NCBI GenBank assembly: GCA_964401925.1
Contig: CAYOAK010000004.1
Location: 1-41,004 of the forward strand
Length of the DNA stretch: 41,004 nt
Direction of reading: 5' to 3'
From: an uncultured Bdellovibrionales bacterium
Lineage (GTDB): Bacteria > Bdellovibrionota_C > UBA2361 > SZUA-149 > JADYYL01
In this document: positions 1 to 41,004 of the stretch, one piece after another
Numbering within the stretch: position 1 is the stretch's first letter
Layout: each line of letters opens with the position of its first letter
Translations under genes and position numbers: made by a program
Notes under the pieces: model-generated
What the model was told of the DNA's origin: nothing
The model's input: the letters and a program-made list of their open reading frames with translations, nothing else
Databases searched by the model: none

Positions 1-37
1 CGATTGAATTCGTCGGAAAATTTTGTTAGTCACTGTC

Positions 38-53
38 CGGCGCGTTGCTTGCA
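38..53 (+). promoter_or_regulatory. putative sigma-54 (-24/-12) promoter upstream of the PEP-CTERM gene
   Basis: CGGCGCG-TTGC-TTGCA (38-53) fits the consensus TGGCACG-N4-TTGCW with correct GG-N10-GC spacing. There are two mismatches in the -24 box. The site lies about 75 nt upstream of the ATG at 130. This is a sequence match only. Confidence 0.35.
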
Positions 54-129
54 TAATCCGAGGAGCCATAACGAAGGAAGTTTTTAAGGGTGTTCAGCCG
101 GATAGCCTGGCCTCACCTGCGGGAAAAAT

Positions 130-876
130 ATGAGTCTTAAGCGGTCAGTAATTACAGCCTCTCTCTTCGTCCTCTTTGGAGCGGGTGAGGCCCTTGCGAG
201 CTCGGTGACATTTCCGACGACGGGATACACCCTCTCTCTCGGAAACATCGACATGCGGACCTATGACGGTCCGGGCTTCAACACGATCAATAAGGTATTC
301 CCGGCCCAGCCGTCGAATTTCCTTGAGATTGGAAGCTTTAACGGTGGAACGAACGGCGTCGAGTACGAGATGTATTTTCTCTCGAGCGTTGCCTTCTACA
401 AAGATCAGAACGAATTCGGCCTGATGAACGACAACGGCGATTTCGTCTCGTCGGTCAAGGGTTCGAGCGCGCTCGGTTCGAAAGCGACGTATTCTCAGGG
501 CTCAAATGAGAACCTGAAGTTCGCCTTTAAGAGCCCGGAGTCGACCTTCTACACCCAAGCGGCAAAGAATGCGGACGGCCAAGTGCACATGCTTGGAATT
601 CAGTTCACGCAGGACGGACTGCTGACCATCCCCAGCGCAGATCTGCACGGCGGATACACTGAATTCTTCGTCAACGCTTCGACCGACACGCTCTTCTTCA
701 TGGAAGACATGATGCTCAATAGCAATTTCCAGCTGAACAACGGCACGGATAACGATTACAATGACTTCGTTGTTCTCGTCCGTGCTAAGGCAAAGGAAGT
801 TCCGGAGCCGGCAACTCTTCTGCTCCTCGGAGCCGGGTCGTTGATGGCCTTCCACAGACGCCGCCAAGCGGCCTAA
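130..876 (+). CDS. secreted PEP-CTERM sorting-domain protein (DUF4114-like DYNDFVV motif)
   Basis: N-terminal Sec-type signal MSLKRSVITASLFVLFGAGEALA. The C-terminus VPEPATLLLLGAGSLMAFHRRRQAA (nt 799-873) is a PEP motif, a hydrophobic helix and an Arg cluster, which is the exosortase sorting signal. A strong terminator follows. Confidence 0.85.
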   Translation: MSLKRSVITASLFVLFGAGEALASSVTFPTTGYTLSLGNIDMRTYDGPGFNTINKVFPAQPSNFLEIGSFNGGTNGVEYEMYFLSSVAFYKDQNEFGLMNDNGDFVSSVKGSSALGSKATYSQGSNENLKFAFKSPESTFYTQAAKNADGQVHMLGIQFTQDGLLTIPSADLHGGYTEFFVNASTDTLFFMEDMMLNSNFQLNNGTDNDYNDFVVLVRAKAKEVPEPATLLLLGAGSLMAFHRRRQAA

Positions 877-897
877 CCAAACACCCAATTGGTGAAG

Positions 898-933
898 AGC
901 GCCCCTCGAGGGCGCTTTTTTTTGCCTTTTTTT
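898..933 (+). terminator. rho-independent terminator
   Basis: Hairpin AGCGCCC-CTCGA-GGGCGCT (898-916) is followed by T8-GCC-T7, about 20 nt after the stop codon at 874-876. Confidence 0.8.
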
Positions 934-1106
934 CCGGGAGAGGGAAGGCATCTGATCGGATCGGATCGCATCCTCGACAAGTTGCCCCGGAGCGCTGATT
1001 CGCCGCCCCGAACACTCCCAATAACTTATAAGCCACACGAGAAGTCATTTCCCGGAGCTGGCTCCCGCGTAGGGATGGGAAAGGGTGCATCATTCATCGT
1101 AAAGTC

Positions 1107-1298
1107 ATGTCTGCAATTCAAACCGGCCCGAATATCCAACAGCCAACAATCACGAAGGGGTCATCGAGTCTCGCGCTGGCGGATCTGAAACCGGCCGTCC
1201 TCTTCGGCGATCCGACGTTGACGGTCAACGAACGGGTTCAGCTGATCTCGGTCTTCGCCGATAAACAGAAGTTCGACCTCGCAAACAAGAAGGCCTGA
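1107..1298 (+). CDS. hypothetical small protein (63 aa)
   Basis: Open frame with coding-like codon usage. Its TGA (1296-1298) shares one nt with the ATG of the next ORF (TGATG). No family recognised. Confidence 0.45.
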   Translation: MSAIQTGPNIQQPTITKGSSSLALADLKPAVLFGDPTLTVNERVQLISVFADKQKFDLANKKA

Positions 1299-1807
1299 TG
1301 TTCGGGTTTCTCTGGAAATCGCAAGAACGGCCGAGCGCCGCCCCGGGTGAGGCCGTTCCGGCAGTACTCGGCGCCGGGCAGGTCGCGCGATTTCAGGAGC
1401 AGGACCATCCATTCAAGAGAGAGTTCGACCTTGAGATTGAGAGCTGGTGCTACGGCCTGACCCGCCTGTCTGAGACCCCCCTTCCAAAAGTCGTGTTTTG
1501 TGTCGTCCGGGAGCTCCGTCCGATGCTCGCTCGCGCGCTTGCAAGCGGGTACGTATTCAATATCCAGTCGGTTGCAGACCGGATTGCTATCGCCGCTCGA
1601 GGCTCTGTCGAGCAGAAGGCGATTGCCTTCGCTCTGCTCGCGATACTGCCCGAACCGGGAACGCTTCCCCTCGAGCAAAAGCGGCTGTTCGCGACAATCG
1701 TTGCGCAGGTTGAAGCATCGCACGGCGGTGCAGTCGATCGGGTGCGCCAGCGGATGAGCCGCGCCGATCAAGCCCCGGCGAATCAGAACTCAGCAGCGAA
1801 TCCTTAG
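1298..1807 (+). CDS. hypothetical protein (169 aa)
   Basis: Open frame translationally coupled to the upstream 63-aa ORF. Predicted to be largely helical and soluble. No family recognised. Confidence 0.6.
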   Translation: MFGFLWKSQERPSAAPGEAVPAVLGAGQVARFQEQDHPFKREFDLEIESWCYGLTRLSETPLPKVVFCVVRELRPMLARALASGYVFNIQSVADRIAIAARGSVEQKAIAFALLAILPEPGTLPLEQKRLFATIVAQVEASHGGAVDRVRQRMSRADQAPANQNSAANP

Positions 1808-1852
1808 CCGCCGCGACTGCCGTCCGGGCAGTCGAATGGCGTTTTGAAACTT

Positions 1853-1943
1853 CTAGAGCCGTCCTGGTTTCGTCCCGGTACGATTTGACGGCCCAAAGGG
1901 CCGACAGGATTTCCTATATAGGACGGCTCTAGGCTTTTGTTTC
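1853..1943. terminator. long-range inverted repeat with U-tract at a convergent gene junction (possible bidirectional terminator or structured RNA)
   Basis: Perfect 13-nt arms CTAGAGCCGTCCT (1853-1865) and AGGACGGCTCTAG (1920-1932) enclose a 54-nt loop. The loop contains an inner hairpin CGGCCC-AAA-GGGCCG (1889-1903). GCTTTTGTTTC follows on the + strand. Confidence 0.4.
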
Positions 1944-2075
1944 GCTCCGAAAAGAGCGCATCCAGCGCACTTTCTACGCATTACGGAGGCGGCAAGCCCT
2001 TGCACGCCTCCGCCGGTCGCCATCCAAGGCGACCGATAGAGCGGTTTCCTCTGCCACAACGAACTTAGTACCGCT

Positions 2076-4388
2076 CTAATCCCGCTGCTTACCGGGCGCC
2101 TGGAGCATTCCGGCGAGAAGCGCATTCTCCTCCTCCTCTTCCGGCACCTCCTCTTCCTTCAGCCGCACAAGCTTTGAATACGGATTCGGGAGCAGGTGCG
2201 ATTCCCGGCCCCACGTAACGAGTGCGAGATGCTCCTCGGCACGGGTTGCTGCGACGTAGAGGAGATTCTTTGACTGAGCGCTCTTCGGATAATTCTCGGC
2301 GCTCGGGTTCCAGATCAGCACGTGCGGGAACTCGAGACCTTTCACCTGCTCGACTGCGCAGACGATGATCCCTTCCTCGAAGCTGAAGCCCGATTCGTTT
2401 CCAAGGCGCACTGCTGAGCCGAAGGTCGGTTCCAACATGCTATGGGCGATTCCGGCCTCGCGTGTTGAGCGGCAGATAACAACGGAGATCGAATCCGGAT
2501 ATTTCTCGGCGATTCGTCCGAGCCAGCCGATCGCTTCGGCGACCCCGGAATTGTCATTCAAGCATTTCAACCAGAGCGGTGCCGGTCCTTGCCGTCCATC
2601 CGTCGTCCGCCGCTCCCCGAGGATGAAATCCGCAAATTGCATGATCTGCAGACTTGAACGGTGGGAGACCGTCAGCTTCATGAACTGCGAGAGCGAGTCT
2701 CCGATCTTCCAGAAGGTTCGCAGCTTCTCCCACCCGGGGAAGGTCGATTCGGCATGCAGCTCTTGAGCCGCATCTCCGACGACGGTGAGCTGCGAGAGCT
2801 TTTCTACTGAGCCAATCACCGTCGCAAGCTCCACCGGGCTGAAGTCCTGAACTTCATCGACCACGACGTGCTTGTAGAGTCCGAATTGTCCATCCCGGAT
2901 CTTGATCCGCGAATTCTTCAACTGGTAAAGCCGGAGGAGGAGCGCATCCTCGGCGGCATCGAAGCTGAGCGCCTCACCGCTCTTTTTCATCGAGTCTGCG
3001 GCAGCGAGGATCAGCTCCGAGTCGAGTAATCCGCTCTCGTCGCGGCGCATGATCTCATCCGGCCGGGAGAGAATCTGCACTGCATCTTGCCAATACATCT
3101 CGCAACGCGCTGCCATCGTCTCGAGCGATTCGAGCAAAGGCTTTCCTTCGGAGGCGGGGAGCGCGCTCCATTCCGGAACTGCACGCACCTCGGCGATGAC
3201 GTTCCGGAGAACCTCCATCATCGATGGCTGCGGAATACGCGCGGGAGGATCAGCACTGAGCTGCTCCTTCAAACGCTGAATCATCTTTAGCGTTGAGGGC
3301 GACAGTCGTTGCAGGGGCGCACTGCGTTCGAGCTCATCGATGACACGGCGCTTTTGTTTGAGCGCATATTCTTCGAGCACCGTCAGGATCGCCATCGAAC
3401 GCTTCACTCGCTCGATCCCGAGCGGGTGAATCCCTTCCGGCAGAATCTGCGGATGGAAATTGTGCTCAGTCACTGCGGCATAAACCGTCGCGAGAGTACG
3501 TTCCGCCCATTCCGTATAGGTCAGGACTTCAACCCCCTTCAACCCAAGCTGAGGCAGCGAACGAAGGATGTAGCCTTTCAAGATCTTGCTGCGGATGATG
3601 ATCACCGTCTCTTCCGGCTTCAGCTCGCTGCCCTCGCGTTGAAGGAGCCATGCCAAACGGTACATCGCGACCGTTGTCTTCCCGGATCCGGCGACCCCTT
3701 GAATGAGCACGGCTGAGTTCGCGTTTTCAGTGATAGCTTTGAACTGCTCCGGTGTGATGAGGGAAAGGACATCCGGCAGCGAGCCGTACTCTTTCGCTTT
3801 TCTTCCAGTCAGCCCGCCGGCTTCCTTCCATTCTCCCTCTTCTTTGACGAACTCACCGTAGCGGCAGCTCAGACGGTGGAGCTTTCCTCCGGAGATCTCG
3901 AGCTTGTTCCGGACGAGAATCTTTCCCTCCCGCTCACGGCCCTGAATGACCTCGGAGTATTCGTCTCCCTCCTTGAATTCATAATAGAGCCGGGAAAGCG
4001 GAGCTTTCTTCCAGTCGATAATCCGGCAATCGATGTTCGGGCTGAGCCCGATTTTGTATTCAATTCGTTGAACCTTTCCGTTCGGATGGGTCTCTTCGAG
4101 CACAATCCGCGCGATATAGGGCCGGTCGAGCAGCTTCTCGAGTCCCTCGAGCTCATCGCGCTTCATCTCGCTGAGCTTCCGGGAAACCGCCTGGTCGGAG
4201 ATGAGCTGCTGCTTGTCCTCATCGAGCCGGGAGGAGCGAATCTGTTCCTCGTAGTCGTGCACGGCATCGGTTTCGAGACCCAGCCTGCGCCGTCCGGTCT
4301 GGAGCTGCTCCTGAAGGGAGGTGAGGACTGCGCGCAGCCCCGCCTCCTCTTCTTCAATCATTGCCAGCGCTTCAGCCGAAATCGTCAT
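2076..4388 (-). CDS. helD: HelD / helicase IV-like UvrD-family SF1 helicase
   Basis: 770 aa. Walker A GVAGSGKTTVA, motif II VVVDEVQDF and the C-terminal motif LLYVAATRAEEHL are present. The N-terminus is a coiled coil followed by RPYIARIVLEE...IIDWKKAPLSRLYY, which resembles the HelD signature PYFGRIDF...DWRAPI..LYY. Confidence 0.8.
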   Translation of the reverse strand: MTISAEALAMIEEEEAGLRAVLTSLQEQLQTGRRRLGLETDAVHDYEEQIRSSRLDEDKQQLISDQAVSRKLSEMKRDELEGLEKLLDRPYIARIVLEETHPNGKVQRIEYKIGLSPNIDCRIIDWKKAPLSRLYYEFKEGDEYSEVIQGREREGKILVRNKLEISGGKLHRLSCRYGEFVKEEGEWKEAGGLTGRKAKEYGSLPDVLSLITPEQFKAITENANSAVLIQGVAGSGKTTVAMYRLAWLLQREGSELKPEETVIIIRSKILKGYILRSLPQLGLKGVEVLTYTEWAERTLATVYAAVTEHNFHPQILPEGIHPLGIERVKRSMAILTVLEEYALKQKRRVIDELERSAPLQRLSPSTLKMIQRLKEQLSADPPARIPQPSMMEVLRNVIAEVRAVPEWSALPASEGKPLLESLETMAARCEMYWQDAVQILSRPDEIMRRDESGLLDSELILAAADSMKKSGEALSFDAAEDALLLRLYQLKNSRIKIRDGQFGLYKHVVVDEVQDFSPVELATVIGSVEKLSQLTVVGDAAQELHAESTFPGWEKLRTFWKIGDSLSQFMKLTVSHRSSLQIMQFADFILGERRTTDGRQGPAPLWLKCLNDNSGVAEAIGWLGRIAEKYPDSISVVICRSTREAGIAHSMLEPTFGSAVRLGNESGFSFEEGIIVCAVEQVKGLEFPHVLIWNPSAENYPKSAQSKNLLYVAATRAEEHLALVTWGRESHLLPNPYSKLVRLKEEEVPEEEEENALLAGMLQAPGKQRD

Positions 4389-4517
4389 ACGTATGTGAGA
4401 AGTTTTTTTTGTCCGGTCCCCCTCCCGAACTTGCCGGGATGCATGCCGCCATAAAGGGGGCGCCGGTAGTTATCAGCTTTACCGCCCGGGTAAAAGAGGG
4501 TTCGATGGCACCTCTTC

Positions 4518-5765
4518 ATGCTCAAGCTCCTTGCAAAAAATGCTCCGTTTCGCCGGTTGGCGATCGCCCAATGGATTAGCTTCTGCGGCGACTGGTTTAA
4601 CCTGATCGCCATCGTGACGCTGCTCGGTCCGGAGAAGCGTGAATCGGCATTTACGATCGCTCTAGCGCTCATTCTTAAGCAGCTTCCGGTGGTGGTGTTC
4701 ACACCGGTCGCCGGAATTTTCAGCGACCGCTTCGAACGCCGTCGAATCATGATCGCAAGCGACCTCCTGCGCGCAATCCTCGTGCTGGTATTGATTATCG
4801 TCGAGCCGACACGGGGCTCCATTCTGACGATCGTTACGCTGCTGACTATCGCGGGTGCGTTCTTCGAACCGGCCCGGACGGCGAGTATCCCTCAGCTCGT
4901 CGATGTCCAGGATATCCGGCTGGCAAGCGGACTTGCGGCCACCTTCTTTCCGGTCGGCCTGCTCTTCGGCGCGGCACTCGGCGGCCTCGTCACCGAATAC
5001 GGAGGCGTCAACTTCGCCCTGCTCCTTGATGCAGCCTCGTTTATTGTTTCAGCGATTTTTCTGAGCAAACTTCCGCCGCTCAATCCCCGTTCGGCCGATT
5101 CCGCTTCGGCGAACTCTGCTCCGGCGAGATCGATCACATTCCGCGAGTTCTTCCGGACGAAGATCCCGACCGCCGATCACCGCATCGCGATGCTGATCAA
5201 AGGGCTCTTCGGCCTCGGCGGAGCGGCGTATCTCGTTCAGCTCACAATCTCCGCGCAACTCAACATTGGAGAGACCGGGGCGGTCGGTCTCGGGGCGATG
5301 CTTTTCTGCCGCGCGCTGGGAGCGCTGAGCGGCGGTTTATTCGGGCCGCATCTTTTCCGGGATGGGGATGAGATGAAGGGTATACGTATCGGATTTTTTT
5401 CGGTGGCGCTTGCCTATTTTGTCGTCGCTCTGACTGATCGACTTTCACTCTTCCTGCCGGCGATCTTTCTTGGCCACATGGGATCCTGTTTTATCTGGGT
5501 CTTCTCGAGTATCTGGATGCACCGGCTGTTCGGCAATGAGGAGCGGGGGCGGGCGTTTGGCGCCGATTTTTCCCTGAACATGCTGACATCCTCGGTGTCG
5601 ACGCTCGTCGCCGGTTACGCCATCCAGGCCGGAATGGCATCGGACCAGTCGGTGGCTTTCTGGTGCGCAACGATCTGGTTCATGATTGGCGTTCTTCTGT
5701 TCCGCGTCAGGCCAAACACTGCTTCAACACGGTCAGTCCCTGTTCCAGTACCGGTCGCGGCGTAA
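4518..5765 (+). CDS. MFS transporter (EntS/MFS_3-like)
   Basis: 415 aa with multiple hydrophobic helices. The N-terminus FRRLAIAQWISFCGDWFNLIAIVTLL and the loop FSDRFERRRIM are typical of this MFS subgroup. Confidence 0.8.
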   Translation: MLKLLAKNAPFRRLAIAQWISFCGDWFNLIAIVTLLGPEKRESAFTIALALILKQLPVVVFTPVAGIFSDRFERRRIMIASDLLRAILVLVLIIVEPTRGSILTIVTLLTIAGAFFEPARTASIPQLVDVQDIRLASGLAATFFPVGLLFGAALGGLVTEYGGVNFALLLDAASFIVSAIFLSKLPPLNPRSADSASANSAPARSITFREFFRTKIPTADHRIAMLIKGLFGLGGAAYLVQLTISAQLNIGETGAVGLGAMLFCRALGALSGGLFGPHLFRDGDEMKGIRIGFFSVALAYFVVALTDRLSLFLPAIFLGHMGSCFIWVFSSIWMHRLFGNEERGRAFGADFSLNMLTSSVSTLVAGYAIQAGMASDQSVAFWCATIWFMIGVLLFRVRPNTASTRSVPVPVPVAA

Positions 5766-6843
5766 CGGCCGAGATCAGAAAATGCGCTGCTGCGCCGTCA
5801 CCGTAAAAAAATCCTGGATGGACGAGCACACCTGCCTCATCGAGAAGACTCAGGGCGAGTGCTTCCGAGTCCGCCGCGTGAATCAGTTTTGGAAAGACGA
5901 AAGTTCCTGCCGCCGGCATTCGCAGCTCGATACCCCGGCATGGTGTGAGCTCATCGATGATCAGCTGAATGTTCGAACGAATCTCTGCGCGCATCCCATC
6001 TATCAGCGCACTCTTCGCCTCGAAGATTCCGGGCACGCAATGCTGCAACATTGAGCTCGCGGAGAGATAGAGATCATTCAAATGCTCAAGACGATCTCCA
6101 TACTGCTCGAAGGCCATGCTATTTAAAGCAATCCAGCCAAGCTTCAGATCGGGGAGCGCTGCGAGCTTCGAGAGGCCATGCAGATGAAATACCGGACGGC
6201 GAGCGGCGATTGAGGTGAACGGTCTCACCGGCTCGCCGCCCCATACATACTCGCAGAAAACTTCATCTGCGATGATCGGCGCATGAGAGGCGCTGAGCCA
6301 TGCCGGAGGAACGCGCATGATTACGCCTGTCGGATTGTGCGGCGAGACGACGCAGATGGCGCTCACTTTTCCGAGCTCGGCATCTTCAGAATAGCGCCAC
6401 CCGCACGATTCATAATGCAGCGGATAAGGGAGACACTGAAGGCGCGCCTCTGCCGCGATCTGCTCGATGAGCGGATATCCGACCGAGGGAATAGCGACTT
6501 GCTCACCCGGCTCGCCCAAAAGTGAGAAAAGCAGGCGATAGCCCTCGGATGTGCTTGCGGTGAAAAAGATCCCGTCCGGGGCGACATCTGCTGCTCCCCG
6601 CTCGGTGTAGTAGGCCGCTACGGCCTCCCTTGCGCTTCGAAGTCCCCGCGGATCCGGCCGGTATCGCCGTTCAAGCAGGTATTCGCTACAAAGCCGGGTC
6701 AATATCGAGGGAGAGATGCGCGAAGTGAGATTGGTCAGGTTTGAGTCGGATAGATCGAGGATAGGTTTACCCGCGAGCATGCGCTCGCGCTTCCGCTCTT
6801 CGAGCGGGTTCGGAGTGAGGTCGATCTGCGAGAGGTATCCCAT
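5707..6843 (-). CDS. class I/II PLP-dependent aminotransferase
   Basis: The tracked ORF runs to 7122, but the family-typical N-terminus (SQIDLTPNPL...GKPILDLSDSN) begins at Met94 of that ORF (ATG at 6843-6841). The PLP-Lys region is HGLSKLAALPDLKLGWIAL. An alternative start is Met115 (6780). Confidence 0.8.
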   Translation of the reverse strand: MGYLSQIDLTPNPLEERKRERMLAGKPILDLSDSNLTNLTSRISPSILTRLCSEYLLERRYRPDPRGLRSAREAVAAYYTERGAADVAPDGIFFTASTSEGYRLLFSLLGEPGEQVAIPSVGYPLIEQIAAEARLQCLPYPLHYESCGWRYSEDAELGKVSAICVVSPHNPTGVIMRVPPAWLSASHAPIIADEVFCEYVWGGEPVRPFTSIAARRPVFHLHGLSKLAALPDLKLGWIALNSMAFEQYGDRLEHLNDLYLSASSMLQHCVPGIFEAKSALIDGMRAEIRSNIQLIIDELTPCRGIELRMPAAGTFVFPKLIHAADSEALALSLLDEAGVLVHPGFFYGDGAAAHFLISAVTPRPVLEQGLTVLKQCLA

Positions 6844-7878
6844 ATGAGTAGCGGCGCCGGTTCCGCCCGGGGGATTCTCTATCTCTTTTGGAATGAGTTT
6901 CAAGGTGCGCTCGAGGAAGAACTTCGCTCGAGCGGCGCGAAGCCGACGACGCATCCTTTCGGCTTTGAGATCGCGCTCGCCGAAGGGGAGGCTCCGCCCC
7001 AGGCCGCATTTGCCCGTCAGGTCCTTGCGGATCCGATCATCCTGAACAACGAATCGATCCGTCAGATTGCAGAGAAGCTTCATGAGATCGTTCCTGACAA
7101 TCTTACCGAGTGGCAGTTTCATTCTTTCACCACGTTGGAGCGCGGTGGTGAGCGCCGAGCCGAGCTCGTCGCCGAAGCAGTGCGAGAGATCCTCAAGAAG
7201 CGCCGAGGGCGGACTTTAAAAGCCCTCAAGCGCGAAGGCCGGGAAGGGGGCCTGCTTCAGCATGTCGTCACGGGCGCAGAGCAGAGTGTGATCTCGTTCG
7301 TTTCCGCTGAGCGAAGGGCCGAGCTTGGAGATCTTGTATGCCCGTTCGCCGAAGGGCGAGTGGCGATCGATCCCGACCCGAGACCACCGGCTCGCGCATA
7401 CCTGAAGCTGGTTGAGGCGATGAAGCTTTTCGGAGTTGAGATTCAGCCGCAAGAAACCGTTGCAGACCTCGGATGCACGCCGGGAAGCTGGGCATGGATC
7501 GCACTCAACCTTGGGGCCACAGTGACGGGCGTCGACCGCTCTGCGCCGGAGCCAAGTGTGATGCATCATCCCCGGTTCGAATTTAAGTCGGGAGATGCAT
7601 TTAAGTTCGTTCCGGCGGGGCCGGTGGATTGGCTGCTCTGCGACGTTATCGCGGAGCCCGCTCGAACTCTGTCGCTCCTGGAGGAATGGCTGTCCGCCGG
7701 ACGCATGCGCTCGTTCTGCGTAACGATGAAATTTAAAGGGGAGAAGCGGGGCGCGGAGATTCAGAAGATGCGGGCTCTCCTTCGAGAGCGCTCGTCGCGC
7801 TGGATACTCCGGCATCTGGAGAACAACGGGAATGAGGTAACCGCGATCGGGAGCGCGATTGCAGAAAGAAAGCCATGA
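6844..7878 (+). CDS. rlmM: 23S rRNA 2'-O-ribose methyltransferase RlmM-like (FtsJ fold)
   Basis: The C-terminal half matches E. coli RlmM as recalled from memory. [11 protein letters not shown] matches [19 protein letters not shown]...[22 protein letters not shown] matches EDGFKFRP...[31 protein letters not shown] matches NLKLPMKKR. Confidence 0.75.
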   Translation: [344 protein letters not shown]

Positions 7879-8957
7879 TCGTCCGCCGATTTTTGTGTCT
7901 GCTGTCGTGTGTCTCGTTTTTATTCTGCCTTTCGAGCTGCACAACAAGACTTCGTCCCGCTCTGCCGCCACAGCCGGTGGAACCCGACATAGAGCTCTAC
8001 GCCTCGCGAGGTGCGTTCCTTCGACAGGTCGATTCGACGATCGCAGTGCTGCTGCAGTCGGATAAGGGATATTCCGCCAGGCACTTTCCGTCGAAGGATC
8101 TCGTTCTGCGATCGCTCAGCCGATTCCGGGACCTGTTAACGGATGCGAAGAGCGCGGCGGATTTCGAGACACAAGTGCGCGATCAATTTCGCTTCTATCG
8201 CTCAACCGATGCCGGGCCCGGCAAAGTTTTCTTCACGGGCTATTACCGTCCGGTGTTTCACGGGAGCAGCCGTCAGAGTGAGAGGTATCGCTATCCGCTC
8301 TATTCGCTTCCGCCCGGACTTGCGCAGCCGGGTCCGACACGACGTGAGCTGGAGGAGGGCACCCTGCTGAAAGGCAAAGAGATCGTTTATCTTGATGACC
8401 CGCTGGATGCATTTCTCGCACAGGTTCAGGGTTCAACATCGGTGAAGCTCGAAGAGGGTGGGGTGCTGAATCTCGGATTTGCCGGAGCAACTCAGCATCC
8501 CTACGTAAGTATCGGGGCGGAGTTGATTCGCGATGGCAAGCTGATCTCCGGAAAGGCGAGCGTGCCCCACATCAGAGAGTACTTCCGGACACATCCGGAG
8601 GAGCTTCAGGAGTATCTCTGGCGAAACAATCGCTTCATCTTCTTCCGCCCGAATGTTGAAGCGAGCGGCGCTATCGGCTCGGCGGGTGTCTCGCTTCTCG
8701 GAGGCCGCAGTATCGCGACTGATCATCGACTCTATCCCGTGGGAGCGATCGTCCTCTATCAATGCCTCATTCCGAGCCGCGATGCAGGCTGGGAGGGGCG
8801 TCCTGTGCGGAAGTATGCGCTCGATCTCGATACCGGATCGGCCATTGTCGGACCGAAGCGAGCCGATATCTATTTTGGCGAGGGAGATGAGGCGGGCGAG
8901 ATCGCGGGCCGCATGCAATCCCGGGGAGATCTGTTCTATCTACTGTTGAAGGAATGA
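7875..8957 (+). CDS. mltA: membrane-bound lytic murein transglycosylase A (lipoprotein)
   Basis: Lipobox signal LFCLSSC. MltA motifs present: FFTGYYRPVFHGS, VQGSTSVKLEEGG, IATDHRLYPVGAIV and DTGSAIVGPKRADIYFGEGDEAG. ATGA overlap with rlmM. Confidence 0.85.
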   Translation: MIVRRFLCLLSCVSFLFCLSSCTTRLRPALPPQPVEPDIELYASRGAFLRQVDSTIAVLLQSDKGYSARHFPSKDLVLRSLSRFRDLLTDAKSAADFETQVRDQFRFYRSTDAGPGKVFFTGYYRPVFHGSSRQSERYRYPLYSLPPGLAQPGPTRRELEEGTLLKGKEIVYLDDPLDAFLAQVQGSTSVKLEEGGVLNLGFAGATQHPYVSIGAELIRDGKLISGKASVPHIREYFRTHPEELQEYLWRNNRFIFFRPNVEASGAIGSAGVSLLGGRSIATDHRLYPVGAIVLYQCLIPSRDAGWEGRPVRKYALDLDTGSAIVGPKRADIYFGEGDEAGEIAGRMQSRGDLFYLLLKE

Positions 8958-9838
8958 GTCTGGAGGTAAAAAAAGCGGTTCGGCTCTCGCTGCTTGGCGC
9001 GGCGCTGAACGGTTCGCTCGCGTTGATCAAAGGCGGAGCCGGATGGTTTGGGCATTCCCACGCGCTGATGGCTGATGCGGTCGAATCACTTTCTGATGTG
9101 TTCTCTTCCCTTGTCGTTTGGGCAGGGATGAAGCTCTCGCTGAAGCCCCCGGATGAGAATCATCCCTACGGACACGGAAAGTTCGAGCCGATGGCGGCGA
9201 TCGTTGTGGCGCTGATTCTTTTCGGGGCGGCAGTTGGAATTCTTGTCGCAAGCATCCGGGAGATCATTGCTCCGTCGGCGACTCCCCATCTCTTCACTCT
9301 CCCTGTGTTGCTGTTCGTCATCGTGATCAAGTGGATTCTCTCACGGAAAGCCGAGCAGCTGTCCGGTGATATCGCCAGCCAAGCGTTGCGCGGAGATGCG
9401 CTGCATCATCAGAGCGATGCATTAACATCGCTTGCCGCGCTCATCGGTATTTCGGTGGCTGTGATTGGCGGGCCGGGTTTCGAACGAGCCGACGGATTCG
9501 CAGCGCTTTTCGCTTCCGGCGTCATCGTGGTGAGCTCGTTTCGGATCTTCGCTCCGGCTGTCCGGGAGCTTGCTGATGCGGCTCCGCGCTCGGATATCGG
9601 AGAGCGGGCGAAGGGTATTGCAGGAACAGTTTCCGGCGTTGCCGAACTGGAGAAATGCTTTGTGCGGAAGATGGGTCTCTTCTATTACATCGACCTTCAC
9701 GTGATCGTTGACGAGAATCTTACTGTGCGCGAAGGACATTCGATTGCCCATCGAGTCGAAGAAGCGATTCAGGCCGCGGTGCCGCAAGTCGCCGAGGTGT
9801 TGGTGCACATCGAACCGACTGGAGGGCCGGTCGGATGA
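8954..9838 (+). CDS. cation diffusion facilitator (CDF) family metal efflux transporter
   Basis: HSHALMADAVESLSDVFSSLVVW and HPYGHGKFEP are the CDF TM2 and loop signatures. A C-terminal cytoplasmic domain is present. ATGA overlap with mltA. Confidence 0.85.
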   Translation: MSLEVKKAVRLSLLGAALNGSLALIKGGAGWFGHSHALMADAVESLSDVFSSLVVWAGMKLSLKPPDENHPYGHGKFEPMAAIVVALILFGAAVGILVASIREIIAPSATPHLFTLPVLLFVIVIKWILSRKAEQLSGDIASQALRGDALHHQSDALTSLAALIGISVAVIGGPGFERADGFAALFASGVIVVSSFRIFAPAVRELADAAPRSDIGERAKGIAGTVSGVAELEKCFVRKMGLFYYIDLHVIVDENLTVREGHSIAHRVEEAIQAAVPQVAEVLVHIEPTGGPVG

Positions 9839-10896
9839 AGGAGTTGCCCGAGCATTACCCGGCACCGCCGATTGCCGAGGCGATACCTCCGACTGAGCGC
9901 GTGCTCGAGTTCCTGATTCAGGAGCGCGGGGAAGAGCCGGAGCTGCTTTTCTCACTCGCAAATGTCCTGCTTCGAAAAGGCAGGACAGTTGAGGCGCTAA
10001 AATTCTATCGATCGGCGCTGGAGAAAAGTCCGCATACGCCCCGCCTGCGAACGAATCTTGGGGTGGCGCTGATCCTGCTCGGTGAGCGGGAGGATGCCGA
10101 GCAGCAGTTTCGTCAGGCACTGCTTCAAGAGCCCGATCTGGAGCTTGCGCTGCTGCATCTTGGAACCGTGCTCGAGGAGCGAAAGGACTACGACGGCGCG
10201 CTGAAGCTGCTCGATCGATTCCTTCAGGCCCGATCTGAGCGACAGCCTGCACCCAAGCCGGCGCTCCTAGCGGGGAGATGCGCCGATGCTCTCGAGCGGC
10301 ATGAAGTGGCAAAAGGCTACTTCGAGATGGCCGCATCGGGCGGTATCGAAGAGGCGCTCGCCTGGCTGCTCGCACACGATGTAAAAGAGGGAGTGGCTGC
10401 ATTCGATAGAGGCGACCCAATTGAATGTGCGCGGATCCTTCACCGGAACTACGAGCGCGCTGCCGGGCTTTTCACCCGTGATCAGCGAGTTCAGGACACT
10501 GTGCGTGAGCTTTCGGCGAAAGCCGGCAAGGACGATCGGCTACTCGCCGCTCGATCAGAGTTACGTTCGGTTCCGGAGGCCGATAGACAGGGGCCTCTCT
10601 ATCGGCATCTTGTTGAGATCTTCATCAGTCTCGGTGTTGCCGCGGAGGTATTCGAAGAGTCCGGTGATCTCGAGGAGCAAGCGGCGCGCTGGAAAAAAGC
10701 TCTTGATGAGACAAAAAATTATCCCTACGGAAACTACCGGCATGCGATCATTACCGCCTACCAGGGAGATCTGAGGCACGCGCTCGACGAGCTCGATCTC
10801 TGCCGTTCAAAGCTCCCGGAAAAAAAGCAGCGCGTTCTCAAGCTGCAGCAGATGATGGATGCCCTGGGCGATCTCTCTACTGCGTTGGCGGAATAA
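9835..10896 (+). CDS. TPR repeat protein
   Basis: Repeated 34-residue helical motifs (LANVLLRKGRTVEALKFYRSALEKSP, LGVALILLGEREDAEQQFRQALLQEP, LGTVLEERKDYDGALKLLDRFL). ATGA overlap with the CDF gene. Confidence 0.7.
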   Translation: MKELPEHYPAPPIAEAIPPTERVLEFLIQERGEEPELLFSLANVLLRKGRTVEALKFYRSALEKSPHTPRLRTNLGVALILLGEREDAEQQFRQALLQEPDLELALLHLGTVLEERKDYDGALKLLDRFLQARSERQPAPKPALLAGRCADALERHEVAKGYFEMAASGGIEEALAWLLAHDVKEGVAAFDRGDPIECARILHRNYERAAGLFTRDQRVQDTVRELSAKAGKDDRLLAARSELRSVPEADRQGPLYRHLVEIFISLGVAAEVFEESGDLEEQAARWKKALDETKNYPYGNYRHAIITAYQGDLRHALDELDLCRSKLPEKKQRVLKLQQMMDALGDLSTALAE

Positions 10897-10917
10897 CCGG
10901 CAGTGGGGCACAGCGCG

Positions 10918-11895
10918 TTACGGCTGACGGCTCAGCAGAAAGCCCTCGACTCTGTTTACCTGGCCGGGCTCTCCCGATTGAGGTGGAACGAGGTGCCAGG
11001 GCCAGAACTCAGAGTTTTGGGAGTGATGGGCCGGCAGGAGGCTTTCGCCGGATAATTCGGCACGGAGGTCGAGATCCGAGAGAGCGGAGGAAACTTCGAT
11101 TGGCTCAATGCTTTTGTCGATCGCCTTCCACTGGAAAGGCTCGGCTTGCGGGGTGATTGGGGGCTGCAGATATGGATGCGCACTCTGGTAGTAGGCGTGC
11201 TCCGTGTCGGTGATGAGCACGATCTGATTGGCTCGTATCTCTTTGAGGAGCTCAAAATGGCCGCGCACGAGTTGAGCGCCGAAGGGGAGAAAGGCGGTTA
11301 ACCACTCCGCTTCTTTATGTTCGACTACGGCTTTGCCGAACTGCCGCCGCAGCTTCGCTTCATACAGATCGCGAAACGGCAGTGCGAGCTGGCTGAGGAT
11401 GCTCATTGAAATCACATCGCAGCCCTTCGGAAGGTTGAGTTCTTCTGGAACGAGATCGACCGTGCGTGGGAAATGAAGCGCTTCCTCCCAGGTTGAGAAT
11501 CTCTGCGGCCGCAGAAGATCGATGAAACGGCTCAACGAGCCGGTAAGGTCGAGAACCGTCGAGCGAATCTCGCACTTCGCATTTGGGAATTGATGAAAGC
11601 GGAGGCAACTCGGATCGGCATCGACGAGATGTATCCGCTTATAAAGCTCTGCGAGCTGCTCGATCGGCACATCATACAGCCGTCCCGCTCCAAGAATGAG
11701 CAGCGAATCGCTACCCGATGCCGGTCCGAGGGCACGCAGGACGAACCTCTTCGAGCGATCGAGGTGCGGCCGCCAATGCTCGCTGAAAGCTTGCGCGCGA
11801 GTCTCGATCCCGAATCCACCCCGGAGCAGTCCGCTCTCGCGCGCGATCGGATGTTTCAGAGCCAGGGTTATGTAGCGGAATGCGCTCAGTGCCAT
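10918..11895 (-). CDS. hypothetical protein with tentative class I SAM-methyltransferase-like motifs
   Basis: 325 aa. LLILGAGRL resembles motif I (hh-hGxG). RIHLVDADP resembles the acidic end of beta-2. CDVISMSILSQLA resembles motif IV. Its ATG shares nt 11895 with the stop of the upstream Thg1-like gene (TAATG). Confidence 0.55.
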   Translation of the reverse strand: MALSAFRYITLALKHPIARESGLLRGGFGIETRAQAFSEHWRPHLDRSKRFVLRALGPASGSDSLLILGAGRLYDVPIEQLAELYKRIHLVDADPSCLRFHQFPNAKCEIRSTVLDLTGSLSRFIDLLRPQRFSTWEEALHFPRTVDLVPEELNLPKGCDVISMSILSQLALPFRDLYEAKLRRQFGKAVVEHKEAEWLTAFLPFGAQLVRGHFELLKEIRANQIVLITDTEHAYYQSAHPYLQPPITPQAEPFQWKAIDKSIEPIEVSSALSDLDLRAELSGESLLPAHHSQNSEFWPWHLVPPQSGEPGQVNRVEGFLLSRQP

Positions 11896-12785
11896 TAGCG
11901 GGGCTTCGGTTTTTTGTCGTCTAATCTGAAAGCGCCTTTTCGCTGAACCGGCTGCAGCACCGGCCGGCCTGCCTGAGGTTGCGGCGGTGGGGAACTGGTG
12001 AAGCTCTTCGGCTGGTCCGGTTTGAGCACGAGGTTGGCTCCTTCGTCGACTGCGGGGACGGGCCGGAACGCCACGCGCTCAAGCAGTTGAACGTACTCGT
12101 CCTCGGTCACTCCGAGAGATTCGCTTCCCACGAGCTCGGTTCGGTCCCCCCACCAGATTCCGTATCCGTAGAGGTCGCCCATCTTCAGCTCCTCCTCGGG
12201 AAATCCAAGATCGATCAGAAGCGCCTTCCGCTCCTCTTCGGAGAGCTTCGACGTCCGATTGTCGATCTCTTTCGGATCCAGCCCTTGGCTCTGTAACCGG
12301 AGAATAATCTGTCTCGTGAGAAAATTTCTTGCCGAGACCTTCCGTTGCCACACAAAGTAATCAAACACATGCGACCTCGACGGGAGCTCGCTGAGCTTCG
12401 AATGAAACACCGCCCCATGGTTAAACGCCCGGTTAAAATGGGCCGTCGCGCAGCTGGAGAAAAACGAGAGTATCCGGGAACGTTTCCGTTGATTCACGCT
12501 CTCGATCGGATCGAGCAGCAGCGAGATCTCGTCCCCGTGGGTGTAGGAGTAGGCGACGCGGTAACCGCAGCTCATCAGCTCCTTCGCACTCGCGCGGAGC
12601 GCGCTGATGAATTCCGTATTGAACGGGTAGTCCGCCACCGTCCGCCAGCCGGAGCCGAAGCGGTGCGAGTCCACCCGCACGATGAGGTACAGATCGGGAA
12701 GAATCAGAGTATCGTTCGTGTTTTCAAAGCGGTCCATTAACCGCTGATACTCACCAATGCTCTTTGGTTGTCTCGAATCCTCCAC
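11895..12785 (-). CDS. Thg1-like protein (TLP), tRNA(His) guanylyltransferase family 3'-5' nucleotidyltransferase
   Basis: GTG start. LYLIVRVDSHRF matches WVVVRLDGRNF of Thg1. YSYTHGDEISLLL matches AYGQSDEYSFVF, which carries the metal carboxylates. FDYFVWQRKVSARNFL matches DYLSWRQADCHINNLY. There is an extra Pro/Lys-rich C-terminal tail of about 50 aa. Confidence 0.8.
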   Translation of the reverse strand: MEDSRQPKSIGEYQRLMDRFENTNDTLILPDLYLIVRVDSHRFGSGWRTVADYPFNTEFISALRASAKELMSCGYRVAYSYTHGDEISLLLDPIESVNQRKRSRILSFFSSCATAHFNRAFNHGAVFHSKLSELPSRSHVFDYFVWQRKVSARNFLTRQIILRLQSQGLDPKEIDNRTSKLSEEERKALLIDLGFPEEELKMGDLYGYGIWWGDRTELVGSESLGVTEDEYVQLLERVAFRPVPAVDEGANLVLKPDQPKSFTSSPPPQPQAGRPVLQPVQRKGAFRLDDKKPKPR

Positions 12786-12996
12786 GGCACCTCTCCGGCA
12801 AAAGGCTACATTCTGTATGCGCCAAAGTCAGATGATTTCACTCCCGCCGTGGCGATGCATTATAAATGGCGAAATCTCCTGAGAAAATGTACTTCTTGCG
12901 CTGCAACAGTATGGCCATGAAAACTCGCCCCCGTCTCCAGAAGGCAAGCGCCTGCCGGCTCTGTGCCGGAAATGAACGGCAGCGCTAAGCAAGACT

Positions 12997-15900
12997 ATGC
13001 GTGAGTCAGTTCGCAGAGCCTTTGAGGCGCTCGTCGGCGGGGATGCCGCCTCACGCGAGGAGGTGCCGCAAACTCCCGCCGTTAAGCTGCTCAGAATCAG
13101 GGAGCGCGCCTCCCGTCCTCAATCTCTCACCCGTGATGCGCTTTTCGAACATGCGAAGCACCTCGCCCAGGAACAGATCGCCGAGGTCTCCGGCCGAGGG
13201 AGCCGCGAACTCTATCAATCCTTTGCCTCTCACTGTGTTCGCATCGACCTCGCACACAGGCTGCTCTCTACTGCGGCACTCGATAGAGATCTCCTCACCC
13301 CGGGCGCCGAGTGGCTTTTAGACAACTACCACATCATTCAAGAGCAGATTGCGAGCATCCGCCGCGACTTTCCACGGGGTTACGACCGCACCCTTCCGAA
13401 GCTCCTTTCCGGGAGACATCGGGGTTATCCCCGCGTCTATGAGCTGGCACTGGAGTTAATCTCAAAGTCCGACTCGGTGGTCGATGGGAACCTGCTGACT
13501 TCGTTCATCAACGGCTACCAATCGATCTCCCAGCTGACCCTCGGCGAGCTTTGGGCAACTCCGATCATGCTCCGCTTCGCCCTTGTGGAGAACGTCAGTC
13601 ACCTCGCCGAGCGTTTCGTCGGAGTTCGCGAAGAGCGAAAGCTCGCGGAGAGCTTCATTGATGAGATCATCGGCGACGAATCGCGTGCCGGCACCGAGAT
13701 TCTCCTGGTCCTCGCGGGAAAGCTCAAAGCCGAGCCGGAACTGCTTTTTTCGAGCGCGCCTTATCTTATCCGCCGCCTCCGGGAGCGCGGACGGAAAGCG
13801 ACGATCACCCTGCAATGGCTTGAAGAGCGGCTGCGGGAAGATGGAGCGGAGCCGGAGGAGATTCTCCGAAACGAACAGTACGCGCTCGCTGCCGATCAGA
13901 TATCAATCGGCAATACCGTGACCTCCTTAAAGGCGATCGGCTTCATCGATTGGAAGTCGTGGGTCGAAGCGGTGAGTCTTGCCGAGCGCGCACTTCGCCG
14001 CGATCCGGGAAAGATCTACCCGCAGTGCGATTTCAAGACTCGCGACATCGCCCGTCATACCATTGAAAAGCTCGCCAAACGGGGCGATCTCCTCGAGAGC
14101 GCTGTCGCGGAGGGTGCCGTCAAGCTCGCTGACCGCGCCAACGCTCTGCCGGTTCCAACTGACGAAGCCGAGAGGATCCGCTGGACCAAGCGCTCGAACG
14201 TTACCTACTACTTGATTCGCGAAGGAATCTGGGAACTCGAGAAAGAACTCGGAATCGCACCGGGGATTCTCAACCACATCGCACGATCCCTTAAGCGGCA
14301 CGCTTTTTTGATCTACGCCTCCGTGATCATACTCGGAACGGTCTGCGCGGCCTCAGCGCTCCTTCGAGTACTGGCAGCCAGTCTGCCGGAACTTGGATTG
14401 CTGATGTTCTTCCTCGCGCTCATCCCCGCGAGCGAGCTGGTCACCAACATTGTGCAGTGGCTTGTCACTAGAATCATCCGTCCCGATCATCTTCCGAAGC
14501 TCGATTACCAGCGCGGCATTCCCCCCGAAGCAAGAACTGCGGTTGTTGTGCACTCCCTGTTCTCTGACTCGGATGCGGCTTCGGCGACGATCGAAGGACT
14601 TGAGGTGCGCTACCTCGCGAACCCCGATCCGAATGTTGTCTTCGGCGTGCTCGCGGATGTGCGCGATGCGACGGCCGAGACGCGGCCGGGCGATGAAGAG
14701 ATCATCGCCCTCGCCCGAAAAAAGATTAGCGGGCTCAACGAAAAACACGGCGAGCGCTTTTTTCTCCTGTTCCGCAAACGCAAGTTCAATCCGTCCGAAG
14801 GGAAGTGGATGGCCTGGGAGCGCAAGCGCGGGAAGCTCGAGCAATTTAATGAGCTCCTCCTCGATCGAACAAAAACCGCCGACTTCCTCTTCGAGGAGTC
14901 CGATCTCAATCTGCTGCATGATATTCGCTACGTCCTGACGCTCGACAACGACTCAACGCTTCCTCGCGGAGCTGTGCAGCGCCTCGTCGGAACGGGTGCG
15001 CATCCGTTGAACGCCCCCGTGATTGATTCGAAGACGAATCGGGTGGTCGAGGGTTACGGCATCATTCAGCCGAGAGTCGGCACGACACTCACAAGCGCGC
15101 ATGCCTCACGGTTCGCGCGAATGTTTTCCGGGCAAGCCGGACTTGATCCCTACAGCGAAACGGTTTCCGAGGTGCATCAAGATCTCTTCGGTGAGGGCTC
15201 CTTCGTCGGCAAAGGACTCTATTCCGTCGGGGCTTTTCATCAGGTGTTGCAGGGAAGGGTCCCGGAGAACTCGCTGCTCAGCCACGATCTCTTCGAAGGC
15301 AACTTCGCCCGGGCCGGACTCGCCACCGATATCGAGCTTTTTGACGACTATCCGTCGAAGTATCATGCGCACGCGCGGCGGCATCACCGTTGGGTCCGCG
15401 GCGACTGGCAGCTGGTTCCGTGGCTGCGCTCACGAATTCCCGCAGCGGCGGGGCAAAGCACTACGAACGTCATCTCCTCGCTCGGCCACTGGAAGATGAT
15501 GGACAACCTCCGGCGGAGCCTTGTGGCTCCCTCGATCTTCATCGCACTGGTTGTCGCCTGGCTGCTTCTCCCAAATCCGGCGCGAGAGACGCTCCTCGCG
15601 CTCCTCGTGATCGCGTTCCCTGTTTACGCAAATGTCGCTCAGGCGTTCATCATTCCGCCCAAGCGCACGAGCTCGCTCGGCAGCCATGTCCGGGGAATCG
15701 GCCGCGAAATGGCGGTGATGTCGCAACAGGCGGTGTTTACCCTGGCAGTCTTGCCGCATCAGGCGACCCTGATGTGCGACGCAATCTTTCGGACGCTCTA
15801 CAGGGTGTTCATCTCCAAGCGGCATCTACTCGAATGGGAGACCGCCTACTACGCGGATAAGCGCCTGGATGCGACTGCCTCAAGCTTCTTCCGCGAGATG

Positions 15901-18900
15901 CGCGTCGGTTTCCTCGTTACCGTCATTTTCACGATCGTCCTTTCATTGGTGCGGCCCGAAGTCGCACTGCGGGCGAGCCCGATTTTGCTGCTCTGGCTGA
16001 CGAGTCCTTGGCTCGCCTATCTTCTCAGCTCGCCGATTCCGGCGGCTCAGATGGAGCTCAATCATCCGCAGCGCGAGTACCTGTTTGGTATCGCGTGGCA
16101 CACGTGGAGATACTTCCGCGAGCTGGTGAATGAACAGAATCACTATCTCGTTCCGGACAATATTCAGCTGACGCCAAATCGCGTCGTCGCGAACCGGACG
16201 TCGCCGACAAATATATCGCTTTCTCTGCTCGGAGCAGTCAGTGCCTACGAGCTAGGGTTCTTTTCTTTGACGGATGTTGTCAAACGAGTGCGAGCGACGG
16301 TGGAAACGCTGCCGAAGCTCGAGCGGTTCCGCGGACACTTCCTCAACTGGTATGACTGTCTCAATCTGAATCCGCTCTATCCGCGGTATGTCTCCACAGT
16401 CGACAGCGGAAATTTTATCGGCAACCTGATTGCGCTTCGAGCGTTCTTTCAGAATTTCGGAGCGCTTCCGCTGGTCGGACCGGCCCATGCACAACATTCG
16501 TTGCGAGTCATTCAAGAGGCCAGGCTGACGCCCGCCGATCCATTGCATACGACCTCGATCGTCGAGCTCGTTCGCTCTGCTCTTCCACTGAAAGAGCGCT
16601 CCACGGGCGTTGTGGATGGGAAGTTGCGGCGGGATCTCGAGGATCTTTGCCGCCCTGTGGACTATCTGGGGTGGGTGGAGATCTTCGAAAGGATTGCGGC
16701 GGCTCATCCGCCTGAGATCGGCTCCCCGCTGGCTGCGGCGATGAATCAAACAGTTGCCGCGCTCCAGGAGCTGCCCACGGTCGATGCCATCGGGCGCGCG
16801 CTCATCTCGGCGAGAGTTTATCTGCACGCCCTCCCGGAAGATCTCTCGCTGTGGCAGGAACTCTCCGTTGCTCTCATCGCAGCAGAGACGGCACAGACGG
16901 ATCTGAGAAAGCACGCCGCCACGCTCGTCGAGTCACTCTCGACGATTATCACCGAGCATGATTTCACCTTCCTCTACGATTCAGATCGCGATCTCTTTGC
17001 AATCGGCTATCACGTCGACAACGCGCGGCGTGACGGCAGCTTCTACGATCTGCTCGCCTCTGAAGCCCGGCTTTCTGCGCTTGTGACGATCGCTCTTGGC
17101 CAAGCGCCGCTTAAACATTGGTTCGCACTCGGCCGCGCGCTCACGAACTCGGCGGGCGGCCGGCTGCTTCTTTCGTGGAGCGGCACAATGTTCGAGTACC
17201 TCATGCCGCTCGTTGTGACGCGCGATTACTCCGGCACACTGCTCTCCGAATCCTACAAAGCGGTCGTCCGCGCGCAGCGGATCTACGGTGAGCGGCGCGG
17301 TGTGCCCTGGGGCATATCCGAGTCGAGCTTCAGCGGCGTCGATTTCGAGAAAACCTATCAGTATCGCGCGTTCGGCGTCCCCGGCCTCGGATTGAAGCGG
17401 GGACTCGAAGACGACCTCGTTATCTCGCCATATTCCACCGCACTCGCGCTGATGGTTGCCTCTCGCGAATCGATCGAAAACTTTGAAGCGCTGGAGCAGG
17501 AAGGGGGCAGGGGCGAGTACGGGTTCTTCGAGGCGATTGACTACACCCCGGCGCGACTGGCTGTGAACGAGCGTAAGCACGTTGTGCAAAACTTCTTTGC
17601 CCATCATCAGGGGATGTCCCTCTGCTCTCTGGTGAATGTCCTCTGCGATTCGGCCATCCAGAAGCTCTTTCATTCGGATCCGATTATTCGCGCCACGGAG
17701 CTGCTCTTGCAGGAGCGCTTCCCCGATAGAGTTGCAACACTCGAAGCCCCTGTCACTCAACCCGCGGAAATTGAGCACGACGAAGAGAGCTCCTCCTCGG
17801 TCAATGCGACAGTGCTTGAGACGCCGCATACGGCGATACCGAGGACTCATCTGCTTTCGAACGGCCGCTACGCTGTGATGCTCGACAATGCGGGGAGCGG
17901 GTATAGCGCGTACGAGCGGGAGCTCTTTCTCACGCGTTGGCGCGAAGATCTCGTTTCGAATCAATCCGGCAGCTATCTCTATCTTCGAGATCGCAAGTCG
18001 AACTTCCTTTGGTCGAACACTTACCAGCCGACGTGTGTGGAGCCGGAGTCCTACGAAGTGCTCTACAGTTCTGACAAGGTCGAGTTCAAGCGGCGGGATC
18101 GGAACCTGTTCGTTCATACCGAGGTCACCGTATCTCCGGAGGACAATGTTGAGATCCGCCGGGTGTCGTTGATCAATCTCGCAGGAGAGAAGCGCACTAT
18201 CGAGGTGACGAGCTTCGGCGAAGTCGCACTGAACTCCTTTCGCGCCGATCAAGCGCACCCCGCGTTCTCGAAGATGTTCATACAGTCCGAGTTTCTTCCT
18301 GATTACGACTGTCTCGTATTCGCCCGGCGGCCGCGGTCTGTGCGCGAACAGCCGCAGTTCTTCTTCCACATGCTGACGATGAAAACAGTTTGGGAGCGGG
18401 TCGACTTTGACAGCTCCCGCTTCAGTTTCATCGGCAGGGGACGCTCGGTGGAGAACCCAGATGCGCTCGATGGTGCGCTGGCGCGTAATCAGGGATCGAT
18501 TCTAGATCCGATCTTCGCGCTCCGAACGGGCCTCGAGATCGACCCGAGCCATGTCGAGTCGTTGAACTTCATCTCCGGCTATGCGGCGAACCGGGAGGAG
18601 CTGATGCTCCTCATTCGCAGATATAAAGAGCTCCACCAGATCTCCCGCGCCTTTGAAATGGCCTGGAGTCAAGCGAGCGTCGAGCTTCGAAACGAGCAGA
18701 TGTCGGCAAAACTCTTCCCTGTCTTCCAACGGCTCGGAAATGCGCTGCTCTTCAATGTGACCCAATTGCGCGGGTCCGCAGAGGTCATTCAACGCAACAA
18801 GCTCGCGCAACAGAACCTCTGGCGCTTCGGAATCTCCGGCGATCTGCCGATGGTTGTCGTTCGCGTGACGGAGCCGAGCCATATCAAGCTGGTCCAAGAG

Positions 18901-21675
18901 CTGCTCGCCGCGCATTCGTATCTAAGAGTACGCGGACTTGCGTTCGACCTCGTGATTCTCAACGAGTATCCGGGAGGGTATCTCCAAACGCTTCACGAAG
19001 AGCTGGACTATACGATCCGGAACTCACACTCCGGCTGGCTCTTCGAGAAGAGCGGTGGAGTTTTCCTTCGCTCGCTGACTCAGATGAACGATGACGAACG
19101 TGATCTGCTGGCGAAGGTGGCGCGTGTTCTGCTGAATGGTGCCCAGGGCTCGCTTGCAACGCAGATTCGCTTCGAGGAGCGCTCGGCGGAGATTGTGCCG
19201 CGCAGGCGCCTCCGCGAGTCGAAGCTCGCAACCACCCGGCCGAAGCTCGAGTTTGATAACAGCTACGGCGGATTCATCGACGGGGGAAAGGGCTATCGAG
19301 TTGTTGTCGGCCGGACGATCCCGCCGCTCCCGTACGCGAACGTGATCGCGAATCCTGCATTCGGATTCCTCGTCACCGAATCGGGGGGCGGCTACACCTG
19401 GGCGGAGAATGCGCGGGAGAATCGCCTGACGCCTTGGTCCAACGATCCGGTTACCGATCCGGTGTCCGAGGCGATCTATATCCGCGACGCAGTGAGCGGC
19501 CAGTATTGGTCGGCCACACCGCTTCCGGCGTCGCATGGCGGTGAATATGTCGTCGAGCATCGAGCAGGAATTTCCCGGTTCAAGACCGAAAACGCCGGCG
19601 TCGAGAGTGTGTTGCAGATGTCGATCGCCAGCACAGAGCGGCTGAAGCTTGTCTCGGTGCTGATTACGAATCGGACGAAAGAGGTGAAGAGCCTCGAGCT
19701 TGTTTACTATGTCGAGTGCGTGCTCGGAGTCTTCCGTGAAGAGATGGCGCGCTATCTCAACACCGCCTTCGATCCGCTCTCGAAAGCGTTGATGGTTACG
19801 AACAACTATAATTCCGACTTTCCTGGACGAGTTGCGATCGTCGGCTCGAGCAAAGACCCTTCGAGCTACACCGCCAGCCGGGCAGAGTTCCTCGGGCGAA
19901 ATCGAAGCGGCAAGAATCCTCTCGCCCTCGATGCCGCTCTCGGAGGCGATCTTCGCCTCACGCGGAAGCTTGGAGCGGGCTTCGATCCTTGCGCGGCCTT
20001 GAAGGTGGATCTGAAGCTTGCCGCGGGCGAATCATCTGAGCTGCTCTTTTATCTGGGTGAATTCCCGACCGTCGAAACCGCGCGTACATGCGTCGCAAAG
20101 CTGCGCCAGAAGGGAGCGTTTGCGAAGGAATCCGAGCAGTTCCTCGGAAGCGTTCGCGAGTTGACGGAAGCGGTGAGCGTCGAGACACCCGAACGCACCT
20201 TCGATCTGATTATGAATGGCTGGCTGCCGAACCAGGTCGTGAGCTCGAGACTCTATGGCCGCACGGGCCTGTATCAGAGCGGCGGGGCGTTCGGCTTCCG
20301 TGACCAATTACAGGATGTCCTTGCACTCCTCTACTCAAGACCCCCGCTCGTTCGCGAGCAGCTGCTGCTTCACGCTTCGCGGCAGTTTCCCGAAGGCGAT
20401 GTGCAGCATTGGTGGCATCCGCCGAGTGGAAAGGGAGTGCGCACAAAAATCTCCGATGATTTCCTTTGGCTGCCTTTCGTTGCCTCACGTTATCGCGAGG
20501 CCACCGGAGATCAGAGCATTTTTGATGAAGTGGTGCACTTCCTCGATGGGCCGATGCTCGGTGAGCATGAGCATGAGGCGTATATCGTTCCAAGAGTTTC
20601 GGAACAGAAAGACACGTTTTATTCCCACTGCGTTCGGGCCCTCGATCACGGACTGCGGCTGGGCTCGCACGGCCTGCCTTTGATGGGTGTGGGCGATTGG
20701 AACGACGGAATGAACGAGGTCGGAAAAGAGGGCCGCGGTGAGAGCGTGTGGCTGGCCTGGTTCCTAGCGCTGACCTTGAAAGAATTCCTGCCGATCGTCG
20801 AGCAGCGCAGCCGAGAGAATGCCGGTGAAGCCGAGCGGCTTGAACGCTATCGCACTGCGGTCGAAAACTTGGTGAACGCGGTCGAAGAGCACGCCTGGGA
20901 TGGAGAATGGTATCGTCGTGCATACTTCGACGACGGGACACCGCTGGGCAGTGCAACCAACGACGAATGTCAGATCGATTCCTTGCCGCAGTCATGGAGT
21001 GTTCTCTCCGGGCTCGGACGGCCCGATCGCCAGCAGCAGTCGATGCAGGCAGTATACAGCCGGTTGGTCGATGAGCGCTTGAAGTTGATCAAACTCTTCG
21101 ATCCGCCGTTCGATAAAGGCTCGCTTCGTCCCGGATATATCAAAGGCTATCTGCCTGGCGTTCGTGAGAACGGCGGCCAATATACTCACGCCGCTGTTTG
21201 GGTGTTGATGGCTGCCGCGGAGCTTGGCGATGGTGAGCGCGCGTTTCGATATTTCCAGTACATCAATCCGGTTAGCCACACTTCTTCGAAGTCGGGGGCG
21301 GACCGCTACATGGGCGAGCCATATGTCCTCTGCGGCGATGTCTACGCCGCGCCGCCTTTCGAAGGACGTGCGGGCTGGAGCTGGTATACCGGCTCTGCCG
21401 GCTGGCTCTATCAGGCCGGTCTCTGCAACATCCTCGGTCTGCACTTGCATCCCGAAGGCTTCTCGCTGAAGCCATGTATTCCGGCACAGTGGGACAAATT
21501 CAAAATTGTCTATCGCCGGCAGGCTCAGGTGTTCACCATCAATGTGAGGAACCCGAAGAAGCTCTCTCGCGGTGCTGTACGGCTGCGAGCGGCTGGCAAA
21601 GATGTGCCGGACGGAATCGTGTGTTACTCCGATCTGCCGGCCGGGAACGTGCAAATCGATGTGGAGCTGGAATGA
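12997..21675 (+). CDS. ndvB: cyclic beta-1,2-glucan synthase (NdvB/ChvB/Cgs type; GT84 + cyclization domain + GH94)
   Basis: 2892-aa uninterrupted ORF. TM cluster near AFLIYASVIILGTVCAASALL. GT84 motifs LTLDNDSTLP (DND at 14944-14952) and HHRWVRGDWQL. Central alpha-barrel region YHVDNARRDGSFYDLLASEARL. GH94 motifs GVGDWNDGMN and RENGGQYTHAAVW. Confidence 0.9.
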   Translation: MRESVRRAFEALVGGDAASREEVPQTPAVKLLRIRERASRPQSLTRDALFEHAKHLAQEQIAEVSGRGSRELYQSFASHCVRIDLAHRLLSTAALDRDLLTPGAEWLLDNYHIIQEQIASIRRDFPRGYDRTLPKLLSGRHRGYPRVYELALELISKSDSVVDGNLLTSFINGYQSISQLTLGELWATPIMLRFALVENVSHLAERFVGVREERKLAESFIDEIIGDESRAGTEILLVLAGKLKAEPELLFSSAPYLIRRLRERGRKATITLQWLEERLREDGAEPEEILRNEQYALAADQISIGNTVTSLKAIGFIDWKSWVEAVSLAERALRRDPGKIYPQCDFKTRDIARHTIEKLAKRGDLLESAVAEGAVKLADRANALPVPTDEAERIRWTKRSNVTYYLIREGIWELEKELGIAPGILNHIARSLKRHAFLIYASVIILGTVCAASALLRVLAASLPELGLLMFFLALIPASELVTNIVQWLVTRIIRPDHLPKLDYQRGIPPEARTAVVVHSLFSDSDAASATIEGLEVRYLANPDPNVVFGVLADVRDATAETRPGDEEIIALARKKISGLNEKHGERFFLLFRKRKFNPSEGKWMAWERKRGKLEQFNELLLDRTKTADFLFEESDLNLLHDIRYVLTLDNDSTLPRGAVQRLVGTGAHPLNAPVIDSKTNRVVEGYGIIQPRVGTTLTSAHASRFARMFSGQAGLDPYSETVSEVHQDLFGEGSFVGKGLYSVGAFHQVLQGRVPENSLLSHDLFEGNFARAGLATDIELFDDYPSKYHAHARRHHRWVRGDWQLVPWLRSRIPAAAGQSTTNVISSLGHWKMMDNLRRSLVAPSIFIALVVAWLLLPNPARETLLALLVIAFPVYANVAQAFIIPPKRTSSLGSHVRGIGREMAVMSQQAVFTLAVLPHQATLMCDAIFRTLYRVFISKRHLLEWETAYYADKRLDATASSFFREMRVGFLVTVIFTIVLSLVRPEVALRASPILLLWLTSPWLAYLLSSPIPAAQMELNHPQREYLFGIAWHTWRYFRELVNEQNHYLVPDNIQLTPNRVVANRTSPTNISLSLLGAVSAYELGFFSLTDVVKRVRATVETLPKLERFRGHFLNWYDCLNLNPLYPRYVSTVDSGNFIGNLIALRAFFQNFGALPLVGPAHAQHSLRVIQEARLTPADPLHTTSIVELVRSALPLKERSTGVVDGKLRRDLEDLCRPVDYLGWVEIFERIAAAHPPEIGSPLAAAMNQTVAALQELPTVDAIGRALISARVYLHALPEDLSLWQELSVALIAAETAQTDLRKHAATLVESLSTIITEHDFTFLYDSDRDLFAIGYHVDNARRDGSFYDLLASEARLSALVTIALGQAPLKHWFALGRALTNSAGGRLLLSWSGTMFEYLMPLVVTRDYSGTLLSESYKAVVRAQRIYGERRGVPWGISESSFSGVDFEKTYQYRAFGVPGLGLKRGLEDDLVISPYSTALALMVASRESIENFEALEQEGGRGEYGFFEAIDYTPARLAVNERKHVVQNFFAHHQGMSLCSLVNVLCDSAIQKLFHSDPIIRATELLLQERFPDRVATLEAPVTQPAEIEHDEESSSSVNATVLETPHTAIPRTHLLSNGRYAVMLDNAGSGYSAYERELFLTRWREDLVSNQSGSYLYLRDRKSNFLWSNTYQPTCVEPESYEVLYSSDKVEFKRRDRNLFVHTEVTVSPEDNVEIRRVSLINLAGEKRTIEVTSFGEVALNSFRADQAHPAFSKMFIQSEFLPDYDCLVFARRPRSVREQPQFFFHMLTMKTVWERVDFDSSRFSFIGRGRSVENPDALDGALARNQGSILDPIFALRTGLEIDPSHVESLNFISGYAANREELMLLIRRYKELHQISRAFEMAWSQASVELRNEQMSAKLFPVFQRLGNALLFNVTQLRGSAEVIQRNKLAQQNLWRFGISGDLPMVVVRVTEPSHIKLVQELLAAHSYLRVRGLAFDLVILNEYPGGYLQTLHEELDYTIRNSHSGWLFEKSGGVFLRSLTQMNDDERDLLAKVARVLLNGAQGSLATQIRFEERSAEIVPRRRLRESKLATTRPKLEFDNSYGGFIDGGKGYRVVVGRTIPPLPYANVIANPAFGFLVTESGGGYTWAENARENRLTPWSNDPVTDPVSEAIYIRDAVSGQYWSATPLPASHGGEYVVEHRAGISRFKTENAGVESVLQMSIASTERLKLVSVLITNRTKEVKSLELVYYVECVLGVFREEMARYLNTAFDPLSKALMVTNNYNSDFPGRVAIVGSSKDPSSYTASRAEFLGRNRSGKNPLALDAALGGDLRLTRKLGAGFDPCAALKVDLKLAAGESSELLFYLGEFPTVETARTCVAKLRQKGAFAKESEQFLGSVRELTEAVSVETPERTFDLIMNGWLPNQVVSSRLYGRTGLYQSGGAFGFRDQLQDVLALLYSRPPLVREQLLLHASRQFPEGDVQHWWHPPSGKGVRTKISDDFLWLPFVASRYREATGDQSIFDEVVHFLDGPMLGEHEHEAYIVPRVSEQKDTFYSHCVRALDHGLRLGSHGLPLMGVGDWNDGMNEVGKEGRGESVWLAWFLALTLKEFLPIVEQRSRENAGEAERLERYRTAVENLVNAVEEHAWDGEWYRRAYFDDGTPLGSATNDECQIDSLPQSWSVLSGLGRPDRQQQSMQAVYSRLVDERLKLIKLFDPPFDKGSLRPGYIKGYLPGVRENGGQYTHAAVWVLMAAAELGDGERAFRYFQYINPVSHTSSKSGADRYMGEPYVLCGDVYAAPPFEGRAGWSWYTGSAGWLYQAGLCNILGLHLHPEGFSLKPCIPAQWDKFKIVYRRQAQVFTINVRNPKKLSRGAVRLRAAGKDVPDGIVCYSDLPAGNVQIDVELE

Positions 21676-22283
21676 CCATTACGACCGTGATCTTCGATAT
21701 CGGCGGAGTGCTTCTTACGAACGGCTGGGATCGTGAGCAGCGGGCGAAAACTTGGGCGGCTTTCGGTCTCAATCCCGGCGAGATCGAGGAGAAGCACAAA
21801 CAGTATCGTGACGCGCTCGATGACGGAGGAATTAATCTCAGTGACTATCTTGATCGCACCATCTTTGATGCCGCCCGCTCATTCTCTAAAGAAGAGTTCA
21901 TTACGGCGATGAAAGCGGTAAGCCAGCCGTTTCCCGAGATGCTTGCTCTCGCGCGGCGGGTAAAAGCGGCCGAAAAGTGGTTTGTTTGTTCACTGAACAA
22001 TGAGTGCCGTGAGCTCCATCGCCATCGAGTCGCTACCTACAAGTTGAAAGAGATTTTTTCCGTTTCGTTCTGCTCGGCATACATGCGCAAGTCCAAGCCG
22101 AATCCGGAGATCTACGAGAACGCGCTTGGAATGCTCGGCGTTCAGCCAAGCGAAACAGTCTTGATCGACGATCGGGAGAAGAATCTTCCGCCGGCGGCGG
22201 CACTTGGAATGAACATCATTCACCATACGCTTGCGGCAGACACTGAGCAGAGGCTCAAGGCGCTGCTCGCCTGGAGCGACTGA
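21672..22283 (+). CDS. HAD-superfamily hydrolase (subfamily IA-like)
   Basis: The real start is MTITTVIFDIGGVLL (ATG 21672, ATGA overlap with the glucan synthase stop). The upstream part of the tracked ORF lies inside ndvB. The LNNE and KPNPEIY...LIDDREKN motifs are present. Motif I reads D-I-G, so the second Asp is missing. Confidence 0.8.
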   Translation: MTITTVIFDIGGVLLTNGWDREQRAKTWAAFGLNPGEIEEKHKQYRDALDDGGINLSDYLDRTIFDAARSFSKEEFITAMKAVSQPFPEMLALARRVKAAEKWFVCSLNNECRELHRHRVATYKLKEIFSVSFCSAYMRKSKPNPEIYENALGMLGVQPSETVLIDDREKNLPPAAALGMNIIHHTLAADTEQRLKALLAWSD

Positions 22284-22498
22284 AGAAGTTTCACGGATGA
22301 AACATTGTCAGAGGCTCCCAAAAGCGTTTCACGATTCTCTGCAGCCTGAGTTCAACAATGAAGTGCAACACCGGGTATTCCCCCGAGTGATGACGCTTCG
22401 CCGTGCAGCACATGCGGCTCCTCGCTCATGGTCCGGCAGAGTTCCAGCTCCGATGCTTCAACTTCGGTGCGCAAGGAGGATGCGGGCGAGCGACGCGA

Positions 22499-22990
22499 TC
22501 ACCGCGTTCGGGCTTTACGCCTCTTCGCAGATTCCACACTTGTTGCGGGCCGCAGGGTGGAAAAAGCTTTCATCTTCATCTGAGCTGCCGACGTCTGATT
22601 GACGTCCGCCAGGGTCGTCGTCTTTGCCCATTGAACGAACTGCCGATTAAGCGCGTTGAACGTTTCATGCAGCGGGCAGGGATCTTGAGCGTTGCAACGC
22701 CCCCATCCGTAGGCACAGTGATCCGCGTCCATCGAATACCCCACGGCGTCAAAAATTTTCTGAAACGTAACAGAGGACGGGGGAGAGGCGAGCCTGAACC
22801 CGCCACCGTGGCCTTTTTCCGCTACCAATAAACGGGCAGCAACCAGTTTCCGCAAAATCTTTGAGAGGTAATCGCGCGGAACCCCCACGAGCGAGTGGAG
22901 GTCGTCCGCGCTTATGCTGGACTCCCACGGCAACAGCGCGATCTCCGCCATGCAGCGAACGGAATACTCAACTGATTTTGGTACGAACAC
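22499..22990 (-). CDS. Rrf2-family transcriptional regulator (NsrR/IscR-like, Fe-S ligand motif)
   Basis: GTG start. The winged helix is SADDLHSLVGVPRDYLSKILRKLVAARLLVAEKGHGGGFRLA. The Cys cluster HCAYGWGRCNAQDPCPLH reads C-x6-C-x5-C-x2-H. Confidence 0.85.
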   Translation of the reverse strand: MFVPKSVEYSVRCMAEIALLPWESSISADDLHSLVGVPRDYLSKILRKLVAARLLVAEKGHGGGFRLASPPSSVTFQKIFDAVGYSMDADHCAYGWGRCNAQDPCPLHETFNALNRQFVQWAKTTTLADVNQTSAAQMKMKAFSTLRPATSVESAKRRKARTR

Positions 22991-23083
22991 GGAAGCCGTT
23001 GTAATTGCGCGTTTCGGTAAGTGTATTTGAGCTGAGGTATGCCGGTCAATAAAAAGACTTGACTATCTGTTGAAGTGCCAATA

Positions 23084-23107
23084 TCAATGGATATAAATAT
23101 CCATTGA
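23084..23107. promoter_or_regulatory. perfect 11-2-11 palindrome, candidate Rrf2 operator overlapping a sigma-70-like promoter
   Basis: TCAATGGATAT-AA-ATATCCATTGA lies in the AT-rich 123-bp divergent spacer and ends 6 nt before the ATG at 23114. A possible promoter, TTGACT (23059-23064)-N17-TATCAA (23082-23087), overlaps its left arm. Confidence 0.5.
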
Positions 23108-23113
23108 ATTGAC

Positions 23114-23941
23114 ATGGCCTTTCCCATCTCACAACTTCTGGATCCTGCCGAGTTCGCCGGCCGCTGGCAGCGGGCCCGGGTCTCCGCGCTCCGGGCTTTC
23201 ATCCAAACAACGAATCCCGCAGAAGAGACACAATCTGTCGCGATGGTCTCCGAAGGAGATCGTGAGGCTCTGCTGCGAGCAGTGTTCGAAAACTCAAAGC
23301 GTCTCGGAGAGAGTGCCCGATGGCACTTCGGAGCGGAGTGGGAGGTGTCCGACTTTCATGAAGTTCTCTCTCAACGGGGCACTCCTTGCTTCACCGGAAA
23401 ATGGTCCTCGACCGACGGCGGCGTCGTTCTCGACAGGTGTGGATGCGATGCGGTGAAAAGCGGCGGAGCGTTCCTTTGTGACTATTTCAAAGAAGCCGCA
23501 GAGGGGTTGGTCCTCGGCCTGTCCGATGAGGTCCTCTATGTCCGCCATGAGAGCTGCGGAAACGGCTCGAGTTTCTGCCGCGATCTCTTCCTTCCGGCGA
23601 CAGAGAAGCAGATGGCTTTTGCTCCGGTTCCGGAGGAGCTCACAAGCGCCCTCCATGTGATCAACTCCGAGCTGTCCGATGCGGGAGTTCAGGTCGAGCT
23701 CTCGGGGATCGCCGAGGGAACCCTTTTTTATAAGTGGCAGGTGCAGGGAGCCCAGAGCTGCGAGGATAGAAGCGATCTTGTTCAGCAGACAATTCGCACT
23801 GCCTTGGGAGAGGAGCGGGCACAACTCAGAATTCGCGACATCTCTCCGCGTGCAATTTTCGGCCCCGGCCCGGACCCCGGTAAATCCGGTAGCTCCGAGT
23901 CACAAGAAGGAAAGAGAAAATGGAACACAATCGTAGCTTGA
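23114..23941 (+). CDS. hypothetical Cys-rich protein: V4R-like N-domain plus Nfu/NifU-C-like C-domain (tentative)
   Basis: The N-half has C92, C109, C111, C122, C149 and C156, ending in VRHESCGNGSSFCRDLF like the V4R motif E..C...G...C.F. The C-half AGVQVELSGIAEGTLFYKWQVQGAQSCEDRSDLVQQTIRTAL resembles Nfu DGGDVELV...V.V.L.GACGSCPSS..TL...IE..L but keeps only one Cys. Its 3' end overlaps the alpha subunit start by 22 nt. Confidence 0.55.
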   Translation: MAFPISQLLDPAEFAGRWQRARVSALRAFIQTTNPAEETQSVAMVSEGDREALLRAVFENSKRLGESARWHFGAEWEVSDFHEVLSQRGTPCFTGKWSSTDGGVVLDRCGCDAVKSGGAFLCDYFKEAAEGLVLGLSDEVLYVRHESCGNGSSFCRDLFLPATEKQMAFAPVPEELTSALHVINSELSDAGVQVELSGIAEGTLFYKWQVQGAQSCEDRSDLVQQTIRTALGEERAQLRIRDISPRAIFGPGPDPGKSGSSESQEGKRKWNTIVA

Positions 23942-26900
23942 CCACGCTCTCCCGCCGGAAATTCCTCATTGGCCTCGGCGGTGCGGGTGCTTCACTCGCG
24001 ATAGACTCCGCGCTCGCCGCACCGATTCGGTATCTGACTCCGCTTCACGTCGACAATCCGCTCGCCGGCTATCCCAATCGGGATTGGGAGAGTGTCTACC
24101 GGAGCCTCTTCAAGCCAGATTCCACATTCGTATTCCTGTGTGCGCCGAACGACACCCATAACTGCCTCCTCAAAGCGCACGTAAAGAATGACGTCATCAT
24201 TCGCATCGGGCCAAGTTACGGATACGGCAAGGCGACCGATTTGTACGGCAATCAATCCTCGCATCGCTGGGATCCGAGGCTCTGCCAGAAGGGGCTTGCG
24301 CTCGGAAGGCGAATTTACGGGGACCGGAGATTGAAAGCTCCCATGATCCGCAAAGGCTTCATGGATTGGGTGAACGAGGGATTTCCCCGGGATCCGGAGA
24401 CCGGCCGGCCCGACAAGAAGTATTTCAACCGGGGACGGGATAAATGGCAGCGGCTCGACTGGAGCGAGGCGTACGACATTACTGCCCGGGCCTTTGAGAA
24501 CATCGCACGTACGTATTCCGGGGAGGCGGGCGCGAAGCTCCTGCGTGCCCAAGGATACGACGAGGCGATGGTCGAGGCCGTCGAGGGGGCCGGTACTCAG
24601 ACGCTGAAGCTTCGGGGTGGCATGGCATTTCTCGGGGCGACACGAATCTACGGGCTCTATCGGTTCGCGAATATGCTCGCGCTTCTCGATTCGAGCATTC
24701 GCAAAGTCGGACCGGACAAGGCGATCGGGGCACGCGGATACGACAGCTATAGCTGGCACACGGATCTTCCCCCCGGCCACCCGATGGTCACAGGCGCGCA
24801 AACAAACGATTTTGACCTCTTCACAATCGAACGTTCAAAGCTTGCGTTGATCTGGGGAATGAACTGGATCACGACGAAGATGCCCGACTCCCATTGGATG
24901 ACCGAGGCGCGGCTGAAGGGAACGAAAATCGTTTCCGTGACGGTCGAGTACAGTGCCACGGCGTCAAAATCGGACGACGTCATCGTCATCAGGCCCGGAA
25001 CCGACCCCGCGTTTGCTCTTGGACTCGCTCAAGTCATCGTCAAAAAGAATCTTTTTGACAAAGATTTCGTTGCCGGAAGCACCGACCTTCCATTCCTTGT
25101 TCGAATGGACAACTTGCAGCCGCTCCGTCCAGAGGAGGTCATTCAGGGATTCAAACCCGATTCCGGAGAGGATCTGGTGTTTCTCGCGAAGGGACAGAAA
25201 TCTCCGCCGCCGGCAAAGCAGAAATCGCAGTATGCCAGCGAAGAGCTTAAGGGAGACTTCGGCTCCTATGTGGTTGCCGACGCGAAGACCGGACAGCTTC
25301 AAGGTGTCTCTCGATCAATGATCGGGGAGCGCTTCTTGAAGAGTGGGATTCGACCGAATCTTCGAGCACGAAAGAAGGTGAAGCTCTTGAGCGGTGAGAC
25401 GGTTGAAGTTCGCACCTCTTTCTCCCTCATGGAGCAGTACCTGAACTCCACTTGGACTCCGGCTCAAACGGAAACGGTGACTGGTGCTCCGGCGGCGGCG
25501 GTAACGAAGCTGGCCCGGGAGATCGCCGCGAATCAGGAGCAGACTCTGTTCTGCATGGGCATGGGTCCGAATCAGTTCTTCAACTCTGATCTTAAGGACC
25601 GGGCGGTGTTTCTTGTCGCGGCGTTGACCCGAAATATCGGATTCCCTGGAGGAAATGTCGGCAGCTACGCCGGCAATTATCGAATCGCCCTGTTCTCGGG
25701 CATCCCGCAGTTCGGAATGGAGGATCCGTTCAACGTCCAGCTCGATCCGGAGAAACCGGTGAGCATCAAGAAGTATCTCCATTACGAGTCACTCCACTAC
25801 GTCAACTACGGAGACCGTCCGCTCAGACTCGGGAATAAGCTCTTTACTGGGCCCGGACATATTCCGACGCCGACAAAGGCGCAGTGGCAAAACAACTGCA
25901 ACTCCGCTCTCGGGAACATCAAGTGGCACTACGATTTCGTAAACAACACTCTCCCGAATGTTGAGTTCGTCTGTTTCACCGATTGGTGGTGGACCGGATC
26001 GTGCGAATACTCCGATATTGTATTCGCCTGCGACAGTTGGGCGGAGTTCAAACAGCCGGACATGACTGCCTCCTGCACGAATCCGTTCCTTCAGCTCTAT
26101 CCGCGAACGCCGATCAAGCGGGTGTTCAACACGAAGCCCGATATTGAGATTCTCGCCGGAGTTGCCGAAGCGCTTGGACGTCATGTGAACGATCCGCGCT
26201 TCAAACAGAACTGGCAGTTCGTCTTCGATGACAAGGTCGAGGTCTATCTCCAGAGAATCCTCGACGGCTCCCCGGCGACGAAGGGCTACAGCTTTTCAGA
26301 CTTGGAGGCCAAGGCGAAGGATGGAGTTCCGGCGCTGATGAACAACCGGACGTATCCACGTCACTCTTCGTATGAGCAGGTCCGGGAGAACAAACCTTGG
26401 CACACGAAGTCGGGCCGGCTTGAGTTCTACCGGTTCGAACCGGAGTTCATCGAGCACGGAGAGAATCTGGTAGTTTACCGCGAGCCTGTGGATTCGACTC
26501 ACTACGAGCCGAACGTCATTGTCGCAAAACCGCATCCTGCGATTCGTCCCCACGGACCCGCTGAGTACGGGCTCGACCCGAATGATCTCTCCGTTGAAGT
26601 GCGTCAGGTCCGAAACGTTATCAGATCCCCCGAAGAGCTGGTCCATACGAAGCATCCGCTCAAGGCGAAGAACTTCACGCACGTCTACCACACTCCGAAG
26701 TACCGCCACGGTGCTCACACGACACCGGTGGACACGGATTTCACGAGTGTTTGGTTCGGGCCGTTCGGAGATGTCTACCGGAGGGATAAACGGATGCCCT
26801 CGGTGGTTGAGGGTTACGTCGATATCAATCCGCTCGATGCGAAGGAGCTCGGAGTGGCTGATGGAGACTATGTCTATATCGATGCGGATCCCGAGGATCG

Positions 26901-27399
26901 GCCGTACCGGGGATGGAAAGAGGGGACCGAGGAATACAAAGTCGCACGGCTCCTTCTTCGCGCAAGATACTATCCGGGAACACCCCGGGGCGTCGCGCGC
27001 ACTTGGCACAACATGTTCTGTTCGACCTTCGGCAGCGTCAAAGGACATGAGTCGAACCCGGACGGGCTCGCGAAGAATCCGGAGACGAATTACCAGGCGA
27101 TGTATCGCTACGGAGGCCACCAAAGCGCAACACGCGCTTGGCTCCGTCCGACGCTGATGACCGAGTCGCTCCTCCACAAGGACATGTTCGGAGAGACGAT
27201 GGGCAAAGGCTTTGCGGCCGACATTCATTGTCCGGTCGGTGCGCCGCGCGAGGCGTTCGTGAAAATTACAAAGGCGGAGGACGGAGGAATAGGTGGAGTC
27301 GGACAATGGCGTCCAGTCACCTTAGGGCTGAGACCGACAACGGAGTCGGCATCGATGCTTGAATACCTCCAGGGCCGCTACGTGAAATTGAAAGGATAG
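23920..27399 (+). CDS. molybdopterin (bis-MGD) oxidoreductase alpha subunit, periplasmic type II DMSO reductase family (NxrA/NarG/EbdA-like)
   Basis: 1159 aa. Twin-arginine signal [25 protein letters not shown]0 motif C74-APN-D78-THN-C82...C122. [27 protein letters not shown] places Asp323 (24886-24888) at the Mo-ligand Asp position of NarG. Confidence 0.9.
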
Positions 27400-27411
27400 C
27401 GGGAGAGCGAA

Positions 27412-28542
27412 ATGGCGAAAGTGTTCAACTGGCAGCTGAAGCGCGAGATGTACTACCCGTACGCCGAAGCGCGTCCGAAGCGGCAGTGGTCGATCGTGTT
27501 TGACTTGAACAAGTGCATCGGCTGCCAGACGTGCACCCTTGCTTGCAAGACGACTTGGACGAGCGCCAAAGGGCAGGAGTACATGTTTTGGAACAATGTG
27601 GAAACGAAACCCTACGGCAGCTATCCGCTCGCCTGGGATCTGAAAGTTCTAGAAAGGCTGGGTCACCAAGAGTGGAACAAGAACGGCGAATACGCCGGAA
27701 AGACGGTTTTTGAGGGCGCGGAGCCGACAGAGCAGGTGGCACACTTTGCCCCGGTGGATGAAGATTGGATGTATCCGAACCTCGCCGAGGATGAATGCCT
27801 CGGTAATGTCCCCGGCGGTGAGTCGATGGAGCTCCCGCACGACAAGTGGTTCTTCTACCTCCCGCGAGTCTGCGCCCATTGCACCTACCCGGCATGTCTC
27901 GCCGCGTGCCCGCGAAAGGCGATCTACAAGCGGGAGGAAGATGGAATCGTTCTGATCGATCAGAGCCGGTGCAAGGGCTACGGAGAATGTGTCCGCGCCT
28001 GTCCGTATAAAAAATCGATGTACAACCCGTACACGCGAGTCAGTGAGAAATGCATCGGATGCTTCCCGGCGGTTGAGCAAGGGTTTCAACCGATGTGTGT
28101 GCAAAACTGCATCGGAAAGATCCGGATCATGGGATTCATCAACCCCCCGCATAAAGCACGAGACGATAATCCGATCGACTATCTTGTCCACAAGAAAGGT
28201 CTAGCCCTGCCGTACTATCCCCAGCTCGGGCTCGAACCGAACATCTATTATGTTCCGCCCATCCACGCTGATCGGGATTACCTCATGCAGATGTTCGGAC
28301 CGCTCGTTGATGATGCGATCGCGAACTACAAGAAGGTCCGAAACGATCCGATTGCTCAGGGACTGTTCACCCTCATGGGCTCGACCGATCGGATTATGCA
28401 CCATTTCAGAGTCGAGAATGGAATTGCGATTGGTGAAGACGATCAGAAAAAGGAACTCGTCCGGGTCCCGGTTGAGGAGCCGATGTTCGAGCGAGATAGC
28501 TGGGATGAAAAGCTGCAAGCGGTCCGGGTGAACACACCGTGA
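27412..28542 (+). CDS. iron-sulfur beta subunit (NarH/NxrB/EbdB-like, 3x[4Fe-4S] + [3Fe-4S])
   Basis: Four Cys groups are present: [37 protein letters not shown] (second Cys position is Tyr, the 3Fe-4S type) and [29 protein letters not shown] lies upstream. Confidence 0.9.
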
Positions 28543-29453
28543 AGAGACCTATGAAAATGAATTCAGGAATTCGAAAGACGATTATGAGACCTCTCTTCGC
28601 CGCTGCCCTTTTGTTCATCGGCCTCGCAACCGCAAGCGCAGCGCAAGCTCAAGAGCTGAGCGTGAAGTACCTAACAGGCGCGGATCTCAGTAGGCCCGAG
28701 GCACATGCCTCATACTGGAACTCAGCTGCGGCGGTAGATATCTCGCTCATGGCCCAGCCGATGATCAATCCACGGCCGAAAGAGACGACAACAGCGACGG
28801 TGAGCGTTCGGAGCGTCCACGACGGAAAATGGGTCGCCTTTCTTTTGAAGTGGAAGGACACAGAGCTCAGCGAGGCCGGGAAGCTCGGGCAGTTCTCCGA
28901 TGCGGCCGCTCTCCAGTTCCCGATAAAGGATAAGGAGGTGCCGCCGCCGATCTTGATGGGAGCAAAGGGCGATCCGGTTCACCTCTTTCACTGGCGGGCT
29001 CAGTACCAACGCGACATGGAGGTAGGAAAGCCTCGCATGAAGGATATCTATCCGAATCTGAACATCGACTCGTATCCGATGGATTATCCGGATTGGGGAA
29101 GCTACAGGCGATCGACCAAAGCCGAGCGCGATCAGTTCTCTCCCGGGATTGCCTCGGGGAATCCGCAGGCGTACCGAAAGACCGGTGTCGATGAAATTTA
29201 CGCAGAAGGCTTCAGCACGAGCTCGGTCCAAGAGGGGCACAATTCCCGCGGCCATGGAGAGTATCGGGACGGGGAGTGGAACCTCGTAATCGCGAGACCA
29301 TTGGCGGCTGAGGGTGGATCCGTCCTCGTGCCGGGGAAAAACAGCTTTATTGCGTTTGCCATATGGCAAGGAGGTAAGGGGGAAGTGGGCTCACGAAAAT
29401 GTGTGACCATGACTTGGACATCACTTGCAGTGGAACCAATCGGAGGGAAGTAG
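28539..29453 (+). CDS. haem-b gamma subunit (EbdC/DdhC/SerC-type EB_dh domain), Sec-exported, soluble
   Basis: GTG start overlaps the beta stop (GTGA); alternative ATGs lie at 28551 and 28557. Signal peptide LFAAALLFIGLATASAAQA. DAAALQFP...ILMGAKGDPVHLFHWRA and FAIWQGGKGEVGSRKCVTMTW resemble EbdC-family motifs. No TM helix after the signal peptide. Confidence 0.8.
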   Translation: MKRPMKMNSGIRKTIMRPLFAAALLFIGLATASAAQAQELSVKYLTGADLSRPEAHASYWNSAAAVDISLMAQPMINPRPKETTTATVSVRSVHDGKWVAFLLKWKDTELSEAGKLGQFSDAAALQFPIKDKEVPPPILMGAKGDPVHLFHWRAQYQRDMEVGKPRMKDIYPNLNIDSYPMDYPDWGSYRRSTKAERDQFSPGIASGNPQAYRKTGVDEIYAEGFSTSSVQEGHNSRGHGEYRDGEWNLVIARPLAAEGGSVLVPGKNSFIAFAIWQGGKGEVGSRKCVTMTWTSLAVEPIGGK

Positions 29454-29454
29454 A

Positions 29455-30228
29455 ATGGAAACTCAGACTTGGGAGAGTGCACCCTACTACGTGCGATCAC
29501 CCGCCCCGTTCGTCATCGCTTCGATGCTCGCGAGCTATCCGGGGGAGGAGGTTCGAGAGTCAGTCTTGTCACTGGTGCATGAGCCGTCAGTGAGCGCCGC
29601 TTGCCGGGAGCTACCCCATCCCGAACTCTGGGAGCGTGTCAAAAAGCAGGCTCGAAAGCAGCTCGCGACCCCCGACGAGGCAAAGGACCTCGCCTCGCGC
29701 TACATCGGCCTGTTCGACCGCGGAAGCTCTGAAAACTCTCTGTATGAGACCGGATATGGAATCCGACGGTCGCAGATGAAGACGGGCGAACTTGCGGACA
29801 TCGCCGGATTCTACCGCGCCTTCGGATTCGGGATCACCGGAGATGAAGCAGAGATTGAGATGCTGGATCATATCGCCGTCGAGGCGGAGTTCTACGCGCT
29901 CCTCCTCGCAAAAGAGGCGCACCTCCTTGAGAGAGGAGAGAACGAGGGAGCCCAGATCGTGCTCGAAGGCCGGAGAAAGTTCCTCCAGGACCATCTCGGA
30001 AGATATCCGGCTTTTCTCGCCGAGCGGCCCGGAATCAAGAGCGACCCGTTTTATTCCGCCGTGTTTGCCTGGTGCGCCGAGCTCATCGCCCAAGAGTGCC
30101 GGGATCTCGATATCGGCATCGTTCCGGTGGACTACGCTTTTGGAGGAGATCAAGAGGAAGAAATCAGCTGCGCTGTGGCCGAAGAACCTCTTACGCAATT
30201 GAAACGCAGGAACCGGATGAGTAGCTAG
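29455..30228 (+). CDS. TorD/NarJ-family redox enzyme maturation chaperone (delta subunit)
   Basis: ATG at 29455 is preceded by GGAGGG. The tracked TTG at 29425 overlaps the gamma gene. YIGLFDRGSSENSLYETGY and LDHIAVEAEFYALLL are TorD-like motifs. No signal peptide. Confidence 0.8.
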   Translation: METQTWESAPYYVRSPAPFVIASMLASYPGEEVRESVLSLVHEPSVSAACRELPHPELWERVKKQARKQLATPDEAKDLASRYIGLFDRGSSENSLYETGYGIRRSQMKTGELADIAGFYRAFGFGITGDEAEIEMLDHIAVEAEFYALLLAKEAHLLERGENEGAQIVLEGRRKFLQDHLGRYPAFLAERPGIKSDPFYSAVFAWCAELIAQECRDLDIGIVPVDYAFGGDQEEEISCAVAEEPLTQLKRRNRMSS

Positions 30229-30232
30229 ATAA

Positions 30233-30358
30233 TTGGCTCCGAGCCATCTCCCGCTGAAATCGCACGCGCGAAAAGCGGGTATGGCCGCGGCTCTTGAATA
30301 GAGCTGCCGGGGCGGGAGCGGGGAACCGCGCCGCCTCCCAAAGTCGGAAAGGAGATCG
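30233..30358 (+). promoter_or_regulatory. Moco (molybdenum cofactor) riboswitch-like leader of moaA
   Basis: A 131-nt spacer with a 5' CUCCGAGCC and a 3' GCCGCCUCCCAAAGUCGGAAAGGAG, as I recall for the Moco RNA motif. Nested helices: CCCGCT/AGCGGG (30250-55/30274-79), GCGGCTCT/AGAGCTGC (30287-94/30300-07), and GGGCGG/CCGCCT enclosing GCGG-GGAA-CCGC. CUCC (30237-40) or CCUCCC (30334-39) can pair with the SD GGAG (30351-54). Confidence 0.55.
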
Positions 30359-30359
30359 G

Positions 30360-31358
30360 ATGAACGTTTTGCAGGATAACCACGGAAGGCGCTTCCGTTA
30401 CTTGCGCCTCTCACTTACGGACGCGTGCAACTTCCGTTGCCAGTATTGTCTTCCGAACGGTTACTGCCGGCCCGCTCCCAGCGGAAATTCTTTCGACGAT
30501 GAGGTGCTGACTCTCAATGAGATCGAGAACCTTATTCAAGGATTCGCTGAACGAGGGTTCAAAAAAGTGCGTCTGACTGGGGGAGAGCCGACGCTCAGGC
30601 AGGACATCGTCGAGATTGTGCAGGTGATCGCTCAAACGCCCGGCATTGAGACAGTTGCTCTGACCACGAACGGCTATCGGCTGGATACGCTCGTTAAGCC
30701 GCTTCGTGATGCTGGGCTAAAAGCGGTCAATATAAGTCTGGATAGCCTTGACGCGGAACGGTTCCGGCAGATCACCGGCACGAGAAGCTTCGATCGGGTG
30801 CGGTCCGGCGTCGACTCAGCTCTTCGGGCTGGGATAGAGCGAGTGAAGATCAATGCCGTCCTTCTCAGAAGCTTCATCGAGAAAGATCTTCCCGCCTTTC
30901 TCCGGCTCGTGCAAGACACCGACATCAGTGTGCGCTTCATTGAGTTAATGGAGACCGGTACTAACAAGGAATATTTTGTAGCGGAACATGTGTCCGGCGA
31001 CTATCTCCGATCGATATTGCACGCGCTCGGATGGAGCGATCTGCCGAGAGGCGCTCTCGACGGGCCGGCAGTCGAACTCCGACATCCCGGCTGTGCAGGG
31101 CGTCTCGGGATCATCGCTCCATACTCGAAGGATTTCTGTGCGAGCTGCAACCGGTTGCGTGTTTCATCACGCGGAAAGCTAAAACTCTGCTTGTTCGGAG
31201 ACGGCGAACTGTCGCTCCGAGGAATGTTGCAGTCTCCCGATCAGCGCGACGAGCTTTTCGCTGCGCTTGGGACTCTTATCGGAGAGAAGGCCCCGTCGCA
31301 CCGGCTGCAGGAAGGGATCTACGGAAGCACGCAACACCTGGCTGGAATAGGGGGATAG
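30360..31358 (+). CDS. moaA: GTP 3',8-cyclase MoaA (radical SAM)
   Basis: Start MNVLQDNHGRRFRYLRLSLTDACNFRCQYCLP (ATG 30360, SD AAAGGAGA). Contains the CxxxCxxC radical SAM motif and the C-terminal CASCNRLRVSSRGKLKLCLF cluster motif. Confidence 0.9.
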   Translation: MNVLQDNHGRRFRYLRLSLTDACNFRCQYCLPNGYCRPAPSGNSFDDEVLTLNEIENLIQGFAERGFKKVRLTGGEPTLRQDIVEIVQVIAQTPGIETVALTTNGYRLDTLVKPLRDAGLKAVNISLDSLDAERFRQITGTRSFDRVRSGVDSALRAGIERVKINAVLLRSFIEKDLPAFLRLVQDTDISVRFIELMETGTNKEYFVAEHVSGDYLRSILHALGWSDLPRGALDGPAVELRHPGCAGRLGIIAPYSKDFCASCNRLRVSSRGKLKLCLFGDGELSLRGMLQSPDQRDELFAALGTLIGEKAPSHRLQEGIYGSTQHLAGIGG

Positions 31359-31359
31359 A

Positions 31360-32322
31360 TTGAGCTCACAGTTCCAGATGATTGATGTGGGATCGAAGCC
31401 GATCACCCGCCGTGTTGCTAAGGCCGCTGGAGAGATTCAGCTTTCATTGGAGGTCTGCCGCACGATCCACGAGCGGAAGGTCCCGAAAGGGGATGTATTG
31501 GTTCTCGCAGAGGTCGCGGGCATCTGCGCAGCCAAGCGCACATCCGACATCCTTCCCCTCTGCCATCCGATCGGACTCGATTCAGTACAGGTTCAGTGCG
31601 AGCTCGACTTAAGTGCGAATCGCGTCCTCGTCAGTTGCATGGTCACAACCCACGGTCGGACCGGAGTTGAAATGGAGGCGATGCTCGGAGCGAGCGGCGC
31701 ACTACTCTGCATCTACGACTTAACAAAAGGCCTCGATAAAGGAGCGAGCATCTCCGGGATCCGCCTGGAGTATAAAGAAGGCGGGAAGAGCGGCAGGTGG
31801 ACGCGTGACAATGCTGAATCCGGGGTACAATCGAAACTCCAAGGCCTCCGATCGGCTGTGATGACCGTGAGCGATCGGAGCTCACGAGGAGAGCAGCAGG
31901 ATGAATCGGGCCCGATTCTCGCCGACTTTCTGCGTAAGAGCGGAGCGGAGATTGTCGCCGCAAAAATCGTTCCTGACGAGACCGTGCAGATTCAACAACT
32001 GCTCAATGATCTCACCGTTAAAGAGAAACTAGATCTCGTTCTGATCACCGGCGGTACCGGCATCGGTCCCCGGGACCTTACTCCGGAGGCGCTCGAACCT
32101 CTTTGGACTCGCCTGCTCCCAGGATTTGGAGAGCTCTTTCGAAGCCGGGGAGCGCTCAGCACTCCGAACGCCTGGCTCTCCCGCACGACAGCCGGAGTCA
32201 TCGGCACGACCCTTGTTGTTCTTCTCCCTGGTAATCCAACCGCGGTGAGAGACGGAATCTCGATCCTTGATGAGGCTCTCGCCCACGCAATCCAAACGAT
32301 CCGCGGCGGAGGACATTCATGA
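31360..32322 (+). CDS. moaC: MoaC (cPMP synthase) fused to MoaB/Mog-type MPT adenylyltransferase domain
   Basis: N-half: MIDVGSKPIT...LPLCHPIGL...GRTGVEMEAM...IYDLTK (MoaC). C-half: VMTVSDRSSRGEQQDESGP...ITGGTGIGPRDLTPEA...LPGNPTAV (MogA/MoaB). Start is TTG 31360 or ATG 31378. Confidence 0.85.
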   Translation: MSSQFQMIDVGSKPITRRVAKAAGEIQLSLEVCRTIHERKVPKGDVLVLAEVAGICAAKRTSDILPLCHPIGLDSVQVQCELDLSANRVLVSCMVTTHGRTGVEMEAMLGASGALLCIYDLTKGLDKGASISGIRLEYKEGGKSGRWTRDNAESGVQSKLQGLRSAVMTVSDRSSRGEQQDESGPILADFLRKSGAEIVAAKIVPDETVQIQQLLNDLTVKEKLDLVLITGGTGIGPRDLTPEALEPLWTRLLPGFGELFRSRGALSTPNAWLSRTTAGVIGTTLVVLLPGNPTAVRDGISILDEALAHAIQTIRGGGHS

Positions 32323-33557
32323 TCACCTTCGCCGAGGCTCGGGAGATCGTCGAGCGTCAGGGACGCTTTCGAAATCCTAAGCGAAGAGTTGAAACACTTC
32401 CACCGCTGGAGTCCCTCGGCCGCTATTCGGTAAAGCCGCTCGTCGCTCTCGATTCAAATCCCCGGTTTGATAATTCCGCGATGGACGGTTTTGCGGTGAT
32501 CGCTTCCGAAACTCTGTTCGCGACTCCCGGAGCGCCGGTCACCCTGGAAGTTGTTCGCTCAATCGCCGCGGGTGACCCCGTCTTTTTCCGTAGTGCGCAG
32601 AAACATACCTGTGCTGAGATCATGACCGGCGCGAAGGTATCCGGGACCCCTTTCGACGCAGTCATCGCGCTTGAAGATGTTGAGGTGCACAGAGATTCCT
32701 CGAAAAAGATCCGGTCGATCGACGTTAGAGCACCCGCCGAGAAGGGGAGGAATATTCGATACGCCGGGACAGACATCCAACCTGGCCAGCGGCTGTTGAA
32801 AGAGGGAACGCAGATTGCCCCCCAACATCTGCTGGCCCTCTCGATGTCTGGCCATACCGCGCTTGACGTCTATCCGCGGCCGAGAGTTGTCGTGATCTCC
32901 ACCGGAAATGAAATCGTCCCGTACGACCGGCCGGAGATCTCAGGCGAGGAGGTTCGAAACTCAACTGCACCGTTCATTATTGCTCTGCTCGAATCTTACG
33001 GAGCCGAAGTAATATTTCAGGGAATTGTTCGAGACTCCTCACCGCAACTGAGGTCCGCTTTCATGGAGGCCTTCGAAGCGAAGCCGGATATCGTTCTTAC
33101 TACCGGGGGTGTTTCAGCCGGATCATTTGATCTGATCCCGGATGTGCTTCGTGATCTCGGGGCGCGAGTTCATTTCCATAAGACAGCAATCCGGCCGGGA
33201 AAGCCGATTCTCTTCGCCGACACCTGTCCGTCTGGTCCGGTGTGCATCTGCCTCCCGGGAAACCCGATTGCGGTTGCAGCCGGCTGCCGCTTCTTCGTTA
33301 GGACCTATCTTCGCGCATTGGGAGGAGCAGATTCCGAGTCTCCGTACCTTCTTCCATTGACTTATGAGCTGACGAAACCTGCCGGACTGTCATTTTTTCA
33401 AAGGGGCGTTCGAGACGGAGGGGGAGTTCGTGCACTGGCGGGGCAAGGGTCCTACATGGTGCGCTCTCTCCTTGATGCTGAGGGATGGATTGTTGCAAAT
33501 CAGGAGGGCACAGCAGTGGAGAGAGGAGAGATCGTAGAGTGGTATCCGCTATGGTAG
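32319..33557 (+). CDS. moeA: molybdopterin molybdotransferase MoeA
   Basis: FDNSAMDGFAV, TGNEIV, TTGGVSAGSFDL and LPGNPIAV motifs. ATGA overlap with the upstream gene. Confidence 0.9.
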   Translation: MITFAEAREIVERQGRFRNPKRRVETLPPLESLGRYSVKPLVALDSNPRFDNSAMDGFAVIASETLFATPGAPVTLEVVRSIAAGDPVFFRSAQKHTCAEIMTGAKVSGTPFDAVIALEDVEVHRDSSKKIRSIDVRAPAEKGRNIRYAGTDIQPGQRLLKEGTQIAPQHLLALSMSGHTALDVYPRPRVVVISTGNEIVPYDRPEISGEEVRNSTAPFIIALLESYGAEVIFQGIVRDSSPQLRSAFMEAFEAKPDIVLTTGGVSAGSFDLIPDVLRDLGARVHFHKTAIRPGKPILFADTCPSGPVCICLPGNPIAVAAGCRFFVRTYLRALGGADSESPYLLPLTYELTKPAGLSFFQRGVRDGGGVRALAGQGSYMVRSLLDAEGWIVANQEGTAVERGEIVEWYPLW

Positions 33558-33820
33558 TCGGAATCCGTTTGTTTGGGGTGCTGCGAAAGTATGGCCGCGA
33601 TGGGGGTGTTGTCATCGGTGTTGAAATACCGGAGCACTCTCGGGCGGGTGAAATACGGCGGATTCTGAAGGACAGGCTCGCGGAGGACTTTCCCGGAGAA
33701 AATGCGCACTCACTCGTCGAGAGGTCGGCGCTCGTCGATGCTGTACGTGTGTTGGCGGATGATGATGAGCTTACTATGCCGGTCGAGCTGATGCTCCTGC
33801 CCCCTGTGTGTGGAGGATAA
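33551..33820 (+). CDS. moaD: molybdopterin synthase sulfur carrier subunit MoaD (ThiS/MoaD fold)
   Basis: 89 aa starting MVVGIRLFG (ATG 33551, overlapping the moeA stop by 7 nt) and ending in the diagnostic C-terminal Gly-Gly (PPVCGG). Confidence 0.8.
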   Translation: MVVGIRLFGVLRKYGRDGGVVIGVEIPEHSRAGEIRRILKDRLAEDFPGENAHSLVERSALVDAVRVLADDDELTMPVELMLLPPVCGG

Positions 33821-33823
33821 TTC

Positions 33824-34291
33824 ATGAGAGAAGATGTCTGCGCCCTGATCCGGGAACCGATCGATCTGAACTTGGTGCATCGCACTCTCTGTGATTCGCG
33901 ATTTGGGGCGCAACTCGTTTTTACTGGTGTTGTTCGCGAGAGTAATGAGGGCCGGCGCGTTTTTGCCGTGAATTATGAGGCATATGAGCCTCTCGCCCGG
34001 AAGGTCATGCTGGAGCTTGCCTCCGAGGTCCGGCTGAAAATCGATCAGCCGATTCGAGTCGTGATTCTTCATCGGCTCGGTGAGCTTCCGGTCGGAGAGG
34101 TGAGCACTGTCATCGGTGTCGCCACCCCTCATCGCGGGCATTGTTATGACGCCTCACGTTATCTCATCGAAAATTTAAAAACCCGGATGCCTATTTGGAA
34201 GGAGGAGCGTTACGTCAACGGTGAATCAAAATGGCTCGACGGAGAAGAGCTCAAACCCTCGAATAGCAGCGGTAGTCCTGGCGGGCGGTAA
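33824..34291 (+). CDS. moaE: molybdopterin synthase catalytic subunit MoaE
   Basis: GAQLVFTGVVRE, HRLGELPVGEVSTVIGVATPHRG and LKTRMPIWKEE motifs. SD GGAGGA lies 6 nt upstream. Confidence 0.85.
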   Translation: MREDVCALIREPIDLNLVHRTLCDSRFGAQLVFTGVVRESNEGRRVFAVNYEAYEPLARKVMLELASEVRLKIDQPIRVVILHRLGELPVGEVSTVIGVATPHRGHCYDASRYLIENLKTRMPIWKEERYVNGESKWLDGEELKPSNSSGSPGGR

Positions 34292-34856
34292 GTCCTCCCG
34301 TATGGGGCGCGACAAGGCGCTTCTCCCGGATCCGGAAAGAACCGGTCACTCGCTGCTCGAGCGTGCCTGCGGCATCTCCAGGAAAGCTCTTGAAATCGCT
34401 GGGCAGTCTCCGCAGTGTGTCTTCATCAGCGGAACGAGCCCGGGTGCTCAAGTCCTTCTGGACAGAGTTCTGGATCGAGGTCCGCTTGCAGGAATGGACT
34501 CAGCAGTTCATTTCGCGCTTGATTGGGCCGAGAGTCTGCTCTTCCTCCCGGTCGATATGCCGGGGCTTACGCCGGAGACACTTGCCGCGTTGATTGAAAG
34601 CGGCGTGAATTATCCAGCCGCCCACCTTGTCGGCTCCGAGCTGCCCGTGCTTGTACGAGTGACCGTAGAGACAGGGGAACTCCTCTCGAAGATGATTCGA
34701 CGCGCAGAAGAAGACACGAAAGCCCCATCTGTTCGGGAGTTTCTCGATCGAGTCGGTGCTGTAGCCGTTACCGCTGGAAGCCTGCTCACGGGCGAAATGT
34801 CGAATATTAACACGCCGCTGGAATATGCCGCTTGGTCGACGGGGAGGGAGTGGTGA
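34221..34856 (+). CDS. mobA: molybdenum cofactor guanylyltransferase MobA
   Basis: AAVVLAGGKSSRMGRDKALL and LPVDMPGL motifs. The only canonical in-frame start upstream of the VVLAGG motif is GTG 34221, which overlaps moaE by 71 nt. The start is uncertain. Confidence 0.8.
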   Translation: MNQNGSTEKSSNPRIAAVVLAGGKSSRMGRDKALLPDPERTGHSLLERACGISRKALEIAGQSPQCVFISGTSPGAQVLLDRVLDRGPLAGMDSAVHFALDWAESLLFLPVDMPGLTPETLAALIESGVNYPAAHLVGSELPVLVRVTVETGELLSKMIRRAEEDTKAPSVREFLDRVGAVAVTAGSLLTGEMSNINTPLEYAAWSTGREW

Positions 34857-35200
34857 ATCTTAGACTCGCATCCGATTCTGTTCGAGTTCGTGTATCTCTC
34901 AATGAGGCTGACGTGCTTAGAGAACGCGGCGAGCTTCAAGAGCTAATCGTTCTGGGACCTACGGCTCTCGCGCTCGAAGTCATCGTCAAGGAGAACCACG
35001 CGCTGCCCGCAGAATTCACTTTCGACGGCCGGACTGCACGCTCAATCATCCGGCGGAGTGAGTTTCTCGATCTCCTCGCCGAGCGCCCAAGCAGAGAGGC
35101 CGCACTTCGAACCTGTCTTCCCGGCAATCGCGATCAGGCGATTGATTACCGATTTGAGATTGATCTCTTCACTCAGAAGCGCAAGCCGGACGCGGTATGA
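34853..35200 (+). CDS. hypothetical protein (about 115 aa) embedded in the Moco operon
   Basis: Probable GTG start at 34853 (GTGA overlap with the mobA stop, SD GGGGAGGGA upstream); the tracked ORF begins at 34832. Its stop overlaps the moeB ATG (ATGA). No family confidently recognised. Confidence 0.5.
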   Translation: MNLRLASDSVRVRVSLNEADVLRERGELQELIVLGPTALALEVIVKENHALPAEFTFDGRTARSIIRRSEFLDLLAERPSREAALRTCLPGNRDQAIDYRFEIDLFTQKRKPDAV

Positions 35201-36345
35201 TAAAAAGCTTCACTCCAGATGAGCTTCAGCGGTATCAGCGGCAAATGATTTTGCCCGAGGTCGGACCCGCAGGGCAGCAGAAGTTGGAGAGTGGCCGCGT
35301 GCTTGTGGTAGGTGCCGGCGGCCTCGGTTGCCCGGTGCTCTCGTATCTCACTGCCGCCGGAGTTGGAACCATCCTTGTCGCCGATGAGGATCGCGTTGAG
35401 CGGTCGAATCTCCACCGGCAGGTATTATTTGGCGAATCCGCAATCGGAAGAGTCAAGGCCGACCGCGCGGTCGAGATCCTTCGCGATCTGAATCCGTCGA
35501 TCTCGCTCCGTGCGATACCAGCGCGGGTCTCAGTGAATAATATCCGCGATCTGCTCGCTGAAGTAGACATCGTCGTCGATTGCACGGACAACTTTGCGGC
35601 GAAGTATCTTTTGAATGATGCCTGCGTTGAGCTCGATAAGGTTCTCGTCTCTGGATCTCTATTCGCGTTTGAAGGCCAGCTTTCAGTATTTAATACCCCT
35701 CTGCCGTCCGGCGGACGGGGACCGACCTATCGCTGTCTCTTTCCGTATCCGCCTGATCCGAGGCTGATTCCCTCTTGCGCCGAGGCCGGAGTCCTCGGCG
35801 TCCTTCCCGGTGTCATCGGAGCCCTTCAAGCTACGGAGGTGTTAAAGATCCTCGTCGGAATAGGGGAGGTGCTATCCGGCAGGCTCCTGCTCTTCGAGGC
35901 ACTGCAACTCTCTTTCCGTGAAATCTTTTTCCGCCGAAATTCAGCGACTGTCGCCGCCACATCAATTCAGAGCGCGTACTACTATCAAAGATTAAATCCC
36001 GCCTGCTCTGCGGACGAAGACATCATTACTCCTTTGGAGCTAAAGCGCCGTCTGGATTCTGATGAAGAGCTGGTCTTAATCGACGTTCGCGAACCCTCCG
36101 AGAAACAGCTCTGCGACATCGGAGGAAAGCTTATCCCGCTCGGTGTGCTCTGCGAAAACCTTGAGCAGATCCCTCGCGATAAACCGGTGGTCCTCTACTG
36201 CCAGCGCGGCGGACGATCTCAGAAGGGGCTTGAATCGCTCAGGAATGGTTTTGGATTCTCAAACGTTCTTTCTCTGTCCGGTGGGATAGATCAGTGGAAC
36301 CTTGCGTTCCCTGGCGAAGAGAGCCCAATTGTCAATCGAGATTGA
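35197..36345 (+). CDS. moeB: MoeB/ThiF-type adenylyltransferase fused to a rhodanese domain (MoeZ/MOCS3-like sulfurtransferase)
   Basis: RYQRQMILPEVGPAGQQKL...VLVVGAGGLGCP...DEDRVERSNLHRQ is the ThiF/MoeB fold. The C-terminal rhodanese domain has the active-site loop LYCQRGGRS. Confidence 0.85.
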   Translation: MIKSFTPDELQRYQRQMILPEVGPAGQQKLESGRVLVVGAGGLGCPVLSYLTAAGVGTILVADEDRVERSNLHRQVLFGESAIGRVKADRAVEILRDLNPSISLRAIPARVSVNNIRDLLAEVDIVVDCTDNFAAKYLLNDACVELDKVLVSGSLFAFEGQLSVFNTPLPSGGRGPTYRCLFPYPPDPRLIPSCAEAGVLGVLPGVIGALQATEVLKILVGIGEVLSGRLLLFEALQLSFREIFFRRNSATVAATSIQSAYYYQRLNPACSADEDIITPLELKRRLDSDEELVLIDVREPSEKQLCDIGGKLIPLGVLCENLEQIPRDKPVVLYCQRGGRSQKGLESLRNGFGFSNVLSLSGGIDQWNLAFPGEESPIVNRD

Positions 36346-36445
36346 TAGAAAAGAGCCGCATGGTGACACCCTCTGCCGCGCAAGCAGACTCTCCAAGTCA
36401 ATCACTTTGGGAGGCAAATCTTCGCGTTGAAATCGGTACCGGGCT

Positions 36446-37075
36446 CTAGGCATTACGTGGCAACGCCTGAACCGCCGCCGCAACGTTTCGCTTAAGCTCT
36501 TCGAGCGTGGTGTCGTTCTTGATCACGATATCCGCAAGTGGCGCTTTTTTTTCATCGCTCCACTGATTCTGAAGTCTCAATTCGGCGGCGGCCTCGGTGA
36601 GCCCATCCCGGGCAGCGATCCGGGCAAGTCTTGTTGTATGCGGCGCCGTAACCAAGATTACCGCGCGAAAGTTCTCCTTGCCGAGGTCTGCTTCGAAGAA
36701 GAGCGGGCAGTCGTAGACAACGAGCGGGGCCGTGTCCCCGGTCTGCTTGAAAACGGCCCGCTCCTGGAAGGCCTTGGCGGCACGGTCGCGGACCTCCGGG
36801 TGTACGATCCGCTCGAGCTTCTTACGCTCCTCCGGATTGGCAAACACGTGGGCTCCGAGGGCCTTCCGGTTGAGCTCCTCGCCGTTGAAGAAGCTCTCGC
36901 CGAAAGCCTGCCGGACCTGCGCCAGGGCCGGAGATCCCGGCTCCAGGGCCTGGCGGGCAAACTCGTCAGCGCTCAGCACGAGTGCCCCGAAATCCTCCGC
37001 GAGCATGCGGGAGACAGCCGACTTTCCCGAGCCACTCGAGCCTGTTACAACTACCGTTTGGGCACGCCAGTCCAT
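36446..37075 (-). CDS. coaE: dephospho-CoA kinase
   Basis: Start MDWRAQTVVVTGSSGSGKSAV (P-loop). SADEFARQALEPGSPAL, IVHPEVR and PLFFEADL motifs. The poly-Ser N-terminal extension of the tracked ORF is the antisense of an acidic-codon tract and is not credited. Confidence 0.85.
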   Translation of the reverse strand: MDWRAQTVVVTGSSGSGKSAVSRMLAEDFGALVLSADEFARQALEPGSPALAQVRQAFGESFFNGEELNRKALGAHVFANPEERKKLERIVHPEVRDRAAKAFQERAVFKQTGDTAPLVVYDCPLFFEADLGKENFRAVILVTAPHTTRLARIAARDGLTEAAAELRLQNQWSDEKKAPLADIVIKNDTTLEELKRNVAAAVQALPRNA

Positions 37076-37094
37076 CTTTGTGGCTATTATCTTT

Positions 37095-37679
37095 ATGTTT
37101 CCAGCGATCCTATCAAAAACTTGGTGGAGAAGCTTCGTCAAAACCGATGCCGATGGAGAGAAGGACGCCGAAGGCGGAGCGGGTCCGGGCGAAGGCGAAG
37201 AACTCGACGAGCTCGATGAAGAGCGTGAGCTCTCGGCAGACGGCACTGAGTCCGATTCGGATGAGGAGGGGGGCGAAGACGAGTTCGATGAGGATCCGTT
37301 TCAAGATGAGCCGGAGCCGCGCAAGGTCCTCCGCAACAAGGTGGATTCACCGAAAGATTTCTTTTCGACCGAGCTGGTCTACCGTTTCGATATCCTTCCC
37401 GATACCGATCAGCATGATCTGCGCGGAAGCTACCGCGTTGAAGTAAAAGGAAATAAGGGCGGCATCTGGACCTTGATCGTGAATGAGCAACTCGAGGTCA
37501 TCAATCGCCGCGAAGAGGCCGAGGTCGTGCTGTCGCTCCAGCAACGCGATTTCATGCAGCTCGTGAACGGGGATCTCAATCCACAGATGGCGATCATGGC
37601 CCAGAAGATTCGGTTGAGCGGAGATGTGCGCCGGGGTGTGCTCTTTCAGAACCTCCTGGCACCTCCTGCTCAGGAGTAG
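37095..37679 (+). CDS. SCP2 (sterol carrier protein 2-like) domain protein with acidic N-terminal region
   Basis: The C-terminus FMQLVNGDLNPQMAIMAQKIRLSGDVRRGVLFQNLL is the SCP2 signature. The N-terminal 80 aa are Asp/Glu-rich low complexity. The start is uncertain (ATG 37095 or GTG 37341). Confidence 0.7.
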   Translation: MFPAILSKTWWRSFVKTDADGEKDAEGGAGPGEGEELDELDEERELSADGTESDSDEEGGEDEFDEDPFQDEPEPRKVLRNKVDSPKDFFSTELVYRFDILPDTDQHDLRGSYRVEVKGNKGGIWTLIVNEQLEVINRREEAEVVLSLQQRDFMQLVNGDLNPQMAIMAQKIRLSGDVRRGVLFQNLLAPPAQE

Positions 37680-37687
37680 TTCGAGCG

Positions 37688-38920
37688 ATGGACAGCCAGC
37701 CGACTGCGCTTCGGGCGGATAAGCTTCCTCCCTATCCGCTTGGCGGAATCTCCGAAGCTGTAAACAGCGCGCGGTTGAGCGGGCGCGACATCATCGACTT
37801 TAATCAGATGAATCCCGATCTCGGAGCACCTCCGGCCGCGGTCGACCGTGCAATCCAATCGCTCCTCCTTCCGCATCACCACCGTTATTCCTCTTCACAA
37901 GGGATTCTGAAGCTGAGGGAGAAGTTCTGCGAGTACTACCTCAACCGATTCGGTGTCGAGCTTTCGGCCGGAACTGAGTGTGTGGCGACCATGGGAATCA
38001 AAGAGGGGCTTGGGCACATGCTGCTCGCTCTTTGCAATCCCGGTGATCAGGTCGTAGTGCTGACGCCGAGCTATCCGATCCATACGGCGGGTGTATATCT
38101 CGCGGGCGCGAATGCGTTGCTCCTCCCCCTATTCGAGAGTTGGGAGGAGGCGAGCGCGAATGGATACCGGCTCGATTCGACAACGGGATCGCTCTTCACC
38201 CGCTTAGAGGCGCTCTTTGAGCATACGTGGCCGCGGCCGCGCGCGATCATCTGCAGCTTTCCGCATAATCCAACGGGCACGACCGTTACGCCGAATTTTT
38301 TTGTGCAGCTGACAGCGTTCGCCCGAAAACACGGTTGCTCAATTCTTCATGACTTCGCGCATGCCGAGATCCGGTTCGATGAGCAGGCCGCGCCGAGTAT
38401 GCTCGCCGCCCCGGGCGCACGGGATCACGGTGTTGAATTCTATTCCTTCTCGAAAAGTTTCCAGATGCCCGGCTGGCGAATCGGATTCGCCGTGGGAAAC
38501 AGTGCTCTCATCTCTGCGCTGAAGCGGGTGAAGAGTTATCTCGATTTCGGGATCTTTCAGCCCGTGCAGCTCGGGGCTTTGGCCGCCCTCGAGAAGGGCT
38601 CAGCCTCGATCGATGAGTATCGTGAACAATATCGCTCCCGCCGCGACCTGATTTTGACCGGACTGCGCGAGCAGAGCTGGGAGGTGGCCGAGGCGCGGGC
38701 CGGAGCATTTATCTGGGCCCGGCTCCCGGGAGCTCTGCGGAAGGCGGGATCGCTCCGGCTTGCAACTCAGCTCGTCGAGGAAGGAGGGGTTGCGATCTCC
38801 CCCGGCGGCGGCTTTGATCCCTCGGCGGACGAGTTTTGCCGGTTCGCACTTGGGGAGCCGGAGAACCGGATTCGTGAGGGGCTGCGCAGACTCGGAACCT
38901 ACGCTGAAAAAATGCAATGA
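37688..38920 (+). CDS. class I/II PLP-dependent aminotransferase
   Basis: 410 aa. LPPYPLGGI...IIDFNQMNPDLGAP, CSFPHNPTG and YSFSKSFQMPGWRIGFAVG (PLP Lys) are present. Confidence 0.85.
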   Translation: MDSQPTALRADKLPPYPLGGISEAVNSARLSGRDIIDFNQMNPDLGAPPAAVDRAIQSLLLPHHHRYSSSQGILKLREKFCEYYLNRFGVELSAGTECVATMGIKEGLGHMLLALCNPGDQVVVLTPSYPIHTAGVYLAGANALLLPLFESWEEASANGYRLDSTTGSLFTRLEALFEHTWPRPRAIICSFPHNPTGTTVTPNFFVQLTAFARKHGCSILHDFAHAEIRFDEQAAPSMLAAPGARDHGVEFYSFSKSFQMPGWRIGFAVGNSALISALKRVKSYLDFGIFQPVQLGALAALEKGSASIDEYREQYRSRRDLILTGLREQSWEVAEARAGAFIWARLPGALRKAGSLRLATQLVEEGGVAISPGGGFDPSADEFCRFALGEPENRIREGLRRLGTYAEKMQ

Positions 38921-39011
38921 CTTGCCGAACCGCTCTAACCGTTCTCTTCGCCTCGAGCACTTTTTTTGGGCTTCGACGGGCCTTGCCGAGGACTGTGAGA
39001 AGGGTGCGCGT

Positions 39012-40031
39012 TTGCGCGGGGAAGGCACCCGGCTGCCCGCCGGTTCCACGGAGCAGGAAGAGAAGTTTCGGCAGGGCGTCTCGGAATGCCCATCGCTCGC
39101 GGAATTGCACTACGACTTAGGTGTAAATTTAAGCGCTCAGGGGCGGCTCGATGAGGCGCTCGACAATTTCAAAGCCGCAGCGAAGCTCGAGCCTGACCCG
39201 ACGTTTCTATTCGCAGTCGGAAGCACGCTCGCGAGAAAAGGGGAGCTGAGTGCGGCGGGAGATGAGTTCCGGAAATCTCAAGAACGATACCCCAAGGATA
39301 CGCGCCCGCTCGTAGGCCTCGCCATGATCGCAGCCGAGTCTCAGGACCTGCCGCGAGCCGAGGAGTTGATTCGCCAGGCGATTCAGCTCAATCCGAAAGA
39401 TGGGAGCCTCTTCTATAATCTTGGCGTCGTGCTTGAACGGCAATTGAAGTTGGAGGAGGCCCTCACAAGTTACGAAGCGGCGCTTGATAAGGATCGAGAC
39501 AATGCCGAGGTGCTTGTTCGTGTCGGAGAGCTTCGTCTTCGCCTCGGGAAGGTCGATCAGGCGGAGAAGATCTTGGAGCAGGTGACCTTGATCGATTCGC
39601 GCTCGGTGCGCGCCTGGACACTCCTCGCCAATGTGCGCGCGGCGAAGGGGAAAAAGAAAGAGGCTCTCGACGCGATTCAACGCGCCGCCCAAATCACTTC
39701 CGACGATCCTTCGGTCCTCCGGACAAAAGGGATCCTGCTTGTCGAAACCGGAGCTCAAGTAGAGGGATTGAATCTCCTCTCCGCAGCAGTCCAGCGCTTT
39801 CCGCGCGACGCGGAGCTTCGTGCCGGATACGGGTTTGTTCTGCTCAAGGAACGAAAGCTGGACGAGGCGCAGCGGGAGTTTGAGACTGCGCTTAGCATCG
39901 ATCCGAATAATGGCCCCGCGCATCACAATCTTGGAGTGATTTTCGAGGAACGCGGCCAACCTGAGCAGGCAGCGAAGCATTTTGAGCTCGCAAGCGGCGT
40001 CAATCCCGCGGGGCCTGGCGCGGGAAAGTAG
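39012..40031 (+). CDS. TPR repeat protein
   Basis: Successive TPR units (LHYDLGVNLSAQGRLDEALDNFKAAAKLEP, LFYNLGVVLERQLKLEEALTSYEAALDKD, AHHNLGVIFEERGQPEQAAKHFELA). There is no in-frame ATG. Candidate TTG starts are at 39012 (SD-like GAGAAGGG upstream) or 38922. The 5' part of the tracked ORF overlaps the aminotransferase. Confidence 0.65.
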   Translation: MRGEGTRLPAGSTEQEEKFRQGVSECPSLAELHYDLGVNLSAQGRLDEALDNFKAAAKLEPDPTFLFAVGSTLARKGELSAAGDEFRKSQERYPKDTRPLVGLAMIAAESQDLPRAEELIRQAIQLNPKDGSLFYNLGVVLERQLKLEEALTSYEAALDKDRDNAEVLVRVGELRLRLGKVDQAEKILEQVTLIDSRSVRAWTLLANVRAAKGKKKEALDAIQRAAQITSDDPSVLRTKGILLVETGAQVEGLNLLSAAVQRFPRDAELRAGYGFVLLKERKLDEAQREFETALSIDPNNGPAHHNLGVIFEERGQPEQAAKHFELASGVNPAGPGAGK

Positions 40032-40040
40032 TTCTTCCCC

Positions 40041-40154
40041 TACCGGGACCGCGGACGTCCCCGTCCGCTTTCCGGTTCATGCGCCCGAACGGTGATCGAG
40101 CTTCGTGCTGGCGCGAATGCTTGCAAGCGGGCGAGGCCGCCCGCGGTCCCGGTA
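40041..40154. repeat. 14-nt perfect inverted repeat pair with 86-nt spacer at a convergent junction
   Basis: TACCGGGACCGCGG (40041-40054) and CCGCGGTCCCGGTA (40141-40154). Inner GC hairpins are CGGACG-TCCC-CGTCCG (about 40052-40067) and GCGGGCG-AGGC-CGCCCGC (40127-40144). Confidence 0.5.
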
Positions 40155-40181
40155 AACCTCCCGCACGAACTTCCAACTGCC

Positions 40182-41004
40182 CTAGTTTTCTTTGGTGTTG
40201 GCGAGACTCTCGAGCGCGTGGACGGCGACTTCTGAGATCCGTTTGATGCTCGTCGCATGACTCGAGTCAAAGGTATCGGCGGCTCTGTTCGCAATAGCTA
40301 AACAGATCGCACCCGATCGATGCCCCAGCCCCCGGGCCATGTGGTTAATGATCGCGATCTCCATCTCGAAATTCGTGATCCGGTAGGGAAGGCCGGTTGC
40401 AACTTTTGCCAGCACCCGATCAATCTCCGGAACGCTGAGAGGCAGATTCGGGACCGGGCGGCCCTGAGCACCGAAAAAGCCAGGGGCGCTGACGGTGACT
40501 CCGGTTTCGAACGGATAGCCCAGCTTCTGCGCCGCCTGCTCCAAAGCGCCGACAACCGCGGGGTGGGAAGCCGCTGCGTAGGGCCAGATCTTCCCTCGAA
40601 AGCGCGAGCTCTTCGGCATCGCTTCATCGATCGCGGCTCGAACAGCGCTTTCAAGCGTCTCATCTCCCGGAAGGGGCCGAAGCTCGTAAAATTGGCCCGC
40701 GTTGTCCAGACCGACGGCGTGTCCCGTGATGACACCGGTCCCAAGCTTCAGATCGGCAGGCAGCGCACCGGAGGTACCAAGTCTGATGATGTCGAAACGA
40801 GGATACGAAGATCGCTGCTCTCGGCTTTTAAAATCTACGGCGCAGAGTGCATCCAGCTCCCGAAAGACGATCTCTGTCGACGGCGTGCCCATGAGCGATG
40901 TGACAAACGAGGCGCGAAGCCCGCTGTGCAATTCCCCCGTTACGGTCACGAGGCCGCGATGCTCGACCGAAACTTCAATTGTTCGCATATGCTCATCGGC
41001 AAGG
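40182..41004 (-). CDS. nucleoside phosphorylase, PNP/UDP family 1 (uridine phosphorylase-like), 5' end probably beyond the window
   Basis: IIRLGTSGAL, VTVSAPGFFGAQGR and ITNFEMEIAIINHMARGLGHRSGAICLAIANR resemble Udp motifs (GTTGA, EMES). The frame stays open upstream of the ATG at 40988 to the window edge (..LADEH-M..). Confidence 0.75.
   Translation of the reverse strand, partial: LADEHMRTIEVSVEHRGLVTVTGELHSGLRASFVTSLMGTPSTEIVFRELDALCAVDFKSREQRSSYPRFDIIRLGTSGALPADLKLGTGVITGHAVGLDNAGQFYELRPLPGDETLESAVRAAIDEAMPKSSRFRGKIWPYAAASHPAVVGALEQAAQKLGYPFETGVTVSAPGFFGAQGRPVPNLPLSVPEIDRVLAKVATGLPYRITNFEMEIAIINHMARGLGHRSGAICLAIANRAADTFDSSHATSIKRISEVAVHALESLANTKEN

What the first reader, a model, noticed from the sequence alone, without database searches (positions are those of the whole stretch)
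10918..12785. Bacterial Thg1-like 3'-5' polymerase translationally coupled to a methyltransferase-fold protein: candidate RNA 5'-end repair/modification module
Seen: a 296-aa Thg1-family protein carries both catalytic carboxylate motifs (VRVDSHRF, HGDEIS) and an extra Pro/Lys-rich tail. Its TAA shares a nucleotide with the ATG of a 325-aa ORF (TAATG at 11893-11897), and the two form an isolated minus-strand pair. The second ORF has class I SAM-methyltransferase-like motifs (LLILGAGRL, HLVDADP, CDVISMSILSQL). Established knowledge: bacterial Thg1-like proteins catalyse templated 3'-5' nucleotide addition and can repair 5'-truncated tRNAs in vitro, but their physiological substrates are largely unknown. 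The Pnkp/Hen1 system shows that bacteria pair RNA end-healing with protective methylation. Inference: this pair may be an undescribed two-component system that rebuilds RNA 5' ends and then marks them by methylation, or that modifies them in a cap-like manner.
Basis: partly seen in the sequence, partly recalled or inferred. Interest (0 to 1): 0.65.

Follow-up and report, generated by a model that had tools for sequence, protein, structure and literature searches.

The report
Thg1-like polymerase plus methyltransferase-fold operon
A real two-gene operon joins a divergent reverse (3'-5') RNA polymerase of the Thg1 family to an unannotated methyltransferase-fold enzyme, but the pairing is confined to one uncultured bacterial lineage, so a joint RNA-end repair-and-marking system is possible but not shown.

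Summary
Two minus-strand ORFs (TLP 11895-12785, 296 aa; ORF2 10918-11895, 325 aa) overlap in TAATG.

**TLP.** It is a genuine but divergent Thg1-family protein: Pfam PF04446 at 62.8 bits, D39/D85/E86 invariant, and the top 32 Foldseek hits are all Thg1/TLP. It carries a disordered tail that ends in a clade-conserved FR[L/I] motif.

**ORF2.** It has no Pfam, NCBIfam or PDB sequence match. A confident AlphaFold model (pLDDT 86) matches class I SAM methyltransferases, with NNMT-type enzymes on top. The SAM motifs are invariant. It belongs to a large unannotated family of 2,598 50%-identity clusters.

**The pairing is narrow.**
- ORF2 follows the TLP, usually with a stop/start overlap, for 5 of 7 informative close TLPs besides the window's own (56-63% identity; one of the five unverified).
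- None of 11 more distant TLP loci has ORF2 nearby.
- None of 25 other ORF2-family loci has a TLP within the 6-8 kb fetched on each side.
- The linked ORF2s are each other's best matches, which suggests a single juxtaposition.
- The unrelated GH94 giant gene is an even more constant neighbour.

**Verdict.** This is a lineage-specific co-expressed pair. Cooperation on one RNA 5' end (compare eukaryotic Thg1 then BCDIN3D) is an untested minority reading, at about 0.2.

The parts
11895..12785 (-). Gene for a divergent Thg1-like protein (TLP), 296 aa, GTG start
   Evidence: ORF. Pfam PF04446 Thg1 at 62.8 bits against a cut-off of 29.2. PHROG tRNA-His guanylyltransferase at 1.9e-14. AlphaFold model pLDDT 85.9. 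Foldseek top 32 PDB hits are all Thg1/TLP, TM up to 0.73.
12657..12680 (-). TLP motif VRVDSHRF (residues 36-43), carrying the first catalytic carboxylate D39
   Evidence: Sequence. R37, D39 and R42 are invariant in the 23-sequence clade alignment A4. The motif aligns to the IVRIDGAHF strand of B. thuringiensis TLP 4KGK.
12522..12539 (-). TLP motif HGDEIS (residues 83-88), carrying catalytic carboxylates D85 and E86
   Evidence: Sequence. H83, G84, D85, E86 and S88 are invariant in A4. The motif aligns to the SDEIS motif of 4KGK.
11898..12020 (-). Disordered Pro-rich, basic C-terminal tail of the TLP (residues 256-296), ending in the clade-conserved K-x-F-R-[L/I] motif (F286-R287-L288 = 11922-11930)
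   Evidence: pLDDT is about 50 from residue 260 onwards. R287 is invariant and the FR[LI] motif is conserved after a linker of variable length in A4. The tail has pI 11.05 against 5.76 for the core.
11893..11897 (-). TAATG stop/start overlap between TLP and ORF2 (translational coupling)
   Evidence: Sequence. Equivalent overlaps occur in relatives: TAGTG in L033, L050 and L051, and GTGA in L046. L005 has a 16-nt spacer instead.
10918..11895 (-). Gene for a 325-aa member of a large unannotated family with a class I SAM-dependent transferase fold (ORF2)
   Evidence: ORF. No Pfam, NCBIfam or PDB sequence hit. AlphaFold pLDDT 86.2, pTM 0.86. Foldseek PDB hits are class I methyltransferases at E about 4e-7. 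The family has 2,598 representatives.
11677..11703 (-). ORF2 motif I (LLILGAGRL, residues 65-73), the glycine-rich SAM loop after strand 1
   Evidence: G69 and G71 are invariant, and L68, A70, R72 and L73 are at least 90% conserved in 63 sequences. Strand E64-68 appears in the model.
11611..11631 (-). ORF2 motif II (HLVDADP, residues 89-95), with the acidic residue D92 at the end of strand 2
   Evidence: D92 is invariant and D94 is at least 90% conserved. Strand E87-92 appears in the model.
11386..11421 (-). ORF2 motif IV region (CDVISMSILSQL, residues 159-170) on strand 4
   Evidence: S163 and Q169 are invariant, and N165, L167 and S168 are at least 90% conserved. Strand E160-164 appears in the model.
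12786..12996 (.). 211-bp divergent intergenic region shared with the GH94 giant gene; presumed promoter region of the TLP-ORF2 operon
   Evidence: Position. No sigma-70-like site and no Rfam match were found. Its function is inferred only from position.

Best explanation
This is a lineage-restricted two-gene operon in an uncultured bacterium (its close sequence relatives come from freshwater, biofilter, biofilm and sludge metagenomes).

Gene 1 is a divergent Thg1-like 3'-5' nucleotidyltransferase with an intact three-carboxylate active site. It has a disordered basic tail that ends in a conserved FR[L/I] peptide. By homology it most likely activates the 5' phosphate of a tRNA-like RNA and adds Watson-Crick templated nucleotides to it, which amounts to 5'-end repair or maintenance.

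Gene 2 is translated by termination-reinitiation at a TAATG overlap. It belongs to a large, wholly unannotated family of enzymes with a class I SAM-dependent transferase fold. That family is normally encoded as a stand-alone gene.

The two genes were joined once in this lineage and are co-expressed. The ORF2 family's chemistry does not depend on a TLP. The most likely reading is therefore two independently acting enzymes sharing a transcript, not an obligate two-component system.

Shown: gene reality, family and fold assignments, conserved catalytic and SAM motifs, and the distribution of the pairing. Inferred: 3'-5' polymerase activity, SAM use, co-transcription and independence of function.
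For: TLP identity:
- Pfam PF04446 above its cut-off.
- D39, D85 and E86 invariant.
- Thg1 fold.

ORF2 identity:
- Confident model with a class I methyltransferase fold.
- Invariant G69, G71 and D92, plus R33, W41, H44, Q169, H213, D230, W298 and W300.
- 2,598 family representatives, all stand-alone, unnamed and without Pfam domains.

Distribution of the pairing:
- ORF2 lies directly downstream of the TLP in the window, L005, L033/L052, L051, L046 and L050. It probably does so in the P0018 contig too.
- It is absent downstream in L004 and L048/L049.
- None of 11 TLP loci at 49% identity or less has ORF2 within the up-to-6 kb of flank available.
- None of 25 ORF2-family loci, including 21 GTDB genomes of Bryobacterales, Bdellovibrionota, Planctomycetota and Oligoflexia, has a TLP within the 6-8 kb fetched on each side, where the contig reaches that far. 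No Thg1 domain appears among the 91 flanking proteins of these 25 loci.

Evolution:
- TLP-linked ORF2s are each other's best BLAST hits, consistent with a single origin.
- They keep nearly all family-invariant residues: R33 is K and D116 is E in some.
- The unrelated GH94 gene is next to the TLP in all 8 relatives with sequence in hand, at 60-68% identity over long alignments (46% over 69 residues on the short contig L033). Synteny at this depth is therefore not evidence of function.
- ORF2 diverges about twice as fast: 31-36% identity against 56-63% for the TLP.
Against: - A stop/start overlap is retained in 5 of 6 linked loci despite ORF2 divergence to about 32-38% identity. This is more than loose synteny and fits selection for stoichiometric co-expression.
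- Two hints place both families near tRNA and rRNA modification genes. A TrmB-like gene lies divergent to ORF2 homologues in four loci, at least three of them Bdellovibrionota or Bdellovibrionales. A tsaD-ksgA-TLP arrangement occurs in L035.
- Genome-wide co-occurrence of the two families could not be tested, so a functional link acting in trans in other lineages is not excluded.
- Independence of function is an inference from distribution, not a measurement.
Confidence: 0.55

Rival explanations
1. This is the first reader's idea: a true two-step module. The TLP rebuilds or extends an RNA 5' end, and ORF2 then methylates the new terminal nucleotide or its 5' phosphate. That would protect or mark the end. 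The eukaryotic parallel is Thg1 adding G-1 to tRNAHis, followed by BCDIN3D methylating its 5' monophosphate.
For: - Translationally coupled gene order is conserved for most close TLPs.
- Both active sites are intact.
- There is a eukaryotic precedent for Thg1 followed by a 5'-phosphate methyltransferase on the same tRNA end (PMC5435960, PMC7026607).
- A TrmB-like tRNA methyltransferase neighbours ORF2 homologues in four loci, at least three of them Bdellovibrionota or Bdellovibrionales.
Against: - The pairing appears to have arisen once.
- It was lost twice while the TLP was kept.
- It is absent from all other sampled loci of either family.
- ORF2 matches no Bin3, Hen1 or cap-methyltransferase model.
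- Its top structural neighbours are small-molecule N-methyltransferases.
- Family pI has a median of 6.8, so it is not typically basic.
- Published bacterial Thg1 neighbourhoods contain a polynucleotide kinase, a MACRO protein and an RNA ligase, not a methyltransferase (PMC2904730).
Confidence: 0.2
2. The ORF2 family is itself a tRNA or rRNA modification methyltransferase that works without the TLP. In this lineage it sits with the TLP because both serve RNA maturation. They share a pathway and a regulon but not a substrate end.
For: - ORF2 homologues lie head-to-head with TrmB-like genes in L009, L020, L023 and L030.
- A clade TLP lies in a tsaD-ksgA-TLP string in L035.
- Several invariant aromatic and basic residues (R33, W41, H44, W298, W300) could stack on and bind a nucleotide (inference).
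Against: - The TrmB association is confined to four loci, at least three of them Bdellovibrionota or Bdellovibrionales, and is divergent rather than operonic.
- The ksgA link is not conserved in L036.
- Neighbours of the 25 ORF2 loci are otherwise heterogeneous.
- No RNA-binding domain is fused in any of about 220 family members seen.
Confidence: 0.15
3. ORF2 is a small-molecule or polyamine-type alkyltransferase (methyl transfer from SAM, or aminopropyl transfer from decarboxylated SAM). Its metabolism is unrelated to RNA, and the operon is accidental.
For: - Top PDB fold matches are NNMT, INMT and other small-molecule methyltransferases.
- One of 63 family members hits Pfam BpsA_C at 3e-5.
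- The family profile touches branched-polyamine synthase 6J27 at E 0.68.
- S-adenosylmethionine synthetase is a neighbour in two loci.
Against: - TM-scores are only 0.35-0.53, so the match is to the generic fold.
- The BpsA signals are weak and rare.
- The near-invariant R72 in the glycine loop would suit the carboxylate of SAM rather than decarboxylated SAM (inference only).
- This reading overlaps with the best explanation and differs only in naming a substrate class.
Confidence: 0.1

Closest known systems
Bacterial and archaeal Thg1-like proteins (e.g. Bacillus thuringiensis TLP 4KGK/4KGM, Methanosarcina TLP 5AXK-5AXN)
   Same: - Pfam Thg1 domain, palm fold and three catalytic carboxylates.
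- It lacks the eukaryote-type HINNLYN anticodon-reading motif, having WQRKVSARNFL at that place (the motif itself is from my own knowledge). It is therefore TLP-type, not Thg1-type.
   Different: - Only about 20% identity, and phmmer E about 1e-6, to any solved TLP or Thg1.
- No Pfam Thg1C hit.
- It has an extra disordered Pro-rich tail with a conserved C-terminal FR[L/I] motif that the solved TLPs (210-250 residues) lack.
- Activity is untested.
Eukaryotic Thg1 then BCDIN3D (5'-monophosphate methylation of tRNAHis)
   Same: A Thg1-family enzyme and a class I SAM methyltransferase act in turn on one RNA 5' end (PMC5435960, PMC7026607).
   Different: - ORF2 matches no Bin3/BCDIN3D model and no PDB sequence.
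- No evidence shows that ORF2 binds RNA.
- The bacterial genes are physically linked only in one lineage.
Bacterial Pnkp/Hen1 RNA repair system
   Same: The concept only: an RNA end-processing enzyme encoded next to a methyltransferase.
   Different: - There is no kinase, phosphatase or ligase module in the eleven neighbouring window genes examined.
- There is no Hen1 match for ORF2.
- Hen1 marks the 3'-terminal 2'-OH at a ligation junction, whereas a TLP works on 5' ends (own knowledge; PMC4411300 for the system).
Thg1 - polynucleotide kinase - MACRO - RNA ligase neighbourhoods (Anantharaman, Iyer and Aravind 2010)
   Same: A bacterial Thg1-family gene in a conserved operon, read as RNA repair (PMC2904730).
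   Different: None of those partners is present here. A methyltransferase partner is not among the associations that paper reports.
NNMT/INMT/PNMT-type small-molecule N-methyltransferases (best structural neighbours of ORF2)
   Same: Class I Rossmann-like methyltransferase core preceded by an N-terminal helical lid.
   Different: - 10-14% identity and TM 0.35-0.53.
- No Pfam NNMT_PNMT_TEMT hit.
- ORF2 has its own invariant residues (R33, W41, H44, Q169, H213, D230, W298, W300).

Membership tests
Thg1/TLP superfamily (Pfam PF04446) | Significant match to the Thg1 catalytic-domain profile | tested here: met
   62.8 bits against a gathering cut-off of 29.2, residues 17-125. PHROG tRNA-His guanylyltransferase at 1.9e-14.
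Thg1/TLP superfamily (Pfam PF04446) | Three metal-binding carboxylates (D on strand 1; the D-E pair of the xDE motif) | tested here: met
   D39, D85 and E86 are invariant in 23 clade members. They align to the RIDG and SDEIS motifs of 4KGK.
Thg1/TLP superfamily (Pfam PF04446) | Thg1 three-dimensional fold, including the C-terminal helical part | tested here: met
   Model pLDDT 85.9. The top 32 Foldseek PDB hits are all Thg1/TLP, with 184-262 alignment columns and TM (target) up to 0.73. The Pfam Thg1C sequence model does not hit.
Thg1/TLP superfamily (Pfam PF04446) | 3'-5' nucleotide addition activity | not testable with these tools
   Needs an enzyme assay.
Bona fide tRNAHis guanylyltransferase (eukaryote-type Thg1) | HINNLYN-type anticodon recognition motif | tested here: not met
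   The corresponding position reads YFVWQRKVSARNFL in the window and WQRK..RN in the clade. The motif definition is from my own knowledge.
Class I SAM-dependent methyltransferases | Rossmann-like seven-stranded fold | tested here: met
   Model pLDDT 86.2, pTM 0.86, with seven core strands in the expected order. 157 PDB matches at E<=1e-3, and all of the top 50 are class I methyltransferases. The viral library also returns methyltransferases.
Class I SAM-dependent methyltransferases | Glycine-rich motif I and an acidic residue at the end of strand 2 | tested here: met
   G69, G71 and D92 are invariant in 63 sequences and are kept in all TLP-linked copies.
Class I SAM-dependent methyltransferases | Match to a curated methyltransferase sequence model | tested here: not met
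   No Pfam or NCBIfam hit for ORF2. Of 63 family members, one hits Methyltransf_31 at 0.043 and one hits BpsA_C at 3e-5.
Class I SAM-dependent methyltransferases | SAM binding and methyl transfer | not testable with these tools
   Needs biochemistry. Aminopropyl transfer from decarboxylated SAM is not excluded.
Pnkp/Hen1 RNA repair system | Hen1-type methyltransferase next to a kinase-phosphatase-ligase protein | tested here: not met
   ORF2 has no Hen1 match. The neighbours are TPR, CDF, MltA and GH94 genes and similar.
Bin3/BCDIN3D 5'-phosphate methyltransferases | Match to the Bin3 domain or to the BCDIN3D/MePCE structures | tested here: not met
   No Pfam hit, no PDB sequence hit, and none among the top 50 fold matches.
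   Adjacency occurs only for close TLPs at 56% identity or more. It is 0 of 11 for distant TLP loci and 0 of 25 for other ORF2 loci.
Known anti-phage defence systems (PADLOC) | Match to a defence-system protein model | tested here: not met
   No hit for either protein.

The most novel reading that the evidence does not exclude
In this lineage the TLP and ORF2 form a bacterial counterpart of the eukaryotic Thg1-then-BCDIN3D pathway. The TLP extends or repairs the 5' end of a tRNA-like RNA. The co-translated ORF2 methylates the new 5' terminus (phosphate, ribose or base), giving a cap-like protective mark. ORF2 may be recruited through the TLP's conserved FR[L/I] tail. The wider ORF2 family would then be a new class of RNA-end methyltransferases.
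Probability: 0.13. Interest if true: 0.8.

Novelty: new variant of a known kind. Interest (0 to 1): 0.36.

Why it matters
The physiological substrates of bacterial Thg1-like proteins are still unknown (PMC3061083, PMC6471195). A stably co-translated partner gives a concrete, cheap experiment: test whether ORF2 methylates RNA ends made by the TLP.

Two further results stand on their own. First, ORF2 exposes a large methyltransferase-fold family (about 2,600 50%-identity clusters) with no Pfam or NCBIfam model and no annotation. Second, this TLP clade carries a conserved C-terminal docking-like peptide. Both are useful annotation targets.

If the functional link is real, it would be the first bacterial 5'-end repair-plus-marking pathway. 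If not, this is an ordinary lineage-specific operon.

Tried and rejected
- **Sequence-level naming of ORF2.** Pfam, NCBIfam, PADLOC and PHROGs scans, phmmer against PDB, and profiles A1 and A2 against PDB gave nothing significant.
- **Genome scans with the large ORF2 alignments.** A 5-sequence alignment worked.
- **A conserved partner for the ORF2 family.** Clustering and a Pfam census of 91 neighbours in 25 loci found none. Only one lineage showed TrmB-like synteny.
- **A recurring link to Cas10- or GGDEF-type palm enzymes.** This was prompted by L001. It was a single case and was rejected.
- **A second methyltransferase downstream of distant TLPs.** The L035 485-aa Methyltransf_11 protein is unrelated to ORF2 (hhalign probability 0.1). 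It sits with glycosyltransferases.
- **pI as a proxy for RNA binding.** Undecided, with a family median of 6.8.
- **RNA elements or promoters in the operon leader.** None found.
- **tRNAHis genes near TLPs, to read the -1 position.** None found.
- **Transcript evidence.** The three metatranscriptome runs hold no matching contigs.
- **Taxonomy of the window.** The clusters carry no names.
Full report
**1. Observation**

The minus strand reads CCCCGCTAATGGCACTG, so the TAA stop and the ATG start share base 11895. All five quoted motifs are present. The pair lies between plus-strand genes: a TPR protein at 9835-10896 and a 2,892-aa GH94-type giant at 12997-21675.

The rest of the window looks like ordinary chromosome: a UvrD-like helicase, an MFS transporter, an aminotransferase, MltA, a CDF transporter, a HAD hydrolase and a molybdopterin/4Fe-4S oxidoreductase cluster. 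No tRNA gene is present. Neither protein matches a defence-system model.

**2. The first gene is a divergent Thg1-like protein**

- It scores 62.8 bits on Pfam PF04446 against a cut-off of 29.2. It does not hit Thg1C.
- Against solved structures it reaches only E about 2e-6, to B. thuringiensis TLP (4KGK) and Candida Thg1 (3WBZ).
- An alignment of 23 clade members shows D39, D85 and E86 invariant. These are the three carboxylates of the VRVD and HGDE motifs. R37, R42, H83, W146, Q147, R153 and N154 are invariant as well.
- An AlphaFold model built on that alignment has pLDDT 85.9, and residues 1-255 are ordered.
- Its 32 best PDB fold matches are all Thg1 or TLP structures, with TM (target) up to 0.73. 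GGDEF and Cas10 palm domains follow far behind.
- Where eukaryotic Thg1 has the HINNLYN anticodon-reading motif (my own knowledge), the clade has WQRK..RN. It is therefore TLP-type.
- Residues 256-296 are disordered, Pro-rich and basic (pI 11.05 against 5.76 for the core).
- In every clade member a linker of variable length ends in K-x-F-R-[L/I], with R287 invariant. This looks like a docking peptide. Its partner is unknown.
- Only 37 relatives were found by the word-indexed search of 5.8 billion proteins.

**3. The second gene has a class I SAM-transferase fold and belongs to a large unannotated family**

- No Pfam, NCBIfam, PADLOC or PHROG model and no PDB sequence matches it.
- The word-indexed search found 9 relatives. 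An exhaustive HMMER profile search found 2,598 representatives at E<=1e-3 and 524 at E<=1e-30.
- All members seen are stand-alone proteins of 229-428 aa, named 'hypothetical' or nothing, with no Pfam domain.
- In 63 sequences the invariant residues are R33, W41, H44, G69, G71, D75, D92, S163, Q169, H213, D230, W298, W300 and P304.
- The AlphaFold model is confident (pLDDT 86.2, pTM 0.86). It shows an N-terminal four-helix lid followed by the strand order expected for a class I methyltransferase.
- Foldseek finds 157 PDB matches at E<=1e-3. The top 50 are all class I methyltransferases, led by nicotinamide and indolethylamine N-methyltransferases, CyaF and 3GGD, at E about 4e-7 and TM 0.35-0.53.
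- The viral library gives generic methyltransferases, including cap N7 enzymes, at weaker scores.
- The glycine loop (G69, G71) and the strand-2 acidic residue (D92) fit SAM binding.
- There is a weak, rare signal to branched-polyamine synthase BpsA: one of 63 members at 3e-5, and the family profile against 6J27 at E 0.68. Aminopropyl transfer therefore cannot be formally excluded.
- The 'methyltransferase fold' claim stands. 'RNA methyltransferase' is not shown.

**4. How far the pairing is conserved**

Among close TLP relatives (56-63% identity), an ORF2 homologue lies directly downstream in these loci:

| Locus | TLP | Junction | Notes |
|---|---|---|---|
| L005 | P0012 | 16-nt gap | ORF2 36% identical |
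| L033 = L052 | P0019 | TAGTG | |
| L051 | P0019 | TAGTG | |
| L046 | P0013 | GTGA | ORF2 34% identical, E 2e-53 |
| L050 | P0020 | TAGTG | |
| P0018 contig | P0018 | start on the TLP stop | 304-aa gene; no DNA available, unverified |

ORF2 is absent downstream in L004 (P0011) and in L048/L049 (P0016). A six-frame profile search finds no ORF2-like segment there. L047 ends just after the TLP (72 nt remain).

In 11 metagenome loci with TLPs at 33-49% identity, no ORF2 homologue lies within the flanks available (up to 6 kb). Conversely, no TLP lies within the 6-8 kb fetched on each side of 25 other ORF2-family loci. These comprise 21 GTDB genomes of Bryobacterales, Bdellovibrionota, Planctomycetota and Oligoflexia, plus four metagenome contexts. 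No Thg1 domain appears among 91 flanking proteins.

The TLP-linked ORF2s are each other's best BLAST hits, which indicates one juxtaposition event. They keep nearly all family-invariant residues; R33 is K and D116 is E in some.

As a calibration, the functionally unrelated GH94 gene is divergent from the TLP in all eight relatives with sequence in hand, at 60-68% identity over long alignments and 46% over the 69 residues available on the short contig L033. ORF2 is only 31-36% identical. Synteny at this depth is therefore expected from descent alone, and ORF2 is the fastest-evolving and least constant member of the block. What goes beyond plain synteny is the stop/start overlap, retained in five of six linked loci.

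**5. Other context**

- Published neighbourhood analysis of bacterial Thg1 genes reports polynucleotide kinase, MACRO and RNA ligase partners, not methyltransferases (PMC2904730). None of these lies near the window's TLP.
- In L035 a clade TLP follows tsaD and ksgA, with the ksgA stop abutting the TLP start. This is not conserved in L036.
- ORF2 homologues in four loci, at least three of them Bdellovibrionota or Bdellovibrionales, lie head-to-head with a TrmB-like gene.
- These are weak hints that both families live among RNA-modification genes.
- A Methyltransf_11 protein downstream of some distant TLPs is unrelated to ORF2 and belongs with glycosyltransferases.

**6. Mechanism and rivals**

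The best-supported reading (about 0.55) is a lineage-specific operon of two independently acting enzymes.
- The TLP most likely does what characterised bacterial TLPs do in vitro. It activates a 5' phosphate and adds templated nucleotides to 5'-truncated tRNA-like substrates (PMC3061083, PMC6471195). This is an inference from homology.
- ORF2 is a SAM-dependent transferase whose family normally works without a TLP. It is co-translated here through termination-reinitiation at TAATG. This is an inference from the sequence.

It has a real precedent: eukaryotic Thg1 adds G-1 to tRNAHis, and BCDIN3D then methylates its 5' monophosphate (PMC5435960, PMC7026607). However, ORF2 shows no Bin3, Hen1 or cap-enzyme relationship, and the distribution argues against an obligate system.

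Two further readings remain. ORF2 may be an RNA-modification enzyme in the same pathway but not acting on the same end (about 0.15). Or it may be a small-molecule or polyamine transferase (about 0.1).

**7. Novelty and verdict**

Known kinds of parts appear here in new variants:
- a divergent TLP clade with a conserved tail peptide;
- a large methyltransferase-fold family with no model in Pfam or NCBIfam;
- an operon association not among those previously reported.

The association is narrow and its functional meaning is untested. Interest is moderate (0.36). It offers a cheap, direct experiment on the open question of bacterial TLP function, but present evidence favours an ordinary lineage-specific operon.

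**8. Dead ends**

- No promoter-like or Rfam element lies in the 211-bp leader.
- No tRNAHis gene lies near any TLP locus.
- No metatranscriptome contigs cover the region.
- No taxon name could be recovered for the window. Related DNA comes from freshwater, biofilter, biofilm and sludge metagenomes.
- Genome-wide co-occurrence and complex prediction could not be run.

Noticed in passing
window 11898-12020 (TLP residues 256-296); alignment A4: Every member of this TLP clade has a disordered Pro-rich linker of variable length. It ends in a conserved basic C-terminal peptide, K-x-F-R-[L/I] (window RKGAFRLDDKKPKPR, R287 invariant). It looks like a docking motif with an unknown partner. It is present whether or not ORF2 is adjacent.
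   Followed up: partly
window 12997-21675 (+): A 2,892-aa GH94/glycoamylase-type giant protein, resembling a cyclic beta-1,2-glucan synthase or phosphorylase. It is divergent from the TLP in all eight close relatives with sequence in hand (60-68% identity over long alignments), so it is a more constant neighbour than ORF2.
   Followed up: partly
window 30225-30370 (+): A Moco (molybdenum cofactor) riboswitch, Rfam RF01055, at 58.5 bits against a gathering score of 36. It lies within a cluster that includes a molybdopterin oxidoreductase (23920-27399) and a 4Fe-4S protein (27412-28542).
   Followed up: no
ORF2 family as a whole (alignment A2): About 2,600 50%-identity clusters of stand-alone 230-430-aa proteins with a class I methyltransferase fold. 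They share a distinctive invariant set (R33, W41, H44, D75, Q169, H213, D230, W298, W300) and have no Pfam or NCBIfam model or name. The family was seen in Bryobacterales, Bdellovibrionota, Planctomycetota and Oligoflexia MAGs.
   Followed up: partly
L009 7256-7939, L020 7225-7935, L030 6300-6980, L023 4523-5332: In four loci (at least three of them Bdellovibrionota or Bdellovibrionales), ORF2-family genes lie head-to-head with, or near, a TrmB-like (PF02390) tRNA methyltransferase gene. S-adenosylmethionine synthetase lies within a few kb in two loci.
   Followed up: partly
L001 1-1079 (-): One ORF2 homologue (P0002) lies divergent from a truncated Cas10/Csm1-like palm-domain gene and upstream of an ECF sigma/anti-sigma pair. 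This Cas10 adjacency did not recur in the other loci.
   Followed up: yes
L035 4135-6873: A tsaD - ksgA (RrnaAD) - TLP string, with the ksgA stop abutting the TLP start. It occurs in one distant clade member (43% identity to the window TLP) and is not conserved in L036.
   Followed up: partly
L040 8257-8332, L043 8387-8462, L045 2406-2479: A tRNA-Arg(TCT) gene lies about 1.3-1.7 kb downstream of the TLP, on the opposite strand, in three distant TLP loci. This is probably lineage synteny.
   Followed up: no
window 12738-12785: A public gene call for the same TLP (P0010, 280 aa) starts 16 codons downstream of the GTG used here. Clade conservation of residues 8-16 (KSIGEYQRL) and a GGAGAGG six bases upstream of the GTG favour the longer form.
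   Followed up: yes

Follow-up and report, generated by a model that had tools for sequence, protein, structure and literature searches.

The closest described relatives of the enzyme encoded at this locus belong to a sister lineage of periplasmic nitrite oxidoreductases and nitrate reductases (pNXR/pNAR), which holds the NXR of Nitrotoga and the biochemically characterised periplasmic nitrate reductase of Hydrogenobacter thermophilus (Kitzinger et al. 2018, PMC6050957). This Nitrotoga-type lineage is little-studied. A second point of comparison is NXR-ABC of Kuenenia stuttgartiensis (PDB 7b04; Chicano et al. 2021, PMC8387239), together with the NXRs of Nitrospira and Nitrospina. The diagnostic residues described are the Cys/Asp/Cys/Cys ligands of FS0, a substrate-coordinating Asn, the Asp ligand of Mo and the Met/Lys haem ligands of gamma; the Asn is replaced by Ile in EbdA, and the haem b with Met/Lys ligands has a high potential (PMC8387239).

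The window analysed here, 41,004 nucleotides of a contig from an uncultured Bdellovibrionales bacterium, carries at positions 22499–36345 a gene layout that proved intact and real, with ORF coordinates at or near those of the first-pass annotation. The order is an Rrf2 regulator, a Cys4 protein, the alpha, beta, gamma and delta subunits, moaA, moaC-mog, moeA, moaD, moaE, mobA, a DUF7009-like ORF and moeB-rhodanese. From the Cys4 gene to moeB-rhodanese, the junctions overlap or are tightly spaced all along (−22, 12, 8, 1, 131, 1, −4, −7, 3, −71, −4, and −4 nt, with the 131 nt corresponding to a riboswitch), the structure of an operon. The ORFs and domains first listed passed the Pfam thresholds, the Cys4 protein, moaD and the DUF7009-like ORF aside, and the reading as a Tat-exported alpha-beta-gamma-delta enzyme of the family of type II DMSO reductases was borne out; in the translations, the twin-arginine motif SRRKFL of the Tat signal on alpha and a Sec-type leader on gamma are legible. 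The full GTP-to-bis-MGD gene set is physically linked to the enzyme genes, and the same block order was found between different flanks in other genomes (loci L082 and L086), both in line with the first-pass annotation. Its terms self-contained and autonomous were too strong: domain scans of the ORFs found no c-type cytochrome, quinol dehydrogenase, molybdate transporter, or Tat genes in the window, and the block is not fully self-contained because its cytochrome partner and the molybdate transporter are missing from it.

The catalytic alpha subunit (23920–27399, plus strand, 1159 aa; PF00384) matched Kuenenia NxrA along its full length (PDB 7b04_B, E = 1.8e-280), and all three subunits are full-length homologues of those of the Kuenenia, Nitrospira, and Nitrospina enzymes. 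Its identity is 49–50.5% to Nitrotoga-type NxrA, about 40% (40.6%) to Kuenenia NxrA, and 25% to NarG of E. coli. The diagnostic residues are all conserved and identical to those of Kuenenia NXR, including the expected NXR-like 3Cys/1Asp FS0 site (C74/D78/C82/C122) and the substrate Asn (Asn77), which is invariant across the clade of the window alpha. The Mo ligand is Asp282 (WHTD282LPPGHP), aligned with Asp222 of NarG (precursor residue 223) and Asp275 of Kuenenia NxrA. Asp323 (TTKMPDSHW), to which this role had been assigned, falls in a column occupied by Glu in Kuenenia NxrA and by Ala in an Ammonifex homologue.

The phylogeny of alpha was built by neighbour-joining, not by maximum likelihood as had been proposed, its Nitrotoga reference having been pieced together from a long-read contig with frameshifts, with the addition of one partial Gallionellaceae protein. 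In this tree, the window and Nitrotoga lineage split from the Nitrospira and anammox lineage with bootstrap values of 98.7–99.7%. The window alpha thus clusters with Nitrotoga-type NxrA in the Nitrotoga/pNAR sister lineage, where it forms its own subclade with 100% support, well separated from the Nitrospira/anammox clade; the closest phenotype-linked enzyme in the tree is the Nitrotoga-type NXR of a nitrite oxidiser. Sequence, diagnostic residues, and tree together place the enzyme in the nitrite/nitrate oxidoreductase radiation and, more narrowly, in that sister lineage, and the label of undetermined substrate was too cautious.

The locus shares with the Nitrotoga lineage a Tat-exported alpha with the 3Cys/1Asp FS0 and a Y-4x-D-11x-Q Mo-site motif, a four-cluster beta, a soluble Sec-exported EB_dh haem-b gamma without membrane helix, and a NarJ-like chaperone. 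However, identity to the Nitrotoga enzyme is only 49–50%, the Mo-site motif ends in QT here and in QM in Nitrotoga, and the window subclade, often joined with a Moco riboswitch and genes for Moco biosynthesis, has heterotrophs and predators as its hosts. In contrast to Kuenenia NXR, the block contains neither an NXR-T tubule subunit nor a large accessory cytochrome cluster.

The beta subunit (27412–28542, plus strand, 376 aa) is a four-cluster Fe-S protein with four Cys groups (Fer4_11, 102 bits) that matched Kuenenia NxrB (7b04_A, E = 7e-111). The ORF of gamma (28539–29453, plus strand), with its likely start at ATG 28551 or 28584, encodes a haem-b EB_dh protein (PF09459, 108 bits) that carries a Sec leader and lacks a C-terminal membrane helix; it matched Kuenenia NxrC (7b04_C, E = 8e-23) and shares with it the haem-ligating Met (ILMGAK) and Lys (SRKC). 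Delta (29455–30228, plus strand, 257 aa) is a NarJ/TorD-type cytoplasmic maturation chaperone (PF02613, Nitrate_red_del, 50.4 bits; TIGR03482, 61.5 bits, under cutoff), whose start, ATG 29455, was chosen with the guidance of the L082 and L086 orthologues.

Upstream of alpha, a conserved cytoplasmic protein of 275 aa with four invariant Cys (C92, C111, C122, and C155) is encoded at 23114–23941 of the plus strand, its gene overlapping the alpha start by 22 nt and being translationally coupled to it. No sequence match for this Cys4 protein appeared in Pfam, NCBIfam, or PDB. A homologue immediately precedes alpha in 62 of 80 loci searched by tblastn, and in 66 of 86 sources searched by HMM, whereas none was found in the Nitrotoga-type loci L083 and L084. 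Between the window and L081, a strain locus of 99.8% identity, the gene differs by 12 synonymous and 7 non-synonymous changes. It is probably a clade-specific accessory protein.

Divergent from the operon, an Rrf2-family Fe-S transcription regulator is encoded on the minus strand (22499–22990, with the gene caller's start at 22951, giving 150 aa), exceeding the cutoffs of both PF02082 (85.9 bits) and TIGR00738 (84.2 bits); a divergent Rrf2 gene is also present in L082. The first-pass annotation had called it NsrR/IscR-like, and C92/C99/C105/H108 do align with the Cys3His cluster ligands of IscR, but it is an orthologue of neither NsrR nor IscR (35 bits for NsrR, cutoff 182; 52 bits for IscR, cutoff 207), and it also scored below the RirA equivalog cutoff. 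Between regulator and operon, a 24 bp palindrome (23084–23107), a perfect 11+2+11 repeat of sequence TCAATGGATAT-AA-ATATCCATTGA, ends 6 nt upstream of the Cys4 gene and overlaps a possible −10 element (TATAAA, 23092–23097). It was matched in 0 of 100 shuffled sequences; the perfect symmetry already reported holds for the window, but two substitutions make the repeat imperfect in L081, and in L082 it is partly conserved, with only GATATA...TC.ATT as common core. The palindrome is a candidate Rrf2 operator, through which the regulator probably controls transcription of the enzyme genes.

What had been described as a structured leader is a Moco riboswitch aptamer (30225–30370, plus strand) covering the full model 1–135 of RF01055 with 58.5 bits (gathering score 36). 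As in other moa operons under this riboswitch, the complete aptamer directly adjoins moaA on its 5' side, and P1 contains the ribosome-binding site, here the Shine-Dalgarno AAAGGAG within the 3' strand of P1. Unlike in those operons, it is embedded in a larger gene array and starts 3 nt ahead of the stop codon of the chaperone gene, so that client enzyme and cofactor pathway form one block. All 5 of the 5 loci that have linked Moco genes (L006, L010, L056, L064, and L082) carry it at the equivalent position, with 65–81 bits. Because the leader is this riboswitch, moaA most likely starts at ATG 30360 and not at TTG 30294.

The Moco genes, all on the plus strand, begin with moaA itself (GTP 3',8-cyclase, 30360–31358; Radical_SAM 111 bits, Mob_synth_C 103.5 bits), of 332 aa like its L086 orthologue. 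It is followed by a fusion of moaC with a mog/moaB-type MPT adenylyltransferase domain (31360–32322; MoaC 158.9 bits, MoCF_biosynth 105.4 bits) and by the molybdenum insertase gene moeA (32319–33557; MoeA_N, MoCF_biosynth, and MoeA_C each over cutoff). The next ORF (33551–33820, 89 aa) is a probable moaD, an assignment that fits its size, its position between moeA and moaE, and its C-terminal Gly-Gly (...PPVCGG), although HMM searches returned no match; a small ORF is conserved at this position in L081, L082, and L086. Then follow moaE, for the large subunit of MPT synthase (33824–34291; PF02391, 103.9 bits), and mobA, for the Moco guanylyltransferase (34221–34856; NTP_transf_3 77.2 bits; TIGR02665 53.5 bits, under cutoff), whose start must lie upstream of the moaE stop codon because the LAGGKSSRMG motif must be included. 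The small ORF formerly left as unknown (34853–35200) overlaps its neighbours through GTGA and ATGA, is conserved inside the Moco block, and has a weak match to DUF7009 (PF22668, E = 3e-4), clearer in the orthologues of L082 (1e-8) and L006 (8e-6). Finally, moeB-rhodanese (35197–36345) encodes a MoaD adenylyltransferase/sulfurtransferase (ThiF 260.7 bits, Rhodanese 44 bits; NF004281 280 bits, cutoff 266).

More than 2,660 close homologues and at least 584 species genomes were counted, mostly of Myxococcota, Bdellovibrionota (including the cultured B. bacteriovorus Bd5), and Sericytochromatia, lineages of heterotrophs and predators and not of known autotrophic nitrifiers. The cluster is not rare but common in predatory and soil bacteria, and, being widespread, it falls within a known enzyme family and is not a novel type of system. 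Among 80 related loci, Crp/FNR regulators occur near the nxr block in 7 and class I cytochrome c genes adjoin it in 12; other neighbours include a NorB-like protein, NnrS, hemerythrin, and class II ribonucleotide reductase. The immediate upstream neighbour in B. bacteriovorus Bd5 is a Crp/FNR regulator, and a truncated globin follows downstream. The FNR-type, NorB, NnrS, and ribonucleotide reductase neighbours suggest low-oxygen or denitrification contexts and, along with the adjoining cytochrome c genes, the Bd5 neighbours, and the heterotrophic and predatory hosts, speak for nitrate reduction; against it, the neighbour signals for low-oxygen or N-oxide regulation come from a minority of loci, and the window's sole regulatory cue is the Rrf2 regulator.

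From these comparisons, the locus would encode a nitrite/nitrate oxidoreductase of the Nitrotoga-type pNXR/pNAR lineage, soluble, periplasmic, and reversible, with its bis-MGD machinery, working preferentially as a nitrate reductase, a reading to which we give an even chance. By analogy with the family, alpha and beta would receive Mo-bis-MGD and five Fe-S clusters in the cytoplasm, helped by the delta chaperone and probably by the Cys4 protein, and exported jointly via Tat, while gamma would leave by Sec and bind haem b through Met/Lys. Electrons would pass between Mo, FS0, FS1-4, and haem b, and would be exchanged with soluble c-type cytochromes whose genes lie elsewhere in the genome. Cofactor synthesis would be shut down when free Moco builds up, because the Moco genes lie behind a riboswitch with the moaA ribosome-binding site in P1. 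As the most likely role, a heterotroph limited by oxygen or exposed to N-oxide stress would reduce nitrate, with cytochrome c and bc1 feeding the enzyme.

The main rival, which we consider rather unlikely, is that the same enzyme oxidises nitrite and that the electrons reach a terminal oxidase by way of haem b and cytochrome c. For the host, this would provide an auxiliary energy source or a means of nitrite detoxification, and the carriers would be unrecognised nitrite oxidisers, whose existence in this lineage was explicitly predicted (PMC6050957). The high-potential Met/Lys haem b suits this direction equally well and, with FS0, is as in Kuenenia NXR; Nitrotoga-type NxrA is the nearest phenotype-linked relative, the hosts are mostly aerobes, the 12 loci above have class I cytochrome c genes beside the cluster, and an orientation towards the periplasm is favourable for conserving energy from nitrite (PMC6050957). 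However, autotrophy or other nitrifier signatures are absent from the window and the related loci examined, and the low-oxygen neighbours point the other way. Sequence alone cannot decide the direction, because the known NXRs are reversible (PMC8387239).

Less probable than nitrite oxidation, and improbable in our view, is another substrate (chlorate, perchlorate, selenate or some further oxyanion, or, as for Ebd/Ddh, an organic or sulfur compound), the NXR-like features being ancestral leftovers. The Ser, Clr, Pcr, Ddh, and Ebd enzymes share the alpha-beta-gamma-delta order, Tat plus Sec export, the haem-b EB_dh gamma, and the need for soluble cytochrome partners; PcrA ranks second among the solved structures matched by alpha, the lineage is mostly uncharacterised (PMC6050957), and chlorite dismutase occurs beside uncharacterised pNxr-like genes on soil contigs (PMC9751292). 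Against this, the similarity is much lower: PcrA matched part of alpha (E = 1e-55), identity to Pcr, Ebd, and Nar proteins is only about 30% or less, and scores fall far under the NCBIfam cutoffs for the Ser/Clr/Ddh/Ebd subfamily (TIGR03479, 286 bits; cutoff 985) and EbdA (138; cutoff 2000). In addition, FS0 has Asp here and a Cys/His arrangement in those outgroup enzymes, the invariant Asn is Ile in EbdA, and neither cld nor hydrocarbon-pathway genes were seen among the scanned window ORFs.

Most doubtful is that the block is a recently acquired mobile island with mobility-element borders: the equal order from Rrf2/Cys4 to moeB in L082 and L086 despite different flanks, an alpha phylogeny crossing phyla at 65–72% identity, and a drop in identity to L081 left of 22498 (94.7%, with a 174 bp indel, against 99.76% in the block) would fit it, but the window has no integrase, transposase, tRNA, or flanking repeat, its GC content is flat across the borders, and near-identity to L081 extends beyond the right border into coaE and SCP2. 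Divergence from L081 tapers off across Rrf2, the Cys4 gene, and 5' alpha, a pattern that looks like a recombination or strain-assembly mosaic and not like an island edge.

ORF translation together with Pfam and NCBIfam scans gave the gene order proposed by the first-pass annotation for the block 22499-36345, with corrections. An Rrf2 regulator gene on the minus strand (22499-22990) is followed on the plus strand by a 275-aa ORF without any family match (23114-23941; the Cys4 ORF), the gene of a 1159-aa molybdopterin subunit, alpha, carrying the SRRKFL motif (23920-27399), the four-cluster ferredoxin subunit beta (27412-28542; Fer4_11 above the Pfam cutoff), the EB_dh haem-b subunit gamma with a Sec-type leader (28539-29453; EB_dh above cutoff) and the NarJ/TorD-like chaperone delta (29455-30228; Nitrate_red_del above cutoff). 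The same strand continues from 30360 to 36345 with moaA, moaC-mog, moeA, a probable moaD, moaE, mobA, a DUF7009-like ORF and moeB-rhodanese. The tight packing claimed for the block was borne out by the measured junctions, of -22, 12, 8, 1, 131, 1, -4, -7, 3, -71, -4, and -4 nt. The perfect palindrome reported between the regulator and the Cys4 ORF was also found (11+2+11, 23084-23107), and none of 100 shuffled sequences contained one. A scan for sigma-70 promoters and terminators returned counts equal to the shuffle expectation.

The active-site residues of the Kuenenia NXR are the molybdenum ligand Asp275, the FS0 ligands C67/D71/C75/C115 and the substrate-coordinating Asn70, with Met155/Lys305 of NxrC as haem ligands (PMC8387239). 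By PDB alignment and multiple alignment, the alpha sites correspond in the window to Asp282, C74/D78/C82/C122 and Asn77, and the haem ligands correspond in gamma to the Met of ILMGAK and the Lys of SRKC. Asp282 also lines up with the molybdenum-ligand Asp of E. coli NarG (precursor residue 223), and it replaces Asp323, the ligand named in the first-pass annotation; the latter stands in a conserved-loop column, yet this column holds Glu in Kuenenia and Ala in an Ammonifex homologue. The assignment to the family of type II DMSO reductases with an alpha-beta-gamma-delta layout agrees with both ligand alignment and Pfam scores: PF00384 scored 74 bits, Asp282 lies in a Y-x4-D motif, and the operon encodes the FS0 ligands C74/D78/C82/C122 along with beta (four clusters), gamma (haem b) and the NarJ/TorD-like delta.

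Full-length matches to Kuenenia NXR-ABC were obtained for alpha, beta and gamma (E = 1.8e-280, 7e-111, and 8e-23, respectively), with far weaker matches to perchlorate reductase, NarG and EbdA. The Ser/Clr/Ddh/Ebd models (TIGR03479/03478/03477/03482) were all missed, with scores of 286 against a cutoff of 984.75 for alpha (TIGR03479), 270 against 480.7 for beta, 129.5 against 169.85 for gamma, and 61.5 against 152.3 for delta. The window enzyme shares with the Nitrospira/Nitrospina/anammox NXRs the Tat signal, the 3Cys/1Asp FS0, the substrate Asn and the Met/Lys haem b. Members of that clade show about 60% identity or more to Kuenenia NxrA (PMC8387239), whereas the window alpha shows about 40%, both to Kuenenia NxrA (40.6%) and to a Nitrospira/Nitrospina-type representative.

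The tree suggested for alpha by the first-pass annotation was built from 62 sequences by the distance-based neighbour-joining method, with 300 bootstraps and E. coli NarG as root. Its references included a Kuenenia sequence read off the PDB alignment (residues 3-941) and two Nitrotoga-type sequences, a partial Gallionellaceae protein (P0353) and a sequence stitched together from L084, a Nitrosomonadales contig with frameshifts. The stitched sequence carries the Y-4x-D-11x-QM motif described for the Nitrotoga molybdenum site (PMC6050957). Searches with the stitched sequence recovered only partial proteins, those with an OCR-derived Nitrotoga fragment only short fragments, and no canonical nitrite-oxidiser labels were found among the 50%-identity cluster representatives and their names. 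In the OCR text of the PMC8387239 alignment, which is noisy and serves as a lead only, the alpha N-terminus appeared nearer to Nitrotoga and Hydrogenobaculum.

With these stitched or partial references, to which the window alpha is 49-50.5% identical, this subunit fell on the Nitrotoga/pNAR side. Its subclade and the pair of Nitrotoga-type sequences each received 100% bootstrap, and the lineage joining them was separated from the Kuenenia/Nitrospira-type lineage at 98.7-99.7%. This split, together with the 40.6% identity, places the window alpha outside the Nitrospira/Nitrospina/anammox clade, and the subunit clusters with Nitrotoga NxrA, apart from the Nitrospira/anammox enzymes and from cytoplasmic NarG/NxrA, as a member of the Nitrotoga-type pNXR/pNAR lineage. 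The placement agrees with the mostly uncharacterised sister clade described by Kitzinger et al. in 2018, in which the NXR of Nitrotoga stands together with Hydrogenobacter's characterised periplasmic nitrate reductase (PMC6050957). Because of its position in this clade, the substrate of the window enzyme is very probably nitrite/nitrate.

The alpha subunit belongs to a very common subclade, of which the window is a clean and complete example on the Nitrotoga/pNAR, and not the Nitrospira/anammox, side. More than 2,660 relatives were found at E < 1e-50, the top 120 all at least 68% identical, and at least 584 species genomes in GTDB carry a gene for one. The best 80 loci included about 27 from Myxococcota, 19 from Bdellovibrionota/Oligoflexia, 5 from Sericytochromatia/Blackallbacteria, 3 from Acidobacteriota, two from MAGs labelled Fibrobacteria, and single MAGs labelled Nitrospinota, Planctomycetota and Leptospiraceae. 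B. bacteriovorus Bd5, whose genome is complete, has a 71% identical alpha in the same layout. The cluster was also seen, at 66-68% identity, in MAGs labelled Enterobacterales and Bifidobacteriales (L051, L057), labels that most likely reflect mis-binning or mis-classification.

The Cys4 ORF recurs with the enzyme. As the gene directly upstream of alpha, it was detected by tblastn in 62 of 80 loci and by an HMM in 66 of 86 sources; it is missing at distant loci (alpha identity of 62% or less) and at Nitrotoga-type loci. Residues C92, C111, C122, and C155 are invariant both across 62 and across 47 sequences. The protein had no match in Pfam, NCBIfam or PDB, a PDB profile search gave nothing below E = 0.1, and 47 members scanned with Pfam showed no recurring family; a V4R or ATC-hydrolase-like domain was considered and, as nothing matched, dropped. 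The single-sequence structure model was unusable (pLDDT 42.5). Compared with the sister strain, the gene differs mostly at synonymous sites (12 synonymous and 7 non-synonymous differences). Since the protein is without a signal peptide and its ORF overlaps the alpha start, we infer a cytoplasmic role in maturation or sensing.

The Rrf2 regulator described as NsrR/IscR-like scored as an Rrf2 superfamily protein (85.9 and 84.2 bits) keeping the Cys3His ligand set of IscR, but it fell below the equivalog cutoffs of IscR (51.9 against 207.55), NsrR (35.4 against 182) and RirA (24.3 against 193). Its gene is shared with the relative L082 and absent from the majority of loci, where a Crp/FNR regulator often occupies the upstream position.

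The structured leader noted before moaA exists, and it corresponds to the whole aptamer of a Moco riboswitch directly upstream of that gene (30225-30370; RF01055, model positions 1-135, with 58.5 bits where the gathering threshold is 36). AAAGGAG lies in the 3' strand of the P1 stem and is followed by an ATG at 30360, which is most likely the moaA start, giving a protein of 332 aa, the length of the orthologue in the relative L086. Because of this arrangement, Moco-dependent occlusion of the moaA ribosome-binding site would be the most likely mechanism. Orthologous matches of 65-81 bits occupy the same position in all five loci tested that carry the full Moco set. As had been claimed, the genes for the pathway from GTP to bis-MGD are encoded; MoaA, MoaC, MoaE, MoeB, MogA/MoaB, MoeA and MobA exceed their Pfam cutoffs, but MoaD has no HMM match. 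An 89-aa ORF is probably moaD, assigned from its Gly-Gly terminus and synteny. MobA scored below the TIGR02665 equivalog cutoff, and no modABC genes were found within the block.

Downstream of delta, the two closest relatives, L082 (74%) and L086 (81%), and about a dozen loci from Bdellovibrionota/Oligoflexia have the full Moco set, and moaA alone is retained in many Myxococcota loci. The ORF between mobA and moeB, left without a name in the first-pass annotation, is DUF7009-like and conserved in linked Moco operons (34853-35200 in the window, 20912-21253 in L082, 20651-20974 in the Bd5 locus L006); its conserved position suggests that it has a part, as yet undescribed, in making or delivering Moco.

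The description of the block as an autonomous, portable module was only partly upheld. Cofactor synthesis from GTP to bis-MGD is encoded, but the window contains no detected genes for a c-type cytochrome, a quinol-oxidising module, a molybdate transporter or Tat. In Bd5, a modABC-like transporter adjoins the cluster. The synteny comparison showed an identical block order in three genomes that differ in what lies downstream (coaE here, an ABC transporter in L082, TauE in L086), and this, together with the spread across phyla, supports portability on an evolutionary scale. No sign of a mobile element accompanied it: GC content was flat, no tRNA was found in the window, and the ORFs scanned included no integrase.

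Comparison of 20717-37399 with the sister strain (L081) revealed a left flank 94.7% identical and 174 extra window bases at 22324-22497, followed by 12 differences per kb in the Rrf2 gene, 33 in the intergenic region and 23 in the Cys4 gene. From 25131 to 37399, only 2 SNPs were found in 12 kb. The identity step at 22498 was considered as an island edge and rejected, as the sequences stay nearly identical past the right border and the divergence falls off gradually. The mosaic divergence points to either a recombination breakpoint or strain mixing in the assembly. All four intergenic differences are clustered in 24 nt (23074-23097) of the putative promoter/operator, where two disrupt the perfect palindrome; they may represent regulatory variation among strains.

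From knowledge of the family, delta would help cofactor loading in the cytoplasm, alpha and beta would be co-exported by Tat, and gamma would leave through Sec; electrons would then run from Mo through five Fe-S clusters and haem b to a soluble cytochrome c. Cytochrome c genes lie beside the cluster in 12 related loci. The N-oxyanion chemistry favoured by the first-pass annotation is supported by family and tree placement, but its direction is left open by sequence, since known NXRs function both ways (PMC8387239). With middling confidence, we favour nitrate reduction under oxygen limitation, because the hosts are heterotrophic and the neighbouring genes include Crp/FNR, NorB-like, NnrS, hemerythrin, class II ribonucleotide reductase and truncated globin. 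Nitrite oxidation by the same enzyme is a serious rival, for which the Nitrotoga affinity and the high-potential haem argue; against the host and neighbour evidence we judge it possible, if rather unlikely. Still more doubtful is the wider proposal that the subclade, across Myxococcota, Bdellovibrionota including Bd5, Sericytochromatia, Acidobacteriota and other phyla, would be a working nitrite oxidoreductase of heterotrophs and predators with Cys4 as a new, dedicated maturation or redox-sensing factor; if true, it would constitute a big overlooked guild oxidising nitrite for supplementary energy or detoxification. Action on another substrate is improbable.

Some of these neighbours were located individually. 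In Bd5, a ModABC-like ABC transporter lies ahead of the cluster together with a Crp/FNR regulator (L006, 6145-9015), and a truncated (bacterial-like) globin follows moeB (22107-22487). In four Sericytochromatia/Blackallbacteria loci (L007, L015, L017, and L053), a class II (B12-dependent) ribonucleotide reductase adjoins the cluster downstream of delta and moaA, which fits a low-oxygen regulon.

Metagenome surveys routinely assign NXR-like genes of non-nitrifiers to nitrite oxidation or to nitrate reduction, with no evidence for one or the other. The kind of enzyme, its lineage and the riboswitch are already known, and uncharacterised pNXR-like genes in non-nitrifiers had been noted earlier. 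A literature search on Myxococcota, Bdellovibrio and Sericytochromatia returned generic metagenome surveys and no specific description of the clade; within this limited search, the delineation of the subclade, its conserved Cys4 partner and the recurrent fusion to a riboswitch-gated cofactor pathway, private to the enzyme in many genomes, are undescribed. The 71%-identical copy in a cultured, fully sequenced Bdellovibrio strain makes the direction experimentally testable. If nitrite is oxidised in these hosts, estimates of nitrate producers in soils and waters need revising; if nitrate is reduced, a cytochrome c-fed periplasmic nitrate reductase joins the respiratory options of predatory bacteria.

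Further genes were noted outside the block. In the longest coaE ORF (36446-37246, minus strand), about 60 Ser/Pro-rich residues at the N-terminus fall outside the CoaE domain; this ORF is probably over-extended, because a gene caller gives only 186 aa. A homologue of Thg1-like tRNA-His guanylyltransferase, a family uncommon in bacteria, is encoded at 11895-12785 on the minus strand (PF04446, E = 4e-17). Finally, a 2892-aa ORF on the plus strand (12997-21675), with two GH94 supersandwich domains, one GH94 catalytic domain and one glucoamylase-like domain, looks like a cyclic beta-1,2-glucan synthase.
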